NCBI GenBank assembly: GCA_964627035.1 | Contig: CAZVKN010000002.1 | Location: 11,206-75,205 of the forward strand | Reading direction: 5' to 3' | Length of the DNA stretch: 64,000 nucleotides | Source: an uncultured bacterium | GTDB lineage: Bacteria > Electryoneota > AABM5-125-24 > Hatepunaeales > Hatepunaeaceae | Shown here: positions 1-64,000 of the stretch, piece after piece | Layout: each line of letters begins with the position of its first letter | How positions within the stretch are numbered: position 1 is the first letter of the stretch | Notes under the pieces: generated by a model | Database searches by the model: none | Seen by the model: the letters and a program-made list of their open reading frames with translations, nothing else | Told to the model about the DNA's origin: nothing | Position numbers and translations under genes: made by a program

Positions 1-2
1 TT

Positions 3-161
3 CTCTCTTCGGATACGTCTGCGCTTGACGATTTCATAAAACGGAAATTTGAAGAAGCCGGAATGGATACTTCCGAAAAGGCGCGCACCAACGCTCGTCT
101 GAATCCCGCGCGGGATACGATCATAGCGAATGATGACCGTGCTATAGTGGTAATGCGGGGT
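3..161 (+). CDS. 3' end (53 aa) of an upstream gene entering the window; product unknown
   Basis: Open frame 3 from the window edge to TGA at 159-161. No recognisable motif. Confidence 0.3.
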
Positions 162-168
162 TGAGCCT

Positions 169-672
169 GTGATAGATATTGAATCATTGAAACGGTTTGC
201 GCTTTTTGACGGATTAGATGACGAGCAGTTGCGCAGTGTTGCCAAGATAATCCGAACCAAGACGATAAAAAGAGAGAGTAACGTCATTGAAGAGGGTGAA
301 CTGGGCGACGAGCTGTTTCTGCTGTTGAAGGGTGAAATTGTTATCACCAAGCAGCTTGTTCTGTTCGATTCCGGTGAGGTTGACCACAAGGAAAAATCGT
401 TGATCACACTGAAAGACAGCTACAACATCTTCATCGGAGAGATGTCCCTTTTTGGTGATGATAAAAGGTCCGCAACTGTCACTGCCTTGACAGAAGTTAC
501 GGTTGGTATCCTGTCGAGGCATCAGGTTGAGAATTTGTCAAAAACCGATCCTGCACTCGGATATCATCTGTTCTACAACATCGGTCAGAAGATAACAGAG
601 AATCTTCGCAAGGCAAACAAGGACATTCTCAAGCTGACGACCGCTTTTTGTATGGCACTCGAAGCGAAGTAA
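169..672 (+). CDS. Cyclic nucleotide-binding (cNMP, Crp-like effector) domain protein without an HTH
   Basis: GTG start. FALFDGLDDEQL...GELGDELFLLLKGEIVI...RSATVTAL is a typical cNMP-binding beta-roll with a phosphate-binding cassette. Confidence 0.75.
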   Translation: MIDIESLKRFALFDGLDDEQLRSVAKIIRTKTIKRESNVIEEGELGDELFLLLKGEIVITKQLVLFDSGEVDHKEKSLITLKDSYNIFIGEMSLFGDDKRSATVTALTEVTVGILSRHQVENLSKTDPALGYHLFYNIGQKITENLRKANKDILKLTTAFCMALEAK

Positions 673-680
673 GGGAGTAA

Positions 681-745
681 GAAAGTGAGAAAGGGGGAAG
701 CTACGATTCGGCTACCATTTCTTTCTCACTTTGTTCCTTTTTAAC
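681..745 (+). terminator. Terminator-like hairpin after the cNMP gene (GAAAGTGAGAAAG/CTTTCTCACTTTC stem, then TTCCTTTTTAAC)
   Basis: 13-bp inverted repeat followed by a T-rich tract. It belongs to the GTAAGAAAGTGAGAAAG repeat family. Confidence 0.35.
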
Positions 746-860
746 TTTCTTACTAAAAACATATTGATTTTGTAGTTGTGGTTGTCTCAACCGCGACGTT
801 GGGCTTGAGACAAGCCCGACTACCGTACTAAAATAAACAATCATTTACATAGAAGAGAAT

Positions 861-1859
861 ATGGATATACCTAAGAAACATATCAACATCGGTGGAGAAG
901 TTTTCGAGATCCCCGATTTTGGGCGAATGTTCGGTGGTGGATTTTGGATTATTCTGATCTTGCTTGCAGGATTCTGGATAGTAACCAGCGGAATCTACAT
1001 CGTTAAAGCGGATCAGCAGGGAGTGATACGAAGATTCGGTAAATTCGTCCGCGTGACCAGTCCCGGTCTCCATTTTAAGTTGCCGTTTCCGTTTGAAGAG
1101 GTTGATAAACCACGCGTAACAGAAGTTAAACGTGCTGAAATCGGTTTTCGCACAGTTGACCCCGGACCACCGGCTCGCTACTCAGACCGCCCCGGAGAAT
1201 CACTGATGTTGACCGGCAACCTGAACATCATAGACTGCGATGTTATCGTTCAGTACCGAATTATTGATCCTGTCAAATATCTGTTTAATGTGCGCGACTT
1301 AAAGCGTACAGTACACGTAGGTGCGGAAGCGGCACTGCGTCAGGTTATCGGTAAGCACGAAATTGACGAGGCTCTCACCACAGGTAAAGGACAGATTCAG
1401 GAAGAGACCGGCAGACAGCTTCAGGAGATACTTGACCAATACGATTCGGGACTACGAGTTGTCGCTGTTCAATTGCAGGATGTGCATCCGCCACAGGCGG
1501 TTATCGCCGCATTTAAGGACGTAGCTTCTGCAAAGGAAGACCTGAACAAAATGATCAATCAGGCGCAGGGTTACCGTGCTGACGTCATCCCCCGCACACG
1601 CGGACAGGCTGCTCAATTAGTTAAGGAAGCCCAGGCGTGGGCGTCTGAGCGGGTTACCAGAGCGGAAGGTGATGCCGAGAATTTCACCCGAATCCTGAAT
1701 GAGTACCGTCGCGCAAAGGATGTAACCCGGAAAAGGATGCTGCTGGAAACTATGGAGGAAATCCTCCCGGGTATCAGGAAGTATATTATTAAGAGCGACG
1801 GCAAAGGAAATCTGATGAACGTGCTCGGTTTCCCCGGAAGCACAGGAGGTGGCAAATGA
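861..1859 (+). CDS. hflK: HflK, SPFH/band-7 membrane protease modulator
   Basis: N-terminal TM, then the SPFH core (GLHFKLPFPFEEV, coiled-coil C-terminus). Directly followed by hflC with an ATGA stop/start overlap. Confidence 0.85.
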   Translation: MDIPKKHINIGGEVFEIPDFGRMFGGGFWIILILLAGFWIVTSGIYIVKADQQGVIRRFGKFVRVTSPGLHFKLPFPFEEVDKPRVTEVKRAEIGFRTVDPGPPARYSDRPGESLMLTGNLNIIDCDVIVQYRIIDPVKYLFNVRDLKRTVHVGAEAALRQVIGKHEIDEALTTGKGQIQEETGRQLQEILDQYDSGLRVVAVQLQDVHPPQAVIAAFKDVASAKEDLNKMINQAQGYRADVIPRTRGQAAQLVKEAQAWASERVTRAEGDAENFTRILNEYRRAKDVTRKRMLLETMEEILPGIRKYIIKSDGKGNLMNVLGFPGSTGGGK

Positions 1860-2707
1860 TGACAGGTAATATCAGAAACATTATAATTGCTGCGATAGCA
1901 TTAATCATTCTCCTGATGGTCACTTTCACCGTTAACGAGACGCATCAGGCGGTAGTGGTGCAATTAGGCAAACCGGTTAGAACGATCACAAACAGCGGGT
2001 TGCATTTCAAACTGCCGTTCCCGATTCAGACGGTTGTTCAGTTTGAGAAACGTATCCTCGATTACGACTCCGCACCTACCGAAATCCTGACTAAGGACAA
2101 GAAGAACCTTGTGTTGGACAATTACGCCAAATGGCGCATCATTGATCCTCTCAAGCTGCTAGTATCAGTGCAGGACGAAAATGGTGCTCAAGCAAGGCTT
2201 GATGACATTATCTATTCCGAGCTGCGTGAAGCGCTTGGATTGCACGATCTTGAAGAGATCGTCACTACCCGCCGCGCTGAGCTGATGGCGATGGTAACGC
2301 AATCGTCAGACTCAAGTGCCCGTGATTACGGCATTGAAGTGATTGATGTACGAATCAAGCGCGCTGACTTGCCTGAAGAGAATGAGCGTTCAGTCTATGA
2401 ACGAATGAGAGCTGAGCGTAGGAGAATTGCCAATAAATATCGCTCTGAGGGTGAAGAAGAATCGCTGAAAATCCGCGCATCGACAGACAGCCTGAAAGTT
2501 GTGTTGATGGCGGATGCTTACAAAGAATCTCGCATCGCTCGCGGTATGGCTGAGGCAAAAGCAATTGACATCTATGCCAAGGCTTTCGGTCGGGATCCGG
2601 GGTTCTATGAGTTTTATCGGACACTTGAATCATATAAGAAGATCATAGACTCAAATACCGTCATACTGCTCCCGCCGGATACGGAGCTGTTGAAGTATTT
2701 GAAGTAG
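1856..2707 (+). CDS. hflC: HflC, SPFH/band-7 protein
   Basis: TM plus LGKPVRTITNSGLHFKLPFPIQTV. Paired with hflK. Confidence 0.85.
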   Translation: MMTGNIRNIIIAAIALIILLMVTFTVNETHQAVVVQLGKPVRTITNSGLHFKLPFPIQTVVQFEKRILDYDSAPTEILTKDKKNLVLDNYAKWRIIDPLKLLVSVQDENGAQARLDDIIYSELREALGLHDLEEIVTTRRAELMAMVTQSSDSSARDYGIEVIDVRIKRADLPEENERSVYERMRAERRRIANKYRSEGEEESLKIRASTDSLKVVLMADAYKESRIARGMAEAKAIDIYAKAFGRDPGFYEFYRTLESYKKIIDSNTVILLPPDTELLKYLK

Positions 2708-2762
2708 GTTTTACTCACGCAAAGGCGCAAAGACGCAAAGCTTTTCTTTTTGTCTTTGTGCC

Positions 2763-5723
2763 TTGGTGGTTGAGTATAGACCTGTCACCGGTTTACTCAA
2801 TCACCAAATCTCTCAATCACCGAATCACATAATCACATTGCATCTCCAATCACTAAATATCAACGGCTTTGGTTGTCTTCGGACTTCAGTAAGTTTTGAC
2901 AGTGATAAGTTAAATCTGATCATCGCTGATAACGAGCAGGGCAAATCCACGCTTGTAGCCGCTCTCCTTGCCGCATTCTATGGAATCGTGGAGGATGCAC
3001 GCGTAAAGTTTGATAAACGACCTAACAAGCAGAATTTCACACCGTGGGAATCTTCCGATCAATTTGGAGTTGTGTTAGAGTTCACCCAAAACAATATTCC
3101 GTTTACTCTTGCAAGAAACTTCAGTAACGGCTCTGTTAAGTTAATTGATGAGGAAACCGGTCGCGACACATCCGATCAATTCTTTCTGAAAAGAAGTAAA
3201 TATAATCTCGGTGAAAAGATGCTCGGACTTTCATTCGCCGATTTTGTCAGAAGCTTTTATCTACAGCAAGCGGATATCCACAAATTCCACGACCAAGGGG
3301 ATCTGACCTCCCATATCCAGCGAATCGCCACCTCAAGTGCTGACCAGACCACTTCCGAAACAGCCATTGAAAATCTTCGGACAGCCTTAAGAAATTATCC
3401 ATACTCAGGAAGCAAAGGGTTGATGGTAGAAACTGCCATTAAACGGTATAATGACAGAAAAAAAGAACTTCAGGGGGAGATAGCAGCGCTGAACCAACAG
3501 AAATTGGATAGTGAACCGCTGTTGAACCGACTGCGCGACATTGATAGAGAATATGCAGAACTCACCAGAGATCAGGAAGCTAACCGATTGATGGGTGATT
3601 GGGCTGAGGAGAGAGAACTCACAGATCTTATCAACGAGCAGGAATCGCTCGATGTACAGTGCAGCGAGATGAGGCATGAGATTGATGAGCTGGTTCAATA
3701 CGCAGAATTTCCGGCATCGCGATTTGAGCAGTTGACAACTTCAGTCGGTAGTATAAAGCAACTGAGCCGTGATGTAGATGATCTGAATGAAAAGCTTCGC
3801 ACGGAGGTTTCGGAACCGCTTGATGAATTGAAAAAGTCTGCTGAACAGGATGGATTTCAGAGTGAAATATCTGGTGAAGAGTTGAAGGAGTTTGAGGATA
3901 TTTATTCTAAGCTGACCGATAGGAATGAAAGATTAACAAACTACTGGAATGAATACAATGACCTATTGGGAAAACAGGTTTCACTAGGCTATAAGGCTGA
4001 TGAATTTGAATCTCTTGAGACACTGTTCCGTGCTTTTAACGATGATGATCTTGCGTTAATAACTGACTATACGAACTCATCGGGATCGCTGAGTGCAAAA
4101 CTTGATGATTTAACCGGTAGATACAACCGATTGGAACGTGAACAGCAGCGAAACGACCGACGGGATAAGAAAGTCACTTCAATCGCACTAATCTCAATGT
4201 TCTTTGCGGTGCTTTCAATTTCTGTCGGTATATTCTTTGTCATTTTATCTGAATTCAACATGATCGGATATTCTCTCATCGGAATCGGAGTTGTGTTGTC
4301 GCTAATCGGCTTGGTTTCAAAGAGAATTATGGGAGGATTAGCAGACAGCGAGCATGACAATTTTCAAACTCGATATGACGACTGCCGAATACAAAAGTAT
4401 AATGCTGAACGAGAATTGGAAGAACTTACGGATCGGATGAATAAATTATGTCAACAATCAGGTCTTGATGAGTTGCAGGAGTTATTGGACTACTATGGAG
4501 AATTTGAAAGGTTATCAAAGCTAAGATCACCGTTACAGAATACAGAATTCAGGTTACAGGATGCAGATCGGTCATTTCAAGAGATTGCTTTTGAAACTCA
4601 CCGATATTATGAAACTGCAGAACTGGAAATTCCTGAATCTGATGAGCTGGTTCAGAGGACTAAGGAACTCTTAGACAATTTCCGTTCCGCATCCTCGCGC
4701 AACGCTCAGATTGACACCTTCCTCAAATCTCACAGTGAGATACAGGAGGTTCTTGAATCCAAGATAAAAGCATTGGAAACTCAGGAAAATATCTGTTCAG
4801 AAATACTGACCGAAGCAGGGATTAGTGACAGTAATGATTGGTCAGTGGCGGTCAATGAGTTTAGTGATCGAATGGAAAAGCATTATCGTTATCATAGAGT
4901 AATAGAAAATTTTAACCAACTCAGCACTCAGCTACTTACATCGGATGAATTGAACAAGAAAACAGAGCAATTGAAATTAATCGAGCAAGCCCTTCCTGCT
5001 GATCAGTCTCCCGACCATATTGAGCATGATAAGGAACATTACCGGAATCTAAATAGCGAAGCGGCAAATCGTAAAGAACAGCTTTCGGAAAAAAAATCGG
5101 ACATTCACCGCAAGATTGCAGCAACCTTCGAGCGAATTCAGTCTGAGTTGCCTCATCTCAGCGACGAGTTAAACCAGATGACCGAGTCCATTGAGAAAGC
5201 TGAGCGGTTCATGCGTGAAGTGCAGACTGCAATTGATGTGATGGATAAAGTATCTAAGAATGTATATCGGTCATGGGCACTGTCGCTGAGTGAATCTACC
5301 AAACCGCTGCTCAAAGCACTGAATCCAAAGTACAGCAGCATAGTGTTCAATGAAGATCTTTCATTTGTGGTGCATGACTCCCAAACTGATCGTGATATAC
5401 CCTCAGACAAAATTGATCAGGTTCTTTCGGGAGGTGCACACGACGAGATTTTTCTTGCGGCACGGCTCGGTGTGGCATCCTACCTGACTTGTGATTCCAA
5501 AGATACTCTGCCCATTGTGCTGGATGAACCGTTTTCGTCTGTGGATGATGACAAGTTTCTATCCGGGATGGAGTTTCTGCTTGACACGCTATCCCGCAAA
5601 CACCAGTTGCTGCTGCTTTCGTGCCATGAACAGAGGCATAGGTATCTTGAGCGGAAGCTGCCAGACCTTTATGCTGATAGGATTAATCTGATTCATTTAA
5701 ATCGCACGGAAGAGGTGACCTGA
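2763..5723 (+). CDS. SbcC/Rad50-like ABC ATPase with a central two-helix transmembrane hairpin (YhaN-like architecture). Likely true start is TTG 2838.
   Basis: N-terminal Walker A LIIADNEQGKSTL. Long coiled coils. The middle segment VTSIALISMFFAVLSISVGIFFVILSEFNMIGYSLIGIGVVLSLIGLV is about 2 TM helices where SbcC has its zinc hook. C-terminal Walker B/D-loop LLDEPFSSVDDDKF and H-loop LLLSCHEQRH. Confidence 0.75.
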   Translation: MVVEYRPVTGLLNHQISQSPNHIITLHLQSLNINGFGCLRTSVSFDSDKLNLIIADNEQGKSTLVAALLAAFYGIVEDARVKFDKRPNKQNFTPWESSDQFGVVLEFTQNNIPFTLARNFSNGSVKLIDEETGRDTSDQFFLKRSKYNLGEKMLGLSFADFVRSFYLQQADIHKFHDQGDLTSHIQRIATSSADQTTSETAIENLRTALRNYPYSGSKGLMVETAIKRYNDRKKELQGEIAALNQQKLDSEPLLNRLRDIDREYAELTRDQEANRLMGDWAEERELTDLINEQESLDVQCSEMRHEIDELVQYAEFPASRFEQLTTSVGSIKQLSRDVDDLNEKLRTEVSEPLDELKKSAEQDGFQSEISGEELKEFEDIYSKLTDRNERLTNYWNEYNDLLGKQVSLGYKADEFESLETLFRAFNDDDLALITDYTNSSGSLSAKLDDLTGRYNRLEREQQRNDRRDKKVTSIALISMFFAVLSISVGIFFVILSEFNMIGYSLIGIGVVLSLIGLVSKRIMGGLADSEHDNFQTRYDDCRIQKYNAERELEELTDRMNKLCQQSGLDELQELLDYYGEFERLSKLRSPLQNTEFRLQDADRSFQEIAFETHRYYETAELEIPESDELVQRTKELLDNFRSASSRNAQIDTFLKSHSEIQEVLESKIKALETQENICSEILTEAGISDSNDWSVAVNEFSDRMEKHYRYHRVIENFNQLSTQLLTSDELNKKTEQLKLIEQALPADQSPDHIEHDKEHYRNLNSEAANRKEQLSEKKSDIHRKIAATFERIQSELPHLSDELNQMTESIEKAERFMREVQTAIDVMDKVSKNVYRSWALSLSESTKPLLKALNPKYSSIVFNEDLSFVVHDSQTDRDIPSDKIDQVLSGGAHDEIFLAARLGVASYLTCDSKDTLPIVLDEPFSSVDDDKFLSGMEFLLDTLSRKHQLLLLSCHEQRHRYLERKLPDLYADRINLIHLNRTEEVT

Positions 5724-6925
5724 TGAGCAGAAATTCACTGAAATTCCTGCAATTTTCCGATCTTCATCTCGACAGATCATTTTCATCAGGGAGGTTAAAG
5801 CTGCCGTTTGAGAAGGCGAGAGAACGGAAACATGAGTTAAAACAGGCGTTGGAAAGGGTTGTACAGCTATCTATTGAGCAAGAGGTTGAGCTAATTCTGC
5901 TTCCCGGTGATCTTTGGGAGGAGGATCAGCTTGACCATGATACAGTGCCCTTTGTGATGGAGCAGCTTGAAAGCATACAAGTGCCTGTTGTTATAGCCCC
6001 TGGTAACCACGATTATTATTCAATCAGCTCTCACTATGCGAATGAAATGGGGAAGTCCAGATTCAGCAGAGAATGGTCTGACAATGTTTACATCTTCCGG
6101 GAATATGACTGGCAGCATATCACGGTACCTGAGCTGGACGGGGTGTCAATCTCCGGATTGGCATGTGGACCTCAGGATAAAATCCATAACAGGCTTTTGC
6201 AGCATCCCATTCAGGTTCCTCCCGCTGACTTAAATATCTTGGTTCTGCACGGTTCGCGCGATGACCATGTCCCACCGGGCAAGAAGATAACACAGCCTTT
6301 CAGCGACCGTGAGCTGCTTGCACAGCCTTTTGATTACATTGCACTGGGGCATTATCATACACATGCAAACATCACAGACGATTCCGGATTGATCAGAGGC
6401 GCATACTCCGGGGCAACATGCTCACTGAGGCTCTCGGAATCCGGTGGACATGGTGTGCTGCTCGGAACAGTTCGAGCGGGTGGTGTTAAGCCGGAAGATT
6501 TGAAATTCCACGAAATTGACCACCGACAGATTCACAAACTGACAATTGATGTAAGTCGTCAGACTAATAGTCGGGCAGTTGAACAACTCATTCATGTGGA
6601 AATCGAAAATAATGAAATTAAACCGGAAGACATCTGTTACATAGAGCTGACCGGGTCGTACATGCACGGCAGGAACATACAGCTATTCGACAAATTGTCA
6701 CACGACCACTATCACCTCGAAATTGACATTTCAAAGATTCGTCCGCGATGGAATCCGGATGATGAAGGCTCAACGAACAGTGCAGAAATTGCGTTCAAAA
6801 AGGAGATGAAGCAGTTGATTGATGCTGCAGAGGCAAATGGTGATCTGAAGCAAGGTGAATCCTATATTAATTCATTAAATTATGGGCTTGATGCGTTGCA
6901 TAATATTAATATTGCGCCACCATAG
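5723..6925 (+). CDS. SbcD/Mre11-like calcineurin-type metallophosphoesterase
   Basis: LQFSDLHLD, LLPGDLWEE, APGNHDYY, LVLHGS and GHYHTH phosphoesterase motifs. ATGA overlap with the upstream ATPase gene. Confidence 0.8.
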   Translation: MSRNSLKFLQFSDLHLDRSFSSGRLKLPFEKARERKHELKQALERVVQLSIEQEVELILLPGDLWEEDQLDHDTVPFVMEQLESIQVPVVIAPGNHDYYSISSHYANEMGKSRFSREWSDNVYIFREYDWQHITVPELDGVSISGLACGPQDKIHNRLLQHPIQVPPADLNILVLHGSRDDHVPPGKKITQPFSDRELLAQPFDYIALGHYHTHANITDDSGLIRGAYSGATCSLRLSESGGHGVLLGTVRAGGVKPEDLKFHEIDHRQIHKLTIDVSRQTNSRAVEQLIHVEIENNEIKPEDICYIELTGSYMHGRNIQLFDKLSHDHYHLEIDISKIRPRWNPDDEGSTNSAEIAFKKEMKQLIDAAEANGDLKQGESYINSLNYGLDALHNINIAPP

Positions 6926-6928
6926 TGA

Positions 6929-7013
6929 ATCCCGCTGTCAGCCCGCCGTGGCTGACAGCATAACTTAAGTAACAATAACAAGTTGGCTGTCAGGTGCGGC
7001 GACCTGACAGCGG
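6929..7013. repeat. Double-hairpin repeat element, copy 1 (CCGCTGTCAGCCCGCCGTGGCTGACAGC ... GCTGTCAGGTGCGGCGACCTGACAGCGG)
   Basis: Near-identical copies at 38752-38835 and 45988-46070. Each has two perfect palindromic stems. Confidence 0.85.
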
Positions 7014-7080
7014 ATAATTCGCATATAGCACGCAACCTTAAATGAATGTAGAATAACGGTACTGCGGAGAAAGTATTAAA

Positions 7081-7749
7081 ATGAAATCGGGAAAATCTAA
7101 GCCAAACGGTATCCTGAGAAACCTTAACCGCAACCTGGTAACAGGTGCACTTGCGGTGGGTCCGATTGCCATCACCATCTTCCTCCTTTGGAAGGGGTTT
7201 ATAATGCTGGACGGCATCCTTGCCACTGGAATTAATTTCATGATCCGGGATATACTCGGCATTGAAATTTTTGGTGGCAAGACTATTCCCGGTCTCGGAT
7301 TTGTCGCTCTGCTGATTATTCTTCTCGTGACCGGATACTCGGCACGAAACATGTTCGGACGGTGGATGCTGATCAGGACACGACGTTTCATCAGCCAGAT
7401 TCCACTCGTCAATCGCATCTACAAGGCTATTGAGCAGATCAGTCAAGCAATATTTTCAGGACAGCGTGAAGTATTCAAAAAAGCTGTCATCATAGAATAT
7501 CCTCGCAAAGGCGTTTACGCCATCGCAATCATGACAGCGGATACAAGCGGTATAATTCAGGATGTGCTGCCCGAAGATTCAATCAGTGTGTTTGTCCCTA
7601 CAACTCCTAATCCTACATCGGGCTTCCTGCTGTTTGTTCCTAAACGAGAGATCATTGAACTCGACATTTCAGTCGAAGATGCGTTAAAGCTGATTATTTC
7701 CGGCGGCACGGTACATGCCCGTGAAAAACTTCCTCAGAAGCAGTCGTGA
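7081..7749 (+). CDS. DUF502-family membrane protein
   Basis: N-terminal TM pair and a conserved C-terminal domain, in the usual DUF502 layout. Confidence 0.6.
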   Translation: MKSGKSKPNGILRNLNRNLVTGALAVGPIAITIFLLWKGFIMLDGILATGINFMIRDILGIEIFGGKTIPGLGFVALLIILLVTGYSARNMFGRWMLIRTRRFISQIPLVNRIYKAIEQISQAIFSGQREVFKKAVIIEYPRKGVYAIAIMTADTSGIIQDVLPEDSISVFVPTTPNPTSGFLLFVPKREIIELDISVEDALKLIISGGTVHAREKLPQKQS

Positions 7750-9650
7750 AACGTGCGGTTTATTCTCTGCCGGTATTGATTATCATTGTATCTTTTGCGT
7801 GTGAAGGCTATGGGGAAGAATCTTCTTCGGATCAATCCGGAATCATGTCGGCGGAATACAGTCAGGGACTCAATTATGAACGGTGGCAGGGACTATTGGA
7901 AATGACAAAGCGATTTGATGAAAATAAAAGCTTTTATCTCAATGAGCAGTTGACGGTGTGGCTGCATGATATACCAGGTTACCATCCACAGTGGAAAGTG
8001 GATCAAAAGTTGGATTATGAGCTGTCGCATAGAGTGACTTCAGGACTGAGCTGGCTGGTAAGCGGCTCGCTGGATCGGTTTCTCGACAGACGAACGGACA
8101 GGATTGGGAATGACATACGAATGATGCCGATGATTCCACTTGAAAACGGATATAGCGAAAATCTACCAACACTGCTCGTATCATCCGGAAACAGCCTCAT
8201 CGAAGGGTTTCTCGGCGTTGGTTTTGAATACTCATTTCAGCGACCGTTAAATGCTAAACTGAATTTCGGACCTCTCCTTGAAACCAAGGATAATATGAAG
8301 CAGGAAGGTTTCCGCATGTCTGCTGAGGTCAGTGGCACTGATGAAATCAGTGATTGGAAAACTTCCGGCTGGAGAGACCATCTTCCAAACGGGAGCGATT
8401 ACGGACTGATGGCGTCTTTCAACGGTAATTATATGTTCTCCGAACAGGCATCAGACAGGTTTTCCGTTGATTACTCACTCATAGACCGTCAACAGCAGTT
8501 TGCAGTCGGCGTGCCGACTGACCACAAGGACGAATCAATCAAGTTGTCCAATCATCTGAAGAGTGGTATAGCTACAAATCTGCCTGTTACGTGGAAGTCT
8601 GTGATGACAAGGCAGCGGATTGAGCATCTTGATCTGTCCGGTAACTTCAACGGTCTCACATACATCTGGAATAATGATGTTGAGATGGATTGGAACGCCG
8701 GCACAACACTGCTCGGCAGATTAAGCGGCGGCATTGATATTCGACAGCAACAATTTACGAGAAGACTTTATCAAGGTGAACAGATTAACCCGAATTCGAC
8801 AATATCGTCGCTGAATAGAGGAAAACGGATCTATTTTGGCTTTTCAACGTCATATCTCACATCAGTTTCAGATTCACTCACAATTTCATCACAAGCTGCC
8901 CGATACAGATTCGACACACCCGATGAAACCGATAAAAACGACCGCGATGAGCTTCGATACATATCGTCGGTTCGTTATTCTAAAATGATACTGCCCAATT
9001 TTGTATGCAGTGTCAATCTTGAAGTTGACTTAAACCACATTGTTTATATCTTCAGACCACGCAGCATTGAGAATCGCTGGACGAGACTGTTCTCGCTGTC
9101 ATCAGAGCTGCCGTGGCAGGGTGAGTTGCTTAACAATTCAGCGCGTTTCAAGGTTGTCAGCAATTACAGCGACTACGACTACTCACCCGCTACCGAGAGC
9201 CAGAGCAGGGTGTACCGATCATTCAGTGCGGAAGACAGCCTGAGTATTAATCTCAGTAAGGTGTTGTCACTTGAGATTGATGTTGCTTTGATTCTGGATG
9301 ATCATGGGCGGTTCAGATGGGATGAATGGGTTCAGGATCTCTCAGAGGACGGCATCAGCACATCAACCTCGATTCAATCTCTCTGGAAGATTGATCAATA
9401 CAGTGCCGGCCTCGGGTGGTTATGGCATAAGCGGCAAACGACTATCCATCTGCCGTCGGATCAGACACAACCGGGTGAATCGGTGCTCTCCTCAGGTCCG
9501 AAGTTCAGCTTTGTCTATCCACACTCTGAGGATGAGGAGATTACCGGATTGCAGGTGAGATTGGAGGGTTCTATCGTGTGGGTGAGTGACAGATTGCGCG
9601 GTGACTACAAATTGCCCGATTTTCGACTCTCCGCAGCATACACGTTTTGA
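7746..9650 (+). CDS. Secreted/outer-membrane protein, probable beta-barrel, hypothetical
   Basis: Signal peptide MKRAVYSLPVLIIIVSFA. C-terminal ...SAAYTF aromatic terminus typical of OM beta-barrels. GTG start overlapping the upstream stop. Confidence 0.5.
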   Translation: MKRAVYSLPVLIIIVSFACEGYGEESSSDQSGIMSAEYSQGLNYERWQGLLEMTKRFDENKSFYLNEQLTVWLHDIPGYHPQWKVDQKLDYELSHRVTSGLSWLVSGSLDRFLDRRTDRIGNDIRMMPMIPLENGYSENLPTLLVSSGNSLIEGFLGVGFEYSFQRPLNAKLNFGPLLETKDNMKQEGFRMSAEVSGTDEISDWKTSGWRDHLPNGSDYGLMASFNGNYMFSEQASDRFSVDYSLIDRQQQFAVGVPTDHKDESIKLSNHLKSGIATNLPVTWKSVMTRQRIEHLDLSGNFNGLTYIWNNDVEMDWNAGTTLLGRLSGGIDIRQQQFTRRLYQGEQINPNSTISSLNRGKRIYFGFSTSYLTSVSDSLTISSQAARYRFDTPDETDKNDRDELRYISSVRYSKMILPNFVCSVNLEVDLNHIVYIFRPRSIENRWTRLFSLSSELPWQGELLNNSARFKVVSNYSDYDYSPATESQSRVYRSFSAEDSLSINLSKVLSLEIDVALILDDHGRFRWDEWVQDLSEDGISTSTSIQSLWKIDQYSAGLGWLWHKRQTTIHLPSDQTQPGESVLSSGPKFSFVYPHSEDEEITGLQVRLEGSIVWVSDRLRGDYKLPDFRLSAAYTF

Positions 9651-9651
9651 C

Positions 9652-10944
9652 ATGATTCTGCGACTCTTTACTGCGGTGTGTGTGATTTTGCTATGTACCG
9701 GTCACAGCTTATTTTGTCAGACAGAGAGCAGCGAAGTCGTGATTTATGCCGTGGAAGTGACCGGAAACCGTGCCACATCAACCGATTTCATCCTGCGGGA
9801 GATGACACTGAAACCGGGGATGAGCGCCAATGCTGAAACCATAGAGTCTGACAGGTTGAGGCTTGAATCGCTGGGTCTGTTCAACCGCGTGGATATGAAG
9901 ACAGTGTCAGATCAGGGGCGGGCACTGCTGATCGTCACGGTTACGGAACCTTGGTATATCTACCTGTTTCCGATTGTCCGCTGGGATCCATATAATCCTG
10001 ACCGCAGACTGTTGGGTGGAGGCTTGTATCATCGTAACTTCCGAGGTTACGGCGAGCAGGTTGGACTGTTCGGATGGAGCGGATATGAGACAGGTCTGTT
10101 CCTGACCCATGATGATCCCTGGTTCCGCTTTGGAGGCAAGTACGGACTGGACGGGAGTTTGTATTACTTAGACAGAGAGTTAACTGCCGAGTCCGGAACG
10201 ATTCACAGGCAAAAAATCCAGTACATGGAAGCCACTGTCCGGAGACGAATTGACTATACTGCGCGCGTGGAGCTTAGCCTGGCATGGGAGGAAAGAACCT
10301 CCGATCTCGATTCTTACACTTTCAGCTCAAACAATAAAGATCAACTGATTGTCGGTAAGCTGTATCTGCGTAACGACAAGCGTGATTATCGCTACTATCC
10401 ATCTGCCGGGTGTCTTCTTCAAGCTACTCTGGAAGGAAACTATCTTATCGGCGAGTCACATAACTTTATCCGTGAGCAGTTGGAGTATAGACGCTATAGA
10501 GCATTTGGCTCGGTTATCCTTGCCGGAAGATTGATGGCTGCATTCTCACACGGTGAAACTCCTTACTATCGGCAGATACTAATATCAAATCAGTATATTA
10601 GATCCGGTTACGATTTTGACGATTACGGTGAGATTGCTGTGACTGCGAATCTTGAACTTCGCTTTCCACTGGTAAAACTCAGATATTTCAGCTTTGATCA
10701 AATTCCGATAGCAGGAAAGTATCTTCACAATCTTAAATTCAGCGTTGAAGGTCTTCTGTTTGCAGATAAAGGATTTGGTCAGCATAAGGATGGAGTAAAA
10801 AGGAATCACGACCTTTGGGCTTACGGCTGCGGTTTACAATTCCAACTTCCTTATGTTATGATCGCACATATAATCTTCGGCTGGAAACCGGATGACGATA
10901 TCTCAAACCCGGCATTTATGCTTAGAAACGGCGTTACGTTTTGA
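9652..10944 (+). CDS. Omp85/BamA-family outer membrane protein (one POTRA domain plus barrel)
   Basis: Signal peptide MILRLFTAVCVILLC. POTRA-like VVIYAVEVTGNRATSTDFILREMTLKPG...LGLFNRVDM. C-terminal ...RNGVTF. The track ORF start 9586 was replaced by ATG 9652. Confidence 0.6.
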   Translation: MILRLFTAVCVILLCTGHSLFCQTESSEVVIYAVEVTGNRATSTDFILREMTLKPGMSANAETIESDRLRLESLGLFNRVDMKTVSDQGRALLIVTVTEPWYIYLFPIVRWDPYNPDRRLLGGGLYHRNFRGYGEQVGLFGWSGYETGLFLTHDDPWFRFGGKYGLDGSLYYLDRELTAESGTIHRQKIQYMEATVRRRIDYTARVELSLAWEERTSDLDSYTFSSNNKDQLIVGKLYLRNDKRDYRYYPSAGCLLQATLEGNYLIGESHNFIREQLEYRRYRAFGSVILAGRLMAAFSHGETPYYRQILISNQYIRSGYDFDDYGEIAVTANLELRFPLVKLRYFSFDQIPIAGKYLHNLKFSVEGLLFADKGFGQHKDGVKRNHDLWAYGCGLQFQLPYVMIAHIIFGWKPDDDISNPAFMLRNGVTF

Positions 10945-10945
10945 C

Positions 10946-11692
10946 ATGCATCGAGAACCTTACATACTGATTGACCGGGCATCAAATCCTCAGGAAGGAA
11001 CTCTTACTGTTTCGGGAGATGAAGCACATCATCTGCATAAGGTTATGCGAGCGAAGGAGGGAGACACTTTCATCGCGTTTGACGGGATCGGTCACGGGTG
11101 GCGTGCGAAAGTCTCCGCAATTGACAAGGAAAGTATTACTGCTCGGATAGTTGAGCCGATTGCTGAGAAATTTTCGATCTCTAAGTTTGACACCACCGTC
11201 GCAGTTGGAATTATCAAGGGCAGCCGGATGGATTGGGCTGTTGAGAAAGCCGCCGAGCTTGGCGCTGTCCGTTTCATTCCGACTCTCTCGCATTTCAGCG
11301 TTGTCACCCCCAAAGAAAACAGAATAAAACGGTGGCAGACGATTGCACTGTCGGCGGCAAAACAATCTCACAGATTCAGGCTGATGCAAGTTGAACATGT
11401 GCAGTCTGTTGATTCGATAATTCGGAATAATGCAATCAGCATAAATAAACTGTGCGCATTGGATGTCGGCAGCGGAACAGAGTCATTGATAACAGTGTGG
11501 AGCGACTGCGTCACGGAGAAGCAGGTACGTCATCTGTTGCTCTTCATCGGACCGGAGGGGGGATTCTCAGCCGAAGAGCTTGCACTGTTCAAGCGTCACA
11601 GCATCCCGTCAGTAACCATAGGTCTATATCCGCTCCGCACCGAGACGGCAGTGGCGGTGGTTCTCGGTACACTCGCCAACTTTTCATTGTGA
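10946..11692 (+). CDS. rsmE: 16S rRNA (uracil1498-N3)-methyltransferase RsmE
   Basis: PUA-like N-terminus and SPOUT domain (IKGSRMDWAVEKAAELGA, LFIGPEGGFSAEELA, YPLRTETA). Start taken at ATG 10946, immediately after the upstream stop. Confidence 0.85.
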   Translation: MHREPYILIDRASNPQEGTLTVSGDEAHHLHKVMRAKEGDTFIAFDGIGHGWRAKVSAIDKESITARIVEPIAEKFSISKFDTTVAVGIIKGSRMDWAVEKAAELGAVRFIPTLSHFSVVTPKENRIKRWQTIALSAAKQSHRFRLMQVEHVQSVDSIIRNNAISINKLCALDVGSGTESLITVWSDCVTEKQVRHLLLFIGPEGGFSAEELALFKRHSIPSVTIGLYPLRTETAVAVVLGTLANFSL

Positions 11693-12534
11693 TGATGTCA
11701 TATTTCAAGGCAGCTTTCGACCTGTCACGTCCGTTAAACAGCATCATCACCGGACTGACAGTGGTTGTCGGTGGATTGATCGCCGCAAATGTGTTAATGC
11801 CTGATGTTACGCTTCTACTCGCCGGTCTGTCAGCAGCATTGATTGCTGCCGGGGGAAATGCGGTCAACGATGTGTATGACGCTGCGATAGATAAAATCAA
11901 CCGGCCGACCCGACCGATTCCGTCCGGAATGATAAGCAAATTTCATGCGGTTATTATGGGGATTGTGTGGATGCTGATCGGTTGCGTGATAGGGATTAGT
12001 TTATCTCTACAGTTAGGATTGATCGCTTTGATTGTGTCACTACTTTTATGGGGATACAGCTCATGGTGGAAGAAGAGACCTCTGATTGGAAATTTGGTCG
12101 TGTCGTTGTGCGGTGGATTAGCTTTCATATATGGAGCGGTGGCAGTTGACAACGTTAAGATGGGATTGATCCCGGCACTGTTTGCCTTTTTAATCCATCT
12201 CGGGCGTGAGATCGTTAAGGACTGTGAGGATGAAGAGGGAGACCGCGGCGATAATGCCCGCACTCTGCCGATACTGTTAGGCAGGGTCTTCTCTTTCCGA
12301 CTATCAGCATCTGTCTTACTGCTGTTGGTGATAACGACATTCATTCCTTATCAACTGAATTGGTATGGGCTCGGCTATCTGATGGTAATCGTGATCGGAG
12401 TGGACATACCTCTTCTAACTATTGCTGTCACTCTCTGGTTCAAATCGGTTTTCACACAATCCGGGCTGAGATTGATCAGCAACTCACTTAAGATAATCAT
12501 GCTCATCGGACTAATCGGGCTCTATATTGGATAA
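11693..12534 (+). CDS. UbiA-family aromatic/polyprenyl transferase (integral membrane)
   Basis: NAVNDVYDAAIDKINRPTRPIPSG (NDxxDxxxD motif) plus multiple TM helices. Start ATG 11693, after the rsmE stop. Confidence 0.7.
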
Positions 12535-13108
12535 ACAAATTCCGCAGATTGTGTTGGCGTCATCCTCTCCGAGACGGAGGATGCTGCTGACTCAGGTTGC
12601 CATCCCGTTTGAAGTGATTTTGCCCAATGTTGATGAATTGTCTCCGACCAATGGTGACTTTGAACGGGTAGTTGTACGAAACGCTGAACTCAAGGCGAGA
12701 TCAGTATCTGGCAGGGCTGATGGAAGGTTGATACTCGGTGCGGACACAATTGTTGACCTTGACGGTCAGCCGCTGGGCAAGCCGCAAGATGAAGCCGATG
12801 CAAATAGGATGCTGCATAGGCTGTCGGGCAGGGCTCACCGGGTGCACAGCGGAATTGCGCTGTACGATCCGACTCGTGATAAGTTGTACAGTGATCATGC
12901 GGCGACTTCTGTGACATTCCGATCCTTGACAGATGCGGAGATTAGTGCCTACATAGAATCCGGTGAGCCGATGGACAAAGCAGGTTCGTACGGCATTCAG
13001 GCAAGAGGAGCTCTGTTCATTGAACGGATAGAAGGCTGTTTCTTCAACGTCATGGGGCTGCCGCTGGCGAAGTTGTGGGAGCTGTTGGGGGCGGTGGTAG
13101 TTGGATGA
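12527..13108 (+). CDS. maf: Maf-family nucleoside triphosphate pyrophosphatase
   Basis: LASSSPRRRMLL, GADTIV and SGIAL motifs. Length is typical. Confidence 0.8.
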   Translation: MDKQIPQIVLASSSPRRRMLLTQVAIPFEVILPNVDELSPTNGDFERVVVRNAELKARSVSGRADGRLILGADTIVDLDGQPLGKPQDEADANRMLHRLSGRAHRVHSGIALYDPTRDKLYSDHAATSVTFRSLTDAEISAYIESGEPMDKAGSYGIQARGALFIERIEGCFFNVMGLPLAKLWELLGAVVVG

Positions 13109-13136
13109 GTCACTTGTCGTTAGCGGGGTATGTTTT

Positions 13137-13218
13137 TTCGTCACTTCGTCACAAAATTGCCTGAATCCCTTTGTGGCAAGGCGTTTGAAGGTGTGACGAA
13201 GTTGTGACGAAGTGTGAC
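13137..13218. repeat. Imperfect long inverted repeat built from GTGACGAAG units (TTCGTCACTTCGTCACA ... TGTGACGAAGTTGTGACGAAGTGTGACGG)
   Basis: Arms read directly. Related to the CACGAAG palindrome family at 45888, 49169 and 58822. Confidence 0.6.
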
Positions 13219-14043
13219 GGAACGGGATTCACAGCAGATGCAGCAGATTAGCAGATTTAGTTTGAGTTCAACCTTTAGGTTGTGATCGTAACATGCTAAA
13301 GAGTCTAACCATAATGTTCTTTAACATTTCAACTCAACAACTTACGCTTTCAAGTTTGGTTCACAAAAAGTAGTAATTGCGCCTTGAGTAATGTGAGAAT
13401 GTCAATATACCAAAGAAATAGGTTAAAATAGTCTCACATGCCGTTTTCAAGGCTGATATCACCCTGATGACTGTTATTTATACTTTGATGGTTCATCATT
13501 ATCTGTTCATTTATCTCTGGTTTGCGGATGTCTGATTTTTGCTGTTTGTAAATTTATAGATCGTAGTCCTACGACGAGTGGATGCCAGATACAAACTGTT
13601 TATCTGTGTACTTCTACTGTCTGTTCTGCGTGTGAATCTTCCGGTAATCATCTTAATCTCCTAATGGTTGTGTTTGTTACGTTCAATCATATAGACTACC
13701 CGAAGATTCAAAAAGTTACAACCTGCTCTAACTTTTCTCTTGATTCTTAAACATTGAAGCGTTGAGTTCTTATTGTGCTCATCATGAATTGTATTTAGGA
13801 TCTGTTTTACTGAATGGGATGAATATATGTGTGAACGTCTTACACTTCAAAAACACCTCAACCTGCTCGATTTCGGTGATACAGCTGCGCAATTTGGTTG
13901 TTAACCCTTTGTTCTTGTGAAAAAAATATTAAATTAATAGAACTGTTAGCAGGTGACAACCCTCCGCGGTTGACACAACGCCATCCACTGTCAAGCACGG
14001 AGGCATGACAGCGATAAACAACGCACGCACCGGAGGCTGAGAA

Positions 14044-15468
14044 ATGAACGTTGACCAAGTTATTACATTTGCACGTAAGGAATCAGTAGAGAATATTGAC
14101 CTGAAATTCACCAACCTGTTCGGTGGAATTCATCATATTACTATGCCACTGAATATGCTGACGGAAAGCCTGTTCAAGCGTGGAGTCGGTATTGACGGCT
14201 CATCCATCCCCGGCTTCAAGATCGAAGGCGCCAGCGATATGGTGCTGATCCCCGATCCTGAAACCGCCACAATTGACCCGTTCTGGCAGAGACGGACGCT
14301 GAGTATGCTCGGCTCCGTTTACAGCAGCGACACGCATGAGCCGTATCCGCTCGATCCGCGTCAGATTATCCGTCACGCTGAGGAATATCTCAAAACAACC
14401 GGAGTGGCTGATAGGAGTATGTGGGGACCTGAGTTTGAGTTTAACATCTTCGACTCCATCAGCTATCGTAATCGGGAGAATACAGCTTTCTACAGGCTTG
14501 AATCCAAGGAAGCCGGTTGGAGTGATGTTGATGTTCAGGAGACTGACTACAGAAACCTGATCCAATCTCAACGAGGCTACCACGCAGCTCCTCCCAACGA
14601 CAAATACTTTCTGATTCGTGACAGGATGAGTGCTACTATTGAGCAGTTTGGCATTCCTGTGAAATACCATCATCACGAAGTCGGCAGAGCCGGACAGTCA
14701 GAGATTGAAACTGCTATGTTATCAGCGGTGGATGCGGGTGATGCTGCTGTCAATATCAAGTATATTCTGCGGAATGTGGCTCATCAGGAGGGTTGCTGTG
14801 TCACGTTCATGGCTAAACCGACATACGGTGAAGCGGGCAACGGGATGCACTTTCATCAGAATTTATTCAATGGGAGTTCGCCTACTTTCTACGATAAAAA
14901 AGGCTACGGTGGGTTGTCAGAAACGGCACTGCATTATATCGGTGGGCTGTTGATACACGGCAGGGCACTGTTAGCATTGACAAATCCTTCAACCAATAGC
15001 TACAAACGGCTACTTCCCGGTTTTGAAGCCCCCGTCAACGCTATCTTTGGACTCGGCAACCGTTCGTGTGCTATCCGCATTCCCAAGTATGCCACTGAAC
15101 CGGACAAGAAGCGCATCGAATTCCGTCCACCTGACGGGACATGCAATGTTTATCTCGCCATTGCAGCTCAACTTATGGCTGGGATTGATGGAATTAAGAA
15201 CAAGATTGATCCGACTGCTGAAGGATTCGGACCTTATGACCACGACGTGACCAAGCTGCCTGCTGAGGAGCAGGCGAACATCCCTCGTCTGCCGTCATCG
15301 CTGACTGAAGCAATTGAAGCTCTCAAAGCCGATCACGATTTCTTGCTCGCGGGTGATGTATTCAGTACGGATTTCCTGAACAACTGGATTGAAAAGTTGC
15401 GGAATGATGTAAGTGAGATCAACAACCGCCCACATCCGTTTGAGATGCAGTTGTATTTTGATAGTTAG
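14044..15468 (+). CDS. glnA: Glutamine synthetase, type I-like
   Basis: DGSSIPGF beta-grasp. KPTYGEAGNGMHFHQNLF and NPSTNSYKRL signatures. 474 aa. Confidence 0.85.
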   Translation: MNVDQVITFARKESVENIDLKFTNLFGGIHHITMPLNMLTESLFKRGVGIDGSSIPGFKIEGASDMVLIPDPETATIDPFWQRRTLSMLGSVYSSDTHEPYPLDPRQIIRHAEEYLKTTGVADRSMWGPEFEFNIFDSISYRNRENTAFYRLESKEAGWSDVDVQETDYRNLIQSQRGYHAAPPNDKYFLIRDRMSATIEQFGIPVKYHHHEVGRAGQSEIETAMLSAVDAGDAAVNIKYILRNVAHQEGCCVTFMAKPTYGEAGNGMHFHQNLFNGSSPTFYDKKGYGGLSETALHYIGGLLIHGRALLALTNPSTNSYKRLLPGFEAPVNAIFGLGNRSCAIRIPKYATEPDKKRIEFRPPDGTCNVYLAIAAQLMAGIDGIKNKIDPTAEGFGPYDHDVTKLPAEEQANIPRLPSSLTEAIEALKADHDFLLAGDVFSTDFLNNWIEKLRNDVSEINNRPHPFEMQLYFDS

Positions 15469-15494
15469 TACTTATCGTACAACGTATATGTGAA

Positions 15495-15540
15495 ATAAAA
15501 AAACGGACACCGAATTAATCATAATCAGTGTCCGTTCTTA
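15495..15540. terminator. Bidirectional Rho-independent terminator between convergent glnA and the receiver gene
   Basis: AAAAAAACGGACAC-loop-GTGTCCGT. On the minus strand the hairpin is followed by TTTTTTTATTT. Confidence 0.6.
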
Positions 15541-15556
15541 GTGTATTGCAGTCAAC

Positions 15557-15940
15557 TCAGATCAGCTTCGCCACCAGTTCCAGCAGCTCATTCTGGTCAA
15601 TAGGCTTGGCGAGGTAGCCGTCGGGAGGCGGGACCTGCTTGCGGGATGATATGAATGTTTTAAAATCCGCTGAAACACCGGTGATGATCACCACCGGGAT
15701 AGACTTCAAGTCCTCATCCTCGCGAACTGTGCGATAGAATTTGACACCGGACATCTCCGGCATCGTGATATCAAGTGTAATAAGATCAGGCTTGGTTTCA
15801 CGCACTTTAACCAGCCCCTCGTCACCGTTCTCGGCGATAATCGTGTTGTAACCGTTGTCTTCCAATAAACTCGAAAAATAGGTCTGGGTATCCGGCTCGT
15901 CGTCAATTATTAATATGGTTTGCTTTTCAGCCATTTGCAA
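15557..15940 (-). CDS. Single-domain response regulator (CheY-like receiver)
   Basis: LIIDDEPD, phospho-acceptor LDITMPEMSG, IITG, and K in LAKP. The C-terminal PPPDGYLAKP motif is shared with the receiver fused to the HdrD-like protein. Confidence 0.85.
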   Translation of the reverse strand: MQMAEKQTILIIDDEPDTQTYFSSLLEDNGYNTIIAENGDEGLVKVRETKPDLITLDITMPEMSGVKFYRTVREDEDLKSIPVVIITGVSADFKTFISSRKQVPPPDGYLAKPIDQNELLELVAKLI

Positions 15941-15980
15941 TTCCTCTAATATTCTATTTGGTATGCTTTTCTATAAGAAT

Positions 15981-16012
15981 GCCTGAGAGTAGCTGCAGTG
16001 CTACCCTCAGGC
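15981..16012. terminator. 12-bp stem hairpin (GCCTGAGAGTAGC-TGCAG-GCTACCCTCAGGC) downstream of the minus-strand T9SS gene
   Basis: Near-perfect palindrome. Weak T tract on the minus strand. Confidence 0.3.
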
Positions 16013-16070
16013 AGGTAAAATACATATTTATGTCCGAACTTGCAACAGTCAAACGGATAAACGATTAGAC

Positions 16071-17351
16071 CTACTTTATCAGAATGCCCTTGATCACATC
16101 CGTCTTACTACCCGAATTCAGCCGTATGATGTACATACCGGAGTTCAGCGCGCGAGTGTCCAGCCTGATGCTGTGACTCCCCGCAGACATCCGCCCACCA
16201 GTAGCTTCCATCACCAAGCTGCCGTTGATGTCGAACAGTGACAGATTGACATCGCTTGCACGATCCAGCCTGAATGAAACGGTTGACATCGGATTGAATG
16301 GATTCGGGTAGAGCGACACAATGCCAAATTCGGATGGAGTATTGTCATCCTCAGCCACATTGAGCAGATCCCTCATTCTGACCTGTACATCCAACTCCAT
16401 CTCACCGTTGAATGTGAACTCCGCCGCTTCAACAGCTTGATAACCGTCAGCAGTTACCGTTAACATGAACTGTTCATGTGGAAAACGGTATAGCTCAAAC
16501 ATACCGTCTTCGTCTGAGACGACTTCGATATTGGCGTCAACTACGGTTATTGTTGCGTTCTCAATCGGAGCATTGGTGTCGTCGTCCACCACCTGACCGT
16601 AAACGCTGCCGCCGTATCCGGCGAGATCTGCGAGGACATCCTCAAGAAACTCTGCACGGTCAAAGTCATGCTCGTTGTTCAACCCAAGGAAACAGATGCT
16701 CTGACTATACGCTCTGTATGCTCCTCCACCGTCGAAGAATACGCTGCGGACATAGTCTTCATTGCAGACGAAAACCGGATGTGATCCATCAAGTCCGCGG
16801 ATTCTGTCCGGCACGCCTCCGACCATCGCCATGTCCTCGTTTGTGTAGTATCCAAAGGCGCGTTCACCCAATTGACCCTCCTCATCGGCGTCAACACGGG
16901 TGATTTCGTTGTCTTCACCTACTTCTACAAATTCGATGTTGAAATAGTCGAACAAATCTGTTTCATGGTGTTGACCGCACCAGTCGTTGCCCTCGATGTA
17001 CAGACCGCGGTTCAATTCAACAAATTCAATTAAGGTCTCTTGGCTCTCCCGGTCAATCTGACCGGCTTCTATTCCGCCACCTCAATCGGGGCAGGAGAAA
17101 CCAAGCAGCACCATGATGACATCGTATTGACTCAAGTCGTCCGGGAGCGCTTCGTCGTGATCGTACTCGATCTCAAGTTGATCGAGCGTCTGCATCACGG
17201 CTGAAGACGAATTCAGCCTTTCTCCCAGGACAGGATCGTCAATCGGTAGTGGGTTATCGTTCACCCAAACGAACAGATCATAAGCGGATACACTCCCTGC
17301 CATGAGCAGAACGCAGAGCAGCAATCCCAAAATATATCCTGTTTTTTTCAT
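16071..17351 (-). CDS. T9SS C-terminal-domain secreted protein (carboxypeptidase-regulatory-like middle) interrupted by one in-frame TGA (17082-17084). Possible Sec/recoding site or a pseudogene.
   Basis: Track ORFs 17082..17351 (signal peptide MKKTGYILGLLLCVLLMAGSVSA) and 16071..17015 (TTG start, no signal peptide, Por_Secre_tail C-terminus) share one frame and are separated only by TGA. Read-through gives ...GFSCPD-U-GGGIEAGQIDRE... Confidence 0.5.
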
Positions 17352-17366
17352 TATACCTCCTGTAAG

Positions 17367-18821
17367 TTAATTGGAAACAGCCATCGTTTGGACATGTTTC
17401 CTTGGAATTCTCACAATAAATCGTGTACCTTTATCTACCTCTGACTCAAGATCTATTGAACCCTTATGAGCCTTTGCAATCTTGTGTGCAATAAACAGTC
17501 CCAAACCTGTACCTTCAGTACCTTTCGACGAAAAGAACAGGCTGAATGCCTTCTCCCGTGTTTCCTGTTCCATTCCGATGCCGTCATCCTGAACCTCAAA
17601 CCGGACATGATCCACTTCACCGACTGCCCTTAACACCACCCGATGAGCCTCCTGTTTGTTGTCAATCCGGCAGGCGTCAAGCGAATTCTCCATCAGATTC
17701 ACTAACAGCGAGCGGATCGCTTTGTCGTCAGCTTCAAACTCACCAATATCCATGTTGATCTCTTTTGTAAGCTCAACTCCAAGTTCATCAGCTTTGTCTT
17801 TCGTTAATGTATATACATCGTTGGCGATGCTGTCACCTGACAGCAGCTCCCAATCCGGTTCTCGGTCTTTGGCATAGTAGAGAATATCGAGCACCATGCT
17901 GCGGACGCGGGTCACGTTGCGTAAGACAATCTCCCACCCCTGCTCGACACGGGCAGGATTATTCTTTTTCAGACCGTTATTGACGAGATAGATACCACCA
18001 TCCAATCCGTTGAGGATGCCCTTGATTCCGTGTGAGATAGTGCTTATCAACAGACCGATAGACGTTAACTGATCCTGCAATTCGCGAATCTGTGTGATGT
18101 CGGTGCTGATCTCAATGACCTGTTCAATCTCACCCTCAGCATTGCGCAACGGAGATGTGTAAACCAGCACATTCATCATCTTGCCATCAATTGAGGAGAC
18201 TACCTCTTCGTGGACATGCATCTCTCCATCCTGAAAAGTCTGACGAACGATGCATGGAACACATTCCTCTGTGCGATGTTTGTATGCCTCATAACATTTA
18301 GCACCATAGTTTGGTCCAAATGCTTCACGGTGGAGCCGATTGGCGTGGACGATCCGCATATCACGATCCTGAATCGAAATAAAACAAGGAACCTCCTCAA
18401 ATAATAGCCGGTATTTCTCCTGACTCTCTTTGTTCTGCTTCTGGAGCTGTTTTATCTCAGTGATGTCGGTTGACATCTCCATGACCGCCGTAATCTCACC
18501 GGCTTTATTGTAAATCGGAGTGGTGTAAACAATGACTGACACTTCACTGCCGTCAAGACAACGGACATGCTCTTCGCTTGAATGCCGTTGACCGTCCCTG
18601 AAAGTCCTCTCTACCGGACAGACTTCACACTTTTCAGGACGATTCTTGTACACCTGATAGCAGTATCGCCCCTCATAAGATCCGAAATCCTCAACAAACC
18701 ACTTGTTTGCACTGATAACTTTCAGGTTGCGATCCTGCACGGTCAAGTAGCAAGGCATTGACTCGAAATATTGTTGGTACGGCAGTTCCATGTCAGTCTC
18801 CCAAAAAGACGATAGGAGCAT
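17367..18821 (-). CDS. Sensor histidine kinase with two duplicated Cys-rich PAS-like domains, HisKA and HATPase_c
   Basis: Two repeats with C-x10-C-x2-C (CYQVYKNRPEKCEVCP; CYEAYKHRTEECVPC). H-box ISTISHGIKGIL. G-boxes GTGLGL. Confidence 0.85.
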   Translation of the reverse strand: MLLSSFWETDMELPYQQYFESMPCYLTVQDRNLKVISANKWFVEDFGSYEGRYCYQVYKNRPEKCEVCPVERTFRDGQRHSSEEHVRCLDGSEVSVIVYTTPIYNKAGEITAVMEMSTDITEIKQLQKQNKESQEKYRLLFEEVPCFISIQDRDMRIVHANRLHREAFGPNYGAKCYEAYKHRTEECVPCIVRQTFQDGEMHVHEEVVSSIDGKMMNVLVYTSPLRNAEGEIEQVIEISTDITQIRELQDQLTSIGLLISTISHGIKGILNGLDGGIYLVNNGLKKNNPARVEQGWEIVLRNVTRVRSMVLDILYYAKDREPDWELLSGDSIANDVYTLTKDKADELGVELTKEINMDIGEFEADDKAIRSLLVNLMENSLDACRIDNKQEAHRVVLRAVGEVDHVRFEVQDDGIGMEQETREKAFSLFFSSKGTEGTGLGLFIAHKIAKAHKGSIDLESEVDKGTRFIVRIPRKHVQTMAVSN

Positions 18822-18845
18822 TTAGCTCCTATCATCTAAGATTAA

Positions 18846-20594
18846 TTATGCCAACTCGAGAATTTTCCGAGCGTTGAGCAGCAGAGTATCTTCATTGACA
18901 GGTTTGTTCAGATATCCCTCCGGTGGTGGTATGGATGTGCGATCATAGATCAATTTACGCAATTCGGGTCTGCCTGTTATGATACAGATTTTGATACTTT
19001 CAGTCTCAGGATTCTTCTTTAACGCTTCATAAACCTTCGTCCCGTCCGTTCCGGGCATTGACAGGTCAAGCGTGATCATATCAGGTATTTCCTTTGACGC
19101 TATTTCAATTGCTGAATCACCGTCCGCTGCTTCAAGCACCGTAGCACCGTTGTCTTCCATTACTGCGGTGAAGAAGGTGCGGATGTCCGGTTCGTCATCA
19201 ACAACCAATATTCTGAATCCGGCGAGTGCTTCTGCAACTGCCTCTTCTTTAATTTCCGGAACGGCAACAACAACCGGTTTCTCAGGAATGACAATTGCAT
19301 TTGCAACCAGATTGACCAATTGAGTAACTTCCATGCCCAGCTCGTAATGTTTTATGCAGTCTGCTAAACCATCCACGCAGTTGTGACATGATGTCACGAC
19401 AATTTCAGCACCTGTCGCCTTCAACTGGTCAGCTTTGACCTTTGCCGATTTCAGACGACGCGGCGTATATTCCGACATTGACATCGCACCACCGCCACCT
19501 GTGCAGCAGTAGTTCTCCGCTCGATTCGGGTACATCTCTGTGAAGTTCTCACAGACAAGGTTTAGTAGTTCACGAGGCTCTTCAAACAAGCCGCAGCTTC
19601 GTGCGTTGTTGCATGAATCGTGAAAGGTGACCGGAATTTTGTTCTTAGATTTATCAACTTTAATCCTGCCTTCTTTAATGTAACGGAGCATCGTATCTAC
19701 GGAACTTTCCATTACAAAATTCACATCAACCTGACCCCAGTTCTGTCCTTCGCAGCGTGTCGAACGGTAACCGTGACCACACTCGGAGATGACCAGCGTC
19801 TTACCTTTCAACTCTTCAACCTTGTCATACAGCCTCTTCGCAACCGCACCACCGAGGTCGTCATCACCGGAGAACAGCCCGAAGTTGGTCATGTCCCAGC
19901 CCTCACTCGGCATCGTCCAGTTCTCGCCTGCAATATGGAAAATCTTTGCTGCATCTGCAATTGTGCGAGGGTCATATTTTGCCTCGCGGGGATTGATTGA
20001 ATATACTATGTCGGCGTTCATCTTATCAATAGGTATTACCGCAGTCTTATCCTCCAAATCCTCCTGCAGCTCTTCGGACATCCAATCAAGTGTATCAAGA
20101 TAATCCTCTTTTAACACACCCATCTGATTGCCGATCTCCCATTGATCCTTACTCACAACCGCCACACCCTCCGGCATGACTCCAACAGACACCAAAAGTC
20201 CGCGAGTCATCCGGTTGTAAGTTGCAAAGTCAACACCCATCGGGCAGTTGATTGAGCAACGTCGGCAGTTGGTGCACTTACCGAAAACCGTATCTTTAAT
20301 TTCTTCAAGTTCTTCATCGGTATAGACACTCTTTGCTTTGACCCACCATGGGATCACCTGCCCGGTCCAGTCGTGATGGCGCTTGAACAGCTTCCGCAGA
20401 ATGTCTCCTTTATATGCCGGGGCGTATGTCGGATCCCCCGGATTTGCCTGAACGTAATGACAAGACTCGGTACACATCCCACAGTGAACACAAGCCAGCA
20501 ATGAACCTGCAATCTGGCGGTTCAGCTTTTTACTCATCCGTTCCAGTACTTTCTCAGCTTTATATGATCTGGCTTTAGCCATTGTTGTCTCCAT
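18846..20594 (-). CDS. HdrD/DsrK/GlpC-like Fe-S oxidoreductase (2x[4Fe-4S] plus 2 CCG domains) fused to a C-terminal response-regulator receiver domain
   Basis: CVHCGMCTESCHY and CTNCRRCSINCPMG ferredoxin motifs. CCG motifs CGHGYRSTRCEG, CCTGGGGAMSM and TSCHNCVDGLADC. C-terminal REC: ILVVDDEPD, ITLDLSMPGTDG, IITG, NKP. Confidence 0.8.
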   Translation of the reverse strand: METTMAKARSYKAEKVLERMSKKLNRQIAGSLLACVHCGMCTESCHYVQANPGDPTYAPAYKGDILRKLFKRHHDWTGQVIPWWVKAKSVYTDEELEEIKDTVFGKCTNCRRCSINCPMGVDFATYNRMTRGLLVSVGVMPEGVAVVSKDQWEIGNQMGVLKEDYLDTLDWMSEELQEDLEDKTAVIPIDKMNADIVYSINPREAKYDPRTIADAAKIFHIAGENWTMPSEGWDMTNFGLFSGDDDLGGAVAKRLYDKVEELKGKTLVISECGHGYRSTRCEGQNWGQVDVNFVMESSVDTMLRYIKEGRIKVDKSKNKIPVTFHDSCNNARSCGLFEEPRELLNLVCENFTEMYPNRAENYCCTGGGGAMSMSEYTPRRLKSAKVKADQLKATGAEIVVTSCHNCVDGLADCIKHYELGMEVTQLVNLVANAIVIPEKPVVVAVPEIKEEAVAEALAGFRILVVDDEPDIRTFFTAVMEDNGATVLEAADGDSAIEIASKEIPDMITLDLSMPGTDGTKVYEALKKNPETESIKICIITGRPELRKLIYDRTSIPPPEGYLNKPVNEDTLLLNARKILELA

Positions 20595-20698
20595 TATATG
20601 TTAAGGAGTGCTGCAATCGGGCTTGTATCGCCCGGCGTCGCGGTTGAGACAACCACGACTACAATTCTGTATTTTTTCAGCAATCTCGAATTTTAATT

Positions 20699-21370
20699 TT
20701 ATCCGCGTACAATAGGAAATACACCTCGATGTCCCATGCTCTTCCCGAAGTAGTAACGGGTAAAGGGATAATATAGATAGTGCGATATTTTGCTGAACGG
20801 GACGTAAACCAGGAAGAATGCGGTCAGCATGAAATATACCATCAACACAGCTTCACCTGCAGCGAGGTTGTTCGGTGTCGCCCAAAAAGCGAACCAGAAC
20901 CAAACTGTCAACAGCAGCAGCGAGAAATAATCATCCGGAGTGCTAATCGCTCTCATGTAAACATCAATAGCACGCCTTATTATTCGATACACACCGACAA
21001 TGAAAGCCGCACCTATAATTATCTGGAAAATCAGACTCAGAAGAGCAGGTAATGGATTCTCTCCATAACCGTACGGTATAACGAATGACAGAAGAATTGC
21101 AGCAGTCACCCCGAGATGAAACAGGACGAATTGAAAATAGATAAAGAAATGCTTGCGGGTGCTCTCCATTGCCCACGGCATCCCGACATTGCCCCAACTA
21201 TACAGTATCCCTTTTCGTGGGGTCGTGTTGCTAAGACCTGTTTTCGCTTGTCGCTCCTTACCGGCTTTGAATCTGGTAAACCAGTAGATTCTAAATATGT
21301 AAACACACGCCATGAAGACCAAAGCAGACTCTTGTAGTATGTGCTCTGAAAATTTCAGAAGGTCACTCAT
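20699..21370 (-). CDS. NarI/HdrE/DsrM-like membrane cytochrome b, probable quinol-interacting partner of the HdrD-like protein
   Basis: About 5 TM helices with conserved His (FVLFHLG, SKISHYLYYPFTRYYF resembling the NarI-family C-terminal PF..H motif). Immediately upstream of the CCG protein. Confidence 0.55.
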   Translation of the reverse strand: MSDLLKFSEHILQESALVFMACVYIFRIYWFTRFKAGKERQAKTGLSNTTPRKGILYSWGNVGMPWAMESTRKHFFIYFQFVLFHLGVTAAILLSFVIPYGYGENPLPALLSLIFQIIIGAAFIVGVYRIIRRAIDVYMRAISTPDDYFSLLLLTVWFWFAFWATPNNLAAGEAVLMVYFMLTAFFLVYVPFSKISHYLYYPFTRYYFGKSMGHRGVFPIVRG

Positions 21371-21400
21371 TATTGTTCCTTATTGTATGGAAATTGTTTT

Positions 21401-21928
21401 CTAAGATTGAAGTTCGGCTTCAAACGGCTTGTACTCCCGGTTGTCCATAGTAGCAATGATAACCTCCTCCAAACCGCTGCCGTTGGTAAGATGTGAGCGA
21501 AACTCTTCGATCATTATTTTTGCACAGGTCGGGAGTGGAATCCCGTAAAATCCGGTACCCATCGGCGGGAAAGCAACTCTTTTAATCCCTTTCTCGTCTG
21601 CTCGTTTCAGGCTGCTTTTGATGGTGCTGTGTAGTTTTAATTCACTGTCCTGTTCCTGAAATTTAGGACCGTTTGCGTGGATGATATAGTCAGCTTTCAA
21701 TTCTCCGGCGGAAGAGACCACCGTTTCTGTGACATTAATCGGATCGAAGGTTGCAAGTTCCTTTTTAATTGAAGGACCTCCCCGCATTGAGATGGCATTT
21801 CCAAATCCACTGCCAAGTTCAAGATTGGATTGAGCATAAAAAACAATTGCCTCGACGTTTAGATTGGTTAAATCTCCCATGATCAGACGGACCGTGCTGT
21901 TTTTTATTTTGATAGATTTTTCCGGCAT
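21401..21928 (-). CDS. Macro-domain protein (ADP-ribose / O-acetyl-ADP-ribose processing)
   Basis: LIMGDLTNLNVEAIVFYAQSNLELGSGFGNAISMRGG matches the macro-domain N-terminal signature. Confidence 0.7.
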   Translation of the reverse strand: MPEKSIKIKNSTVRLIMGDLTNLNVEAIVFYAQSNLELGSGFGNAISMRGGPSIKKELATFDPINVTETVVSSAGELKADYIIHANGPKFQEQDSELKLHSTIKSSLKRADEKGIKRVAFPPMGTGFYGIPLPTCAKIMIEEFRSHLTNGSGLEEVIIATMDNREYKPFEAELQS

Positions 21929-21947
21929 GTATTACCCTTGTGAACAG

Positions 21948-22163
21948 TTAATTTTTTTCATCGTCCCAAATACCGTTTTTTTGATGCTGACGCTTCTCAC
22001 GCTCTGCCATTGAGCGGAGTTTGTAAGCGGCGTCTCGCAGCGTGCCGTAGAGGATACCGCAGCTTTTATCCTGACGAGCGGCATCTCCGGCATCAGCCAA
22101 AACCATCATCTCGCGGGACACCTGCAAGACCTTGGTGATATTTTTGTTATATGGTTTTGACAT
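21948..22163 (-). CDS. Small hypothetical protein (71 aa), first gene after the sigma54 promoter
   Basis: ATG start. No recognisable domain. Confidence 0.4.
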   Translation of the reverse strand: MSKPYNKNITKVLQVSREMMVLADAGDAARQDKSCGILYGTLRDAAYKLRSMAEREKRQHQKNGIWDDEKN

Positions 22164-22186
22164 AGATCAAATGAGTTTGATAGTTC

Positions 22187-22217
22187 TGTTTGAGCAATTA
22201 TGCACAAACCGTGCCAA
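22187..22217 (-). promoter_or_regulatory. Candidate sigma54 (-24/-12) promoter: TGGCAC-GGTTT-GTGCA on the minus strand
   Basis: Plus-strand GCACAAACCGTGCCA at 22202-22216 is the reverse complement of TGGCACGGTTTGTGC. It lies about 25-55 nt upstream of the 71-aa ORF start and downstream of the sigma54 activator gene. Confidence 0.5.
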
Positions 22218-22460
22218 ACAGAGAACAGCACGAGCCATCCAATTATCTTTCTATTATTATAGCACTTAATTAAATTAATAGAATGAGTAAACGGAAGCTT
22301 TCAACTTAATTGTGAAACATAATATTACGAATCAAAATTGATGTAGATCCGTTGCGACAGTAACTATATGGTTATATAAAGAATAGGAGTTGTATCAAAG
22401 ATAGGAAGAGTGAAAAAATGTACTCTTATAATTTCTGTACAGAGATGTATTACGTAACAG

Positions 22461-24191
22461 TTAACGGTTTCCGAGATAACGGTACAGTGTTGTTCTGCTG
22501 ACACCGAGCAGTTTTGCAGCTTTAGCTTTATTGCCACCTGTACGCCGTAATGCGGAAGAGACATCGTCATCTGTAAGTAGCTGTGGACGACCCGGTCTGA
22601 CTTGGGCAGTAGTCAGGGATTCGCACAATTCCGGTGGAAGGTGCTTGATGTCAATGATATTTCCGTGACACTTTATCAAGGCAAACTGAACGGCATTGCT
22701 CAGCTCACGGATGTTGCCGTGCCAGTCGTAACTGATCAGTTGTGAGGTCGCTTCAGGAGTTATCTCAGGAACTATATTCCCACTGTTGGCTGTGTACTTC
22801 TGCAGGAAATGATCAATGAGAAGCGGTATGTCGCTTCGTCTTTCTCGTAGCGGGGGTAGGTTAATAGGAATGACGGCAAGACGGTAGTATAGATCCTCTC
22901 TGAACAGGTTCTGCTGTGTCAACTGCCGCAGGTCACGGTTGGCGGCACAGATAACCCGTACGTCAACCTTTTTGGTTTGCTCACCCCCGACAGGTTCAAA
23001 CGTCTTTTCCTGCAGTACGCGCAGCAGCTTGACTTGCATTGCCGGAGATATTTCTCCAATCTCATCAAGGAAGATAGTACCCTTGTCAGCAAGCTCAAAC
23101 CGACCTTTTTTATCACGGATTGCACCGGTGAAGGCTCCGCGCACATGACCAAACAGCTCACTCTCGAGTGTGCCCTCCGGCAGCGCACCACAGTTGACGG
23201 GGACAAAAGGCTTATTCCTTCTTGCGCTCGATTTGTGCAGGGCGTTTGCCACCATCTCTTTGCCTGTTCCGCTCTCACCCTGAATCAATATCGGCACATT
23301 GACATCCGACAGTTCGCGAATTGCATCGAAAACTTTCCGTATGGAGATGTGACGACCGACGATCCCGTGGGTGTCACGACTCATCTCGAGTTGCCTTCGC
23401 AATCGAGAAACTTCAGTTACATCACGAAACACTACCAATGCGCCCATTACAATGTCATGTGAGTCGTTAATAGTAATCACCGACATCTCCAGCTCACACT
23501 CCTGTCCGTTCCTCTTTGTAAACGTCTGTGGGTAGCGGAGTCTGCTGTGCATCTGTATGTTGTCTATACAAAATGAGCAGTCACCCCCGCAAAACCGACC
23601 AGGAAACACCTCATGGCAGTCGCGCCCAATGACGTCAGATTCACTGAATCCGGTGATTGCCTGAGCAGCCTGATTAAAAAAATATATCTTTCGGTCAAGA
23701 CCGTGAGCCATCACTCCGTCAGTGAGGTTGTTGATCAGAGATTCCAGTGTGATTCGCGTTTGGCGGATAGCATCGAGAAAACCGTGCTCAAACATACTGC
23801 CGACTCTCGACTGTATATCATCACGGATAGCGCAGAACATTGCTTTTATCTGCTCAGGTGGCACGTTCTGTTGTTTACCGGGATCAATCAGTGACCAGTG
23901 AATTCGGGGAGGCGAACCGGGGAATGTGGGACAGATCTCTTTTGCATGGTCGCACAGAGTTATCACAATGTCAAAAGGTACAGACTCAAGCTCCGGTATC
24001 GAGTAATCCACATGTGAGGCGACATCCAGCCCCAGATCGTTCATCACATCATGAACAATCGGATCAAGCTCCTGCTGTTTGTCACCTGCGCAAAACATCT
24101 GCATATCCGGCTTACAAAACTGCCCTGCAAAAGCAGCAGCCATCTGACTCCGACCCGAGTTACCGGTACATGCAAACAGGATTCTGAACAT
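22461..24191 (-). CDS. Sigma54-dependent transcriptional activator with an N-terminal ArsC/LMW-PTP-like domain and a Cys-rich PAS domain
   Basis: N-terminus ILFACTGNSGRSQMA (CX5R P-loop as in Trx-coupled ArsC/LMW-PTP) with LCDHAKEICP. PAS carries CHEVFPGRFCGGDCSFC. AAA+ GESGTGKE, ELFGH and GAFTGA motifs. C-terminal HTH LLGVSRTTLYRYL. Confidence 0.85.
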   Translation of the reverse strand: MFRILFACTGNSGRSQMAAAFAGQFCKPDMQMFCAGDKQQELDPIVHDVMNDLGLDVASHVDYSIPELESVPFDIVITLCDHAKEICPTFPGSPPRIHWSLIDPGKQQNVPPEQIKAMFCAIRDDIQSRVGSMFEHGFLDAIRQTRITLESLINNLTDGVMAHGLDRKIYFFNQAAQAITGFSESDVIGRDCHEVFPGRFCGGDCSFCIDNIQMHSRLRYPQTFTKRNGQECELEMSVITINDSHDIVMGALVVFRDVTEVSRLRRQLEMSRDTHGIVGRHISIRKVFDAIRELSDVNVPILIQGESGTGKEMVANALHKSSARRNKPFVPVNCGALPEGTLESELFGHVRGAFTGAIRDKKGRFELADKGTIFLDEIGEISPAMQVKLLRVLQEKTFEPVGGEQTKKVDVRVICAANRDLRQLTQQNLFREDLYYRLAVIPINLPPLRERRSDIPLLIDHFLQKYTANSGNIVPEITPEATSQLISYDWHGNIRELSNAVQFALIKCHGNIIDIKHLPPELCESLTTAQVRPGRPQLLTDDDVSSALRRTGGNKAKAAKLLGVSRTTLYRYLGNR

Positions 24192-24273
24192 TGCTTTGGA
24201 ATTACTCCGTTTTCAGACTATCTGAGAGTGTAAATTCTCCGCTGTCAGGTTGCCGTTCCAGACAACCAAAAGG

Positions 24274-24324
24274 GGAGCAGTGACATTCCTGTCACTGGAG
24301 GACGGACAGGAATGTCCGTCCTCC
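24274..24324. repeat. Tandem palindromic hairpins with a GACATTCCTGTC / GACAGGAATGTC core
   Basis: GGAGCAGTGACATTCCTGTCACTGGAG plus GACGGACAGGAATGTCCGTCCTCC. Family also at 40005, 51470, 53155, 57205, 57396 and 61744. Confidence 0.8.
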
Positions 24325-24423
24325 AGGTTCAATCACACTGGAATGCCCATGCTCCCCAGCAACTAAAGAGAAGCCCTACAATCGTTGCAGGGCTCCTCAT
24401 TAAATAGAAATCAATTCGTCACA

Positions 24424-25449
24424 TTAAACGTGTGGGCAGGCGACCATTCTGCCGCTGCCGTAATCCTTCAGTGCGGGCATCTCATCAGCGCAGGTAGTTT
24501 TCGCAATCGGACACCTCGTTCTGAATGGACAACCTGACGGCTTGTTAAGCGGTGTCGGCACATCTCCTGTCAGGATGACACGCTCCCGTTTGCCTACGCC
24601 TTTTGGATCAGGAATTGGAACCGCTGACAAAAGGGCATTTGTGTATGGATGCTTCGGATCACTGTAGATCATATCAGACGGTCCTATCTCAACCAGATTG
24701 CCGAGATACATCACCGCAATCCGTGCTGAAATATGCTCAACCACTGACAAATCGTGGGCGATGAACAAAAATGTTAATCCAAGCTCTTCCTGCAGATCCT
24801 GCAACAGATTTATCACCTGAGCCTGAATGGACACGTCAAGTGCGGACACCGGCTCATCGGCGATGATGACTTTCGGATTGGTCGCCAATGCACGTGCGAT
24901 ACCGATCCGTTGGCGCTGACCACCTGAGAACTCATGGGGGTAACGCTGCGCCTGTTCCGGATTCAAACCGACCTTTTCCAGCAGCCAACCGACACGTTCC
25001 TGTCTCTCCGTGTTATCCATCTTCGTGTGAATCAGCAGAGGTTCTTCGACGATTTTGGATACTGTAAGGCGCGGATTGAGCGAAGCAAACGGATCCTGAA
25101 ATATCATCTGAACCAGTGATCGGTACGGTCGCATCGCTTTCTTCTTTAACCGGGTGATGTTGACCGGTTCAACACCTTTGCCGTTGTGATCCACATGGAA
25201 CAGTACGTCTCCTTCGATTATCACATCCGGTGCAATGAATTTCAGGATGTTAATAATCGCTCTGCCAACTGTAGTTTTACCGCAGCCCGACTCACCGACC
25301 AGACCGAGGGTTTCGCCTTCAATCAGATCCAGAGAGACGTTCTCAACAGCACGAACTTCTGCAACTTTTCCCAGAAAAACACCACCAAATATCGGGAATC
25401 TTACCGACAGATCCTTTACCTGAATGACAGGTTTCGTTTTATTTGCCAC
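24424..25449 (-). CDS. Oligopeptide/dipeptide ABC transporter ATP-binding protein (OppF/DppF-like)
   Basis: Walker [18 protein letters not shown], Walker B IIADEP, and a C-terminal oligopeptide C-terminal domain with Cys. Confidence 0.8.
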
Positions 25450-25458
25450 AATCTCCTC

Positions 25459-26490
25459 CTATGTGTACAGGTGACAGCGGGTCCAACGTCCCTGCTTCAC
25501 CTGCGTCAGTTTTGGTTCTTCACGACTGCAAATCGGTTCCGCTTTATCGCAGCGGTTAGAAAATTTGCAGCCGGGTGGCAAATTGATAATACTGGGCACT
25601 GTACCCGGTATGTTATAGAGCCTGTGCTGTTTCTGAATATCCGGTCGAGGCAGCGAATGCAGCAGCCCCTTCGTATATGGGTGCATCGGCTCTTCAAACA
25701 GAGGTCCGACATCCGCCATTTCCTGAATCATCCCGCCATACATCACAATCACTCGTTGACAGGTTTCGGCAATCACAGCCAAGTCGTGGGTGATGAGCAT
25801 GATCGCCGCTTCCTTACGACGATCCTGAAGCTCCATCATCAGGTCGAGAATCTGTGCCTGAATTGTCACATCGAGGGCGGTGGTCGGCTCATCCGCAATC
25901 AACAGCGCAGGATCACATGCCAGTGCCATAGCGATCATTACGCGCTGCCGCATACCACCGGAAAATTGGTGCGGATAGTCTTTCATCCGCTTGGCAGCAT
26001 CCGGTATCCCGACATGCTCGAGCATCTTTACAGCGTGGTCAAAGACCTGATCCTTTTCGACATAATCGTGATGCTTGACTATCTCTTCGACCTGCATACC
26101 TACGGTAAAAACCGGATTGAGGGATGTCATCGGTTCCTGAAAGATCATAGCGATCTCTCGTCCGCGGATCTTGTACATCTCTTCAAGGGGAAGTTTCAGC
26201 AGGTCTCTGCCTTGGAAGATCACCTCTCCGGAAACAATCTCACCTGGAGGGTTGGGAATTAACCGAACCAAAGAGAGCGCCGTGACAGATTTTCCGGAGC
26301 CGGACTCGCCGACAATACCGAGAACCTCGCCTTTCTTAACGTGAAAGTTGACACCGTCAACGGCTTTTGCGGTTCCCGCTTCGGTGTGAAAGTGAGTTTT
26401 TAATTGTTTGACCTCCACCAGCAGATCACCGGACATCGAAATCGCATCAGGATCAGCCGAAGGAGCTTGAACGGTTTTGCTATTAGCCAC
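25459..26490 (-). CDS. Oligopeptide/dipeptide ABC transporter ATP-binding protein (OppD/DppD-like)
   Basis: [22 protein letters not shown], and the C-terminal extension typical of OppD. Confidence 0.8.
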
Positions 26491-26617
26491 TTGTGTACCG
26501 TTTGTTTCGTTTTATTCTCGTGAACAGTGACAATATATAGTCATGGCTATTCATATCAAAGCGGTTAGGCTGAACTTGCTGCAGTAATACGAGTTCCTTG
26601 AAGGATTTTTTCACAAT

Positions 26618-28813
26618 TTAACGATCTTTCAGCGAAACGGTAAACAGGGAGCCATTACCGACTTCACTGGACACTCTTAACCGATACCCTAAAGCATGAC
26701 ACAACGCTTTAGCGGTTGTCAAGCCTAATCCTGCACCATCCGAATTTGCAGATTGTCCGCTGCCTCGATAGAACGGTGAGAATATTGACAACATCTCATC
26801 AGAGCTTATACCACACCCGTTGTCCTGTACTTCTACTCTGATCGGTGTTGATCCCGAGCCTCCGGTGACCACCCGAACCGTGACAGATCCCTGATCTGTG
26901 TAGGACAGAGCATTATCAATTAGTGGCAGCAACAGTTGAAACAGCTTGTCTCTGTCAGTTTCAATTGAATCAATATCATCCGGCAGCTCGACGTTCAGTG
27001 ACACACCTTTGCTGTTTGCTGCCCCTTGAGAATAATCCACCGCTTCTCTGATTAGATCAGTGAGTTGAACAGGTTTGATGTCCAGTTCTATCTCTCCAGA
27101 CTCGATCTCAATGATCTCTGCAATTTCCTTCAAAATGCCAATCGCTCTGCGGTCATTGGCTGACAAACGATTGAGAGCTTGTATATCGTGTCTTGCCAGA
27201 CGAAACAGACAATGTTTCCATAGAATATCACTGTCCGTTACGCTCGATTTTAAGGATGATTGCAGGATAGAAATCAGATCAGTGACCATCTTGAGGTTTG
27301 ATCGGTTGCTGTTAATTGCCGTATCCTTTTCCTTGACCACGCTGTCCATATCCTGTTTTTGCTCAGTAACATCTTCGGAAACAGTTAGCAGGTAGTCAGG
27401 TCCGTCATCATCCTTGATTAATATCTTGCTTGTCTTAAAGATGCGAGAACCTTTGTGCGGAGTTTCGATGATTTCATCCTCAACTTCTACAAGTTCTCCG
27501 GAATTTATAGCTTGCCGGTCAGTGGCTACCGAACACTCTGCTTCCTCCTCGCGGAACAATTGATAATCATTTCTCCCGATGACATCATCACGTTTCAATC
27601 CGAGCAGCTCTTCGCCTCGCTTGTTCAATTGAATATATGACAGATCTTCCACGTCCTTGACGGTTATCAAATAGGGAAATTTATCAACAACTGATTTGAA
27701 GAATCGCTGCGCTTGTTCCTGTTCGGCTGACCTGTATCGTGTCTCGGATATGTCACGAGCCACTGCTATCCGGCTGACAAGCTTCTTGTTTTCAAACTCA
27801 GCAGATTCTTTGACCTCAATCCAGATTGTTTTCCCATCTTTCCCGCTTAATTCGACCTCATATTCGGTGAATTTCTTTCTTGGCTTGTTGAGAAAAATTC
27901 GGTTATCGGTTCGATCTGTCAGGCAATCTCTATAGCTCGCTTTCCATTCATCTATCGAATATCCGGTTATAGTTTCGACTGAAGGTGAGACAAACAACAC
28001 TTCACCGTTGTCATCTCGCTTCATGATCACATCGGTCACGCTGCTCAGAATCCCCTGATACTCATCAACCTTCTTCACCAGCCGTCTGTTTGAGTTATTG
28101 AGGGCTTCATCCATCAGACGCTGTTCGGTCATCTCGCGAGCCACACAGACGATTCTCTCGACCTCGCCTTCTTCGTTTTTAACGGTTGAAGTTGACATCG
28201 AGACGTATATCTTTTTCTGATCCTTGTTGATGAATGTTGTTTCAATTCCATCAAGAGAATTATGCTGAGCAATTCCTGCGACGCCAAAGGCTTCATTGGC
28301 ATCCTCATCAAGCAACACTTCCAGATTCAGTCCGGTCAGCTCACTCTCCTTGTAGCCTAATGCGGCGGTAACCACCTCATTGATCGCAAGGATGGTGCCA
28401 GACTCATTGCAGATGACAACCATGTCGGTCAACGATTTCAGCATATTGTCATTATACCGCATTGACTGAGCGGATGCGGACAGAACGTCCATCACTCCGT
28501 TCAGACCGAGAGCGATTGCATCGAAAATGTAGTCCTGACCCCGCACTTCAACACGCTTGGAGAAATCCATGCTTGACATTGCCATCACAACATCGAGCAG
28601 TTCGATCATGCTCTCCTCAATTCTGAAGCGGTCATTCTTTTGGAGTGACAGGTTTTCAGAGAGGTGGCTCAGCTTTCGCTTGATGCGGCTGAACTTGCTC
28701 TCGTCATCAATCAGATCGCTTCTGACTTTCAGGTTATCAGCGGTCAGGCTGTCAATCATCTGACAGATTTCGTCGAAGTTGCTGCCGGGTTGGGTCGTAT
28801 CAAACTCGTCCAT
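26618..28813 (-). CDS. Multi-PAS sensor histidine kinase
   Basis: Several PAS repeats, a HisKA-like region and a C-terminal HATPase_c (GAGLGL). Confidence 0.75.
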   Translation of the reverse strand: MDEFDTTQPGSNFDEICQMIDSLTADNLKVRSDLIDDESKFSRIKRKLSHLSENLSLQKNDRFRIEESMIELLDVVMAMSSMDFSKRVEVRGQDYIFDAIALGLNGVMDVLSASAQSMRYNDNMLKSLTDMVVICNESGTILAINEVVTAALGYKESELTGLNLEVLLDEDANEAFGVAGIAQHNSLDGIETTFINKDQKKIYVSMSTSTVKNEEGEVERIVCVAREMTEQRLMDEALNNSNRRLVKKVDEYQGILSSVTDVIMKRDDNGEVLFVSPSVETITGYSIDEWKASYRDCLTDRTDNRIFLNKPRKKFTEYEVELSGKDGKTIWIEVKESAEFENKKLVSRIAVARDISETRYRSAEQEQAQRFFKSVVDKFPYLITVKDVEDLSYIQLNKRGEELLGLKRDDVIGRNDYQLFREEEAECSVATDRQAINSGELVEVEDEIIETPHKGSRIFKTSKILIKDDDGPDYLLTVSEDVTEQKQDMDSVVKEKDTAINSNRSNLKMVTDLISILQSSLKSSVTDSDILWKHCLFRLARHDIQALNRLSANDRRAIGILKEIAEIIEIESGEIELDIKPVQLTDLIREAVDYSQGAANSKGVSLNVELPDDIDSIETDRDKLFQLLLPLIDNALSYTDQGSVTVRVVTGGSGSTPIRVEVQDNGCGISSDEMLSIFSPFYRGSGQSANSDGAGLGLTTAKALCHALGYRLRVSSEVGNGSLFTVSLKDR

Positions 28814-28849
28814 TTGAGATGTCCTGTGACATTAAATTGTATTTAACAA

Positions 28850-28960
28850 GTGATAAAGTAAGAAAGTGGGAAAGGAAGCAGGGAAGAATTTGATCAATGC
28901 TTCATCTTTCTTGTTTTTTACCTTCTCACCTTCTCACTTTCTTACTTACTTACTTACTTT
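28850..28960. repeat. Inverted-repeat element (AAAGTAAGAAAGTGGGAAAGGAAG ... CTTCTCACCTTCTCACTTTCTTACTTACTTACTT)
   Basis: Same GTAAGAAAGTGAGAAAG family as 677-754 and 49130-49160. Sits between two minus-strand kinase genes. Confidence 0.6.
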
Positions 28961-28991
28961 ATCAATGTTCGGATGCAATGATCGGTGCAGA

Positions 28992-31900
28992 TCAAATTTG
29001 TTTTCGATCCAATCCTCTTATTACGCTCCTTAACTTCCTTTTAAGGTCGTCATTAAAACAATCATCTTTTGAGAGAACAGCAGAAGTCTGTTCTTTCAGC
29101 CTCAGCATTTCGTCAGTTGTTAAATCTTTGGATGTGACCACCACGACGGGGATGTGCTGGAATTGCTTCTCGTCGTTTCGGATCGTTTTCAGAAAGCTCA
29201 TTCCGTCCATCACCGGCATCATCAGATCCAGAATTATTAAATCGGGAATCTGCTTATACATCGCATCCAGTGCGATCTTACCGTTCAGAGCGGTTGTGAT
29301 TTGCATCTTCTCATCTTCGAGACAAGAGATGATTATCTCCTGTGCATCCGGATCATCATCTATGATCAGCAGTTTATTACGATCACCAGTTAGATTCCGC
29401 CGAAGCACATTTAACAGCTCTTCACGCTGTATCGGTTTGTTCAGAAAATCCACCGCACCGAGAATCATACCACGTTTTTCGGTGGCTACGATACTGACAA
29501 CCACAATAGGTATATGCCGAAGTGTTGGATCAGCCTTTAGTGATTTCAAAGTTTCCCAGCCGCTCACTTCCGGCATTAATAGGTCGAGAGTAATCAGATC
29601 CGGCTTATGTTCTCTGGCGATCTTTAAGCCATGTTTGCCGGACTGCGCCGTTAACGCTTTGCATCCGAATTCTTCAACATAGTGCTTCAATAAGAATCTT
29701 GAATCCGGCTCGTCATCAATGATCAGAATCAAATGATCGGCAGATTGCATTTCACCTCCGACTACCTTTTCTGTGGATTCAAGTTTCAGGACGTGCTCTT
29801 CACCCTCATCCAACTCACTTATTTCGGCATCGTTCAAGTCAAGCACTATGGAAAATGTGGTGCCCTTATTGAATTCGCTGCTGACTTTCAGTCTGTATCC
29901 CATCAATTTGCACAAGGACTTTGATATCGCCAATCCTAAGCCGGTTCCGCCATACTTTCGCGATGTACTGGTGTCAGCCTGCTGAAACGGTGCAAAAATC
30001 GCTTCCATCCGATCCGGGGCGATACCGATACCTGTGTCGGATACCTCTATCCTCATTAATTGACCGTCTGTCGGATCAGTTATCAGTTTGACGGTTATGC
30101 CGCCTTCTTCCGTGAATTTGATTGCATTCCCGATCAGGTTTATCAGCACCTGTTTCAGTTTAGCTTCATCTGTCCCGACAGGCTGAATATTATCCGGCAT
30201 TTTTAGCTTCAGATAGATGTCTTTCGACCTCACCATCTGCTCAAATTGGGGGATGATTCCCTCAAACAATTGATCGGGCTCAATTGTTCCGATTTCCAGC
30301 TCCATCCTGCCGGCTTCAATCTTCGAGATGTCAAGCAGATCGTTGATCAGCTCAAGCAGATGCGTGCCGTTAACAGCTATTCGGTCAAGATAAGTTAAAT
30401 CTTGCTCTCGCAGGTTCTCCGCCTTGTTTTTGAGCAATATATTTGCAAATCCGATCACTGAATTGAGCGGCGTTCTAAGTTCATGACTCATTCGTGCCAG
30501 AAAGTCACTCTTGGCTCGGTTAGCTGCTTCAGCTTCTTCTTTTGCCAGTTCCAACAGATGTTCGGCAACCTTTCGTTCGGTGATGTCGCGCATGACTCCC
30601 TGTACACCGCACGGACGACCGTTCTCATCGAGAAGCATCTTTGCATTTAGTGACGCATCAACGACCGTGCCGTCCTTAAACTCCATAAGAAGCTCATAAT
30701 CTTTGACAACGTGATCCTTAAGCAGCTTGCGCATTAGAACATTTCGGTCGGCAGGGTTGTGATAGAAATCGGTCACCGGACACCCAAGCACCTCTTCCGG
30801 CTCATAGCCGCATACTCGCACCGAAGGGCTGATAATGGTCAGGTAACCTTTCAGATCTGTCTGGTAATAAAGATCCTGAAATGACTCGAAAATGGTTCTA
30901 TATCTCTCCTCATTTTCCTTCAGCGCTTTCTCGGTTCGGTTACGCGCTGTCATGTCTCTGAAAATACCACGCGTTGAAATCGGCTCACCATCTTCAAATC
31001 GGCAGTTAACGCTGCCCTCAACCTCAACAACTTGTCCATTCTTTGTCACAAATTTCGCTTCCAGACGCCTGGTAGCACCCCCGCTAAGGATTTCACCGAA
31101 CGCTTGTCGGCAATGTTCTAAACAAGATCCGTGCAAAATCGAGAATATGGAATTACCGATGACTTCGTTTTCTTCATATCCCAGTGTTTTTAACCAGGTA
31201 CTGTTCACATACTGAATCTCACCGTCGGCTGCAACCGCCTGGATCAAATCACTCGCATTGTCAAAAAAGTCCCTTAACATCTCCTCGCTGTCCCGCAGAG
31301 CGTCCTCAGTTGTTTTCTGTTGGGTGATGTCCCGAAAGACAATCACACTGCCGGTAAAATCGCCTTGTTGCATTGGTGTCACAGTACAGAAGATGCTTAT
31401 CGGTGTGCCGTCTTTGCGAATGAACAGGTCGTTTTTGCTGTAAGTAAATGATCCGGATGCTTTCTGTCCGGAATAAAACCACACGTTGTCATACAGCTCT
31501 TTTCCAATTAACTCATTTTTGTCATAGCCTAACAATTTTTCAGCAGTTGGGTTCATAAAAGTCACATATCCGTCATGATCCAATACACAGATTCCTTCGC
31601 CCATTGAATCGGTAATATTCTGCAGGTAGTTTCGCGTCCGTTCAATCTCTTCCTGGAAGCTTCTCATGTTCATCACCGAGTTCCAGTTCTTCAGCAATGA
31701 ATCTACGAGTGAATAAAACTCTTCCTCGTCCAGCGGTTTTTTAACGTAGTAAATATCCTGCTGAAGACTTTTGCGTATCTCGGTTGAGGCGACATCCTGA
31801 TAAGCCGTTACGATGATAATGATGACTTCCGGATCAATTTTGCGCAGTGCGGATGCAGTCTTTAATCCGTCCATGATCGGCATCCGAAGATCAAGGATGC

Positions 31901-32306
31901 AGAGAGGTACTTTGCTGCCGTTATCATAGAATTCGCAGAATTGCTCAAGCAGGTATTTGCCGTCATCAAAGGTATGGATTTCATAATCAAAAGGATCGGA
32001 AGCTTCAGCGGCGAAACCGAGATCGTCCTTACGCTCAAAGATTATCCGGTAATATTCGCGCAGGCTTTGATCGTCATCCGCTATGAAGATAGTTTTATTC
32101 AACCCATTCCTCAAGGTGTCGTAAAAGGAGCGTTTGCCACCTATTGACAGTTGAATCAATGTGTGGTGAAGCGGAAAGCTTAGATTTTTTAGAGATGCGC
32201 ATGTTGAAAGATAATAAAATATAGTATCATATTGCAAGATATAGTTCTGATTTAGTAATTTTGTGATTGGGTGATTGAGTTCCTTCTTCCTTTCCAAACT
32301 CGTCAA
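28992..32306 (-). CDS. Hybrid sensor histidine kinase (REC-PASx3-HisKA-HATPase-REC-REC)
   Basis: N-terminal REC. PAS repeats. H-box LARMSHELRTPLNSVIGF. GTGLGLAISK. Two C-terminal receivers (LILIIDDEPD; LLIIDDDPD). Confidence 0.85.
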   Translation of the reverse strand: MTSLERKKELNHPITKLLNQNYILQYDTIFYYLSTCASLKNLSFPLHHTLIQLSIGGKRSFYDTLRNGLNKTIFIADDDQSLREYYRIIFERKDDLGFAAEASDPFDYEIHTFDDGKYLLEQFCEFYDNGSKVPLCILDLRMPIMDGLKTASALRKIDPEVIIIIVTAYQDVASTEIRKSLQQDIYYVKKPLDEEEFYSLVDSLLKNWNSVMNMRSFQEEIERTRNYLQNITDSMGEGICVLDHDGYVTFMNPTAEKLLGYDKNELIGKELYDNVWFYSGQKASGSFTYSKNDLFIRKDGTPISIFCTVTPMQQGDFTGSVIVFRDITQQKTTEDALRDSEEMLRDFFDNASDLIQAVAADGEIQYVNSTWLKTLGYEENEVIGNSIFSILHGSCLEHCRQAFGEILSGGATRRLEAKFVTKNGQVVEVEGSVNCRFEDGEPISTRGIFRDMTARNRTEKALKENEERYRTIFESFQDLYYQTDLKGYLTIISPSVRVCGYEPEEVLGCPVTDFYHNPADRNVLMRKLLKDHVVKDYELLMEFKDGTVVDASLNAKMLLDENGRPCGVQGVMRDITERKVAEHLLELAKEEAEAANRAKSDFLARMSHELRTPLNSVIGFANILLKNKAENLREQDLTYLDRIAVNGTHLLELINDLLDISKIEAGRMELEIGTIEPDQLFEGIIPQFEQMVRSKDIYLKLKMPDNIQPVGTDEAKLKQVLINLIGNAIKFTEEGGITVKLITDPTDGQLMRIEVSDTGIGIAPDRMEAIFAPFQQADTSTSRKYGGTGLGLAISKSLCKLMGYRLKVSSEFNKGTTFSIVLDLNDAEISELDEGEEHVLKLESTEKVVGGEMQSADHLILIIDDEPDSRFLLKHYVEEFGCKALTAQSGKHGLKIAREHKPDLITLDLLMPEVSGWETLKSLKADPTLRHIPIVVVSIVATEKRGMILGAVDFLNKPIQREELLNVLRRNLTGDRNKLLIIDDDPDAQEIIISCLEDEKMQITTALNGKIALDAMYKQIPDLIILDLMMPVMDGMSFLKTIRNDEKQFQHIPVVVVTSKDLTTDEMLRLKEQTSAVLSKDDCFNDDLKRKLRSVIRGLDRKQI

Positions 32307-32420
32307 CTTGCAAACTTAAATCGTGCTTTGGCGTGTGACGCAGTTCATTTGGTAGTGATTTATCCAATAGTTAAATTATCAAGTTGGTTGTTGCGCACAC
32401 TCTATTCTAACGGGGCAGTC

Positions 32421-35400
32421 ATGAAAGCTATCGAAAAAGCAATATCATTCGTACCGATACCTCTTCTCAAATGGATCGAACAAGGCAAAGAGGAGATGCG
32501 ATTTGATTCTGTAGTTGCATTTGCCGACGTTTCCGGTTTTACCGCCATGTCGCAAACCCTCTCCGAAATCGGCAAAGAGGGTGCCGAAATCCTTACCACC
32601 ATCCTAAACAGCTACTTCAGCAGCATGATCGCCCGCATTGAGCAAGGTGGTGGGTTCGTCGGAAAGTTCGGCGGGGATGCTATCACAATTTTCTTCCCGA
32701 CTGATGACAAAAACAGGTCGAAAGTCACACGCACAGCAGTTCAAACTTGTTTGGATCTTCAGGCGATGATGCCGCAATTCAGAGACATCGAGACCAAAGC
32801 CGGTAAATTTAGTCTTAATATGAAGATCGGTATCGCAAACGGAAAAGTGCTGTTCCGAGTTGTCGGTGACGATGAAAACGGAAAGGAGTTTCTGCTGGCA
32901 GGCTTGCCGCTTGACCATGCCGCTGATGCGGAACATCTGGGAGAAGCAGGTGAAGTGATTTTATCAGGAGATGTTGTCAAGCTATGCGGGAAACCGAGTC
33001 AGATCGGCACTCAGCTTGAGGATGGCTTCATCCGACTGGAAAAGGATATCGAGAGTGGCTCGACAGATGCCAAGCCAAAAATCACAGCATCTCACCTACA
33101 AGATCTATCGGATGTTCAAGTCGAACGCTACATTGAACTCGCCAAACCGTTCATAGACCGTTCCATCTACCGTAGATTGTCACTCGGTCTCGATTCGGTC
33201 GGTGAGATTCGCCGCGTGTCGGTAATCTTCCTGTCATATACCGGACTCGACTACGACGGTGACAACGAAGCCGGTGAAAAACTCGACTATCTCTACCGAT
33301 GGGTCAACGAGGTTGCCCTCAGATACAACGGCAGCATAAACAAGGTTGACATGGGTGACAAAGGCTCAAAAATCATCATCACCTTTGGAGCACCGACGGC
33401 GCATGAGTTTGACGTGCAACATGCAGTTTATTGCGGGCTTGAACTGACGGCAAGCAACGCACAACTTATGGAATGGGGTGTAAAGAAGAAGATGGGCATC
33501 GCCACCGGAACAGTCTTCGCCGGTGAGGTCGGATCGGCAATCAGGCAGGAATACACGGTGATGGGTCCAACCGTTAACCTGTCCGCACGCATGATGGGGC
33601 ATTCGTCGCACGGTCAGCTTTTGGTTGATGACCCGACTCAGAAAATTTCGGAGTTATCTTTTCACTTCTCATATCCTTCCGAAGTACAGTTCAAAGGATT
33701 GAGCGAAAAAACAGCGGTTTATGAGACACTGGGAGTGCAGACAACCGATGACAGTACAGTACAAAGCGATGTCGAGCCTTTGATCGGTAGAGCAACTGAA
33801 CTGAAGCAGATTAAAAAGGCAATCGAGGATGTTAAGAAAGGGTCTCTACAAACTCTGTTGCTGCGGGGTGATGCGGGCATAGGTAAAAGTCGTCTTGCCG
33901 GTGAAATTGTCCGATTGTCACGGACTGAACAGTTTCAGATAGCAGCGGGTGAAGCGTTAAGTTTCGGCACATATACGCCTTACCTGCCGTGGATCTCGAT
34001 TCTGCGCCGATTGATGGATCTGCCCGCAGTCGGTGGTGGTCAGTCGGCACTGACGAAAATCAGAGAGATTCTGACAAGCATTAATCCTGACCTCGGATAC
34101 AGGCTGCCGATAATTGCTCATTTGCTGGGGATTAAATGCCCTGACAACAACATAACACGTCATTTTGACGGGCAGCTACGACAGGAGAATCTGTTTGACT
34201 TCTTGCTGATGTATCTTCAGCAACTGATGGAAGAACAACCGTTGATGCTGCTGTTTGAGGATTCACAGTGGATTGACCAAAGTTCTCTTGAACTGTTGGT
34301 TTATCTGAAGCGCAATCTGCGTGAAAGTCCATTGTTAATAGTTATGGCTCAACGTCCACAAACTGCTGAAGAGTCACCTCACTTCAATGTCATTACCGGA
34401 AAAGGGGCGGTAACAACTTTTGACCTAAAAGAGTTTACCAAGGATGAAACCGAGCAATTTCTGCTCCAAAAACTGGTGGCTGACTCTATTGACCCCAAAC
34501 TACTCGATTTTATGTTTGATTATGGTCACGGCAATCCATCCTTTACTACTGAGCTGATAAACACTTTGCAGGCTTCCAATCAATTGAAGCATATCCCGTC
34601 CAAGTCAGGATTGCAGGTGGTTGCTGATGAAGATCTCTCCGATATTGACATCCCTGATTCGCTCAACGGTATCATAATGAGTCAATTGGATCGTCTCGAT
34701 GCCCAGACAGGACTGACAGTGAAGCTGGCTGCCGTCATTGGACGTCAGTTTTCGCAGGAGATGGTAAACGAGTCATATCCGGTTGAAGCTGACAGCGGGA
34801 TGATCAATGCAGCACTGGATGATCTTAAGCAGCAAGAGCTTATCATGCCGGGGGATGAAGCGGATCTGTATGACTATATCTTCAAGAATCTTGTGACACG
34901 TGATGTTGCTTATGACAGCCTGCTGTTTGCTCACAGGCGGGAATACCATCGCCGGGTAGGTCTCTGTCTTGAAACACTTCACTTTTCAAACTTGCAGGAA
35001 TGGAGTGAAACTTTGGCGCACCACTTCTACCACTCTGAAGATAGCGACCGGGCAACTCAATATCTTGGATCGTCCGGTGACAAGTCTTTTTACATCTTCG
35101 CAAACGACAGTGCCGAAACATATTACACGCAGGCAATTGACAGGTGTCCAAAACGGAAAGATCCCGAACGGCGGTATGTGCTGTACTCAATGAGGGCAAA
35201 GGTTTTCGCAGTAACAGGAAAACTGGATCTTCAGAAGGATGACCTTGAGAAAGCTCTGAAGCTTGCTAAATCATGCAAAAACAGTGAATGGCAGATTGAT
35301 ACACTCGATGAGATGATCTTCCGCTACTCCCGCATCAATGATCTTGATCAGATGAAGAAAACCATTGACAGCGCGAGGCGGGTGCTGAAGAAAGTGAAAT

Positions 35401-36521
35401 ATCCTATCGGAAGCATCCGAATCACCAGCAAGCTGGGCAGATGGCATTTCCTGAATAATAAGCATCAAAAGGCTTTGGAACAGTGGGAAATCTGTGAGAT
35501 TGAGGCGAAGAAACATAAGGATGAAGCAGGGCTTTCGGCTGCACTGACAAATATCGGTCTGGCGTATCGAACGATGGGTGATGTGGACAATGCCGTGAAC
35601 TTCTACAACCAATCGCTCAGGGTGGATCGGAAGTCGGGCAATAAAAAATCCGAAGCGGTCACGATGGGCAATATCGGTGCACTGTATCACCGTCAGGGTG
35701 ATCCTGAGAAGGCTCTCGCAGCACTACTGCAGGCATACGAACTGGGACGTCAGATTGGCTCTAAGGAGATTCAGCGATTGAATCTTGGGAATATCGCTAC
35801 ACTGTATCTCCGCAAGGGGGAGCGTGAGAAGTCTCTCGATATGCAAAATGAGAAGCTGTCGGTCGAGAAGATGATGGACAACCGTCGTGGTCAGGTTTAC
35901 ACGCTCAGCAACATCGGAATCTGGTACGCCTTTGAGGGTGATAATGACAAGGCACTCGACTATTACAGGCAGTCATTGGATCTGATCCACGAGACCGGAC
36001 TGAAACAGGAAGAGCCGCGACTGACGCTGAATATCGGTCAGGTTCAACACCTTATGGGGAGGCTAATAAAAGCACGCTCAACTTTGGAAAAAGCAGTTGA
36101 GCTGGCTATTGAGAACGACCACAAATTTGCAGAAGACTTCGCCCGACGTTATCTTGGATTCGTGCTTCTCGACCTCGACGAGCTTAAACCGGCTGAGCAG
36201 GAGTTCGCAAAGTCAAAAGAGATAGCGGAAACACTGAAGGACAAAGCCGGTGTCGCTGCAGCCAAAATCGGACTCGGTGCAATAGAGTTAATTAGAACCG
36301 GCAGCAGAACACAGATTGATGCGGGAATAAAGGAGGCTAAGGAAGCGCGTGATGCAGAGACCGCCATTCAGGGAATGATCCTGTTGGCGAAGATTGTGAA
36401 GAAGTATGAACCTTTAAGAATATTAAAGGATGCCAGAGAGATTGCTGTGCAGCACGAACGGAAATGCGACCTGAACCGGATTGATCCTCTGATTGAATCC
36501 ATTGAATCGGATGAGATCTGA
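32421..36521 (+). CDS. Class III adenylate/guanylate cyclase (two CHD domains) - STAND/NB-ARC-like NTPase - TPR repeat protein
   Basis: CHD1 VAFADVSGFTAMSQ...GKFGGDAITIFFP. CHD2 SVIFLSYTGLDYDGD...GDKGSKIIITFGAPT. P-loop LLLRGDAGIGKSRLAG. Many TPR-like repeats (NIGLAYRTMGD, MGNIGALYHRQGD...). Start moved to ATG 32421. Confidence 0.8.
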   Translation: MKAIEKAISFVPIPLLKWIEQGKEEMRFDSVVAFADVSGFTAMSQTLSEIGKEGAEILTTILNSYFSSMIARIEQGGGFVGKFGGDAITIFFPTDDKNRSKVTRTAVQTCLDLQAMMPQFRDIETKAGKFSLNMKIGIANGKVLFRVVGDDENGKEFLLAGLPLDHAADAEHLGEAGEVILSGDVVKLCGKPSQIGTQLEDGFIRLEKDIESGSTDAKPKITASHLQDLSDVQVERYIELAKPFIDRSIYRRLSLGLDSVGEIRRVSVIFLSYTGLDYDGDNEAGEKLDYLYRWVNEVALRYNGSINKVDMGDKGSKIIITFGAPTAHEFDVQHAVYCGLELTASNAQLMEWGVKKKMGIATGTVFAGEVGSAIRQEYTVMGPTVNLSARMMGHSSHGQLLVDDPTQKISELSFHFSYPSEVQFKGLSEKTAVYETLGVQTTDDSTVQSDVEPLIGRATELKQIKKAIEDVKKGSLQTLLLRGDAGIGKSRLAGEIVRLSRTEQFQIAAGEALSFGTYTPYLPWISILRRLMDLPAVGGGQSALTKIREILTSINPDLGYRLPIIAHLLGIKCPDNNITRHFDGQLRQENLFDFLLMYLQQLMEEQPLMLLFEDSQWIDQSSLELLVYLKRNLRESPLLIVMAQRPQTAEESPHFNVITGKGAVTTFDLKEFTKDETEQFLLQKLVADSIDPKLLDFMFDYGHGNPSFTTELINTLQASNQLKHIPSKSGLQVVADEDLSDIDIPDSLNGIIMSQLDRLDAQTGLTVKLAAVIGRQFSQEMVNESYPVEADSGMINAALDDLKQQELIMPGDEADLYDYIFKNLVTRDVAYDSLLFAHRREYHRRVGLCLETLHFSNLQEWSETLAHHFYHSEDSDRATQYLGSSGDKSFYIFANDSAETYYTQAIDRCPKRKDPERRYVLYSMRAKVFAVTGKLDLQKDDLEKALKLAKSCKNSEWQIDTLDEMIFRYSRINDLDQMKKTIDSARRVLKKVKYPIGSIRITSKLGRWHFLNNKHQKALEQWEICEIEAKKHKDEAGLSAALTNIGLAYRTMGDVDNAVNFYNQSLRVDRKSGNKKSEAVTMGNIGALYHRQGDPEKALAALLQAYELGRQIGSKEIQRLNLGNIATLYLRKGEREKSLDMQNEKLSVEKMMDNRRGQVYTLSNIGIWYAFEGDNDKALDYYRQSLDLIHETGLKQEEPRLTLNIGQVQHLMGRLIKARSTLEKAVELAIENDHKFAEDFARRYLGFVLLDLDELKPAEQEFAKSKEIAETLKDKAGVAAAKIGLGAIELIRTGSRTQIDAGIKEAKEARDAETAIQGMILLAKIVKKYEPLRILKDAREIAVQHERKCDLNRIDPLIESIESDEI

Positions 36522-36676
36522 TGATTCAGCTTACTCCTGATTCATTTGTTATTGTGATGTTTGCATTTGGAGCAATTTATTCGTATTATAGCTTTTAGAT
36601 AGCAGTGCTGCCACAGTAACGACATCAGGGCGATCTTCCGGTGATAATTATCACATTAATGTGAAGAGGAGGAACT

Positions 36677-37534
36677 ATGCGTTTGGAAAAGCTCCTGTTA
36701 ATCTTTGTTCTCTTGTCCATTCCCGCTTGTTCAATTGCAGAACAAGAGATAAATGCACCACCTTATCATTGTCGCATCACTCTGACCGACGGTTCGGAGT
36801 TGCTCGGTGAGATAACCGACGATGACAGCAGCAAGGTCTATTTTAAGACTCTGTCAGGTCTTGATATGGAAATTCAGCGAAGTCAGATCGAAAAAATAAC
36901 ACCACTGAAGGGAGCAATAGTCGAAGGGAAATTCCGTCGGATTGATCCGAATCGGAGCAGACTATTGTTCTCTGCGACAGCGAGACCATTGGAAGCAGGA
37001 AAAGGGTACTTCGCAGTGTATGAGCTTTTTTTCGCTACACTGGCAATGGGAATCGGGGATGTCGTCTCATTAGCCGGAGGTATCACCCTCTTCCCCGGTC
37101 CATTTCAAGTTTATCACTTCTCCCCGAAAGTTACATTCTTGAACGCAGACAATATCTGTCTCGCTGCAGGTGTTATGCATATGGGGATAACGGGGTTTGA
37201 CGAAGGTGATGGGTTCGGAATACTGTATGGCGTCAGCACATTCGGATCCGAAACCGCCGGAGTGACAGTTGGGTTTGGCTGGGCATATTCAGGGGAAGAG
37301 GCAGTCAATAAACCCACAGTGATGGTTGGGGGTGAAGTGCAGCTTTCCAATAGTTTCAAGCTAATTTCAGAGAACTGGTTTCCGCCCGGTGCAGAGTCTG
37401 TTTTGAGCATGTTCGGTATGCGATTTTTTGGCGATAAATTAGCTGCAGATCTCGGATTTATATTTCTGACCGAGATGAATGAAGGGTGGCCCTTCTTCCC
37501 TTGGGTAGGATTTGTATATAACTTTGGTAGATAA
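36677..37534 (+). CDS. Hypothetical lipoprotein/secreted protein
   Basis: Signal peptide MRLEKLLLIFVLLSIPACS (lipobox-like). No known domain. Confidence 0.45.
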   Translation: MRLEKLLLIFVLLSIPACSIAEQEINAPPYHCRITLTDGSELLGEITDDDSSKVYFKTLSGLDMEIQRSQIEKITPLKGAIVEGKFRRIDPNRSRLLFSATARPLEAGKGYFAVYELFFATLAMGIGDVVSLAGGITLFPGPFQVYHFSPKVTFLNADNICLAAGVMHMGITGFDEGDGFGILYGVSTFGSETAGVTVGFGWAYSGEEAVNKPTVMVGGEVQLSNSFKLISENWFPPGAESVLSMFGMRFFGDKLAADLGFIFLTEMNEGWPFFPWVGFVYNFGR

Positions 37535-37559
37535 CACCACATCAAGAATAACGATTACT

Positions 37560-38657
37560 ATGAAATTCAAAATTCAACTCCTCTTACTATTTGCATTACC
37601 GGTCGTCTTCACCGGCTGCATTGAGCATACCTACAATCTCCGGGTGATTCAGGATCATTTTAACCTGACCTACGAAGCGCGAGGTGATCGCATGGACCTG
37701 CAGGACGGTCGTGAGCTGTTCCCCGATTCACTGGTGTGGACGTCACACCGGCGCGAAGAACAGCAGGACGACGAGACAGTACATATCCTTGAAGCTTCTC
37801 TGCCGCCTCAACCGCTGGAGCGACTGAATCAGGTTTTGAACTGGAATCGCTCTACATCTGACACTGTTCATCTGACCCGAACTGCCGAATTGAAGAAGAA
37901 AGAGACTCTGTTCGGCAGCAATTGGAGCTTTGAGATGACCTTTTTTTCACGTCGGTTTGATGATTCCTACGGCAGTATCTGGGAACATGTGCCGGAGGAA
38001 TGCGGGGCGCTTGAAGATGATCAGGCAAAGGAAAACCTGACGGCAAAAGAAGTTGAACTGCTCGAAGACAAATTCGCACTCGGTATTCTGCAGTGGAACA
38101 AAGCCAGGTTTGAACGGCGGTTTGACAAGGTTTGGGCGAAGATCAAAGCGGTTCAACCCGACACGGTAATCTTTGACGATTCCATATTTGAAAAATCTAA
38201 AGTCGAATGGGAAAAACATCTTCACAAATTCCTCAGCAATCTTGAGATTAATGATCCGACTGTGGTTGATCTGAATTGGTGGGATGAAACCAGAACTATC
38301 TTCGTGGAAAAAATGACAGAAGCTACGGGTGATCAGTTAAAGAGCGAAATTGCCAACATCAGCGATGCTCTTGAAAATGAGTATCAGATAACAAAAGACC
38401 TCGAAGATGACCGTTTTAACTTTAAGGTTGACCTGCCGGGAAGCGTCACTGAGAGTAGCGGAACTGAGGAAAACGGTTGGCTGGTTTGGAGCTTCAACGG
38501 AAGGGATCTGCTGAACGAAAACCAGACATTGTCTGCAATTTCATTCAAGCCGTCCGTATGGAAGATCGGAGTCGCCGCATTTGTGGCTATTGTCCTGCTG
38601 AACTTCCTGAGACGGGGTTTTAGAGGCAGGAAAAAGGTGGAGCTGAAATTCCATTAG
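37560..38657 (+). CDS. Hypothetical lipoprotein with a C-terminal TM anchor
   Basis: MKFKIQLLLLFALPVVFTGC lipobox. C-terminal hydrophobic helix VAAFVAIVLLNFL. Confidence 0.45.
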   Translation: MKFKIQLLLLFALPVVFTGCIEHTYNLRVIQDHFNLTYEARGDRMDLQDGRELFPDSLVWTSHRREEQQDDETVHILEASLPPQPLERLNQVLNWNRSTSDTVHLTRTAELKKKETLFGSNWSFEMTFFSRRFDDSYGSIWEHVPEECGALEDDQAKENLTAKEVELLEDKFALGILQWNKARFERRFDKVWAKIKAVQPDTVIFDDSIFEKSKVEWEKHLHKFLSNLEINDPTVVDLNWWDETRTIFVEKMTEATGDQLKSEIANISDALENEYQITKDLEDDRFNFKVDLPGSVTESSGTEENGWLVWSFNGRDLLNENQTLSAISFKPSVWKIGVAAFVAIVLLNFLRRGFRGRKKVELKFH

Positions 38658-38751
38658 ATGACACCGTAGTCGGGGTTGAGGACAACCCCGACTACAGTTT
38701 TCACACTCCTAACGACGTCGAGTTTGGAACAACACCGGGTTTTTTGATGTA

Positions 38752-38835
38752 TCCGCTGTCAACCCGTTGTGGTTGACAGCACAACTTTTGTAATATCAAT
38801 ATGATAGCTGTCAGGTGCGGCGACCTGACAGCGGG
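38752..38835. repeat. Double-hairpin repeat element, copy 2
   Basis: CCGCTGTCAACCCGTTGTGGTTGACAGC ... GCTGTCAGGTGCGGCGACCTGACAGCGG. Confidence 0.85.
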
Positions 38836-38861
38836 TTCTTCATATTCAGTAGTTTATCGTC

Positions 38862-39896
38862 TCATTTGGTGTACATTATCCTCTGAACCGCCGTCTCGCC
38901 TCCCCCATTTAGTTGCAGAAAATATGATCCTGCCGGGAAGTTTCCGGCACTGAAATTCATCTCATCAGAACCGTTACCGACTCCTGACTCGATTGTTGAC
39001 ATCAATCTGCCTGTTACATCAAGTAGTGAGATTGAGTACGGCTCACCTTTTTGTACCGAGAAGCTGAAGCGTGTCTGACTGTTGAACGGATTCGGGTAAG
39101 CCGGATTTAGCACAACTGCTGTCGGTATGTATCCCGATGGTGTCAATGTTGTCCGGACACCGAGAGGATCAGCGATCACAACCCGAAATGTGAAGTTGAA
39201 CCCGATGTCCTCTCCGAGGTCACCAAAATTCATATCAATCATCCGCGACCACTCTTCATCCTCGCCGTTCCAGAATATGCTGCGGTTGGTCGGATGCTCC
39301 TGCCCGTCATCAGAAATAATTGCCAGACTGTCTCTCTCATCATCGAGGATTGCGTTTACACCGACATGAAAATCAACCTCGTCATTAAATGAGATCTCCA
39401 GATCGGTAAAATCAATGACATTCCATACCGGGACTATGGTCACCGAATCATCCTGACCTGCTATCTCATCGCTAAACAGAATATCATCAAAAGCGATATT
39501 GATCGAGTCTATCAACTCGCCGGGGTAGCCCTCTTCCCTGTTCTGTTCTCCACTCTGCCAAACATGTACACTCATACCCGGCGTTCCCTGCTCACCGAAC
39601 AGGTAAAAGATGGGAATATGCGCCTCTACAATTGTAAATGGAGCGAACGGAGGTGTATAGCGGACGTTGAAATGGGAGTCCCCCAATTCATCAATGTCAG
39701 GAATTGTCCAAAAGAATGAGGTAATCATCGGATCACCATAGTACAGCGTTGTATCACCTTCATCTATTCCTGTGATTCTGTCGCTTTTCTCGCCTATGTA
39801 ATCTGGATTTTCGACCCGGCGGGCACTCCGCTCTGCCGAAAGTGCGGAAGTTATAAAAAGAGCCAATGATACAAGTATGATAAAAGTTGTTCGCAT
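38862..39896 (-). CDS. T9SS C-terminal-domain (Por_Secre_tail) secreted protein, hypothetical
   Basis: Signal peptide. C-terminus YPNPFNSQTRFSFSV...SYFLQLNGGGETAVQRIMYTK. Confidence 0.7.
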   Translation of the reverse strand: MRTTFIILVSLALFITSALSAERSARRVENPDYIGEKSDRITGIDEGDTTLYYGDPMITSFFWTIPDIDELGDSHFNVRYTPPFAPFTIVEAHIPIFYLFGEQGTPGMSVHVWQSGEQNREEGYPGELIDSINIAFDDILFSDEIAGQDDSVTIVPVWNVIDFTDLEISFNDEVDFHVGVNAILDDERDSLAIISDDGQEHPTNRSIFWNGEDEEWSRMIDMNFGDLGEDIGFNFTFRVVIADPLGVRTTLTPSGYIPTAVVLNPAYPNPFNSQTRFSFSVQKGEPYSISLLDVTGRLMSTIESGVGNGSDEMNFSAGNFPAGSYFLQLNGGGETAVQRIMYTK

Positions 39897-40004
39897 TGAG
39901 ATTACTCCGTTCAGATTTAATTCACGTTTCTACTAAATATAAAACGAAGTGAAGAACCTGTCAATAGAGGATAGATTCTTCACTTCGTTTATCTATACTG
40001 TCGG

Positions 40005-40055
40005 GGAGGATGGACATTCCTGTCCATCCTGCAGTGACAGGAATGTCACTGCTCC
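40005..40055. repeat. Tandem GACATTCCTGTC-core palindromic hairpins
   Basis: GGAGGATGGACATTCCTGTCCATCC-TGCAG-TGACAGGAATGTCACTGCTCC. Confidence 0.8.
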
Positions 40056-40095
40056 AGTTCTCACTGTTGTCAGCTCGCCGCCGCTGACGGCTTAA

Positions 40096-43000
40096 CTAGC
40101 GCAGCAACACTACCTTTCGTGTCAAATGCCTGCCGGATGCGCTGACTCTGATGAGATAGACACCGCTTGCAATGTCAGCAGCCTGAATTGACAGTGTATG
40201 CCTGCCTGCGCTGTAGCGTCCCTCAGCAATCGTGCGAACGGAGCGTCCGGTAAGGTCGTACAGTGCTGCTGTCACAAAGCCACTTTCAGACAAGTTTATC
40301 GGTATGATGGTCACCGCATTGAACGGATTCGGATACGGCTGACCGATTTCAAATGTCTGTGGAATCACGGCTTCATCAGAGACAGACTGCGGATCACCAA
40401 TCGCAAGAATGATCGGTATTTCAACCGTTCCACCCCGTCCATCTGTATTAAAGACAAGTGTTGAATTTAGACTGATGTCATTCTCCAAACCTATACCACT
40501 GAACGACAGCTCAAGACTACTTTCTCCATCCGGCTCAAGGCTGCCTTCTACTGCTGAGACAATGCTGATCCAATCGGTCGGGCTCTCGATGTTACACACG
40601 CGGATCAAGCGTTCATCACCGTTCTGTACCATGCCGATCAGGTTGATTTGCATCGGGCTGTAGCTGTCAGTTACACTGAGCCCGTCACCCAATATCTCGT
40701 TTTCAGCAGCGGCAACCGAGGACACATATTCCACCTCGCCGCTGGTCGGATCCGCGCGGTATATGTCGAGATCCCCCGCCTGCAATCCCGCTGAGATAAT
40801 CAGATCGTAATCACTGTCAGGATCGTCGTACCATGCCAATCCACGTATGGTAATATCCCCGCTGTCAATGACATTGAGCATGTTTCCTTCAGCATCAATC
40901 AGCAAGGGTAACTCATCGTCCTTGCCAACCCAGATATTGCCGTCATTATCAATCGCAAGACATTTGTTCGGGTTAAAGGGACCGTCAATTCGATCAGCAA
41001 TCTCACCTTCGAGGGTCAGTTTGTAGATGGTCGCATTTGAGCTTCCGTATAAATACTCACCGTCCCAGGCGAGGTCATACAGTCCTACACCTGAAATCTC
41101 ATCAGGGAGAACTCTGCTTTCAACTATGTTCCCGTTCCGTGCGATCTTGTAAATATAGTTCGGATCACCGTTGTTGTTGCCTCCGGCAACATAGAAATGA
41201 TCTTCCACAAGCACCACACCCTTCAACCGTCGGTCATCGCTGTTAACGGCATGATCCGCAATGGTTTCAAACAGATCTAAAAAGTCAAGCTCTGCACTCC
41301 AGCGCAGCGGTCCGTTACCGCTGTTGCTGAATGTGAACTCGCGACCGGTAGAATCGTCAACCTCCATCTGCAGGCTCATCCAGGCTGAATCCGAAACGAA
41401 TTGGCTGAATCGCAGTGCAAAGTTAACCTCTGCGGTATCATCCACCGGGACATTGATGACCTGACTCATCGTCAGCCAACCGTCAATTTGGGCGGTCAGA
41501 GTCCGTTCACCAGCCGGAGATGATTCGATCATGAAATTCCCGTCGGCATCGCTGAAGGTGATTATCCGAAAACCGTTGATTGACAGATGCACACCCTCTA
41601 CCGCCTCACCGGAAGCGAAATCTGTGACCTGTCCTCTGATCGCTCCGACATCACCTTCGATTATAAAACTGCCAAAATCGGGAATGGAGTTCCGCTCGTA
41701 AATCCCCCAGAAAAGCTCAATCGGCTCATCGAGCGGACCATCCAGTTCCAGCTCCACCAGCCCGTCAGCGTCACTCTCCCCGACATAGTATATCGCATCA
41801 TCCTCGCTGCGGACGCAAAGCCTTGCACCTTCGACAGGCTCCTCTTCCGCTGAGATCGTTGCTCTGATAACATCCTGTCCGACGGCGATTTCACCGTCAA
41901 AGTCCACCACAAGCTGCTCAGGCTGTTGGATGCGATACTCCAGCGCAGGATCACCGAGCCAGATGTAAGCGCGGGTGTTCATCCGACCGATGACGGGATA
42001 AGCACCGTTCCTATGCACATTATCAAAAAAAGGCACCATCTGAGCCATAGTCCAAACAGCATTATACCCCAGATCGAAATTCCCTTCATCGAACCATCCA
42101 CGAAACAGTGTTGAATCAAAAAAATGATTCCCGCTGGTGTATGTTGATATCACACTTCCATGAGCAGAGACAGAAGCCCCATTCCAATGTTTCTGAAATT
42201 TCTCAATCAGACAGTCGGTGAAATATGTCGCGATGTTTGCGTTCAGACAGGCTGATGAGACGTAGATGAACGGACGATTACGGTTAGCCATTCTGTTAAC
42301 AAGAGCACCGTTGATATTCTGACCCTGTCGCCAACCGACTCCTCCTGCTGCATTACCGTGCCCTCGATAGTTAAAGAACCCAATGCCCGCTTCGTTGATG
42401 TTCTCAATGATGTCATCGTTATCTACGTCATCAATACCGTAAAGCTCAGTCCACTCAGGACGAGGGAAAAGATATTCGTAGGTCGCAACTCTACGCTTGC
42501 ATTCAATATAGTGCCGCTCACCATCTTCAAGCTCTCGATGTCCCACCAGAATTGCTCGTTCCAGCCATTCGCTGTCATCCTGATCTTCAAATGACCACAT
42601 AAGATAGTCCATCAGCTTGTCAACCTGAACCTCCAACTCTCCAAGCTCATCTCGCTCATAGGTCAATCTTCCAACTGCCAGCTCAAGCAGATGATCGTCG
42701 TACCGGTCACCATCGCGAAACTCGACTTGCTCATCGAGACAGCAGTACCAGTTGTCACTGTGTGAGGAGACAGGTACGGGATCTTGCCAGCCGGGATCTT
42801 CCGGATCCCAAAAGAACATCGGGACATGATGATCGTCTTCGTCGCCGTCACCGATGATGAACAGGTACTCAAGCCCATCCTCAAAGCGGTCGCGAATTTC
42901 ATCGCGAATGTCTTCCGGTTCGATTTCGTCATCAACCAGCCACACATCAGCCCGTAAGCCCGTGTTATGATGGAAGTCTATAAGCGGTTGAGCGACTTCC

Positions 43001-43782
43001 TGCGCATCTTCCTGCATGACAAACAGCATCCTCACGGGTTCGATTTCATCGGCATCGAGCTGTCTCGGATCCGGTGGATTGAGCAGTGCGGTTTGATGCA
43101 ACTTGTTCATCCGACTGCTTGGATAGCGTGATCGGACGATGTTTTGGACATTCCCCGGCACAAAGTCAATGCGGACAGTGATGCTGCTCGCAACCTCCAA
43201 CTGCTGATATGCAGGGACATACCGGATCGGTGCTACCGACATTCCGGTGACGTAAACCCCGCCCCACCCCTCGGCTCTGCCTACATAGGAGTTCTCAGAT
43301 GGAGTCGGTTGATTTGACTTATAGGCGTCAAACGATTTCTGAAACGGTGGTGGTGGTGATCCATCATCACGGCGAGGTGTCTGTTTGGGGTATAGATTGA
43401 ACTGTCCTGCATCCACCCAGTTTACGCTGACTATCTCAGCGGTGGCTTGGGTTCCATCAGGTAATCGGATCATCTCACTCAGAAATGGAATTTCCGGCGC
43501 ACCGATAGCTCCGGAACCGTAGAAAGAGGAACCGTTGAACGAAATCCGGTGGAACTTCTCAGCGTCAGCCTGAACAGTCCTGACGAAAAAGCCGCTGATA
43601 TCCCACCTGACCAACAGATGCGACTCATCCTGCTCAAGCAGTGTTAACTGAGGTGTTGCCGGCTTGGGGTCTCCGTTTAAGGGATGCCATGCAGGTGCAG
43701 CCGTAAGAGTAGTAACTGACAAAACTGCCACCACTACAGCGGTTAAAAACACTCTGTGAATAAATAAACTGTTTTCATTCAT
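40096..43782 (-). CDS. Peptidase C25 (gingipain-like) family protein with a T9SS C-terminal sorting domain
   Basis: Signal peptide from MNENSLF... NYRGHGN (catalytic His motif) and VSSACLNAN (Cys). C-terminal YPNPFNAVTIIPINL...SGVYLIRVSASGRHLTRKVVLLR. Confidence 0.6.
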   Translation of the reverse strand: MNENSLFIHRVFLTAVVVAVLSVTTLTAAPAWHPLNGDPKPATPQLTLLEQDESHLLVRWDISGFFVRTVQADAEKFHRISFNGSSFYGSGAIGAPEIPFLSEMIRLPDGTQATAEIVSVNWVDAGQFNLYPKQTPRRDDGSPPPPFQKSFDAYKSNQPTPSENSYVGRAEGWGGVYVTGMSVAPIRYVPAYQQLEVASSITVRIDFVPGNVQNIVRSRYPSSRMNKLHQTALLNPPDPRQLDADEIEPVRMLFVMQEDAQEVAQPLIDFHHNTGLRADVWLVDDEIEPEDIRDEIRDRFEDGLEYLFIIGDGDEDDHHVPMFFWDPEDPGWQDPVPVSSHSDNWYCCLDEQVEFRDGDRYDDHLLELAVGRLTYERDELGELEVQVDKLMDYLMWSFEDQDDSEWLERAILVGHRELEDGERHYIECKRRVATYEYLFPRPEWTELYGIDDVDNDDIIENINEAGIGFFNYRGHGNAAGGVGWRQGQNINGALVNRMANRNRPFIYVSSACLNANIATYFTDCLIEKFQKHWNGASVSAHGSVISTYTSGNHFFDSTLFRGWFDEGNFDLGYNAVWTMAQMVPFFDNVHRNGAYPVIGRMNTRAYIWLGDPALEYRIQQPEQLVVDFDGEIAVGQDVIRATISAEEEPVEGARLCVRSEDDAIYYVGESDADGLVELELDGPLDEPIELFWGIYERNSIPDFGSFIIEGDVGAIRGQVTDFASGEAVEGVHLSINGFRIITFSDADGNFMIESSPAGERTLTAQIDGWLTMSQVINVPVDDTAEVNFALRFSQFVSDSAWMSLQMEVDDSTGREFTFSNSGNGPLRWSAELDFLDLFETIADHAVNSDDRRLKGVVLVEDHFYVAGGNNNGDPNYIYKIARNGNIVESRVLPDEISGVGLYDLAWDGEYLYGSSNATIYKLTLEGEIADRIDGPFNPNKCLAIDNDGNIWVGKDDELPLLIDAEGNMLNVIDSGDITIRGLAWYDDPDSDYDLIISAGLQAGDLDIYRADPTSGEVEYVSSVAAAENEILGDGLSVTDSYSPMQINLIGMVQNGDERLIRVCNIESPTDWISIVSAVEGSLEPDGESSLELSFSGIGLENDISLNSTLVFNTDGRGGTVEIPIILAIGDPQSVSDEAVIPQTFEIGQPYPNPFNAVTIIPINLSESGFVTAALYDLTGRSVRTIAEGRYSAGRHTLSIQAADIASGVYLIRVSASGRHLTRKVVLLR

Positions 43783-43839
43783 GATTAAACCTTTACCTTC
43801 GTCACACTGCTGCAACATGGGTAGATGGACTGAAAATTT

Positions 43840-43905
43840 GTCATTCCGAACTTGATCCGGAATCTCCTATATATCGTTGGAGATTCCTGCTTTCGCAGGA
43901 ATGAC
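43840..43905. repeat. Pair of ATTCCN-N8-NGGAAT palindromes (GTCATTCCGAACTTGATCCGGAATC; GATTCCTGCTTTCGCAGGAATGAC)
   Basis: Same architecture as the motifs at 51541, 54941, 55791, 57273 and 57324. Confidence 0.75.
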
Positions 43906-44025
43906 CGCTTGTTTCCTGCTGTCAACCGCGGCGGGTTGACAACGGAGACTCTGGCAATTGGGACATTAAGAGATACGAACCGTGCTCCTGCTATATTTGT
44001 TACGGTTCAGGGCAGATTTACGCCT

Positions 44026-45756
44026 CTAACCTATCTCAATCTCGTCACCCTTATACAGGAATCGCTTGACCTTGCGGGTTGAGGTTTTCTGGAACTCCTC
44101 TTCAACGATTCTAAACCGTCGTACCCGTTTGTAATCAGCTATGTCCTGCTGAGTTTCGGTGATTTCCCCCTTGATGAGTTCATAAATGTCCTTATCAGAC
44201 GGTTTCTGATCTAGCGCTTCATAGTGCAGATCAACCTGCTCATAATCAGGATTTATCAGTGCGATGATTTCCTCACCATACCCTGACTCGCGCGGTTTGC
44301 CGAGAACCAGCGATTCAGCGATGAATTTGCTCTGATTCAGGTAATGTTCCACTTCCTCAGGATAGACATTCTTCCCACCACCTGTCACCAGCATGTTCTT
44401 TTCTCGACCCATGATCTGCAAGTATCCATCGGGATGAATCATACCAAGATCACCTGTCATGAAAAAGCCATCTTTATCCATCACCTCATCGGTAGCTTCC
44501 TGATTCTGGTAGTAACCCATAAAAATGTTCGGTCCTTTTACGCATACTTCACCGATCCCCTGTTTGTTCTTGTTTATGAGCTTACATTCAACATCGGGAA
44601 TGTTAGGACCAACTGTTATATCGCGGGTTTTCCAAGGAGGGCTAAGATGTGTTATAGGGCTGGTTTCTGTTAGACCGTATCCCTGTAACATTGTAATACC
44701 GAGACGATTGAAGAATCTATATGTAGTCGGATCAAGCGGACCACCACCACTCGCAAATATCTTTACCGTACCAAATCCTGCTTTTTCACGCAGACCCTTG
44801 AATATCTTCTTGCCAAGTTTTAATCCAATCTTTTCAGCAGCAGAAACCACACCATACATAGTGTTGAAAGCTTTCTCTTTACCTTTTTTACGAATACCGC
44901 GAAGAATGCCTGCGTGCATTTTCTCGTATAGCAGCGGAACTCCAACCATCAAGGTTACTTCTGTATCCTTAATGCCACTGACAATATCACTGCTTTTCAA
45001 GCTCTTTGCATATGTGACCGACGCCCCACAATACAAGGGCAGCAAAAATCCACATGTCGCTTCAAAAACGTGGTGCATGGGTAGTACAGAAAGAAACGTG
45101 TCTTCTGTCCCAACTGGAAACACTCTCGAACCTTGAGCTACGTTTGAGATGATATTGCGCTGACTCAGCATGACCCCTTTGCTGTGACCGGTTGTACCTG
45201 ATGTGTATAGAATAGCAGCAAGTTCGTCCAATTCACGCTTGGGGAATTTCACCTCAATATCACGTCCCTGTTGAATGACATTTTCTAAGAGAATAGTGTC
45301 ATTATCATCAGGAACTGCGTCGAAACAGACAATCTTTTCTAAGGTATCAATCTTAGCCATTTCATTAATCACTGACAGATACTGTCCGGAAACAAACAGG
45401 ATTTTTGTGCCGGAATTTGCCAGTATATGTCGAATACCGTTAGGCGGCATAAGCCTGTCAACCGGAACCACAACCGCTCCGGATGTCTGGACTCCGAGAT
45501 AGCAAAACGCCCATTCCGGACGATTCTCTCCAAGAACGGCAACACGGTCGCCTCGTTTGATCTCTTGACCTATTAGCCAGCGAGCAATACTATGAGCATT
45601 GTCTTTCACTTCGTCAAAGGTCAAGACCTCATAATCGTCATTAGCCCATCTACGCATTGCGGGATGAGGACCAAAGTCTTTCGCACTACGCTCTGCGAGT
45701 TCGCTTAACGGGAAAAGCCCTCTATCAGGGCGAAGATGTGATTCGTAATCAGCCAC
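44026..45756 (-). CDS. Long-chain-fatty-acid--CoA ligase (AMP-dependent synthetase)
   Basis: AMP-binding motif ILYTSGTTGHSKGVMLS. GYGLTETSP. TGDLG...GYLQIMGREKNML. Confidence 0.8.
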   Translation of the reverse strand: MADYESHLRPDRGLFPLSELAERSAKDFGPHPAMRRWANDDYEVLTFDEVKDNAHSIARWLIGQEIKRGDRVAVLGENRPEWAFCYLGVQTSGAVVVPVDRLMPPNGIRHILANSGTKILFVSGQYLSVINEMAKIDTLEKIVCFDAVPDDNDTILLENVIQQGRDIEVKFPKRELDELAAILYTSGTTGHSKGVMLSQRNIISNVAQGSRVFPVGTEDTFLSVLPMHHVFEATCGFLLPLYCGASVTYAKSLKSSDIVSGIKDTEVTLMVGVPLLYEKMHAGILRGIRKKGKEKAFNTMYGVVSAAEKIGLKLGKKIFKGLREKAGFGTVKIFASGGGPLDPTTYRFFNRLGITMLQGYGLTETSPITHLSPPWKTRDITVGPNIPDVECKLINKNKQGIGEVCVKGPNIFMGYYQNQEATDEVMDKDGFFMTGDLGMIHPDGYLQIMGREKNMLVTGGGKNVYPEEVEHYLNQSKFIAESLVLGKPRESGYGEEIIALINPDYEQVDLHYEALDQKPSDKDIYELIKGEITETQQDIADYKRVRRFRIVEEEFQKTSTRKVKRFLYKGDEIEIG

Positions 45757-45887
45757 AGGAACCTCACTGTGTTAAAGGATAGTTAGATAAAGTAATACGG
45801 AGGAGCAAGATTGTCAAGAGTGTAAGGGCTATTACGGTTAACAGTAGTATATAGAACCCATCCGTACAATAAAATAGTGCTGTTTCG

Positions 45888-45955
45888 CCACGAAGTACAC
45901 GAAGATCACGAAGAAGAGAAGAGAAAAGGCTTCATGATCTTCGTGGTGAGAGTCT
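45888..45955. repeat. CACGAAG-heptamer palindrome (GCCACGAAGTACACGAAGATCACGAAG ... CTTCGTGG)
   Basis: Related copies at 49169-49240, 58822-58850 and 13137-13218. Confidence 0.7.
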
Positions 45956-45987
45956 TCACTTCAGAGTCTGTCCGATAATGCGGGTAA

Positions 45988-46070
45988 CCGCTGTCAACCC
46001 GCTGCGGTTGACAGCCTAACTTATGGAATATCAATTAGGTGACTGTCAGGTGCGGCGACCTGACAGCGGA
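45988..46070. repeat. Double-hairpin repeat element, copy 3
   Basis: CCGCTGTCAACCCGCTGCGGTTGACAGC ... CTGTCAGGTGCGGCGACCTGACAGCGG. Confidence 0.85.
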
Positions 46071-46089
46071 CTATTGGTATTACAGGACA

Positions 46090-46145
46090 GACTCTTCTGC
46101 GTGTCTTCCTCGCACACAGGCTGAAGCCTGAACTCTGAACACAGA
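46090..46145. repeat. About 45-bp direct repeat (copy A) of GCGTGT..CACAGGCTGAAGCCTGAACTCTGAACACA; partner at 62745-62800
   Basis: The 29-bp core is 27/29 identical between the two copies, in the same orientation, about 16.7 kb apart. Confidence 0.7.
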
Positions 46146-46320
46146 ATAGCGAGGAAACTTAAAATAGTCCTCCCAATCTGGCTAACTCACTTGCAAACTT
46201 GCTAACTTTTTCACTTTATTACTTCTTACTACTGTGACTATGTGAATAAACTTTGAAAATTTTGATATTGGTAACCATATATTTTGGTAAAAGCGAATCA
46301 CTAACTTATGGAGAAGAAAC

Positions 46321-49089
46321 ATGTTACGAGCAACTATCTATGTACTAATCGCACTTTTTCTGACCATCGGCTGCCAGGATGACGACAACCCCGTCGCGCC
46401 GCCTGTGCCGAAGTATGACATTCAAATCACCAACCTGCCGACATCAATCACCTCCCCCGAAGGCGTTAGCCATGAAGTGATCTTTCAGGTCACTGTCATC
46501 AACAACGCAACCAACGAAGTGGTCGAAGGAGCAGCCGTCGCTCTTGCCGTTCCACTCGGTCAGGGATCAATCACACCGCAAACCATGCCCACCGATGTGC
46601 ACGGAACCGTCGAAGCGATGTACAGTTTCGACATGCCGTCCGGTAAATCAACCACACCTATATTTATCACGGCGGAAAAGCAGAGCACTATCGCTATCAT
46701 TGTCCTTGACGGCACGACACGACCTGTTGAGCTGCTGCTGACTGCGGATGAGACGCTGCTGTTTCCTGAAGAGAATGAATCTGTCGAAGTCAACCTGACC
46801 GCTGCGGTGACTGACGAGCGCGGAATGGGGATTGCCGGAGTGAAGCTTTTCTTCGAGCTGATTGAAACGGAAGAAGACAGCACTTACGGAGCGTTAACCC
46901 CGATATCAACGACTGATAAAGAAGGTCTGGCTCAATCCACCTTCCGTTCGATGGGCGGACACGGAACCATACACATCCGCTGTTCGGTGGATGAAGGAGA
47001 AGACTTTCTCGATGTCAAGGATGAGGTGGCGATCAGGATCGTTGAACCCTTGCAGGGAGGAATACTATTTCTCAATGCAAGTGAGAACTACATCTATGCC
47101 GATAACGGTGTAACAGATGCCATTGTTCGCGCGGTATTAAAGGACAGGTCGAATCAAGCCATTGAAGGGGCAGAGATTATCTTCTCATCCAATAACAACG
47201 GCGCGATTAGCTCACCGCATACCACCGATTCACTGGGAATCGCACTCTCAGTATTCACCGACATCGGTATCCCTTCGATGAACGCACTCGGAGAAAGGGA
47301 ACCGTGCACGGTAACAGCCTACTATTACCGCCTTGGTTTGGCAGAATCCATCGAAATTGATATCCGTCCACAGGAACATGTGGACAACATCGTGCTGGCA
47401 GCCGGAAAAGCTACGATGCATGCCGGCAGTCGTGATACAACATGGGTCAGAGCTACGTGTTTCCTTGATCGTTCTCGAACTCAGTTAGCCCCTGAGGGTA
47501 CGATGGTGTACTTCGAGCAGGATAACTGGATGGGGTCATTCACGCAATCACAAGTTCCGGTAGGACGCACCGGTACTGCACAAACCGCATATGTTGCAGG
47601 TACTCAAGTTGGGCAAGCCATAATTAGAGCTATTGTAGTGAATGAAGATTGGGAGTATGTTCACAGCAATGAAGTAATCATTGACCTGATCCCCGGTGCG
47701 CCTGCAAGCATTTATGTTCAATCCAACCCGTCGGTTCTGCGTATCGGTGAAGCGGGTGAGCAGTCAATGATTCTCGCTTCTGTCGTTGATTCATTCGGCA
47801 ACCCGGTCAGGGACGGTTCGGTTCTCGTTCAGTTCTCAACAACTCTCGGAACGGTTGATCCACCGTCAACTCCGACAGATTCGGGTCATGCAATCGCATT
47901 CCTTCGTCCTGGTGTCGAGGCAGGAGTAGCTATTGTCCGTGCAACCGTTTTGGGATTAGAACCTGCTGAAACGGCGGTGTCATTCATCGCCGGAGGAGGG
48001 AGTTCTATTAATCTCGGTGTTGATGATTTACAGATTCCAATTGGTGGATTCACCAGAATCCATGCTACTGTCCGCGATGCTAACGGTAACCTCATTGAAG
48101 TACCGACTAAGGTTGTTATTGTTCTGCTGACAAATGATGTGCCACCGGAAGCTGGCAACATAAATGGGAATGATCCATTCTACTGCGATACCGTTTACAC
48201 CTCAAATGGAATAGCAACATTTACATTCAATGCAGGAACCCGAATAGGACCACAACTGATCCGAATATATACTCTTGATGAGGATGGAAATCCAACCGGA
48301 GTTCGTGCAACCATTAGTACTCTGATGGTCGTCGGCGGACCTCCGGCTATTCTTTCACTTGGCTGGGAAAATGACGTTCGTGATGCCGGAGGAGGAAGCT
48401 GGATACTTCCGGTATCAGCACATATAACGGATCAATACCGTAACCCCGCGAGGGATGAAATCGTCGTAAATTTCAGAGTTGATCCGGTCGGTTCTATCGA
48501 AAGTCATGCATTTACAAACGGTGGACGGGCTGTTGTTGATCTGACATATCACAGCGAGCATGTCTTTGAGGAAGTTACAGTCACCGCTTATCTTCTGACC
48601 GAGGACGACTCACTCGGACAGACGTTGACCTTCCAGTTGCCTTTCCAAGGTGGCGAGCTTGAGCTGCATGTTGATCCGAACAACTGGATGTTTGACAGAG
48701 ACGAGCCGGATAACATTTGTGATATCCGGGTGTGGGCGATCCTGCATGATGGACACGGAGTTTTGATCAACAATGCACCGATACTGTTCACATCTATTCG
48801 AGGTAAGTTTTGGTATGACAATCGCGCCGGAGATCAGGTGGACTTTGAGATCTTTGAACCTCGACCTGTCAGACGACACACCGGACCTGTCAATGACGGT
48901 GGCAATCCCAACGAGCGACAAAATGACGATGATCCGGACGGTCATGCGGTAGTATGGCTGAGAGGAATAATGGACGACTTCTTCCTCGATCCGTTCAGTA
49001 TGGAGGTGACAGTCCAGATCGAGGCGAATGTAGAGGGTTACGACGATGTATTCGCCAATCCTGCATTTGTGGTGATGACGAGGCATTGA
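46321..49089 (+). CDS. Large lipoprotein with repeated bacterial Ig-like (Big) domains
   Basis: Lipobox MLRATIYVLIALFLTIGC. Repeated about 90-aa beta-rich segments (GxxTVTA..., AIVRATV). Confidence 0.55.
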   Translation: MLRATIYVLIALFLTIGCQDDDNPVAPPVPKYDIQITNLPTSITSPEGVSHEVIFQVTVINNATNEVVEGAAVALAVPLGQGSITPQTMPTDVHGTVEAMYSFDMPSGKSTTPIFITAEKQSTIAIIVLDGTTRPVELLLTADETLLFPEENESVEVNLTAAVTDERGMGIAGVKLFFELIETEEDSTYGALTPISTTDKEGLAQSTFRSMGGHGTIHIRCSVDEGEDFLDVKDEVAIRIVEPLQGGILFLNASENYIYADNGVTDAIVRAVLKDRSNQAIEGAEIIFSSNNNGAISSPHTTDSLGIALSVFTDIGIPSMNALGEREPCTVTAYYYRLGLAESIEIDIRPQEHVDNIVLAAGKATMHAGSRDTTWVRATCFLDRSRTQLAPEGTMVYFEQDNWMGSFTQSQVPVGRTGTAQTAYVAGTQVGQAIIRAIVVNEDWEYVHSNEVIIDLIPGAPASIYVQSNPSVLRIGEAGEQSMILASVVDSFGNPVRDGSVLVQFSTTLGTVDPPSTPTDSGHAIAFLRPGVEAGVAIVRATVLGLEPAETAVSFIAGGGSSINLGVDDLQIPIGGFTRIHATVRDANGNLIEVPTKVVIVLLTNDVPPEAGNINGNDPFYCDTVYTSNGIATFTFNAGTRIGPQLIRIYTLDEDGNPTGVRATISTLMVVGGPPAILSLGWENDVRDAGGGSWILPVSAHITDQYRNPARDEIVVNFRVDPVGSIESHAFTNGGRAVVDLTYHSEHVFEEVTVTAYLLTEDDSLGQTLTFQLPFQGGELELHVDPNNWMFDRDEPDNICDIRVWAILHDGHGVLINNAPILFTSIRGKFWYDNRAGDQVDFEIFEPRPVRRHTGPVNDGGNPNERQNDDDPDGHAVVWLRGIMDDFFLDPFSMEVTVQIEANVEGYDDVFANPAFVVMTRH

Positions 49090-49125
49090 GATTCACAACG
49101 GATTGAACGGATGAAGCAGATTATT
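49090..49125 (+). repeat. Post-stop-codon motif GATTCACAACGGATTGAACGGATGAAGCAGATTA
   Basis: Starts at the nucleotide after the TGA stop. The same motif, in the sense orientation, follows the stops of genes ending at 51428, 55071, 55858 and 57493. Confidence 0.8.
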
Positions 49126-49168
49126 AGGGAGCAAGGGAGAAGATGAGAAAGTAAGAAAATCATTTATC

Positions 49169-49240
49169 ACCACGAAGTTCACGAAGCGCACGAAGAAGAA
49201 ACAGATTAAACACTTCGTGTCCTTCGTGCTCTTCGTGGTT
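49169..49240. repeat. CACGAAG-heptamer long palindrome (CCACGAAGTTCACGAAGCGCACGAAGAAG ... CTTCGTGTCCTTCGTGCTCTTCGTGG)
   Basis: Three heptamer units per arm. Confidence 0.8.
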
Positions 49241-49295
49241 AAAACCTTGATTTCAGTTGTGAATCTCTAAAATACATGCAAAAGGACAAGAAACA

Positions 49296-51428
49296 ATGAA
49301 ACTGCTAATTAAATTACTATTGATAGCTGTAGCTCTGCTTGGGTTGTGGTCAGGTGAATCCTTCGCTGAACCACCGACGTATTACACGTGGTTGACCCAC
49401 TTTGAGCGGACTCGCTTCAATGAATACATAAGGTTTTGGGAAAGGGATTCATCATTTGGCACAATCAGATCTAATGATTATATCGCAATTATGGGTAATC
49501 CGCTGTTAGGATTGGTCATTACGTCGCAGGATCGTTTCATTGGGAATAATGAAAACCTGAACTTTGAGCATATCTTCAACGCTCCCCCCTACGAGTTCCC
49601 GGAGTCGTATCCGCATCTGAGGCATCGAGCCAGTCCTCGCATTTCAGATATAAACGGCAGAATGATGACCCGGATAAGAATGTATGGTAATGGAGGAATA
49701 GAATTCTATCAACATCCACTGGGTAATCCTCACGGTGACAGTTTGGTGATGTCAATTGCTGCACCATACAATCGAATTATCTATGTAGATGGTCAGGTGG
49801 AAGTTGAAGGAGTGCTTGCCGGTCGAGTGACAATCTATTCCTCAGGCGAAATGTGGCTGGTTGATGATATCCGTTATGTAGGTGCTGACCAACGAACCGG
49901 ACGTTTCGGCAGGACACGAGAAGAAATGCGGGACTTCCCACACGTGCTGGGTTTGGTGTCGGATCAGAATATTATCATCAAGAACACAACTGCAAACGGT
50001 CGTGAGAATGGATGGGCTTTTGGTGGACAGGTCAACAGAACTGATAGGCATTCCATCGTCATCAATGCTGCATTGATAGCGTTGAATGAGTCGTTCACAT
50101 TCCAGCACCAAAACGATAGATTCAACCGCTATCAGGGACCTACACCGGATGACCGCGGCATAATCCACCTGACCGGAGGTGTAACTCAATATCGGCGCGG
50201 GTATGTGCATCGGTCAAATCATCAGAGTACAGGTTATGGCAAAGATTACATGTACGACTACCGCTTAGAGACAACAGGACCGCCGGGATTTGCACCGGGT
50301 GAGTATCCTGATGTCAGCGGCAACTATGACGTACTTGACCTGTTCGTCGGTCCTTATACACTGCAAAACACTCACGCCCGAAAGGTCATTATCCGCCGTG
50401 GTGTCGAGGTCAACCTGATGGGTGGCAATTCGCTGACCGTGCGCGATAGTTTGATCGTTGAGGGAACGGAGGAAGAACCTGTCACTTTTCGCTCAGTGCT
50501 ACAAAACGGAAGGAGCAGGATTGCGGTCAACGGGCATAACCGCTCGCTGATTGATTTGAACCATGCTACATTTAGCCGGAATGTCACGGTCAGAATGCAG
50601 GCGAATAGCATCGTTGTGAATAACTGCGAATTCGGAACGGATGCCGATTTTGAAGGGAATGTTACACTCAACAGCAGTCGTTTCAATGAACAAGTACGCA
50701 TCATTGCATGGGATGATGTTTCAATCAGCAGGTCATTGTTCATGGATGGGATCACATTGACAGGCAACCTCCGCAACGGTGAACTGATTAACAACACCAT
50801 ATCAGGCGGCAGGTCAGCCGGAGTTGAGATTCATCGCTTTGACAGCCTTCGACTCGTCAATAACATCATCAGTGACAACCGCTACGGCATCGTCAACCGT
50901 CACTGGAACCGACCGACCGTTGAGTATTGCGATGTTTACGGCAACCGCAGTGGTGATTACATAGATTGTGAGCCGGGGGAGGGCTCAATATCGGTCACTC
51001 CTCGCTTCATTGATCCCCGCAATGACAACTATCGTCTTGCATGGAACTCGCCCTGCATTGACGCAGGTGACCCGGCTTCACCGCATGATCCGGACAGCAC
51101 ACGAGCTGACATCGGCGCATTCTACCGTGATCGGAACCTGAGCGTATCGGACGCGCCGACAGTTCCGGATCAGTTCAGAGTAACAGCATCGCCGAATCCG
51201 TTCAACAGCACTGTAACGGTTCAATTCACTCTGACTCACTCAGAGACTGCTCGGTTAACAATCTATGACCTACAAGGACGGAAAATCCAATCACAACGAG
51301 AGACCTTCACAGCAGGGGTCGGAAAGATAACGGTTAGCGGTGAATTGCTGGGCAGTGCGGGTGTCTATTTTGCGCGCCTGTCTGCTGGAGATCAGGTAGG
51401 AACAGTTAAGTTGGTGTATGTGCCGTAG
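49296..51428 (+). CDS. Right-handed parallel beta-helix protein with a T9SS C-terminal sorting domain
   Basis: Signal peptide. Repeated NxxIxxN beta-helix turns (NNIISDNRYGIVN). C-terminus PNPFNSTVTVQFTL...AGVYFARL...VKLVYVP. Confidence 0.65.
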   Translation: MKLLIKLLLIAVALLGLWSGESFAEPPTYYTWLTHFERTRFNEYIRFWERDSSFGTIRSNDYIAIMGNPLLGLVITSQDRFIGNNENLNFEHIFNAPPYEFPESYPHLRHRASPRISDINGRMMTRIRMYGNGGIEFYQHPLGNPHGDSLVMSIAAPYNRIIYVDGQVEVEGVLAGRVTIYSSGEMWLVDDIRYVGADQRTGRFGRTREEMRDFPHVLGLVSDQNIIIKNTTANGRENGWAFGGQVNRTDRHSIVINAALIALNESFTFQHQNDRFNRYQGPTPDDRGIIHLTGGVTQYRRGYVHRSNHQSTGYGKDYMYDYRLETTGPPGFAPGEYPDVSGNYDVLDLFVGPYTLQNTHARKVIIRRGVEVNLMGGNSLTVRDSLIVEGTEEEPVTFRSVLQNGRSRIAVNGHNRSLIDLNHATFSRNVTVRMQANSIVVNNCEFGTDADFEGNVTLNSSRFNEQVRIIAWDDVSISRSLFMDGITLTGNLRNGELINNTISGGRSAGVEIHRFDSLRLVNNIISDNRYGIVNRHWNRPTVEYCDVYGNRSGDYIDCEPGEGSISVTPRFIDPRNDNYRLAWNSPCIDAGDPASPHDPDSTRADIGAFYRDRNLSVSDAPTVPDQFRVTASPNPFNSTVTVQFTLTHSETARLTIYDLQGRKIQSQRETFTAGVGKITVSGELLGSAGVYFARLSAGDQVGTVKLVYVP

Positions 51429-51608
51429 GAAATTCACAACAGATGAAACGGATTAAGCAGATTAAAGCGGGGATGGCGGACATTCTTGTCCGTCTGCATG
51501 GACAGGAATGAGTTCTTTGATTTATTCAGAAAACCTTCGCGTCATTCCCACGAAGGTGGGAATCCAGTCCTACATTGACTTTCTGGATTCCCGTTTACAC
51601 GAGAATGA
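51429..51608. repeat. Composite modular repeat: post-stop motif, GACATTCTTGTC palindrome, AATGAGTTCTTTGATTTAT, then GTCATTCCC-N8-GGGAATCCAG
   Basis: Each module is also present at 53155-53200, 57205-57350 and 54941-54970. Confidence 0.8.
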
Positions 51609-51778
51609 CGAAAGATATCAAACTACTTAATATTTCAGTGAACTCATCCCCGTCCTCTCTTGCAGGAGCAACAATATCCCAACTCACCCGTCAAAAGAAC
51701 GCATGAGACAAGAGTTGCGCTTGTCATCTGTTATTATTAAATTTATACTCTGCTACAATCTGTTACTGTTTTCAACAC

Positions 51779-52318
51779 ATGTTAAACAAAACTATTCTAT
51801 TCCAAGTAAGAAGAGTCTTGGTTGTGGTCAGCATAGTTGCAGCCGGATTTGTTCTGTCAGTACAGAAAGCTGCGGGTTGCTGGGGACCTATTGCAATTGA
51901 GAAATTGATCAGTGAGAGCTCCGTTATAGTAGTTGGAGAAGTAACCAAGATTATTAATTCTCCAAATACTCCATCACCGGAAAATGACGCAATGGTAACG
52001 GGGGAGAAGCGACTAATCCAAAGACCTACAATGCAAGACACTGCATATATTACAGTGTCAAGAGTATTCAAAAACACATTACCGGACACGAAAATCGGAA
52101 TCGGTGACCGAATTCCATTGACGGTAATTGCTTCAGACAGCGCATTTTGGACTTCTATAATAATTTTCGATCACCCAAAGCCAATAGGAACGTTCGGTAT
52201 TTGGATTATTGAGTTCAAAAACAACAAATACTATGCTTTTCATCCTACGACTTTGCAGCCATTAGCAAATGAGGAAGAAATCGTGAATATCATTAACAAT
52301 CAGAAAAATAATCCATAA
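51779..52318 (+). CDS. Hypothetical secreted protein
   Basis: N-terminal hydrophobic segment VLVVVSIVAAGFVLSV. No known domain. Confidence 0.4.
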   Translation: MLNKTILFQVRRVLVVVSIVAAGFVLSVQKAAGCWGPIAIEKLISESSVIVVGEVTKIINSPNTPSPENDAMVTGEKRLIQRPTMQDTAYITVSRVFKNTLPDTKIGIGDRIPLTVIASDSAFWTSIIIFDHPKPIGTFGIWIIEFKNNKYYAFHPTTLQPLANEEEIVNIINNQKNNP

Positions 52319-52355
52319 CATCCTTCTTCCTTTCCCACGTTCTAACATTCTAACT

Positions 52356-52790
52356 TCAGATCAACTCACGTAGCCAGTCCATATCTATATTCGGGCAGGT
52401 GCGGTTGTCGCCGGACAGCTCATAGTGACCGATCAGCTCTGCATCGGGATACTCTTTCCTCAATCGCCGGATCAGATTGGTCACAGTCTCAAATTGATGC
52501 ATCGTGAACTGCTTTTTTCCAATGAGACAGATGCCGATGCTGCTGCTGTTGTATCCTTTCGCATGTGCACCGATTACTTCCATCGGTCTCCCGATCTGCG
52601 CAGTTCCATCCAACCAGAATTGAGGTTGCTTTAATTTGAACACTTCCTCTGTCGGATATCCGTTCATAATCACATAATGATACCCGATCCGGTCGTACCC
52701 ACACTTGCGATGCCACTCGTCGATCAACGCAACGTTCCCGTAAGGTGAGTCGCTGCAATGAAGTATAATTCGATTAATATTTCTCGTCAT
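52356..52790 (-). CDS. N-acetylmuramoyl-L-alanine amidase (Amidase_2/PGRP, T7-lysozyme-like endolysin)
   Basis: ILHCSDSP...GYHYVI...IGAHAKGYNSSSIGICLIG...CPN zinc-ligand pattern. Start taken at MTRNINR (52790). Confidence 0.75.
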   Translation of the reverse strand: MTRNINRIILHCSDSPYGNVALIDEWHRKCGYDRIGYHYVIMNGYPTEEVFKLKQPQFWLDGTAQIGRPMEVIGAHAKGYNSSSIGICLIGKKQFTMHQFETVTNLIRRLRKEYPDAELIGHYELSGDNRTCPNIDMDWLRELI

Positions 52791-52801
52791 GTCGTTGTCC
52801 T

Positions 52802-53065
52802 CTATTGAATAAACAGCTTGAACAGAGCAACCGCGATACCGACCGCAAGGCTCGCCATGACACCCCAAAGCCTGTATTCACGCCGTTCTATCTTGACTCT
52901 GAATGCGCTGTTTCTATCCACCTTGTGAGTCAATCCATCGTGACCGTTGCCGTTGAGCATCCTGTAGATGTTTTTAACATCATCTTTCACCTCTTTGACA
53001 TTATCGTGGATCATCTGTATTAGTTCGTTATTCATGGTTTGTTGATTTGTGTGATTTTCAATCAA
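52802..53065 (-). CDS. Lysis-associated small membrane protein (holin-like, single C-terminal TM)
   Basis: 87 aa. C-terminal LWGVMASLAVGIAVALFKLFI. Immediately upstream of the endolysin. Confidence 0.35.
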   Translation of the reverse strand: MIENHTNQQTMNNELIQMIHDNVKEVKDDVKNIYRMLNGNGHDGLTHKVDRNSAFRVKIERREYRLWGVMASLAVGIAVALFKLFIQ

Positions 53066-53154
53066 GTCATTGCGAATCCACGTAGTGGGTGAAGCAATCT
53101 CTTCGTATTATGTAAGAGATTGCTTCGTCAATCCTTTCCTCGCAATGACAGAAG

Positions 53155-53290
53155 TCCATGCAGAGCGGACAGAAATGAGTTCTTTGATTTATTACTGATT
53201 TCGTTATTCCCGTGCCGTGTGGCATTGGCTACTTGTTGCCAATGTTTCTTTATTAATGAAACACGGGCAATGAATAGCCCGTGCCACCCA
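53155..53290. repeat. Modular repeat plus conserved two-hairpin element A (CATTGGC-TACTTGTT-GCCAATG; CACGGGC-AATGAATA-GCCCGTG)
   Basis: The second copy at 54985-55050 has compensatory stem changes (CATGGGC/GCCCATG) and a conserved TACTTGTT loop. Confidence 0.7.
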
Positions 53291-53293
53291 AAG

Positions 53294-53593
53294 TCACTCC
53301 CCTTCAGACAAAAACCGATACCCATTCACCTCAAGGAATTCATCAAAATCCATCCCACTCCCCGTCGAGCAAGCAATGCAGTACAATCTATCCGAAAGAT
53401 CGTACTCGCCCCAGATTGCGCCGGCGTAAGCTACAACTGTTGTCGTGTCTGCGAGTGTGCATAGTTGAACTGTCGCCACGTCAGCAGGAGCTTCATGCAC
53501 TTCATTGTTCGAATAGATAAAAAACGTCTGCGCATCCTCGGTCAAACCTATTAGTGGCAACATTAAGATCAATATTGTAACTACATATCTCAT
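53294..53593 (-). CDS. Small secreted hypothetical protein
   Basis: Signal peptide MRYVVTILILMLPLIGL. Confidence 0.4.
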   Translation of the reverse strand: MRYVVTILILMLPLIGLTEDAQTFFIYSNNEVHEAPADVATVQLCTLADTTTVVAYAGAIWGEYDLSDRLYCIACSTGSGMDFDEFLEVNGYRFLSEGE

Positions 53594-54405
53594 TGGTATA
53601 ACCTGTATTTTCGGTTCAGATAGCTGCGAATCCGCTTCACATCAGCAGAAGACAGCTTGCTTCCGTCACAAAGGATGTATTCAGCGAGATAACCACCGAT
53701 GTAGTTCGTCCAACTGATTGAGCCGAAGTAATCCATCTTCCACGATTTTCCACTATAACCTGTCGCAACTCCGTCAACAGTCCCGTTCCAAAATCGGTTG
53801 AGGTTGTCGCCTTCAGCCTGAAACTCCAGAAGACCATAAGAAGTAGTCGGTTGAGTAACACCTGTCATCGTTCTGTACACACCTCCGTCGCTTCTCATGT
53901 CCAGCGATCCGGCTCCGGTTTGGCGTATCATCGTGTCGTTCACATCTCCATCCGCAAAAATGAATGCACGCTCATAGGTCGTGCTGGTGAACAGGATCAC
54001 TATGAAGTGATGAGGTGACGACAACGTAACAGCACCGTCTGAAAGTTGATAAGTATCATCAACCTCATCAAACTGCAGAGCAGGACGACCGTTGATTTGG
54101 TTGATGTTGTACAGAGCACGTTTGGAGGCGCTCGGCGGCTGCCCGTCACTTCCGTTGCCGGATCTATCTGTCCACAGCGAACATTGACCGGACGCATCGG
54201 TATAAACTCCGCTTGACGCATCCCACCAGATCTGAACCACATCGCTTCCAAGTTTTGCAGGGGTCCATTCGAGCGCTGTCTCTGTCCCCAAATCCCGTTG
54301 GATTCGACCCCACGAACTATCTCGTCCCCACTTTCCCGAACCTGACAGGACGATCAGGAAGATAAATAGTGTTACTATCTTTACTGTTCGCATATCAACT
54401 TCCAC
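53590..54405 (-). CDS. Secreted hypothetical protein (phage-region)
   Basis: Signal peptide MRTVKIVTLFIFLIVLSG. Beta-rich. Confidence 0.4.
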   Translation of the reverse strand: MEVDMRTVKIVTLFIFLIVLSGSGKWGRDSSWGRIQRDLGTETALEWTPAKLGSDVVQIWWDASSGVYTDASGQCSLWTDRSGNGSDGQPPSASKRALYNINQINGRPALQFDEVDDTYQLSDGAVTLSSPHHFIVILFTSTTYERAFIFADGDVNDTMIRQTGAGSLDMRSDGGVYRTMTGVTQPTTSYGLLEFQAEGDNLNRFWNGTVDGVATGYSGKSWKMDYFGSISWTNYIGGYLAEYILCDGSKLSSADVKRIRSYLNRKYRLYQ

Positions 54406-54911
54406 TCAACTTCAAACGTGTCATCAACAGTGGTTGCGAAAACCATGCGCACATACCCGCCCACAAATAGCCGCAAGGGATACAGGTAGTAACGGTTGGT
54501 GTCTTCCAACGGTTCAAATCGCCAGTTGCCGTACTGGTAATGCGTGAACGTTCCGGAGTCTATGAAGACATTGGATGAGTCCGCATTCCAGAACTCGGTT
54601 GCGGTGGTGTCGTATATCTGCTCAAAGTATGCGTCACTCAACTGTGCTGTATCGCCTTGAACAGAGGTCAACAGCAATGCCAGCGTGAACGACTCCGGAT
54701 TGTACTGACGGATATTATGGTTGTCTCCATCTGATGCGTTCGGCGAATATCCGACCTGCAGCCAAGATGTGGTGTATCCACCTGATGTTCCTTTGACCGT
54801 GTCAACTCCGGTCATGATTTTGGGCATGGTGGTCAGCAGACCGGTAACATCCTGCCCGAATGCCGGTATGACTGCGACAAATATCAGCAATGCTATGATT
54901 AGTTGTTTCAT
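54381..54911 (-). CDS. Secreted hypothetical protein (phage-region)
   Basis: Signal peptide MKQLIIALLIFVAVIPAFG. Confidence 0.4.
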   Translation of the reverse strand: MKQLIIALLIFVAVIPAFGQDVTGLLTTMPKIMTGVDTVKGTSGGYTTSWLQVGYSPNASDGDNHNIRQYNPESFTLALLLTSVQGDTAQLSDAYFEQIYDTTATEFWNADSSNVFIDSGTFTHYQYGNWRFEPLEDTNRYYLYPLRLFVGGYVRMVFATTVDDTFEVEWKLICEQ

Positions 54912-54940
54912 TGATATATCTCCTTGAATAGTTGTATTCC

Positions 54941-55085
54941 GTCATTCCCGCTCAGGCGGGAATCCAGTTATATCGTGTGGCACGGGTTACTTGTTACCTG
55001 TGTATCATTACTTAAAGAAACATGGGCAACGAGTAGCCCATGCCACACGGATTCCATCTGTTTAATTCGTTCAATCCGTTGTGAA
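54941..55085. repeat. GTCATTCCC-N8-GGGAATCCAG, then two-hairpin element B, then post-stop motif (minus sense)
   Basis: GTCATTCCCGCTCAGGCGGGAATCCAG. GTGTGGCACGGGTTACTTGTTACCTGTG...CATGGGCAACGAGTAGCCCATGCCACAC. ...TTCAATCCGTTGTGAATTC overlaps the stop of the 55071 gene. Confidence 0.75.
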
Positions 55086-55769
55086 TTCCCTCTCCTCAGG
55101 AATCCCGCGATAGACAATCCCTCCAAAACGGAAGCGAGGCATATTGTCCTTTTGGTGAATCATCGCTTCAGACAGCTCGAATCCGGTGCCGGGTTGAGCA
55201 CCTCTGTACACAAACGATCCTTCCGTCACCCGGAGCACATCATCGTAATGGAAGTAGCACAGTTGTCCGTCATACTCTCGTCCCGGTATATGTTCACAAC
55301 GACGAATGTCATTGTCACAGATAACACAGGTCGGTTTGCGGAAAGTGAATCCCAATGAAGCTTCGCTGTAGATGCCTCCATCAATTGAAACCCGCAGGTC
55401 TTCCGCATTGGAATGATTCTTCATCCAGTAGAATTTCGGCACTATGTATGTGATGTCGCTGTCAGTGTCATGCTCAAGCTCACCACCGAAGAACCGAGCA
55501 ATTCCAAGCGTGTCCTTTCGATGACCGATCAAAGCCGGAGCACCCTGAACCAGTTCAAGCAGCTTGCTCATGTCTTCGGAGCGGAATCGTCCGAAACCCG
55601 CATCCACAGCATCTCCTGCGAGCCTGCACCGACGAACATAGACGTCCTTTGCCGTGACTTTCATCAGCGGTGGATTTGGCAGGCTGTTGATAGCCTCAAT
55701 ATCCGATTTCAGCACCTGAGTCTGTGCAGGCAGCAACACGCCTGAAAGTTCTCTGTATATCCAGTCCAT
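55071..55769 (-). CDS. Hypothetical phage-region protein (Cys-rich C-terminus)
   Basis: 232 aa. CVICDNDIRRCEH...CYFHYDD. No confident family. Confidence 0.35.
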   Translation of the reverse strand: MDWIYRELSGVLLPAQTQVLKSDIEAINSLPNPPLMKVTAKDVYVRRCRLAGDAVDAGFGRFRSEDMSKLLELVQGAPALIGHRKDTLGIARFFGGELEHDTDSDITYIVPKFYWMKNHSNAEDLRVSIDGGIYSEASLGFTFRKPTCVICDNDIRRCEHIPGREYDGQLCYFHYDDVLRVTEGSFVYRGAQPGTGFELSEAMIHQKDNMPRFRFGGIVYRGIPEEREFTTD

Positions 55770-55790
55770 CTGTTTGTCTCCTTTTAAATT

Positions 55791-55857
55791 GTCATTCCTG
55801 CGAAGGCAGGAATCCAGTCTTAAATCCGTTTAATCCGTTCAATTCGTTGTGAATCTC
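55791..55857. repeat. GTCATTCCTGCGAAGGCAGGAATCCAG plus post-stop motif (minus sense)
   Basis: Directly abuts the stop of the 55858 gene. Confidence 0.75.
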
Positions 55858-57165
55858 TTACCCCGTCGCTCTCTGATAACCCATCTCCCTCGCTCCCTCA
55901 TCTTTCGAGATGTAGCCGTTCTTTACTTTCATATCTATGTTCTGTAGTTCGATACTGTGCGTCTTCGCCCTATCCAACCGGAACGGGTCGGGATGCGAAT
56001 CGAAACTGTGCTTAACTGATGCTTTGACTCCTCGCAGTTGCAGCTCAAGATTGCTGATCCAATTAACCAAATCAGCTCCCGACTTCTGATGCGATGCCAC
56101 AATCTGCATTAACAGGTCGTATTGCGACCGCATCCAATTACGCGCATTCTTGTGAGATCTGCCGAGCACCCAAGGATACAACCGCAGCCCGGTGATGACA
56201 TCCTCGATGACCTGCTCGCGGTTTAGCCTCCATGCAGCCTGATGTCCGGTCTGACCGACAACCGTCACTTCAACATCACTCCAGGTGAATATGTTGTCGT
56301 CCGGTTCAAGGAACTGAAATTCTTTGACCACATCATTGAAATACTGATTCGCTCGTGAAGCATATCCGTTATCTTCTTCCCAGTCAAATTGAGTCGGACG
56401 GGAAACCTTGACTTGAAGTCTGGGGGTGCCCGAATTGTGACTCGAACGCGCCATATCCTCAAGCATCATCTGTTCAACCTCAGTGACAAACGGGATGCAG
56501 GCAAGAGGTTCAACACCGGACGGATTGGACAGATCCGATCCTATCACACCATAAAAGAACAGGTCAGGATCGAATTTCTCCTTGTTGTCATCTTCATCGG
56601 TGACATAAGGAATCCAACCGCGCTTGCTATGCTCCCATGAAACCGTGAAGGGATCAATGTAGCGGAAATGATCCACAGACTTGCCGTCCGCACTCAGTAC
56701 CGCTTCTCCCGCAAATCGCCCGGTTGTGAACAGCTCGAGGAAATAGCCTTCCGTCAATTTAACCAATCCCGAACCGCGTCCATACGGCATTTCGAGTATC
56801 CGACGGTCAAGATCGTTGAGCAGTTTAACGGCTTGCTGCCGTTCCTCGCTGTTGCCCTCAACCGTTTGCGTCATCTTAGTTGCGCACAGCCTGACCCACG
56901 CCCAGATACCGGATGAAAGAATCGGGATATTATCACGCATCCATCGGTAGAAATCACCTTGATTGCTACCGCTATAGTAGAACGGACGCGAACCGTAGCT
57001 TGTCATGGTTCGTCTTAATGCCCTCGGCTGCCAATTCCTTCGCGGTGTGTATGGGGTTGCCTCAGTCGGTGCGACCGTCGGTCCCGATGCGAGGTTCGTT
57101 CCTCCACGCACTTTGATTAGACGATCAAGTACTGCACCTCGTTTACGTTTTTTCCAAAGCTGCAT
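55858..57165 (-). CDS. Putative phage portal protein
   Basis: 435 aa, immediately downstream of the terminase large subunit. Size and position fit a portal. No unambiguous motif. Confidence 0.4.
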   Translation of the reverse strand: MQLWKKRKRGAVLDRLIKVRGGTNLASGPTVAPTEATPYTPRRNWQPRALRRTMTSYGSRPFYYSGSNQGDFYRWMRDNIPILSSGIWAWVRLCATKMTQTVEGNSEERQQAVKLLNDLDRRILEMPYGRGSGLVKLTEGYFLELFTTGRFAGEAVLSADGKSVDHFRYIDPFTVSWEHSKRGWIPYVTDEDDNKEKFDPDLFFYGVIGSDLSNPSGVEPLACIPFVTEVEQMMLEDMARSSHNSGTPRLQVKVSRPTQFDWEEDNGYASRANQYFNDVVKEFQFLEPDDNIFTWSDVEVTVVGQTGHQAAWRLNREQVIEDVITGLRLYPWVLGRSHKNARNWMRSQYDLLMQIVASHQKSGADLVNWISNLELQLRGVKASVKHSFDSHPDPFRLDRAKTHSIELQNIDMKVKNGYISKDEGAREMGYQRATG

Positions 57166-57204
57166 TTATGTCTCCTTGATTTTTTGTTGGTGTAATTATC
57201 CAAT

Positions 57205-57470
57205 GGGGAGCAGCGACATTCCTGTCGCTGTAGCGGGAACAGGAATGAGTTCTTTGATTTATCATCTATTTTGTCATTCTGGTGAAAGCCAGAATCCAGT
57301 AAATAATTGGAATCACTGGATTCCCGCCTGCGCGGGAATGACGTGAATGGGCAAATTTATGAATATTTCAAAGGTCTCATTCTTGTCCATGTTTTGCCGA
57401 CAGGAATGTCGGCACTCCCCGATACATTTGTTTAATCAGTTCAATCCGTTGTGAATCCGGCACGGGAATC
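57205..57470. repeat. Large composite of modular repeats (GACATTCCTGTC palindromes x2, AATGAGTTCTTTGATTTAT, two ATTCYS-N8-GGAAT motifs, post-stop motif)
   Basis: All modules are shared with the elements at 51429, 53155 and 54941. Confidence 0.8.
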
Positions 57471-57492
57471 ACAAAATCACCTAATCACAAAA

Positions 57493-58812
57493 TCACCTCG
57501 GCAATCCCACCACCTGCGCCTTCGACCAGCCGCCTCGTTTCAGTTCAATCAGATTGATTATCAGATACCTGAGCGCATCAACAGCGTGGTCATGTTCACC
57601 GTCCTTGAGTGGTTTATCCTTGCCGCTGTCCCAACGATAGTGTCGGATATGATGCAGGCTTTTGGGTGCTGTCGGTGAAAATCGCAGATTTACACGTCCT
57701 GCAGCATCTTTCAACTGAGATTTCAACAGATCAATGCCGGTCATGATCTCAGATTTGCGATATCTGATCTTGAATTCGCGCTGTTTCAACCGCTCAACTG
57801 CTGATATACCGCTGTCCGTCATCGCAGCACCAGCAGGATCACATCCACTCCACTCTACGTCATCCTCCCTGATTCCGTGCTTCCTGTCAACATTTCTGAT
57901 AGCTACGATCATCTCATCGACAGTCGCATCGTAACCTTCCCATTCGTCGAATAGTGTCAGCGATCCGTCCGGTGACCGATGCACCCACACCACATATGGA
58001 TGGCGGTAGCCGAAATCTATCCCGCGGTAACTCTTGCCCGAATCACGCCTCCACTTGAATGGAATTGACAGAAGGTGCAATTGCGGATCATACTCATCGA
58101 ACACACGATTTGACAGAACATCAAAATCAATCTCATACTCCTGGCGCCAACGGTTTTCCGATAGTCCACGCTTCGCTTCTATCTCCCATGCTTCATCTCT
58201 TTCAGGATGCTCTTTCCAATGGAGCGTCTGTTTCCCAAAGCCGTTATCGTCGTTGAACAGGCTGTAAAAGATATTGTCCGTTCCGTTTGGTGTGGATACA
58301 CCGATAAAACTTCCACCGGAATCAATCGCAGGCTTCAACGCTGTCCAGATTCCTTCCGAGTACGGTGTGAAAGCCATCTCATCCCAGAAAACACAAGTTG
58401 GGCTGTGCATTCGAGGTGCTGATTCGGTAGCAGGCAGCGCAATAATTCTCGTTTGGGACGGAAAAACCACCTCTTCGCTCTTTACTTTTATATCCGTGTG
58501 ATCCGGTAGATTTTTAATCATTATTTTGAGCCGTTTTATCAATTCTCCACTGTCACGCTTTCCTTTTGACAGCAGCAGATATATACCCGGATCATCGTAC
58601 AGCGCACGGAACAGGATATATGCTGACACCGTCCAGGTTGCCATCATTTGGCGCGACTTGGCGACCATTAAAATACGGTGTTCCGCAAGAACATTTACCA
58701 ACTCCCGTGTAAACTGATAATCGGGAAACGGCTTAACACCCCCAACAGCATCCAAAGTGCAGACGCTTGATCTTACCCACTTCCAAACTGTCTCAGCGTC
58801 AATCATAAGCAT
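57493..58812 (-). CDS. Phage terminase large subunit
   Basis: ATPase: deviant Walker A VAKSRQMMAT and Walker B CVFWDEMAF. Nuclease: GIDFGY...DGEHDHAVDALRYLI C-terminal motif. Confidence 0.7.
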   Translation of the reverse strand: MLMIDAETVWKWVRSSVCTLDAVGGVKPFPDYQFTRELVNVLAEHRILMVAKSRQMMATWTVSAYILFRALYDDPGIYLLLSKGKRDSGELIKRLKIMIKNLPDHTDIKVKSEEVVFPSQTRIIALPATESAPRMHSPTCVFWDEMAFTPYSEGIWTALKPAIDSGGSFIGVSTPNGTDNIFYSLFNDDNGFGKQTLHWKEHPERDEAWEIEAKRGLSENRWRQEYEIDFDVLSNRVFDEYDPQLHLLSIPFKWRRDSGKSYRGIDFGYRHPYVVWVHRSPDGSLTLFDEWEGYDATVDEMIVAIRNVDRKHGIREDDVEWSGCDPAGAAMTDSGISAVERLKQREFKIRYRKSEIMTGIDLLKSQLKDAAGRVNLRFSPTAPKSLHHIRHYRWDSGKDKPLKDGEHDHAVDALRYLIINLIELKRGGWSKAQVVGLPR

Positions 58813-58865
58813 TCACAAAAACTTCGTGTTCTTCGCGCCCTTCGTGGTGATATCTCTCTTATTTC

Positions 58866-59711
58866 TTAGAACCATTCCCAGCTTTGATTCGCTTTTTTAG
58901 CACCGGAGTTCATCGCCGGGATCTTCATAAACGGTCTTAATGTGTGCCATGCGGCGGTCTGATATGTCAGAGCCAACTCGCGCCATGCGCGCGCACGCCC
59001 TTCAGCAGACGTTCCGCCGTCAGAAACTGCCCGTGAAGCCAAAGCCCTGCACAGAACAGAGAGTGTCAGCTCAGTAGCCCCGGTGATCAAGCCTTGATCG
59101 CTCGATGAGTCGTTATAGTCATCCTTCAGACGCGCCAGAATTTTATCCTCTGCCTGAGTAATTGCCTGCGAAATCAAGTCATCCACACCGGACGCTGCTG
59201 AAAGCTGATAGTCAACCAATACTGTGGTGTCCGCTTCCAATGATCCGGCTACTTTGACAGTTAGTTCTCCCGTCGCATAGTCAATGGTGTAATCAATATC
59301 TTTGGTCATCACCTCATATCGCTGATAGTACAGTTGCACTGCAGAGCCGTTTGATATTGCCCCACCATCAATTCGACGAATTTTGCCATCTGTCCAGTTG
59401 ATCGCATAGTCAACACCTTCGAGATAGACAGTTTGTAATCCGTCATCCTCTGCCACTACTGCTTGGTTCGGCACGAGGTTGTCATAGGTTAGCTGCACCC
59501 AGGTCTCATCATTAAGTGTCACACCTGACTGTTCTGTCGGCTCAACCGACATTAGTCTCTTAACCGATTCGCTCGATGTAACTATACCACGATGCGGGAG
59601 CTGCGCATTACCGTCATTGTCAAATTGGATTCGAACATCATTAAACTCGGTCAAAACCTGATCCAGATCTATCAGATGTTTCCTGACGCTTGTTGTATCT
59701 GTCCACGACAT
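58866..59711 (-). CDS. Hypothetical phage-region protein
   Basis: 281 aa. No family recognised. Confidence 0.35.
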   Translation of the reverse strand: MSWTDTTSVRKHLIDLDQVLTEFNDVRIQFDNDGNAQLPHRGIVTSSESVKRLMSVEPTEQSGVTLNDETWVQLTYDNLVPNQAVVAEDDGLQTVYLEGVDYAINWTDGKIRRIDGGAISNGSAVQLYYQRYEVMTKDIDYTIDYATGELTVKVAGSLEADTTVLVDYQLSAASGVDDLISQAITQAEDKILARLKDDYNDSSSDQGLITGATELTLSVLCRALASRAVSDGGTSAEGRARAWRELALTYQTAAWHTLRPFMKIPAMNSGAKKANQSWEWF

Positions 59712-59724
59712 TATCTACTCCTCC

Positions 59725-60090
59725 TTAAATCAGTTGTATATGTACGGTTGCATACAGACTCGAATTTTGAGATAGTCCTGCTGCGACAAGAGTTGAGTTA
59801 ACTCCGTTTATCCGTACATAAACGTCGAAATTACCACCGTTCACTTGTGCATAGAGTGAGATTCTGTCTCCCTGTGCTGCAGCTATATTACCGCTGCCGG
59901 ACAGAATTCCCGATCCGTCCCAGCAATCAATCCGGTATATTCTGGCATTCTGAGGTAACGGGAAACCGTCCCCTCCTTGTCCACCTGCTCCTTTGAGATA
60001 GGTGGATGATGTGGTAACTGCATCCGAGAAGCAAAGCAGCATCTTCTGTCGTTTTGACAGCAGGTAGCTGAGTGTTCGGTTTAGTGACAT
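59725..60090 (-). CDS. Hypothetical phage-region protein
   Basis: 121 aa. Gly-rich. Confidence 0.3.
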   Translation of the reverse strand: MSLNRTLSYLLSKRQKMLLCFSDAVTTSSTYLKGAGGQGGDGFPLPQNARIYRIDCWDGSGILSGSGNIAAAQGDRISLYAQVNGGNFDVYVRINGVNSTLVAAGLSQNSSLYATVHIQLI

Positions 60091-60176
60091 GTTTGATCCT
60101 TACGTATCTGTTGTTGCTAACTAATTTATAATAATTCAATTGCACTTTAAACTTCTTCATTTTATATTCATTGCAT

Positions 60177-60259
60177 GCGGAGGGTAAGAAGCTGGGCTTC
60201 GCGTTGCTTGATACACAACTGGACTGAAAAGTTCGGGGTTCGATTCCCCTGCCCTCCGC
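60177..60259 (+). tRNA. Atypical tRNA-like element (83 nt): 7-8 bp acceptor stem, GGGG-TTCGATT-CCCC T-arm, possible GAU anticodon loop
   Basis: GCGGAGG(G)...CGGGGTTCGATTCCCCTG-CCCTCCGC. Stem 27-31/39-43 with loop TTGATAC. The D-arm and variable region are non-canonical. Confidence 0.4.
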
Positions 60260-60640
60260 TTGTTCCGAAGAAAAGTCAAATAATTCCTTTTTTTACTTGA
60301 CAACGGTATTATTTATTATTACGTTATAATCGTATCAAGCAACACCAAGAGGCACCAGCCTTTTGGAATCGAGCTGTCCGTGAGGTTTCAAATGATCACG
60401 GATTATCGTGCGGGACGGAATTTAACCGTCCCGCACTTTTTTTGCCGTTCAGGATCCCGATGCTTCTCTATGCATTCAATCCCGATCCTTCACAGCATCT
60501 GTTCTTCAGGGGAAGCTCAGAGGCTTATTAAAATTTTTCCTCTATATGTCCCCTGAAGAACAGTTTCCTGCGTCAACCCACCCCGGTCAACACAACTCTT
60601 TAACTGCGGTGTCAACACGCCGCGGTTGACACATTTATGC

Positions 60641-61693
60641 TTAGTAATCCGACAGCAACGCAGCGTCATCCACCATGATGGTGTAAACCGACTCCTTCGA
60701 CACCACCGCCTGCTCCAGCTTCTGATTGATCACCTTGTCAACATCAATCATCAGCGGTTGCGTGACCGATTCACGCACCGCAAACCGACTGTCGAGCCCG
60801 ATGACTTTGGTAGCGGTCGCATTCGGAGCAATCACCAGTCTTGCATTCACCGGCAGGAACGAATGGTAGTTACCAGTCTTGGTAAACAGCTCATTTTCCC
60901 GCCACGCCTGAGCATCCTGGAACTGTGACAGATTAATGATGGTCTCGACATCATTCTTGGTGGCGATGATGTGTGTCATCCGTGCCGGAACGTCAAAAGA
61001 CATTGCCAGATGCACCAGATCACTATACGCAAACGTCCCGGCGTTGCCGTCGAATACATCGCTCGCTCCATCCGACGTGCCGTCACCGTCGAGCAGGATG
61101 TTATACATCTCGTCAATCTCGTCATAAGCCATCTGTGCACCGATCCACCACAGGAACACCCGAAATTCGGTCAGCTTCTGATTGCGGACGATCCGATATG
61201 AGAAGTCAAACTCACGACCTCGGTCAATGATGTTCGCCTCCTTGTCCCGATACAGCAACTCAACACGCGGATATGCCGATCCTGCGCTCTTCTTCGCCAG
61301 TGACTCTTTTGCCTTGGTCGTCTTGACATAGATCGGACGAACGGTCGGACCGCTTTCCAGCGAAACGGATGCTACCAGATCTGTCGGATTCTGCACCATT
61401 TTGTAACCACGCTGGATTTCGCGCAGCACGTACTCCGGCAGCAGTATCAATCCACCACCGACGAAAAACTGCTCCATGCTGATGGACTTTGATCCTTCCG
61501 CGAGAATCCCGTTCAGCATGAGCTGTCTTTCAAACGCATCGAGTCTGCTGTCCGATTCGCTTGGATCAATCTGCTCCAGCAATTCACTGAACGTCAGATT
61601 CTGCTCCTGTGCTTCAGCATACAGTGACAGATTCCCTGCTCGGGAATGCTGCACAATCAGCTCGCCCAGTTTATTTGCTTCACTCATAATCAT
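60641..61693 (-). CDS. Putative phage major capsid-like protein
   Basis: 350 aa, in the size range of HK97-fold capsid proteins. No signal peptide. Followed by a palindromic terminator-like repeat. Confidence 0.35.
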   Translation of the reverse strand: MIMSEANKLGELIVQHSRAGNLSLYAEAQEQNLTFSELLEQIDPSESDSRLDAFERQLMLNGILAEGSKSISMEQFFVGGGLILLPEYVLREIQRGYKMVQNPTDLVASVSLESGPTVRPIYVKTTKAKESLAKKSAGSAYPRVELLYRDKEANIIDRGREFDFSYRIVRNQKLTEFRVFLWWIGAQMAYDEIDEMYNILLDGDGTSDGASDVFDGNAGTFAYSDLVHLAMSFDVPARMTHIIATKNDVETIINLSQFQDAQAWRENELFTKTGNYHSFLPVNARLVIAPNATATKVIGLDSRFAVRESVTQPLMIDVDKVINQKLEQAVVSKESVYTIMVDDAALLSDY

Positions 61694-61743
61694 TCCTTAT
61701 TGTTTAGTTGTTTACTTGTCCTCGCGCAAAGTCACCTTCTTTG

Positions 61744-61795
61744 GGAGGACGGACATTCCTGTCCGTCCCGCAGCGACAGGAATGTCGCTGCTCCT
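61744..61795. repeat. Tandem GACATTCCTGTC-core palindromic hairpins
   Basis: GGAGGACGGACATTCCTGTCCGTCC-CGCAG-CGACAGGAATGTCGCTGCTCC. Confidence 0.8.
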
Positions 61796-61841
61796 CAACT
61801 ATAAATACTTTGCGCCTTAGCGTTCTTTGCGTGAGTTCATC

Positions 61842-62282
61842 TTATCCCAGCCACACGTCACATGTAGTGTCAGTCGTGTTGACCGCAATTACCTGCCCGC
61901 GCATCAGATGGCCACCTGCTGCGATATCAACGTCTGCAGCAGCCTGCCTCACTTTACCTGCACCGTCAACCTCGACCATCTGATTGATGACCGGAGTGGT
62001 TGCGGCATATTTGAACCTCGCTACACCGCGAGCCTGAACCGCACACAGCGACGGAACCGTTGTCCCGTCCTGTAGCTGCTGTGACACCCATACAACCTTG
62101 CCGAACAGCTTGTCACCTGCGGCTCCCATCCCGATTTCGTTATCATCGGAGATAACACATGCCGAAAGGTTATTGTCCAGATCATCCTGGATGAAGTCTC
62201 TGTCTGCAGTTGTGTCAACACTGAATGTCAGGAACGGTGTCCCGCCGATTCCACTGTTGTCAATTTGAAACGGACTACTCAT
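61842..62282 (-). CDS. Hypothetical phage-region protein
   Basis: 146 aa. Ala/Gly-rich. Confidence 0.35.
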   Translation of the reverse strand: MSSPFQIDNSGIGGTPFLTFSVDTTADRDFIQDDLDNNLSACVISDDNEIGMGAAGDKLFGKVVWVSQQLQDGTTVPSLCAVQARGVARFKYAATTPVINQMVEVDGAGKVRQAAADVDIAAGGHLMRGQVIAVNTTDTTCDVWLG

Positions 62283-62306
62283 CTATTCTTCCTCCTTACT
62301 GTTTGG

Positions 62307-62558
62307 TCACCGTCCGCAGCGGAAGGTGTCTGCACCTTCATCCGGAACGGTCAATTTGTCTGCTTCGAGTTTACCGCCCCATGACGGACGATTAAGTGAT
62401 TTTGATACCCCCATTAATCGGCTGTTGTCAATCAGATTATCGCCGACCTTACGAACGGTAACGTCCTTATCAGGTTCTTCCTTTGTGCTGCTCTCCATCA
62501 ATTGATCTACATCAATCTCCAATGGATTGCAGTCGAACATTAGATTATGTTTAACCAT
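62307..62558 (-). CDS. Hypothetical phage-region protein
   Basis: 83 aa. Confidence 0.3.
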   Translation of the reverse strand: MVKHNLMFDCNPLEIDVDQLMESSTKEEPDKDVTVRKVGDNLIDNSRLMGVSKSLNRPSWGGKLEADKLTVPDEGADTFRCGR

Positions 62559-62744
62559 ATTTTCTCCAATTGCACTGTTTGATTGTCAATGTACGGAATT
62601 AATTAATTAAAGTCAAGCATATTGCCGTATAATTGCAAAGATAATGCAAATAATTTGTGATTATCAAACAGCATCCAATTGTAATCATGGTAAAGGCAAT
62701 ATTATTATATATTATCCCCATACTTGGGACAGTTTAGAGTTCAC

Positions 62745-62800
62745 GCTTCAGCGTGTTTGCTTCGGGCACAGCCTGAAACCTGAACTCTGAACACATCGTC
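62745..62800. repeat. About 45-bp direct repeat (copy B) GCGTGTTTGCTTCGGGCACAGCCTGAAACCTGAACTCTGAACACA
   Basis: Matches 46090-46145. Confidence 0.7.
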
Positions 62801-63026
62801 TCAGAAAATGACGGACGAAGACATCAACATGGACTTAATCCTAAAATGACACAACCGGACACGATAAAAGAGGATTGAACAATCTTAGAGGAGGTGGGCT
62901 CAATACGGATTGAAACTTGACAACCAACCCGCTAATGTATAAATAGTATGATTGCCGCACGCTTCAGACTGATCAACCTCATCGAGGCAATGCTATTCAA
63001 ATTGAAAATCTAACCGGGAGTCACCC

Positions 63027-64000
63027 ATGCGACTCAAAACCGCTCTTGTTCTTTTACTGTTATTTGGAACTACTCTGCTCTATGCCAAGCCGAAATCAAT
63101 CATCCGTTGGCCCGCAGAACACATTGACCTGAATCTCACCTTCGATGTCGAAAACAACCGCGTTGAAGGAATTGCCAAAATTACCGTTCCGCTAAAAGGA
63201 GCTAAACATGCGGGATTCATGCTGCACAAAAAGTTCAAAGTCAAATGGGCTAAGTTCGCCGGAGAACGTGTTCAATTGGAGCGCGACAACCTGTACGACG
63301 GTCCCGAAGTTTCGCCTCTGTACGGCGCTTACGGCAAATGGGAAAACCGCAACCTTAACCTGTGGTCAGTCAAGATTCCGAAGTTCGCTCAGAAAGCAGC
63401 AAAGAACGCAGGCGAATTTGTCATAACCGCAAAATTCTCAGGCAAGCTGTACGCACCACCCGATAGCAGACAGTTTTCACGCGAGAAGATCGCCGCTGAA
63501 GTGATGGGGACTATCGGACCTGAGGGCATCTATCTATCACCCTCAGCATTCTGGTATCCACAAGTTCCGGATTCACCATGTCCAACCAAAGTCACCGCAA
63601 CGCTGCCGAAAGGATGGAGCTTTGTCACAACCGGAGTCAGTCACGAGCAGAAAAACAGCGACACCTCAACGGAGATGACTTACACATCTAAGTCTCCGGT
63701 TGAAGGGATATATATCGCGGCAGGACCGTATGTCGTCGGGGGTGAGAAATTCAAAGGAGTTGAATTGGTGACCTGCTTCCTCCCTGAGCAGCAGGATCTA
63801 TCGGAAGGCTATCTCGATGCATGTAAAAATTACGTTTCCATGTACGACAAAATCCTCGGATCGTATCCGTTCGAGGCATTCGTCGTGGTTGACAACTTCC
63901 TTCCATCCGGTTATGGTATGCCCGGCTGGACGTTGCTCGGCAGTGAGGTCATCCGGTTACCGTTCATCAAGAGCATCTCGCTTGGACATGAATACGTACA
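63027..64000 (+). CDS. Secreted putative zinc metallopeptidase, 5' portion (runs off the window end)
   Basis: Signal peptide MRLKTALVLLLLFGTTLLYA. The window ends in ...SLGHEYV(H), a possible HExxH. Confidence 0.4.
   Translation, partial: MRLKTALVLLLLFGTTLLYAKPKSIIRWPAEHIDLNLTFDVENNRVEGIAKITVPLKGAKHAGFMLHKKFKVKWAKFAGERVQLERDNLYDGPEVSPLYGAYGKWENRNLNLWSVKIPKFAQKAAKNAGEFVITAKFSGKLYAPPDSRQFSREKIAAEVMGTIGPEGIYLSPSAFWYPQVPDSPCPTKVTATLPKGWSFVTTGVSHEQKNSDTSTEMTYTSKSPVEGIYIAAGPYVVGGEKFKGVELVTCFLPEQQDLSEGYLDACKNYVSMYDKILGSYPFEAFVVVDNFLPSGYGMPGWTLLGSEVIRLPFIKSISLGHEYV

Follow-up and report, generated by a model that had tools for sequence, protein, structure and literature searches.

What is the double-hairpin element that recurs in this DNA, and what keeps its stems paired? 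The window analysed here, a 64-kb stretch from an uncultured marine bacterium of the FCB group, was described in an initial annotation as carrying three copies of an element in which hairpin 1 varies by compensatory substitutions and hairpin 2 does not vary, and a MITE, a REP-like insulator or terminator and a small RNA were all proposed. We consider it likely that the element is a non-autonomous RAYT-type REP doublet (REPIN/BIME-like), made of two 26-nt inverted units and a short linker. A REP unit is a palindrome of about 20–40 nt, and a REPIN consists of two inverted units with less than about 130 bp between them. Miniature mobile DNA of this class is well known; the element represents a new family of it, in a lineage where it has hardly been described.

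Direct reading of the window confirmed three elements of about 82 nt on the plus strand, at 6932–7013, 38753–38834 and 45988–46069, and the double hairpins are present in them as first described. The hairpin-2 pattern GCTGTCAGGTGCGGCGACCTGACAGC matches exactly three times in the window, at these same sites, with no match expected from 100 shuffles, and the hairpin-1 pattern, for which chance also predicts none, finds the three doublets plus one single unit on the minus strand. In a repeat search the three copies align over 98 nt at 76–83% identity, with differences mostly in the linker; because their identity is only of this order, nothing points to a recent burst.

Each element reads CC, unit A, an AT-rich linker of 26/27 nt (26 nt in all three intact doublets), unit B and GG, and conservation outside the CC and GG ends is weak among the copies. 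The unit is a 26-nt palindrome, GCTGTCA-NNN-6-nt loop-NNN-TGACAGC, with a perfect 10-bp stem. Unit A, which is hairpin 1, has the top RCC/GGY and the loop CGYYGY: GCC/GGC with CGCCGT in doublet 1 (6934–6959), ACC/GGT with CGTTGT in doublet 2 (38755–38780) and ACC/GGT with CGCTGC in doublet 3 (45990–46015). The compensatory change between copy 1 and copies 2 and 3 is real, and it represents one event among three copies. Unit B, which is hairpin 2 (6986–7011, 38807–38832 and 46042–46067), has the identical foot, the top GGT/ACC and the loop GCGGCG, the reverse complement of the A-type loop CGCCGC. The string CTGTCAGGT-GCGGCG-ACCTGACAGCGG is the same in 3/3 copies, in agreement with the reported invariance of this hairpin, and the first base of hairpin 2 is A instead of G in copy 3. 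Because unit B is related to unit A in inverted form, the whole element is itself an inverted repeat with the termini CCGCTGTCA...TGACAGCGG; this relation between the two hairpins was missed by the initial annotation. When folded as single-stranded DNA, copies 1 and 3 are best drawn as one long hairpin with two internal loops at the mismatched tops and copy 2 as two local hairpins, all far more stable than shuffled sequences (z-scores −4.9 to −10).

Apart from the intact doublets, the window holds two decayed doublets and the singlet, all six lying between long ORFs. The decayed doublet at 13952–14012 on the plus strand (GGTGACAACCCTCCGCGGTTGACACA, a 9–10-nt linker, CACTGTCAAGCACGGAGGCATGACAGCG) ends about 30 nt upstream of a glutamine synthetase gene, and that at 60569–60633, also on the plus strand (TGCGTCAACCCACCCCGGTCAACACA, a 13-nt linker, GGTGTCAACACGCCGCGGTTGACACA), lies just 3′ of the minus-strand gene 60641–61693. 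The singlet is an A-type unit on the minus strand at 43918–43943 (GCTGTCAACCGCGGCGGGTTGACAAC on the plus strand), with one minus-strand gene on either side. Of the partial hairpins noted earlier, those at 13961–13990 and 60591–60640 are parts of the decayed doublets, and that at 43918–43945 is this singlet. A fourth intact doublet lies on the same contig, about 2 kb before the window begins (L043, about 2262–2340). It is enclosed by the same outer arms as doublet 3, which sits within an outer inverted repeat at 45963–46095 (AGAGTCTGTCCGATAAT at 45963–45979 and its imperfect reverse complement at 46079–46095); the outer palindrome is AGAGTCTGTCYGATAAT. Nesting of REP dimers in longer palindromes was reported by Di Nocera et al. 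for other REPs (PMC3733652). The window also carries seven dRS3-like units (YGTCATTCY...RGAAT), a family separate from the REP doublets.

The family extends to other genomes. A scan of one genome per species, with the 7-bp foot of both units fixed and the inner 12 nt free, returned 42 loci, mainly in FCB-group MAGs. About two dozen are from Candidatus Hatepunaea meridiana (phylum Electryoneota, FCB group), 14 are near-identical 77-nt homodimers of the uncultured MAG 'binchicken_co100_320', and two are from a Caldithrix MAG. The one locus of a Calditrichaeota MAG is the closest to the window copies, with the A unit of copy 1 and a 26-nt linker containing AATATCA. Single matches were obtained in a Gemmatimonadota MAG and in a Bacillus-like genome, the latter a direct repeat that is probably unrelated to the family. 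The dimers comprise 33 head-to-head and two tail-to-tail pairs, in line with the mostly head-to-head orientation of REP dimers (PMC3733652), and the linker, 26–27 nt in the window, ranges from 15 to 40 nt in the other loci. Both GCC/GGC and ACC/GGT tops are present in other genomes (L038, L059), so the difference between copy 1 and copies 2 and 3 may reflect two sub-lineages rather than mutation within the window genome.

This wider sample reveals strong covariation. At the three free positions of the stem top, 54 distinct units have Watson-Crick pairs in 85% of cases, against 38% when the partners are shuffled (maximum 53% in 1000 shuffles), and at least nine fully paired top-stem variants exist. 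The two-hairpin structure pairs 95.5% of cells in 22 heterodimers of equal length, a level that none of 500 shuffles reaches, and compensatory changes are seen in the top of unit B as well. In the long-hairpin structure the top positions are unpaired in about 90% of these sequences, yet the A and B loops are mutually complementary in 18–20 of the 22. The doublet thus behaves as a unit of two related, deliberately non-identical palindromes. At the level of the family, the two tests uphold the earlier suggestion that the structure is selected; the selector is likely to be recognition of the hairpin on single-stranded DNA by the transposase, not a function in RNA.

A RAYT gene flanked by a dispersed palindrome is the defining signature of REP-RAYT systems (PMC3116915, PMC5581495, PMC6006769). 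When metagenome contigs were scanned for the exact hairpin-2 core, nine loci were found, none from the window organism. One of them (L060) contains a 159-aa ORF between two inverted units, placed 8 and 15 nt from the ORF ends; one unit is the exact hairpin-2 core CTGTCAGGTCGCCGCACCTGACAG (24 nt) and the other has a compensated foot, CTGTCG...CGACAG. The predicted protein carries an HUH motif (SHLH) and the motif YVHNNPVKAGL, scores 84.5 bits on the NCBIfam model NF047646 'REP-associated tyrosine transposase' (cut-off 80), falls just under the Pfam Y1_Tnp cut-off (21.3 versus 23) and matches E. coli TnpA-REP (PDB 4ER8) with E=6.6e-9. Four homologues with 47–63% identity, P0002 (L067), P0003 (L068/L069), P0008 (L066) and P0013 (L070), all have 24-nt units on both flanks within 2–40 nt, with the design NYGTCR-GGY-loop-RCC-YGACRN, and P0003 again has the exact hairpin-2 core downstream. 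Among these RAYT-flanking units, those upstream have a CGCCGC-like loop and those downstream its complement. Remoter homologues (L062, L075–L077; P0007, P0021, P0009) are accompanied by related hairpins with GTCG/CGAC feet. The RAYT alignment shows no variation at His-x-His, a Trp and the catalytic Tyr. Our results therefore agree with the REP-like option raised earlier, in that single units qualify as REPs and their pairs as REP doublets, and in that the hairpin-2 core flanks RAYT genes elsewhere.

The match between the RAYT-flanking units and the window doublets has its limits at the flank and at the top of the stem. The bases 5′ of the foot are CCG in the window and Hatepunaea doublets, whereas GTG takes this place in the RAYT-flanking units, where the next base is C, T or G and only some read GTGG, and an A-type unit with the top ACC/GGT was found beside none of the RAYTs examined. 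Searches by motif regex and by tblastn over the 42 foot-pattern loci and the window detected no RAYT gene, and none was seen in about 4 kb of additional sequence of the window organism. Of the RAYT homologues listed, none could be tied to this organism; P0007, P0021, P0009 and P0253 are from others. The ORFs between neighbouring units in L013 and L028 were considered as transposases and rejected. In a profile search the RAYT clade is widespread in the FCB group, including Melioribacteraceae, Ignavibacteria, Zixibacteria, Cloacimonetes and Bacteroidota, and its proteins are often annotated at source as RayT or REP-associated tyrosine transposase.

Comparison with related genomes gives evidence of mobility. 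Two syntenic relatives (L071, L073) encode Metallophos proteins 70% and 57% identical to that of the window, and the gap between this gene and the DUF502 gene, which holds copy 1, is 44 and 27 bp in them versus 155 bp in the window; beyond the insert, the downstream block ATGAATGT-GAATAACGG-ACTG-GGAGA aligns between the window and the relatives. The site of the doublet upstream of the window is also short in the 70% relative (61 versus 203 bp), in a comparison (L043 2264 vs L071) too diverged to fix the insertion borders. The 21 and 17.6 kb compared from the relatives contain no unit, whereas the window organism has five over the syntenic 21 kb. As the syntenic relatives lack the insert, the element is a lineage-specific insertion.

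Such an insertion might be a classical MITE, that is, an internally deleted derivative of a DDE-type IS that moved via its terminal inverted repeats and left duplications. The inverted termini described above are what this origin would require, and copy 1, compared with the empty site of L071 (one of two comparisons), is bordered by a 5-bp direct repeat, CATAG. Yet copies 2 and 3 have no direct repeat at the equivalent positions and there is no consistent target-site duplication, so that we treat CATAG as unexplained and possibly due to chance; IS200-type chemistry does not predict a direct repeat of this kind either. Each supposed inverted repeat is a palindrome in its own right and is known as a singlet too, the genes flanked by the unit encode HUH/Y1 RAYTs and not DDE transposases, no parent IS was seen, and covariation within the stem of a unit is not expected of terminal repeats bound by protein as double-stranded DNA. 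We regard the plain MITE, one of the options first put forward, as very unlikely.

The gene context raises the question of a role in RNA. As first described, copy 1 is 3′ of the SbcD-like gene, copy 2 is beside the end of the gene that stops at 38657 and copy 3 is upstream of the FadD-like gene. Copy 1 begins 6 nt 3′ of the Metallophos/SbcD-like stop codon (6923–6925) and ends 67 nt before the DUF502 gene (start 7081); copy 2 is flanked by the convergent genes 37512–38657 (+) and 38862–39896 (−). Because copy 1 follows a stop codon in a series of same-strand genes and copy 2 lies between convergent genes, both are probably transcribed. This position, the stability of the hairpins already noted and the stabilisation of upstream mRNA by E. 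coli REPs (cited in PMC5317091, PMC3733652) are the arguments for an RNA-level element, be it an intrinsic terminator or insulator, a stabiliser of mRNA 3′ ends or a small RNA. By analogy with those REPs, mRNA stabilisation could also coexist with a REP doublet as its by-product.

Other features argue against a primary function in RNA. Copies 1 and 3 have no T-tract after either hairpin, and copy 2 yields only two weak terminator-like calls, on stems that do not belong to the family. Terminator and promoter scans found no conserved feature on the doublets, and an Rfam search had no hits at gathering thresholds, nor any within the doublets at E<=1. Copy 3 lies between the divergent genes 44026–45756 (−; AMP-binding, FadD-like) and 46321–49089 (+), 232 nt upstream of the former, and some Hatepunaea doublets are intragenic and keep the reading frame, as in a methionine synthase, where the doublet is in the linker between the B12-binding and activation domains; these two contexts argue against a strand-specific RNA or terminator role. 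In same-direction gene contexts of related genomes, the A-to-B order runs with transcription in five cases and against it in seven, with no bias, and the element is missing from syntenic relatives. The terminator proposed at first is thus at odds with the lack of a conserved T-tract, and the small RNA with the absence of an Rfam match and with the tandem, convergent and divergent contexts in either orientation. We consider an RNA-level element unlikely. As a separate observation, hairpin 1 has in its 3′ arm a TTGACA that resembles a −35 box; the sole −10-like sequence downstream, TATCAA, is at 15-nt spacing and is not called by the scan.

Dispersed palindromes could also be binding sites for a host protein (a nucleoid protein, gyrase, IHF or a palindrome-binding regulator), kept for chromosome organisation, and binding of a nucleoid protein, gyrase or IHF has been proposed for E. 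coli BIMEs. Such sites would suit a foot that is perfectly palindromic (CTGTCA...TGACAG), a hairpin 2 that does not vary in the window organism, and the linker motif AATATCAAT, which is partly conserved in L038, in the L043 copy and in doublets 2 and 3 of the window and presumably resembles the first half of the IHF consensus. However, the IHF-like match lacks the second half of that consensus, the elements are absent from close syntenic relatives, the compensated variation of the top stem argues for a hairpin and not for readout of double-stranded sequence, and the association with RAYTs is a sufficient explanation. Maintenance as host-protein sites is highly improbable in our view. Binding of host proteins and protection of mRNA 3′ ends are possible as side effects, by analogy with E. 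coli.

A model of the REP doublet as a substrate of a RAYT would run as follows. The units would fold into hairpins on single-stranded DNA, such as the lagging-strand template, and a RAYT, an HUH/Y1 enzyme related to IS200 TnpA, would recognise the hairpin foot together with adjacent bases, cut and rejoin. Doublets would thereby be copied or moved to new, mostly intergenic sites without target-site duplication, and the pairing of the stems would be kept across the family because only hairpin-forming copies stay substrates. At copy 1, shielding of the upstream mRNA at its 3′ end, in the manner of E. coli REPs, is a possible side effect by analogy. The cleavage of single-stranded DNA in this model is carried over by homology from E. 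coli TnpA-REP (PDB 4ER8), and from the same homology we infer that a RAYT of the L060 clade may be acting now, or may once have acted, in the window organism. If the REP-RAYT reading is true, the RAYT of this clade in the window organism is expected to be flanked by CTGTCAGGT...ACCTGACAG units.

REPs, REPINs and RAYTs have been studied almost entirely in Proteobacteria, and here the same system appears in deep-branching uncultured bacteria of the FCB group, where the window family has a different recognition foot and no GTAG tag. The invariant hairpin-2 core beside RAYT genes offers a ready pair of substrate and enzyme for non-GTAG REP recognition. For annotation, these hairpins are better masked as repeats than called as small RNAs or terminators, and they explain the contig breaks around RAYT genes.

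The RAYT motifs [SN]H[LIV]H, WQ and Y[IV]H[NQ]NP fit subclass 2.6 of Quentin et al., perhaps 2.4, and a comparison made at the motif level alone would place the clade in or near Group 5 (or 4) of Bertels rather than in Groups 2 and 3. REPINs have been reported only for Group 2 and 3 RAYTs (PMC5581495; 10.1101/2021.07.10.451892). It is conceivable, although we hold it doubtful, that the doublets form a true REPIN population whose RAYT clade lies outside Bertels Groups 2 and 3, with a paired YGTC foot and obligate heterodimers. Under this tentative reading, the clade would be Group 5 or subclass 2.6-like by its motifs, as is typical of Bacteroidota and FCB relatives, and would be spread over Calditrichota-like bacteria, Electryoneota and neighbouring lineages; a GTG or CCG flank would replace GTAG, and the obligate heterodimers would combine complementary loops with non-complementary stem tops. 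If true, this would contradict the published view that REPINs are maintained by Group 2 and 3 RAYTs alone and would provide a second independent system for the study of REPIN-RAYT co-evolution.

Several known repeats differ from the element in their basic arrangement. Integron attC sites and CRISPR repeats were rejected on direct reading, as arrays and an R/L box pattern are both lacking and the units form inverted, not direct, pairs. The two hairpins of IS200/IS605 ends and PATEs are same-strand direct copies, whereas the loops here are reverse complements of each other. The 18-nt palindrome AACCGTTnnAACGGTT of the Caldithrix abyssi genome paper is a different repeat.

Among REP families, the dRS3/NIME elements of Neisseria (CGTC-1 REPs) are likewise small palindromic inverted pairs linked to a RAYT (10.1101/2021.07.10.451892), but their sequence and geometry differ from those of the window doublets. 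The GTAG and CGTC REP superfamilies (PMC3733652) share with our family a head-to-head majority, heterodimers, conserved spacers, occasional in-frame intragenic copies and nested dimers, and the foot contains YGTC (TGTC/CGTC). However, this YGTC is paired within the stem here and is an unpaired terminal tag in CGTC REPs; CGTC families have a stem of 8–9 bp and a loop of 4–5 nt (PMC3733652), against 10 bp and 6 nt; and the stem lacks an AT start and a CCA tail. The window copies lack GT[AG]G, the guide tetranucleotide of classical REPs. Set against the published descriptions (PMC3733652), the window family fits none of the four CGTC families and none of the GTAG families.

The BIMEs of E. coli (Y and Z units in alternating orientation; PMC3479197) are closer in architecture, being inverted heterodimers with different stem tops and characteristic linkers that lie between cistrons or at gene 3′ ends. 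Their unit sequence is unrelated, with a longer bulged stem in place of a perfect 10-bp stem and 6-nt loop, and their 5′ flank is GTAG instead of CCG or GTG. REPIN-RAYT systems (Bertels & Rainey 2011, PMC3116915; PMC3337134) differ in that the host here is an uncultured FCB-group bacterium and not a proteobacterium, and in that the window doublets are heterodimers, with top stems that do not pair with each other and no GTAG tag. The structural and genetic hallmarks of a REP-RAYT system are nonetheless largely present, the RAYT being known from other contigs and not from the window organism. As in REPINs, palindromic units form inverted pairs with a short spacer, lie outside genes at all six sites of the window, occur as singlets and decayed doublets alongside intact ones, and can fold as one long or two local hairpins. 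As in REPIN-RAYT systems, too, the same units stand on both sides of a single HUH/Y1 RAYT gene, whose product is homologous to the TnpA-REP/RayT transposase (PDB 4ER8), with the HUH motif and the catalytic Tyr conserved.

Of the window organism's four intact doublets, two lie within an outer palindrome (AGAGTCTGTCYGATAAT): copy 3, where the arms lie at 45963-45979 and 46079-46095, and the doublet on the same contig about 2 kb upstream of the window (L043, arms at about 2232-2250 and 2350-2370). The outer palindrome represents either a longer form of the element or a favored palindromic target. At copy 1, comparison with the empty site of the syntenic relative L071 places a CATAG direct repeat (6921-6925 and 7022-7026) at the borders of the insertion. 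A direct repeat in this position is not predicted by HUH-type insertion; the CATAG repeat is a single case and may be due to chance. The decayed doublet at 60569-60633 adjoins a 350-aa ORF (60641-61693, minus strand) that reaches 26.9 bits on Pfam Phage_capsid_4, just under the cut-off of 27; the ORF may be left over from a prophage or may code for a shell protein resembling encapsulins.

Doublets also occur in frame within long ORFs of Ca. Hatepunaea meridiana (L017, 3848-3912; L030, 4960-5024; L032, 2547-2611). One lengthens a B12-dependent methionine synthase by about 22 residues at a position between the B12-binding and activation domains; a family-2 glycosyltransferase contains another, and an FG-GAP protein the third. 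In the Caldithrix sp. MAG CAYHEC01 (L078, 9756-10700), the gene of the RAYT P0253 lies immediately 3' of dnaA-dnaN-gyrB, with arrays of another REP, one that is GTAG-tagged (GTAGTGCNGTCGCAC...GTGCGAC), on either side. Doublets of the GCTGTCAACC type, here in direct orientation, are found in this MAG as well (L005 and L019).

Other repeats are present in the window. Two intergenic repeats have two copies each, at 46091-46143 and 62743-62795 (83% identity) and at 45870-45917 and 49152-49199 (77% identity); one directly adjoins doublet 3 and the other has reiterated CACGAAG motifs. The window repeat search also returned short CT-rich reiterated motifs (family D2; ..CTTTCTTACT.. / ..CTTCTCAC..), which are intergenic and 5' of genes in several regions (719-754, 28911-28962, 46188-46239, 52320-52355). 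A third double-hairpin family, GGGAGG-[..GACATTCCTGTC..]-CTGCAG-[..GACAGGAATGTC..]-CTCC, has four copies (24273-24324, 40004-40055, 57206-57257, 61743-61794) with invariant cores and with stem extensions that differ between copies yet stay paired; GACA/TGTC is again central to the family's design.

A second REP family in the window, unrelated to the main doublets, is of the dRS3/CGTC-1 type (YGTC-ATTCYNNN-loop-NNNRGAAT) and comprises seven units, at 43839-43863, 51540-51563, 51587-51610 (minus strand), 54940-54963, 55790-55813, 57272-57295 and 57320-57343 (minus strand). A below-threshold Rfam match to the Francisella sRNA FtrB (43814-43925, minus strand; 37.3 bits, gathering score 66, E=0.02) covers a dRS3-like inverted pair together with the beginning of the main-family singlet (43918-43943, minus strand) and is probably a palindromic-repeat artefact. 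One example of the dRS3-type family, CGTCATTCCCGCGCAGGCGGGAAT, is identical to the string quoted as the core of the Neisseria dRS3 REPIN (10.1101/2021.07.10.451892).

Follow-up and report, generated by a model that had tools for sequence, protein, structure and literature searches.

The 64,000-nucleotide stretch of DNA analysed here (the window) contains two open reading frames (ORFs) on the minus strand that lie in the same frame and are separated by only one in-frame stop codon, a TGA. The upstream ORF appears to start with a signal peptide, and the downstream ORF ends with a type IX secretion system (T9SS) tail. The question that this arrangement raises is whether the TGA divides two genes, marks a lesion in a single gene, or is translated, and if so, by which decoding mechanism. 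The combined evidence indicates that the TGA is very probably a selenocysteine (Sec) codon, read by standard decoding, within one gene for a secreted protein of 426 residues.

One reading frame with a single internal TGA

The upstream ORF (17351..17082, minus strand; 89 amino acids) starts with MKKTGYILGLLLCVLLMAGSVSA followed by YD and ends with LLGFSCPD at the TGA, and the downstream ORF (17015..16071, minus strand; 314 amino acids) has a TTG start. In the public collections, the gene is stored only as these two unnamed ORFs. Both belong to one frame, 16071..17351 (minus strand), and the sequence and the ORF table bear out the original prediction that the TGA alone stands between them: the single TGA at 17084..17082 (minus strand) joins the 89-codon ORF to 336 codons that read GGGIEAGQIDRESQ and onwards, up to the TAG stop at 16073..16071. 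The residues that flank the TGA are GFSCPD on the upstream side and GGGIEAGQ on the downstream side. The complete putative selenoprotein gene thus delineated comprises 426 codons including the predicted selenocysteine codon 90 (Sec90), and is preceded by a GGAGG ribosome-binding site, read from the sequence, at 17356..17360 (minus strand), 4 nt 5' of the ATG at 17351. A cysteine three residues before the UGA, which had also been pointed out beforehand, is indeed encoded here (Cys87, TGC, 17091..17093, minus strand) and would form a C-P-D-U (C-x-x-U) motif with Sec90.

The joined product is predicted to consist of four parts, all encoded on the minus strand. Residues 1-23 (17283..17351) comprise a Sec-type signal peptide that was predicted by eye. 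Residues 24-248 (16608..17282) comprise an N-terminal domain that spans the TGA, holds the invariant motif GLYIEGND and apparently adopts a class-I glutamine-amidotransferase-like (GIFT/ThuA-type) alpha/beta fold. This domain is followed by a CarboxypepD_reg-like beta-sandwich domain (residues 249-328; 16368..16607; PF13715, E=2.6e-12; PF13620, E=1.1e-11) and by a type IX secretion C-terminal sorting domain (type A CTD) at about residues 347-426 (16074..16313). The latter domain, which the original prediction had placed on the downstream ORF, is readily detected, at residues 347-422, by both the Pfam model PF18962 (E=5.6e-12, 46.2 bits with a cut-off of 27) and the NCBIfam model TIGR04183 (E=5.7e-10, 39 bits with a cut-off of 23).

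Conservation of the TGA codon among homologues

When the joined N-terminal domain served as the query of a homology search, no more than six proteins were retrieved, all of about 310 amino acids and all covering just the part that follows the TGA. In the DNA of these six homologues, a same-frame upstream ORF of about 90 amino acids was found every time, and translation across the junction shows a TGA at the homologous codon in each distinct homologue, as in CPN-U-GGG (L001), CNT-U-EDG (L002), SST-U-EDA (L003) and STT-U-QEI (L004). A single-sequence scan of genome collections found no relatives, whereas scans that used an alignment to query genome and metagenome collections succeeded and added L012-L016, L018, L021 and L022, with a TGA in the same column in all of them and SFYCPG-U-GGGTPASRI as the commonest motif. 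At the protein level, a word-indexed profile search gave fewer matches than a single-sequence search, and an exhaustive HMMER search was used instead; among 1.84 billion representative proteins, it detected only 20 relatives. The matches begin at differing points of the query, from residue 17 to residue 103, and 17 of the 20 relatives start at their own residue 1-4, so the gene calls apparently were made from just after the stop; two others, P0021 and P0023, reach further.

Taken together, at the DNA level, the homologous codon is TGA in 14 distinct genes including that of the window, TGC (Cys) in one, and TAA or TAG in none. The 13 further TGA-containing genes (L001-L004, L012-L016, L018, L021, L022 and L025) encode proteins that are about 25-66 % identical to the window protein; the named sources are Calditrichaeota metagenome-assembled genomes (MAGs), one of which carries two paralogues, and a TA06 MAG. 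In addition, six contigs (L006-L011) from independent assemblies of different samples contain the exact sequence of the window, with both the TGA and the downstream hairpin described below. The single gene with a genuine TGC codon at the site encodes the distant homologue P0021 (L026), in which the corresponding segment, LGIWCTG-C-GSTPPG, contains a CxxC motif within a continuous ORF; together with the TGA-containing genes, it makes a Sec/Cys pair. In two distant WOR-3 homologues, this position is occupied by neither Sec nor Cys. The comparison of orthologues at the site, proposed beforehand as a check, accordingly supports selenocysteine.

A lone TGA in an otherwise intact gene has the look of a fresh nonsense mutation, and the original prediction listed a recent nonsense mutation (that is, a pseudogene) or a sequencing error among its options. 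Given that six independent assemblies carry the identical sequence, sequencing or assembly error is excluded. Furthermore, the codon is TGA, and never TAA or TAG, in 13 further genes down to roughly 25-30 % identity, there are no other disruptions of the frame, and strong protein conservation continues without a break on both sides of the TGA. This option is effectively refuted by the six assemblies and the 13 further genes, and we assign to it almost no probability.

A separate possibility is that there are two genes, one for a secreted 89-residue peptide and another for a downstream protein initiated at the TTG at 17015, which is how every public gene caller annotates the locus. We consider this very unlikely, given that the downstream product would possess a T9SS tail but lack a signal peptide, that the stretch from the TGA to the TTG, 23 codons long, shows conservation at the protein level (GGGxxAxxI...LIxYLxxNRG), that the first available start codon differs in place among the homologues, that the modelled alpha/beta domain would need strands from both sides of the TGA, and that the Cys homologue is one continuous ORF. 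An equivalent hydrophobic N-terminus is present 5' of the TGA in every homologue. The claim that the two ORFs are one gene is thus upheld by the conservation on both sides of the TGA and by the continuous Cys homologue.

The cysteine at position -3, by contrast, holds for the window gene but not as a feature of the whole family. Of the 12 Calditrichota-type genes, 10 encode it, as does L025; however, two homologues have Ser instead (SSTU and STTU), and in the TA06 gene, the arrangement is C-U, with the two residues adjacent. Two other cysteines, C125 and C220, were considered as candidates for the resolving role; both are invariant in the short forms of the protein, but several long forms lack them, which rules out either one as a partner of Sec throughout the family.

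A covarying SECIS-like hairpin

The perfect 7-bp hairpin that had been noticed 16 nt past the UGA was confirmed at 17065..17049 (minus strand). It reads CCGGUCA-GAU-UGACCGG, with the stem formed by 17065..17059 and 17055..17049 and the apical loop GAU at 17058..17056; the distance from the UGA to the loop is 23 nt, and the hairpin lies within the codons for A96-G-Q-I-D-R101. Folded alone, it has an MFE of -11.2 kcal/mol, and it is also part of the MFE fold of 51 nt. By itself, such a hairpin is weak evidence: of the 3325 TGA triplets in the window, 36 (1.1 %) are followed, in SECIS geometry, by a perfect Watson-Crick stem of 7 bp or more. An Rfam scan of the window found no family at the gathering score.

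The comparison of homologous genes is far more informative. Across 12 distinct genes, 94 % of the cells of the 7-bp helix are paired, a figure that drops to 8-39 % if the 3' partner is shifted by 1-3 columns; both-side changes are seen in five of the seven pairs, and the covariation score was reached by none of 500 column shuffles of these 12 genes. In a set of five sequences, pairing is complete (100 %). The stems observed are CCGGUCA/UGACCGG, CUGGUCA/UGACCAG, CAGGCUG/CAGCCUG, CGAGCCG/CGGCUCG and CGAGUCG/CGACUCG, with two more variants in which the helix is bulged or mismatched; the GAU loop is the same in all 12 genes. The energies of the hairpin alone range from -7.5 to -11.9 kcal/mol across genes, with a weaker hairpin (-6.9 kcal/mol) in L025. 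Because pairing is kept while the encoded peptide shifts non-conservatively (QIDR, WISL, RIDS or RIGS), the target of selection appears to be the RNA and not the protein; a CAG, UGG or CGG codon supplies the loop G as its third base. The TA06 gene has another hairpin in the same geometry, with a 10-bp stem and, at a distance of 26 nt from the UGA, a GGA loop. To judge from these alignments, the extent to which the homologues retain both the TGA and the hairpin is far beyond chance. The Cys homologue L026 was also inspected for a possible 'fossil SECIS', and this candidate was rejected, the hairpin there being no better than in shuffled sequence (z = -0.83).

The bSECIS consensus of Zhang and Gladyshev, as quoted in PMC13188914, specifies a loop of 3-9 nt, a stem of 4-16 bp, a G in the first two loop positions, a distance of 16-37 nt between the UGA and the loop, and an MFE <= -7.5. 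The window hairpin, with its 3-nt loop, 7 bp, G in the first position, 23-nt distance and -11.2 kcal/mol, falls within every one of these limits; it departs from the commoner G[G/U] loop dinucleotide in that the loop is G-A-U. The SECIS-like position originally attributed to this hairpin is therefore backed by both the covariation and the fit to the quoted consensus. As in E. coli fdhF-type bSECIS genes, the in-frame UGA is followed by an intragenic stem-loop with a small loop that starts with G, and as in other bSECIS-dependent selenoprotein genes, UGA or Cys is found in the homologues, and selA together with selC is found in the genome of a relative (see below). Compared with the prototypes, the window hairpin is minimal (7 bp and a 3-nt loop, GAU instead of the usual G[G/U]), and the protein family is unrelated to the catalogued ones.

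Selenocysteine machinery and decoding of the UGA

A search for selA, selB, selD and tRNA-Sec, which had been suggested as a check, gave a divided outcome. None of these genes was found in the 64-kb window and 10 kb beyond each end (84 kb of the contig), and neither SelB nor SelD was seen in any of the loci examined. However, in L016 (VGIO01000071.1, a Calditrichaeota MAG), SelA, tRNA-Sec and a member of the family are found next to each other, in this order. The SelA ORF (627-2063; PF03841, E=7.9e-143) is located immediately 5' of the tRNA-Sec (2084-2178), which has the anticodon UCA according to ARAGORN and scores 69.3 bits with Rfam RF01852 (gathering score 47; E=8.8e-13); the family member, with its ATG at 2300 and TGA at 2569, starts 123 nt 3' of the tRNA-Sec. 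Thus, at least one genome that bears the family is demonstrably equipped for Sec. Because no sel genes were found in the 84 kb around the window gene, we infer the Sec competence of its own genome from these relatives.

Conceivably, the UGA could be passed without selenium, through read-through (e.g., by tRNA-Trp, with stimulation by the hairpin) or through a lineage-specific reassignment. UGA is the leakiest bacterial stop codon, the relative P0023 is recorded with Trp at the site by one pipeline, and the Sec machinery was not found in the 84 kb of the window's contig. Nevertheless, we regard this explanation as improbable. Within the window, TGA serves as the stop of 12 out of 33 long open frames, and a scan for other TGA-split genes in the window (with at least 60 codons on each side) yielded none that is convincing, so a genome-wide reassignment of UGA is excluded. 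The Trp in P0023 is an artefact of the gene caller, given that the DNA reads TGA; the homologue with a sense codon has Cys at the site rather than Trp or Gly; the geometry of the hairpin and its loop G match the SelB-dependent consensus; and selA and tRNA-Sec adjoin a family member in L016.

Selenocysteine, the first option listed in the original prediction, is supported by the TGA or Cys codons of the homologues, the six assemblies, the covarying hairpin, and selA and tRNA-Sec in L016. Under this scenario, SelB carrying Sec-tRNA(Sec) would bind the 7-bp/GAU hairpin (17065..17049), 16 nt past the UGA, and Sec would be inserted at position 90 in place of termination. The N-terminal signal peptide would then export the product, and the C-terminal sorting domain would hand it to the type IX secretion system. 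The combination of a signal peptide with a T9SS sorting domain implies that the product would be located on or outside the cell surface.

Predicted fold and putative selenocysteine site

The N-terminal domains of the window, long-form, TA06 and Cys-form proteins show no Pfam or NCBIfam match even at E <= 0.1-1, and a search of PDB sequences with this domain yielded chance-level matches only. The fold was approached by running AlphaFold2 on the domain of the Cys homologue P0021 (about 26-30 % identical), with a 14-row alignment that included the window fragments as rows. The best P0021 model has a pTM of 0.81 and a pLDDT of 77.7, the other four being poor (pLDDT 53-59), and the C-x-x-C loop is modelled at a pLDDT below 50. 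In this model, the N-terminal domain has a GATase1-like alpha/beta fold, with strands drawn from both sides of the TGA. The Sec/Cys position is predicted to lie in the loop right after strand 3, ahead of a helix, and the GLYIEGND motif would form strand 4 and a turn that matches the nucleophile elbow of the GATases by topology only. Sec90, mostly with Cys87 as C-x-x-U, accordingly would be placed on the post-strand-3 loop as a neighbour of the strand-4 elbow. The elbow itself is the invariant E-G-N-D and contains no Cys, and the catalytic G-x-C-x-G signature, which in the enzymes goes with a His/Glu triad, is absent; thus, the GATase1-like fold appears to be present without the defining catalytic feature of the enzymes. 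A thioredoxin-fold CxxC/CxxU oxidoreductase was considered as well and rejected, since the predicted fold is GATase1-like and no thioredoxin-fold protein is found among the top structural matches.

The Calditrichota-type members come in two architectures, the short one, to which the window protein belongs, and a long one, which has additional domains, for the most part unannotated, and a length of about 780-1070 residues. A signal peptide starts all members, and a T9SS tail ends the complete genes of both architectures; the TA06 member has no recognisable T9SS tail at its end. Judging by the C/S-x-x-U motif and by how selenoproteins generally behave, the most likely role of the protein, as our best guess, would be that of a surface-exposed, selenol-based redox site or a chalcogen- or metal-binding site.

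Comparison with known selenoproteins and T9SS cargo

Among the 119 prokaryotic selenoprotein families catalogued in 2026 in PMC13188914 (Table 1), there is no entry like the window protein, and the respective Pfam and NCBIfam models do not match it. The exported or outer-membrane selenoproteins in that catalogue include DsbA/DsbG-like proteins, thiol:disulfide interchange proteins, a TonB-dependent receptor of the FCYXU type (NF049945), an MtrB/PioB-type barrel and an ExtKL cytochrome (PMC13188914). Like the window protein, these are extracytoplasmic and often contain CxxU or UxxC; unlike it, none is T9SS cargo and none is GATase1-like/GIFT, and their NCBIfam and Pfam models do not recognise the window protein. 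The sole entry of the GATase superfamily among the 119 is NF004836, in which Sec belongs to the classical catalytic Cys motif, as GxUxG (PMC13188914). This protein and, as modelled, the window protein share Sec on a class-I GATase-superfamily scaffold. However, NF004836 is cytoplasmic and, by its GxUxG motif, has Sec at the nucleophile elbow, whereas the window protein, which does not match NF004836, has E-G-N-D at the elbow, is predicted to be secreted and appears to have Sec on the preceding loop.

The GATase1-like/GIFT/ThuA-type domains that the model resembles (2gk3, STM3548; 3rht; the IFT52 N-terminal domain, 5fms; the GH42 middle domain, 3tts; the ThuA-like protein 1t0b) are only 10-16 % identical to it. 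None of them is catalogued as a selenoprotein, and the majority serve as accessory or binding domains for which no redox chemistry is known. To our knowledge, no C-x-x-C/U loop has been described in GATase1-like/GIFT/ThuA-type domains. In its overall organization, the window protein resembles T9SS type-A cargo, with a signal peptide, a passenger, a CarboxypepD_reg-like spacer and the C-terminal PF18962/TIGR04183 domain, but it differs in being a predicted selenoprotein, given that the catalogue in PMC13188914 contains no T9SS cargo. We found no literature that ties Calditrichota to selenocysteine, and the sole co-mention of selenocysteine and type IX secretion that we found concerns hydrothermal-vent isolates, a paper that, by its title and abstract, deals with other matters.

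Implications

When compared with Pfam, NCBIfam and the 119-family catalogue, the window protein represents a small selenoprotein family that is probably, though not certainly, uncatalogued, and of which it is the first member to be recognised. As a rule, the Cys forms of a selenoprotein family outnumber the Sec forms; here, the relationship is reversed, with 14 verified Sec forms and one Cys form, an imbalance that would account for the failure of searches for Sec/Cys pairs to pick up the family. For a selenoprotein, it is unusual to have so few Cys homologues, and this exposes a blind spot of discovery methods that rely on these pairs. The linkage of selA and selC to a family member in at least one genome suggests that this family may be a principal reason why the Sec trait is kept in Calditrichota. 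On balance, we somewhat favour the reading that combines these points, namely, that the window gene founds an uncatalogued family, that its product is the first T9SS-delivered selenoprotein, that Sec is placed on a loop of a GATase1-like/GIFT scaffold not previously known as catalytic, that the excess of Sec forms over Cys forms hid the family from pair-based searches, and that it may be one of the main reasons for which Calditrichota maintain the Sec trait.

The identification of the gene corrects a systematic annotation error, since every public source stores it as two fragments without a name and the TGA is rendered as Trp by one pipeline, and a candidate family is added to the bacterial selenoproteome, within Calditrichota, for which no selenocysteine literature was found. 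The placement of a selenol on a protein that would be bound for the surface through the T9SS and has a predicted non-thioredoxin fold raises the question of which extracellular chemistry needs Sec and also how such a surface site gets re-reduced outside the cell.

Genomic context

No component of the T9SS core machinery (PorU, PorV, SprA and others) was seen in the window. The C25 peptidase encoded at 40096..43818 was evaluated as a candidate PorU and dismissed, with a score of 34 bits against a cut-off of 420 bits. Three further T9SS cargo genes are located within the window.

A gap of 15 nt separates the start of the selenoprotein candidate gene from the stop of the PAS histidine kinase gene that lies upstream (17367..18821). 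In both the window and L001, this kinase and a Fer4-CCG-receiver fusion precede the gene, and a single-domain response regulator follows it; this synteny is lost in the more distant members. In L002, a gene for a TPMT/TehB-type methyltransferase is located directly 3' of the family member.

Sec site in distant homologues

In two distant WOR-3 homologues of the selenoprotein family (L019:449-679 and L020:3274-3501), the invariant GGGLYIEGND strand is retained and the loop that precedes it contains neither Sec nor Cys (…LLGQNSASTSMG…); therefore, the scaffold is older than the selenol site. The sole Cys homologue (L026:118-2454) carries, 29 nt downstream of the TGC codon, a bulged 9-bp hairpin whose loop reads GGUC. 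A 'fossil SECIS' is an unsupported reading of this element, given that the hairpin is no more stable than folds of shuffled sequence (z = -0.83). The tryptophan that occupies the Sec site in another homologue, P0023 (L025:251-1285), where the public gene call yields a full-length protein by reading the in-frame TGA in the style of code 4, is a database artefact, and searches that rely on Sec/Cys pairs could be misled by it.

Genomic context of the selenoprotein genes

In a Calditrichaeota MAG (L016), selA and tRNA-Sec (627-2176) and a member of the selenoprotein family (2300-4608) are encoded head-to-tail, in this order and on the same strand, with 123 nt separating tRNA-Sec from the ATG of the family member; this array could be a selenoprotein operon. 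In the window, the selenoprotein gene is flanked by a PAS histidine kinase (17367-18821, minus strand), the stop codon of which lies 15 nt ahead of the selenoprotein ATG, and, on the other side, by a stand-alone response regulator (15557-15940, minus strand). A ferredoxin-CCG-receiver fusion (18846-20594, minus strand) is located upstream of the kinase. Because the gene order of this minus-strand region (15557-20594) is the same in L001, the locus of a TGA-bearing homologue, redox-sensing control of the selenoprotein gene is possible. In a second such locus, L002, the next gene after that for the selenoprotein encodes a TPMT/TehB-type methyltransferase (1922-2554), and L001 has another methyltransferase, with a weak TehB match (9336-10067), 2.4 kb downstream of its selenoprotein gene. 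Methylation of compounds of selenium and tellurium is an established capability of this enzyme class; the association may be real or a coincidence.

Other features of the window

Besides the selenoprotein gene, the window encompasses three T9SS-tail cargo genes (38862-39896, minus; 40096-43818, minus; 49296-51428, plus). The second of these encodes a C25 (gingipain-family) peptidase of 1240 aa, including a propeptide as well as a CarboxypepD_reg domain, which scores far under the cut-off for the sortase PorU and so is a cargo protease rather than a sortase.

Long palindromic sequences of three kinds recur in the window, namely, the GGACGGACAGGAATGTCCGTCC type (~24281, ~40048 and ~61797), the GTCATTCC...GGAATC type (~43924, ~51518, ~57246 and ~57370) and the GCTGTCAACC...GGTTGACAGC type (~38745, ~43902 and ~46033), and in appearance resemble REP-like repeats or shared terminators. 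Within a cluster of these palindromes, ARAGORN called a tRNA-Asp whose anticodon, ATC, is anomalous (38762-38838, plus strand); Rfam detected no tRNA at gathering score at these positions, and the call is probably a false positive.

Finally, the stretch 52356-61693 contains a series of ORFs that lack Pfam matches, along with an Amidase_2 gene (52356-52868), a tRNA-Ile (60179-60259) and a weak phage-capsid-like match slightly under the cut-off (60641-61693); this stretch may be a prophage remnant.

What the first reader, a model, noticed from the sequence alone, without database searches (positions are those of the whole stretch)
18846..21370. HdrD/DsrK-like CCG Fe-S oxidoreductase fused to a response-regulator receiver, next to a NarI-like cytochrome b
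Membrane-bound DsrMK/HdrDE-type modules are normally respiratory electron-transfer units that are regulated transcriptionally. Here the catalytic CCG subunit carries a complete receiver domain with all phospho-acceptor residues (DD, D in LDLSMP, T in IITG, K in NKP). A NarI-like cytochrome b gene sits directly upstream, and a PAS histidine kinase gene directly downstream. This would place phosphorylation directly on a quinone-linked disulfide/redox enzyme, i.e. post-translational two-component control of a redox module. Alternatively the redox module itself could be the sensor input of a phosphorelay. The orphan receiver at 15557-15940 shares the unusual C-terminal PPP(D/E)GYL(A/N)KP motif. 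That suggests a second substrate of the same kinase.
Basis: partly seen in the sequence, partly recalled or inferred. Interest (0 to 1): 0.75.

Follow-up and report, generated by a model that had tools for sequence, protein, structure and literature searches.

The report
Receiver-tagged membrane iron-sulfur redox enzyme cassette
A respiratory-type membrane redox enzyme (one-heme anchor plus iron-sulfur subunit) has a phosphorylation "receiver" switch fused to its catalytic subunit and its own sensor kinase next door, and this uncharacterised gene set recurs almost unchanged in bacteria of more than ten phyla.

Summary
ORF 20594..18846 (- strand, 582 aa) is a DsrK/HmcF/TmcB-type protein: two 4Fe-4S motifs, the SECGH cysteine and one CCG motif. 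A variable ~35-residue linker joins it to a complete receiver (REC). It is not a frameshift: 79/79 related loci carry the fusion, and all cluster cysteines and the REC residues D466, D467, D510, T/S540 and K564 are invariant.

It belongs to a conserved cassette that I did not find described in the papers searched: Macro-domain protein, 5-helix membrane protein, FeS-CCG-REC, soluble 2xPAS kinase with Cys clusters, usually a single-domain REC. Tblastn confirmed relatives in 402 of 185,579 species genomes. The best 80 are MAGs labelled with more than ten phyla; the FeS-CCG core is 77-86% identical to the window's.

- **Regulation here:** an ArsC-like/PAS sigma-54 activator, a sigma-54 promoter-like site and a 71-aa one-Cys protein lie upstream.
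- **"Orphan" REC:** it is the normal fifth gene, displaced by a 1.4-kb insertion.
- **Membrane partner:** NarI fold, but only two invariant His, so probably one heme b, as in mycobacterial EtfD.
- **Nearest non-REC relatives (42-43% identical):** these are linked or fused to DsrC.

Best reading (inferred): a quinone-linked protein-thiol oxidoreductase switched by phosphorylation. The rival, that the enzyme is the sensor, remains open.

The parts
22461..24191 (-). Sigma-54 enhancer-binding activator without a receiver domain. Domain order: N-terminal LMW-PTP/ArsC-like domain, PAS domain with four invariant Cys (C192, C201, C205, C208), AAA+ sigma-54 interaction domain, Fis-type HTH.
   Evidence: Pfam Sigma54_activat 1.8e-69, LMWPc 4.5e-10, PAS_9 7e-12, HTH_8 2e-10. 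NCBIfam arsC_pI258 family 5e-25. Tblastn finds it upstream of the cassette in 19 of the 86 fetched loci (about 17 distinct). All of these also carry the small protein, which marks 24/69 loci. Cys conservation.
22202..22216 (-). Sigma-54 (-24/-12) promoter-like element, TGGCACGGTTTGTGC, about 40 nt upstream of the small ORF.
   Evidence: one mismatch to TGGCAC-N5-TTGC. An equivalent GG-N10-GC element lies 52-59 or 92 nt upstream of the small ORF in 12 of the 24 loci that have this ORF. The background rate is 0.026 per 480 nt.
21948..22163 (-). Conserved 71-aa protein with invariant Cys35 (SCG[VI]LYG) and His60. It is the first gene of the sigma-54-type operon. No family assignment.
   Evidence: No Pfam or NCBIfam hit. 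Conserved in 24/69 loci. Not DsrC-like by hhalign (probability 0.2).
21401..21928 (-). Macro-domain protein (ADP-ribose-binding type), a core cassette member.
   Evidence: Pfam Macro 9e-25. NCBIfam 'ADP-ribose-binding protein' 5e-34, below its cut-off. Present upstream of the membrane gene in 70/71 loci. The motifs GxGFGxAI and GTGxYG are conserved.
20699..21370 (-). Five-helix membrane anchor of NarI/TmcC/EtfD fold with only two invariant His (H85 in TM2, H197 just after TM5). Probably binds one heme b near the cytoplasmic face.
   Evidence: NCBIfam TmcC 1.6e-12 and HmcE 1.4e-8. AF2 pLDDT 79. Foldseek best matches are NarI and EtfD. His conservation; topology. Present in 76/76 loci. EtfD has five TM helices and one bis-His heme b next to a menaquinone site (PMC13083937).
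19323..20594 (-). Catalytic FeS/CCG core of the fusion (residues 1-424). Two ferredoxin-type 4Fe-4S motifs (C35/38/41/45 and C107/110/113/117), SEC272GH274, and a CCG motif (C328...C363C364...C403xxC406).
   Evidence: All of these Cys are invariant in 81 sequences. The T/GECGH and single-CCG signature of DsrK/HmcF/TmcB is described in PMC10861901. This part is 77-86% identical across phyla.
19215..19322 (-). Variable Pro/Glu/Ala/Val-rich linker (residues about 425-460) between the enzyme core and the receiver.
   Evidence: No conserved positions in the 81-sequence alignment.
18849..19214 (-). C-terminal receiver (REC) domain of the fusion, residues 461-582. Phospho-acceptor D510, acidic pocket D466/D467, T540, K564. 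Carries the PPPEGYLxKP variant of the beta5 motif.
   Evidence: Pfam Response_reg 3.1e-18. The best NCBIfam receiver family is DVU0259_DivK, 6e-22. Key residues are invariant. The fusion is present in 79/79 loci.
17367..18821 (-). Soluble histidine kinase: PAS1 (C54, C65, C68 invariant; C24 partly conserved), PAS2 (C146, C176, C187, C190), H-box S-H264-G-I-K-G, and HATPase_c.
   Evidence: Pfam. The closest solved kinase is ThkA, 3a0r. Cys and His conservation. The H-box lacks the E/DxxT/N phosphatase motif. Present in 71/71 loci.
15557..15940 (-). Single-domain receiver (127 aa), a paralogue of the fused receiver. It is normally the gene directly after the kinase.
   Evidence: Pfam Response_reg 8.9e-23. 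DVU0259_DivK family 2e-30. 40% identical to the fused REC. D13, D14, D57, T/S87 and K112 are conserved. It follows the kinase in 51/65 loci and in the 92% relative.
16071..17351 (-). Lineage-specific insertion, not part of the cassette: an 89-aa ORF plus a 314-aa T9SS-sorted protein. It is followed by a strong terminator-like hairpin at 16013..15980.
   Evidence: Por_Secre_tail 7.7e-12. The insertion is absent from the 92%-identical relative L089/L090. Hairpin with a 14-bp stem.

Best explanation
What it is (confidence about 0.9). The window carries a self-contained, widely conserved operon for a membrane-anchored redox module of the DsrMK / TmcBC / HmcEF kind. The anchor is a five-helix protein that probably holds one heme b. 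The cytoplasmic subunit has two 4Fe-4S clusters, one CCG (noncubane-cluster) site and the catalytic SECGH cysteine. That subunit carries a flexibly tethered, phosphorylatable receiver at its C-terminus. The operon also encodes a dedicated soluble kinase with Cys clusters in both PAS domains, a Macro-domain protein and, usually, a second single-domain receiver.

How it most likely works (inferred; confidence about 0.45).
1. The heme b anchor exchanges electrons with the quinone pool.
2. The electrons pass through the two 4Fe-4S clusters to the CCG/Cys272 site.
3. That site reduces or oxidises a protein-bound thiol, disulfide or persulfide. The substrate would be DsrC-like in some lineages. In this lineage the 71-aa one-Cys protein is a candidate.
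4. The kinase reads cytoplasmic redox state through its Cys-cluster PAS domains and phosphorylates D510 of the tethered receiver.
5. The phosphorylated receiver changes how the catalytic domain meets its substrate or partner, so that electron flow is switched after translation.
6. The kinase lacks the usual phosphatase motif. The free receiver would therefore serve as a competing acceptor, or phosphate sink, that sets the response time.
7. In this window, transcription of the whole set is additionally controlled by a redox-type (ArsC-like plus four-Cys PAS) sigma-54 activator acting on a -24/-12 promoter-like site.
For: Identity of the module:
- Domain hits.
- Invariant cluster cysteines, the SECGH motif and the CCG motif, matching the signature of DsrK/HmcF/TmcB given in PMC10861901.
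- The membrane partner has a NarI/EtfD fold and two invariant His. EtfD is a solved precedent for one bis-His heme b next to a menaquinone site feeding an FeS/CCG wire (PMC13083937).

Reality and conservation:
- More than 3000 homologues; the best 120 all have the CCG+REC architecture at 74-92% identity.
- 402 species genomes have a tblastn-confirmed relative; the best 80 are MAGs labelled with more than ten phyla.
- Synteny: membrane gene 76/76, fused REC 79/79, kinase 71/71, Macro 70/71, free REC 51/65.

The receiver is functional:
- All five signature residues are invariant.

The enzyme is the likeliest output:
- The invariant core (Macro, anchor, fusion, kinase) contains no other output domain, and the free REC is dispensable in 14/65 loci.

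Thiol-protein substrate:
- The nearest non-REC relatives (42-43% identical) carry DsrC fused at the same C-terminal position, or sit between DsrC genes, a CoADR-rhodanese-type gene and a sulfite-reductase-type gene.
- The Bacillota relative uses the same two-His anchor, 42% identical to the window's.
- 5/69 cassette loci have DsrC genes directly upstream of Macro, two of them with the two-Cys DsrC C-terminus.

Sink idea:
- The H-box is S-H-G-[IL]-K-G, with Gly at H+4 in 68/68 sequences.

Regulation:
- A sigma-54 element at a fixed distance in 12/24 small-protein loci, against a background of 0.026 per 480 nt.
Against: - No experiment exists on any member, and no paper on the cassette was found.
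- The direction of information flow (kinase to enzyme, or enzyme to phosphorelay) cannot be read from sequence.
- A C-terminal receiver is the layout of hybrid kinases and relays, not of most enzyme-type response regulators.
- The linker is long and unconserved, so no fixed REC-enzyme interface is evident.
- The only structure prediction of the fusion failed (pLDDT 34).
- No DsrC-like gene is present in the 64-kb window.
- The small Cys protein occurs in only 24/69 loci, so the substrate in this organism is unknown.
- EtfD shows that CCG modules can serve plain electron transfer from a protein partner rather than disulfide chemistry.
- The role of the Macro protein is unexplained.
Confidence: 0.45

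Rival explanations
1. The redox module is the sensor, not the target. The heme b / FeS / CCG chain equilibrates with the quinone pool, or with a DsrC-like thiol pool. Its redox state then controls how well the tethered receiver accepts phosphate from the kinase, or returns it. Because the kinase lacks a phosphatase motif, the fused receiver acts as a redox-gated phosphate sink. The single-domain receiver, which competes for the same kinase, carries the output to an unknown target.
For: - The C-terminal position of the receiver matches hybrid-kinase and relay layouts.
- Two paralogous receivers share one kinase.
- The kinase H-box lacks E/DxxT/N.
- Both receivers are closest to the DivK-like DVU0259 family of single-domain regulators.
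- A one-heme anchor close to the cytoplasmic face would suit sensing as well as catalysis.
Against: - The free receiver is missing directly after the kinase in 14/65 loci, although it can lie elsewhere, as in L025.
- No downstream target is encoded in the cassette.
- The catalytic signature (SECGH, the full CCG motif, 77-86% identity) is kept as strictly as in a working enzyme.
- The kinase has its own Cys-cluster PAS inputs, so a second sensor is not strictly needed.
Confidence: 0.3
2. The receiver is mainly a docking tether that brings the kinase and the enzyme together. The CCG site could then reduce or oxidise the Cys clusters of the kinase PAS domains, or of another cassette protein. This would couple kinase activity to the quinone pool, as quinones do for ArcB and RegB.
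For: - Invariant 3-4-Cys clusters in both kinase PAS domains and in the PAS domain of the sigma-54 activator.
- The flexible linker.
- In the sister clade the domain fused at this position is the substrate itself, DsrC.
Against: - Pure docking would not require all five phospho-chemistry residues to be invariant.
- There would then be no output of the kinase other than the free receiver.
- The idea rests entirely on inference.
Confidence: 0.1
3. The receiver is a degenerate pseudo-receiver with a structural role only, and the module is an ordinary, constitutively active TmcBC/DsrMK-like respiratory unit.
For: Pseudo-receivers fused to non-signalling proteins are known (established knowledge). 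Some variant cassettes have a degenerate REC-like tail on an HTH_17 regulator.
Against: - D466, D467, D510, T/S540 and K564 are invariant in 81 sequences.
- A kinase gene follows in 71/71 loci.
Confidence: 0.04
4. The fusion is an assembly or frameshift artefact joining a CCG gene and a receiver gene, or the N-terminal part is a soluble GlpC/LutA-type enzyme unrelated to the membrane protein.
For: None found.
Against: - The same single ORF occurs in 79/79 independent loci from many assemblies, and the identical protein occurs on six contigs.
- The best family matches are HmcF/TmcB/DsrK (E 1e-102 to 1e-73). LdhH-type matches cover only the CCG end, at E 9e-14.
- The membrane gene is adjacent in 76/76 loci.
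Confidence: 0.01

Closest known systems
DsrMK module of DsrMKJOP (menaquinol:DsrC-trisulfide oxidoreductase)
   Same: - Membrane cytochrome b plus a cytoplasmic subunit with two 4Fe-4S clusters, one CCG noncubane-cluster motif and the conserved Cys in T/GECGH (PMC10861901).
- DsrC-like genes accompany some cassette loci and the sister clades.
   Different: - Scores below the DsrK equivalog cut-off (245 against 400 bits).
- No DsrJOP.
- The anchor has two rather than four invariant His.
- A receiver is fused to the catalytic subunit, and a dedicated kinase and a Macro protein are present.
- No DsrC in this window.
TmcBC / HmcEF modules of the Tmc and Hmc complexes of Desulfovibrio
   Same: - Best-scoring families for both subunits: HmcF 3.8e-102, TmcB 1.5e-93, TmcC 1.6e-12, HmcE 1.4e-8.
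- Both receivers are closest to the family named after DVU0259. By its locus-tag number that gene lies four tags before tmcA, DVU_0263.
   Different: - All scores are far below the equivalog cut-offs.
- No periplasmic cytochrome c subunit (TmcA/HmcA) and no TmcD.
- In Desulfovibrio the receiver is a separate gene; here it is fused.
Mycobacterial EtfD (PDB 9ojn)
   Same: - Closest solved structure for both parts: sequence E 2.8e-14 for the FeS/CCG part and a Foldseek match for the anchor.
- Five TM helices, a single bis-His heme b beside a menaquinone site, then an FeS wire ending in CCG clusters (PMC13083937).
   Different: - EtfD is one polypeptide with two CCG domains, one of which holds a linear 3Fe-4S cluster.
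- It takes electrons from ETF to menaquinone in an aerobe.
- It has no receiver and no kinase.
HdrDE heterodisulfide reductase of methanogens
   Same: Cytochrome b anchor plus an FeS/CCG catalytic subunit that reduces a disulfide with electrons from a membrane quinone-like carrier (PMC10861901).
   Different: - HdrD has two CCG motifs; this protein has one.
- The substrate CoM-S-S-CoB is not expected in these bacteria.
- HdrDE has no signalling domains.
FeS-CCG-DsrC fusion proteins of Chloroflexota and unfused relatives in Bacillota (the sister clade found here)
   Same: - 42-43% identical FeS/CCG core.
- The same gene order, anchor followed by CCG protein.
- The Bacillota anchor is 42% identical to the window's and keeps the same two His.
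   Different: - The C-terminal appended domain is DsrC, the presumed substrate, instead of a receiver.
- No kinase and no Macro gene.
Enzyme-type response regulators (CheB, PleD, RpfG) and quinone-sensing kinases (ArcB, RegB)
   Same: Phosphorylation of a receiver controls an attached enzyme (CheB type), or quinone-pool redox state enters a two-component pathway (ArcB/RegB type). Both points are established knowledge.
   Different: - In those regulators the receiver is N-terminal and the enzyme acts on signalling molecules.
- In ArcB and RegB the quinone acts on kinase cysteines directly.
- In the papers searched I found no receiver described as fused to a respiratory-type FeS/CCG subunit.

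Membership tests
DsrK / HmcF / TmcB-type CCG iron-sulfur subunit | Two ferredoxin-type [4Fe-4S] binding motifs in the N-terminal part | tested here: met
   Fer4_8 1.2e-10. C35/38/41/45 and C107/110/113/117 are invariant in 81 sequences.
DsrK / HmcF / TmcB-type CCG iron-sulfur subunit | A single C-terminal CCG motif CXnCCGXnCX2C for a noncubane [4Fe-4S] cluster (PMC10861901) | tested here: met
   Pfam CCG 3.6e-13 at residues 322-406, one stretch only. C328-X34-C363C364(TG)-X38-C403-X2-C406 are all invariant. The sequence reads CCTG rather than CCG.
DsrK / HmcF / TmcB-type CCG iron-sulfur subunit | Conserved catalytic Cys in a T/GECGH motif, the remnant of the first CCG domain (PMC10861901) | tested here: met
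   The window has S-E-C272-G-H274. C272 and H274 are invariant in 81 sequences.
DsrK / HmcF / TmcB-type CCG iron-sulfur subunit | Score above the NCBIfam equivalog cut-off for HmcF, TmcB or DsrK (orthology) | tested here: not met
   342 against 750, 314 against 735 and 245 against 400 bits. It is a separate clade of the same superfamily, not an orthologue of any of the three.
DsrK / HmcF / TmcB-type CCG iron-sulfur subunit | Works with a DsrC-type protein substrate | tested here: inconclusive
   No DsrC in the window. DsrC genes lie directly upstream of Macro in 5/69 cassette loci, and DsrC is fused or adjacent in the nearest non-REC relatives.
NarI / DsrM / TmcC-type di-heme cytochrome b anchor | Sequence match to the family model (Pfam Nitrate_red_gam; NCBIfam TmcC/HmcE) | tested here: not met
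   No Pfam hit even at E 10. TmcC 47 bits against a cut-off of 240; HmcE 35 against 275.
NarI / DsrM / TmcC-type di-heme cytochrome b anchor | Five-helix NarI fold | tested here: met
   The AF2 model (pLDDT 79) has five TM helices. The nine best Foldseek PDB matches are NarI chains and EtfD, with probability 1.00, TM about 0.5 and E from 3e-3 to 4e-2.
NarI / DsrM / TmcC-type di-heme cytochrome b anchor | Four conserved His ligating two hemes b (His/His) | tested here: not met
   Only H85 and H197 are invariant. The DsrM-like paralogue found in neighbouring modules keeps six conserved His. The pattern fits the one-heme arrangement of EtfD, His78/His241.
Two-component receiver (CheY-like REC) domain | Pfam Response_reg above the gathering score | tested here: met
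   66.4 bits against 30.2 for the fused domain; 81 bits for the free receiver.
Two-component receiver (CheY-like REC) domain | Acidic pocket DD, phospho-acceptor Asp, Thr/Ser and Lys switch residues | tested here: met
   D466, D467, D510, T/S540 and K564 are invariant in 81 fusions. D13, D14, D57, T/S87 and K112 are conserved in 55 free receivers.
Two-component receiver (CheY-like REC) domain | Phosphorylated by a cognate histidine kinase | not testable with these tools
   A kinase with an invariant H264 is the next gene in 71/71 loci. Phosphotransfer itself needs an experiment.
DVU0259 (DivK-like) receiver family, NCBIfam NF045717 | Score above the family cut-off (160 bits) | tested here: not met
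   It is the best receiver family for both domains, but at 78 and 105 bits.
Sigma-54-dependent operon | A -24/-12 GG-N10-GC promoter element upstream, with an adjacent enhancer-binding protein | tested here: met
   TGGCACGGTTTGTGC at 22216..22202. The element lies at a conserved distance in 12/24 small-protein loci, against a background of 0.026 per 480 nt. The activator gene is at 24191..22461. Transcription itself was not tested.

The most novel reading that the evidence does not exclude
The cassette is a new kind of two-component input device. A short electron-transfer chain (quinone site, one heme b, two 4Fe-4S clusters, noncubane CCG cluster) is wired directly to a receiver domain. The redox poise of the quinone pool or of a protein-thiol/sulfur carrier would then be converted into phosphoryl flux, as a redox-gated phosphate sink or switch. 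The Macro protein would add an ADP-ribose/NAD-derived input. Such a device, conserved at about 80% identity in anaerobes of more than ten phyla, would be a general and so far unrecognised way of sensing respiratory state.
Probability: 0.25. Interest if true: 0.85.

Novelty: new variant of a known kind. Interest (0 to 1): 0.7.

Why it matters
DsrMK/HdrDE/Tmc-type modules are treated as respiratory hardware whose level is set by transcription. A receiver fused to the catalytic subunit, always with its own kinase, would be direct evidence that electron flow between the quinone pool and cytoplasmic thiol chemistry is coupled to phosphorylation signalling. Either the flow is switched by phosphorylation, or it is read out by it.

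The cassette is compact (four core genes) and extremely conserved. It is present in many uncultured sediment and groundwater lineages, including Zixibacteria, Calditrichota, Ignavibacteria, Gemmatimonadota, Acidobacteriota and Planctomycetota. Its proteins are currently named only 'response regulator', 'Fe-S oxidoreductase' or 'hypothetical'.

It offers a defined, expressible system for asking how redox enzymes and two-component signalling talk to each other. It also raises the question of what a Macro (ADP-ribose-binding) protein does in a redox module.

Tried and rejected
- **Structure of the fusion.** A single-sequence AlphaFold run gave pLDDT 34 and is unusable. The second job went to the membrane protein, so no model of the REC-enzyme arrangement exists.
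- **Membrane protein by sequence.** Pfam gave nothing even at E 10. The PDB sequence search gave only a chance hit. Its nature had to be shown through NCBIfam, the fold search and His conservation.
- **Small 71-aa protein.** No Pfam or NCBIfam family. I tested whether it is a cut-down DsrC; hhalign rejects this (probability 0.2).
- **Literature.** Seven of the eight full-text searches looked for the fusion, the cassette or the DVU0258-0263 genes. None found a description. The library misses many subscription papers, including the Pereira 2011 genome survey.
- **Frameshift or assembly artefact, and GlpC/LutA-type soluble enzyme.** Both rejected.
- **HTH_17 regulator as a DNA-binding response regulator.** The HTH_17 gene upstream of Macro in 15 loci has only a weak REC-like tail (E 5e-5, below the cut-off) without the DD pocket, plus a Cys-rich middle. 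I therefore do not count it as an output of the kinase.
- **Sigma-70 promoter scan.** It gave no more sites than shuffled sequence and was not used.
- **Cultured carriers.** I could not establish whether any cultured organism has the cassette.

Full report
**1. What is in the window**

On the - strand, the region 24191..15557 reads in this order:
- a sigma-54 activator (24191..22461);
- a 71-aa ORF (22163..21948);
- a Macro-domain protein (21928..21401);
- a 223-aa membrane protein (21370..20699);
- the 582-aa fusion (20594..18846);
- a 484-aa soluble histidine kinase (18821..17367);
- two unrelated genes (17351..17082, and 17015..16071, a T9SS-sorted protein);
- a 127-aa receiver (15940..15557).

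The fusion has these matches:
- Pfam Fer4_8 (residues 32-121), CCG (322-406) and Response_reg (462-572, 66 bits against a cut-off of 30);
- NCBIfam HmcF (3.8e-102), TmcB (1.5e-93) and DsrK (8e-73) over residues 11-439, all below the equivalog cut-offs.

The membrane protein has no Pfam hit. It matches NCBIfam TmcC (1.6e-12) and HmcE (1.4e-8).

**2. The fusion is real and belongs to a very conserved family**

- A search of 5.8 billion proteins returned more than 3000 homologues. The best 120 all have the FeS + CCG + REC architecture and are 74-92% identical over the full length. They are annotated only as 'response regulator' or 'Fe-S oxidoreductase'.
- A scan of one genome per species found 402 genomes with a tblastn-confirmed relative. 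The best 80 are all MAGs. Their labels include Zixibacteria, Calditrichota, Ignavibacteria, Acidobacteriota, Gemmatimonadota, Planctomycetota, Fibrobacteraceae, Thermodesulfobacteriota/Syntrophales, Oligoflexia and others, at 72-80% identity.
- In an exhaustive HMMER search of 1.84 billion 50%-identity cluster representatives, the fused family collapses to a single full-length representative plus fragments (P0121, 51% identical, same architecture). The receiver fusion is thus the hallmark of one tight clade.
- In an alignment of 81 members, 42% of positions are near-invariant (same residue in at least 97% of sequences).
  - This includes all eight Cys of the two 4Fe-4S motifs, C272 and H274 of SECGH, C328, C334, C363, C364, C403 and C406 of the CCG domain, and the receiver residues D466, D467, D510, T/S540 and K564.
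  - The ~35-residue linker has no conserved position.
- A frameshift artefact is excluded. The identical protein is also on six independent contigs.

**3. The cassette**

Counts below are from tblastn synteny over 81 non-redundant loci:

| Feature | Loci with it / loci where visible |
|---|---|
| Membrane gene directly upstream of the fusion | 76/76 |
| Fused receiver | 79/79 |
| Kinase directly downstream | 71/71 |
| Macro gene upstream of the membrane gene | 70/71 |
| Single-domain receiver right after the kinase | 51/65 |

- Identity to the window's proteins is 77-86% for the FeS/CCG core. It is only 53-75% for the fused receiver, 47-71% for the anchor (55-71% in all loci but one), 53-71% for the kinase and 42-64% for Macro.
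- In the 92%-identical relative, the receiver follows the kinase directly. The 89-aa ORF and the T9SS gene in this window are therefore a lineage-specific insertion. That insertion ends in a strong hairpin terminator-like site (16013..15980).
- The gene directly upstream of Macro varies by lineage among 69 loci:
  - the small one-Cys protein in 24, of which about 17 also show the ArsC-like/PAS sigma-54 activator upstream;
  - an HTH_17 protein with a Cys-rich middle and a weak REC-like tail in 15;
  - Rrf2 regulators in 11;
  - DsrC-like proteins in 5;
  - a Cys-rich MerR-like regulator in 3.
- In the window, a -24/-12 element (TGGCACGGTTTGTGC, 22216..22202) lies about 40 nt upstream of the small ORF. 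Equivalent elements lie at a fixed distance in 12 of the 24 small-protein loci, against a background of 0.026 per 480 nt.

**4. Anatomy of the parts**

*Catalytic subunit.* PMC10861901 states that DsrK, HmcF and TmcB share one CCG motif, CXnCCGXnCX2C, which binds a noncubane 4Fe-4S cluster. They also share a strictly conserved Cys in T/GECGH that is probably needed for disulfide reduction. The window protein has both, and both are invariant across the family.

*Anchor.*
- Hydropathy and an AlphaFold model (56-sequence alignment, pLDDT 79) give five TM helices. The positively charged loops place the N-terminus outside and the C-terminus inside.
- The best structural matches are E. coli NarI and M. 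smegmatis EtfD.
- Only H85 (inner third of TM2) and H197 (just after TM5) are invariant.
- H197 aligns with a conserved His of a di-heme-type DsrM-like paralogue that keeps six conserved His.
- EtfD is a solved precedent. It has five TM helices and one heme b on two His, 4-5 A from a menaquinone, feeding an FeS wire that ends in CCG clusters (PMC13083937). EtfD is also the best PDB sequence match of the FeS/CCG part (2.8e-14).
- I therefore read the anchor as a one-heme, EtfD-like quinone-interacting subunit. That is an inference; heme content is untested.

*Kinase.*
- It is soluble, and its closest solved relative is ThkA.
- H264 is invariant.
- PAS1 has C54-X10-C65-X2-C68, plus C24 in most members. 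PAS2 has C146 and C176-X10-C187-X2-C190. All of these except C24 are invariant. This suggests a metal or FeS site, but that is inference.
- The H-box is S-H-G-[IL]-K-G, with Gly at H+4 in 68/68 sequences. The E/DxxT/N motif, which established work links to HisKA phosphatase activity, is absent.

*Receivers.* The fused and free receivers are 40% identical and share the PPP(D/E)GYLxKP beta5 variant. Both are closest to the NCBIfam family named after DVU0259. By its locus-tag number, that Desulfovibrio vulgaris gene lies four tags before tmcA, DVU_0263.

*Macro.* The ADP-ribose-binding motifs are conserved. The canonical catalytic Asn/Asp positions appear to be substituted (my reading of the alignment, not a test).

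**5. Relatives that bear on function**

- The nearest full-length relatives without a receiver are 42-43% identical. One has the same core with a DsrC-like domain fused at the C-terminus, in the position of the receiver (P0127, PF04358 1.8e-15). This architecture is common in Chloroflexota. There the gene sits between a NarI-like anchor gene and a free DsrC gene (L087).
- An unfused relative in Bacillota (L088) lies in this gene order: DsrC, 206-aa anchor, CCG protein, CoADR/rhodanese-type reductase, DsrC, sulfite-reductase-like protein.
  - That anchor is 42% identical to the window's anchor and has the same two His.
- Within the receiver-fused family itself, five loci carry DsrC genes directly upstream of Macro. 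Two of them (L028, L084) have the two-Cys C-terminus ...C-X10-CV typical of DsrC.
- A second, unfused MerR + DsrM-like + DsrK-like module lies next to the cassette in about 15 loci, but not in this window.
- Together these results place the clade among DsrMK-type modules that act on DsrC-like protein thiols.
- No DsrC-like gene is present in the 64-kb window. The substrate in this organism is therefore open, and the invariant-Cys small protein is only a candidate.

**6. Mechanism**

Shown:
- a DsrK-type catalytic signature;
- an EtfD/NarI-fold anchor with two invariant His;
- a receiver with intact phospho-chemistry;
- an obligatorily linked kinase;
- a usually present second receiver;
- redox-type regulators upstream.

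Inferred (best explanation, about 0.45): the anchor and FeS chain connect the quinone pool to thiol/disulfide chemistry at the CCG/Cys272 site. The kinase senses cytoplasmic redox state and phosphorylates the tethered receiver, which switches the enzyme. The free receiver competes for phosphate, because the kinase lacks the phosphatase motif.

The main argument that the enzyme is the output is that the invariant four-gene core contains no other output domain, and the free receiver is dispensable in 14/65 loci.

The main rival (about 0.3) reverses the arrow. The enzyme's redox state gates the fused receiver as a phosphate sink, and the free receiver carries the output. The C-terminal position of the receiver, the DivK-like affinity of both receivers and the missing phosphatase motif fit this equally well.

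Minor rivals:
- the receiver as a docking tether, so that the CCG site acts on the kinase's Cys clusters (about 0.1);
- a pseudo-receiver (about 0.04);
- an artefact (about 0.01).

**7. Comparison and novelty**

It works like a DsrMK/TmcBC/HmcEF module. It passes the motif-level membership tests of the DsrK/HmcF/TmcB type, but it fails the equivalog cut-offs and the four-His anchor test. It is therefore a distinct clade, with an EtfD-like one-heme anchor.

No description of the receiver fusion or of the cassette was found in seven full-text searches. The library is incomplete, so an earlier mention in a subscription paper cannot be excluded.

I rate it a new variant of a known kind. The components are familiar; the hard-wiring of a respiratory-type FeS/CCG enzyme to a two-component pathway, with a Macro protein, is not.

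Interest is about 0.7. The cassette is real, widespread, extremely conserved, compact and experimentally approachable. The mechanism is still inference.

Noticed in passing
window 16071-17351 and 15980-16013 (- strand): A two-gene insertion (an 89-aa ORF plus a 314-aa T9SS-sorted protein with CarboxypepD_reg domains) sits between the kinase and the free receiver. It ends in a 14-bp-stem terminator-like hairpin just upstream of the receiver gene. The 92%-identical relative lacks the insertion. In this genome the free receiver may therefore be transcriptionally uncoupled from the operon.
   Followed up: partly
L025:2816-5898; also L005, L015, L037, L042, L044, L048, L049, L052, L053, L056, L068, L080, L081, L084: A second, unfused module lies next to the cassette in about 15 loci and is itself 61-73% conserved. 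It consists of a Cys-rich MerR-like regulator, a DsrM-like anchor of about 310-330 aa with six conserved His, and a 538-aa DsrK-like protein. It is absent from this 64-kb window.
   Followed up: partly
L087:5301-8057 and proteins P0127, P0391-P0470: A sister family, widespread in Chloroflexota/Dehalococcoidia, has the same FeS/CCG core fused at its C-terminus to a DsrC-like domain. It is flanked by a NarI-like anchor gene and a free DsrC gene, so an enzyme and its presumed substrate share one polypeptide.
   Followed up: partly
window 22461-24191 (- strand): The sigma-54 activator has no receiver. It has an N-terminal LMW-PTP/ArsC-like domain (CX5R P-loop CTGNSGRS; Cys at 8, 80 and 87 conserved in 12-14 of 16 sequences) followed by a PAS domain with an invariant C-X8-C-X3-C-X2-C cluster. 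This looks like a thiol/arsenate- or FeS-based redox input, and I did not find it described.
   Followed up: partly
window 17367-18821, residues 263-268; 70-sequence alignment: The kinase H-box is S-H-G-[IL]-K-G, with Gly invariant at H+4. The E/DxxT/N motif associated with phosphatase activity in HisKA kinases is therefore missing. Pfam also finds no HisKA domain.
   Followed up: partly
loci L001-L086 compared with window 18846-20594: The FeS/CCG core is 77-86% identical between MAGs assigned to more than ten phyla, whereas the neighbouring cassette genes are 42-75% identical. Either constraint is extreme (many protein contacts) or the cassette has spread horizontally fairly recently. Gene tree and species tree were not compared.
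   Followed up: no
L010:5863-6630 and 14 other loci (for example L017, L019, L021, L027, L029): In one cassette variant, the gene upstream of Macro is a protein of about 255 aa. It has an HTH_17/MerR-type DNA-binding domain, a Cys-rich middle region and a degenerate receiver-like tail that lacks the DD pocket.
   Followed up: partly
window 21401-21928 (- strand): The Macro protein keeps the GxGFGxAI and GTGxYG binding motifs. It seems to have Tyr/Gln/Ser and Gly where MacroD-type hydrolases have the catalytic Asn and Asp. It may therefore be a binder rather than a hydrolase. Its fixed place in a redox cassette is unexplained.
   Followed up: no
window 28386-28400 (- strand): A perfect TGGCAC-N5-TTGC match lies inside the 731-aa PAS histidine kinase ORF (28813..26618). 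The number of such matches in the window is no higher than chance (4 found, 4.1 expected).
   Followed up: no
window 26618-36521: Signalling genes are dense next to the cassette: a 731-aa multi-PAS kinase, a 1104-aa hybrid kinase with three receiver domains (32306..28992), and a 1416-aa adenylate/guanylate cyclase-AAA-TPR protein (32271..36521). Several T9SS-sorted proteins, including a C25 peptidase at 43818..40096, point to an FCB-group-like organism.
   Followed up: no
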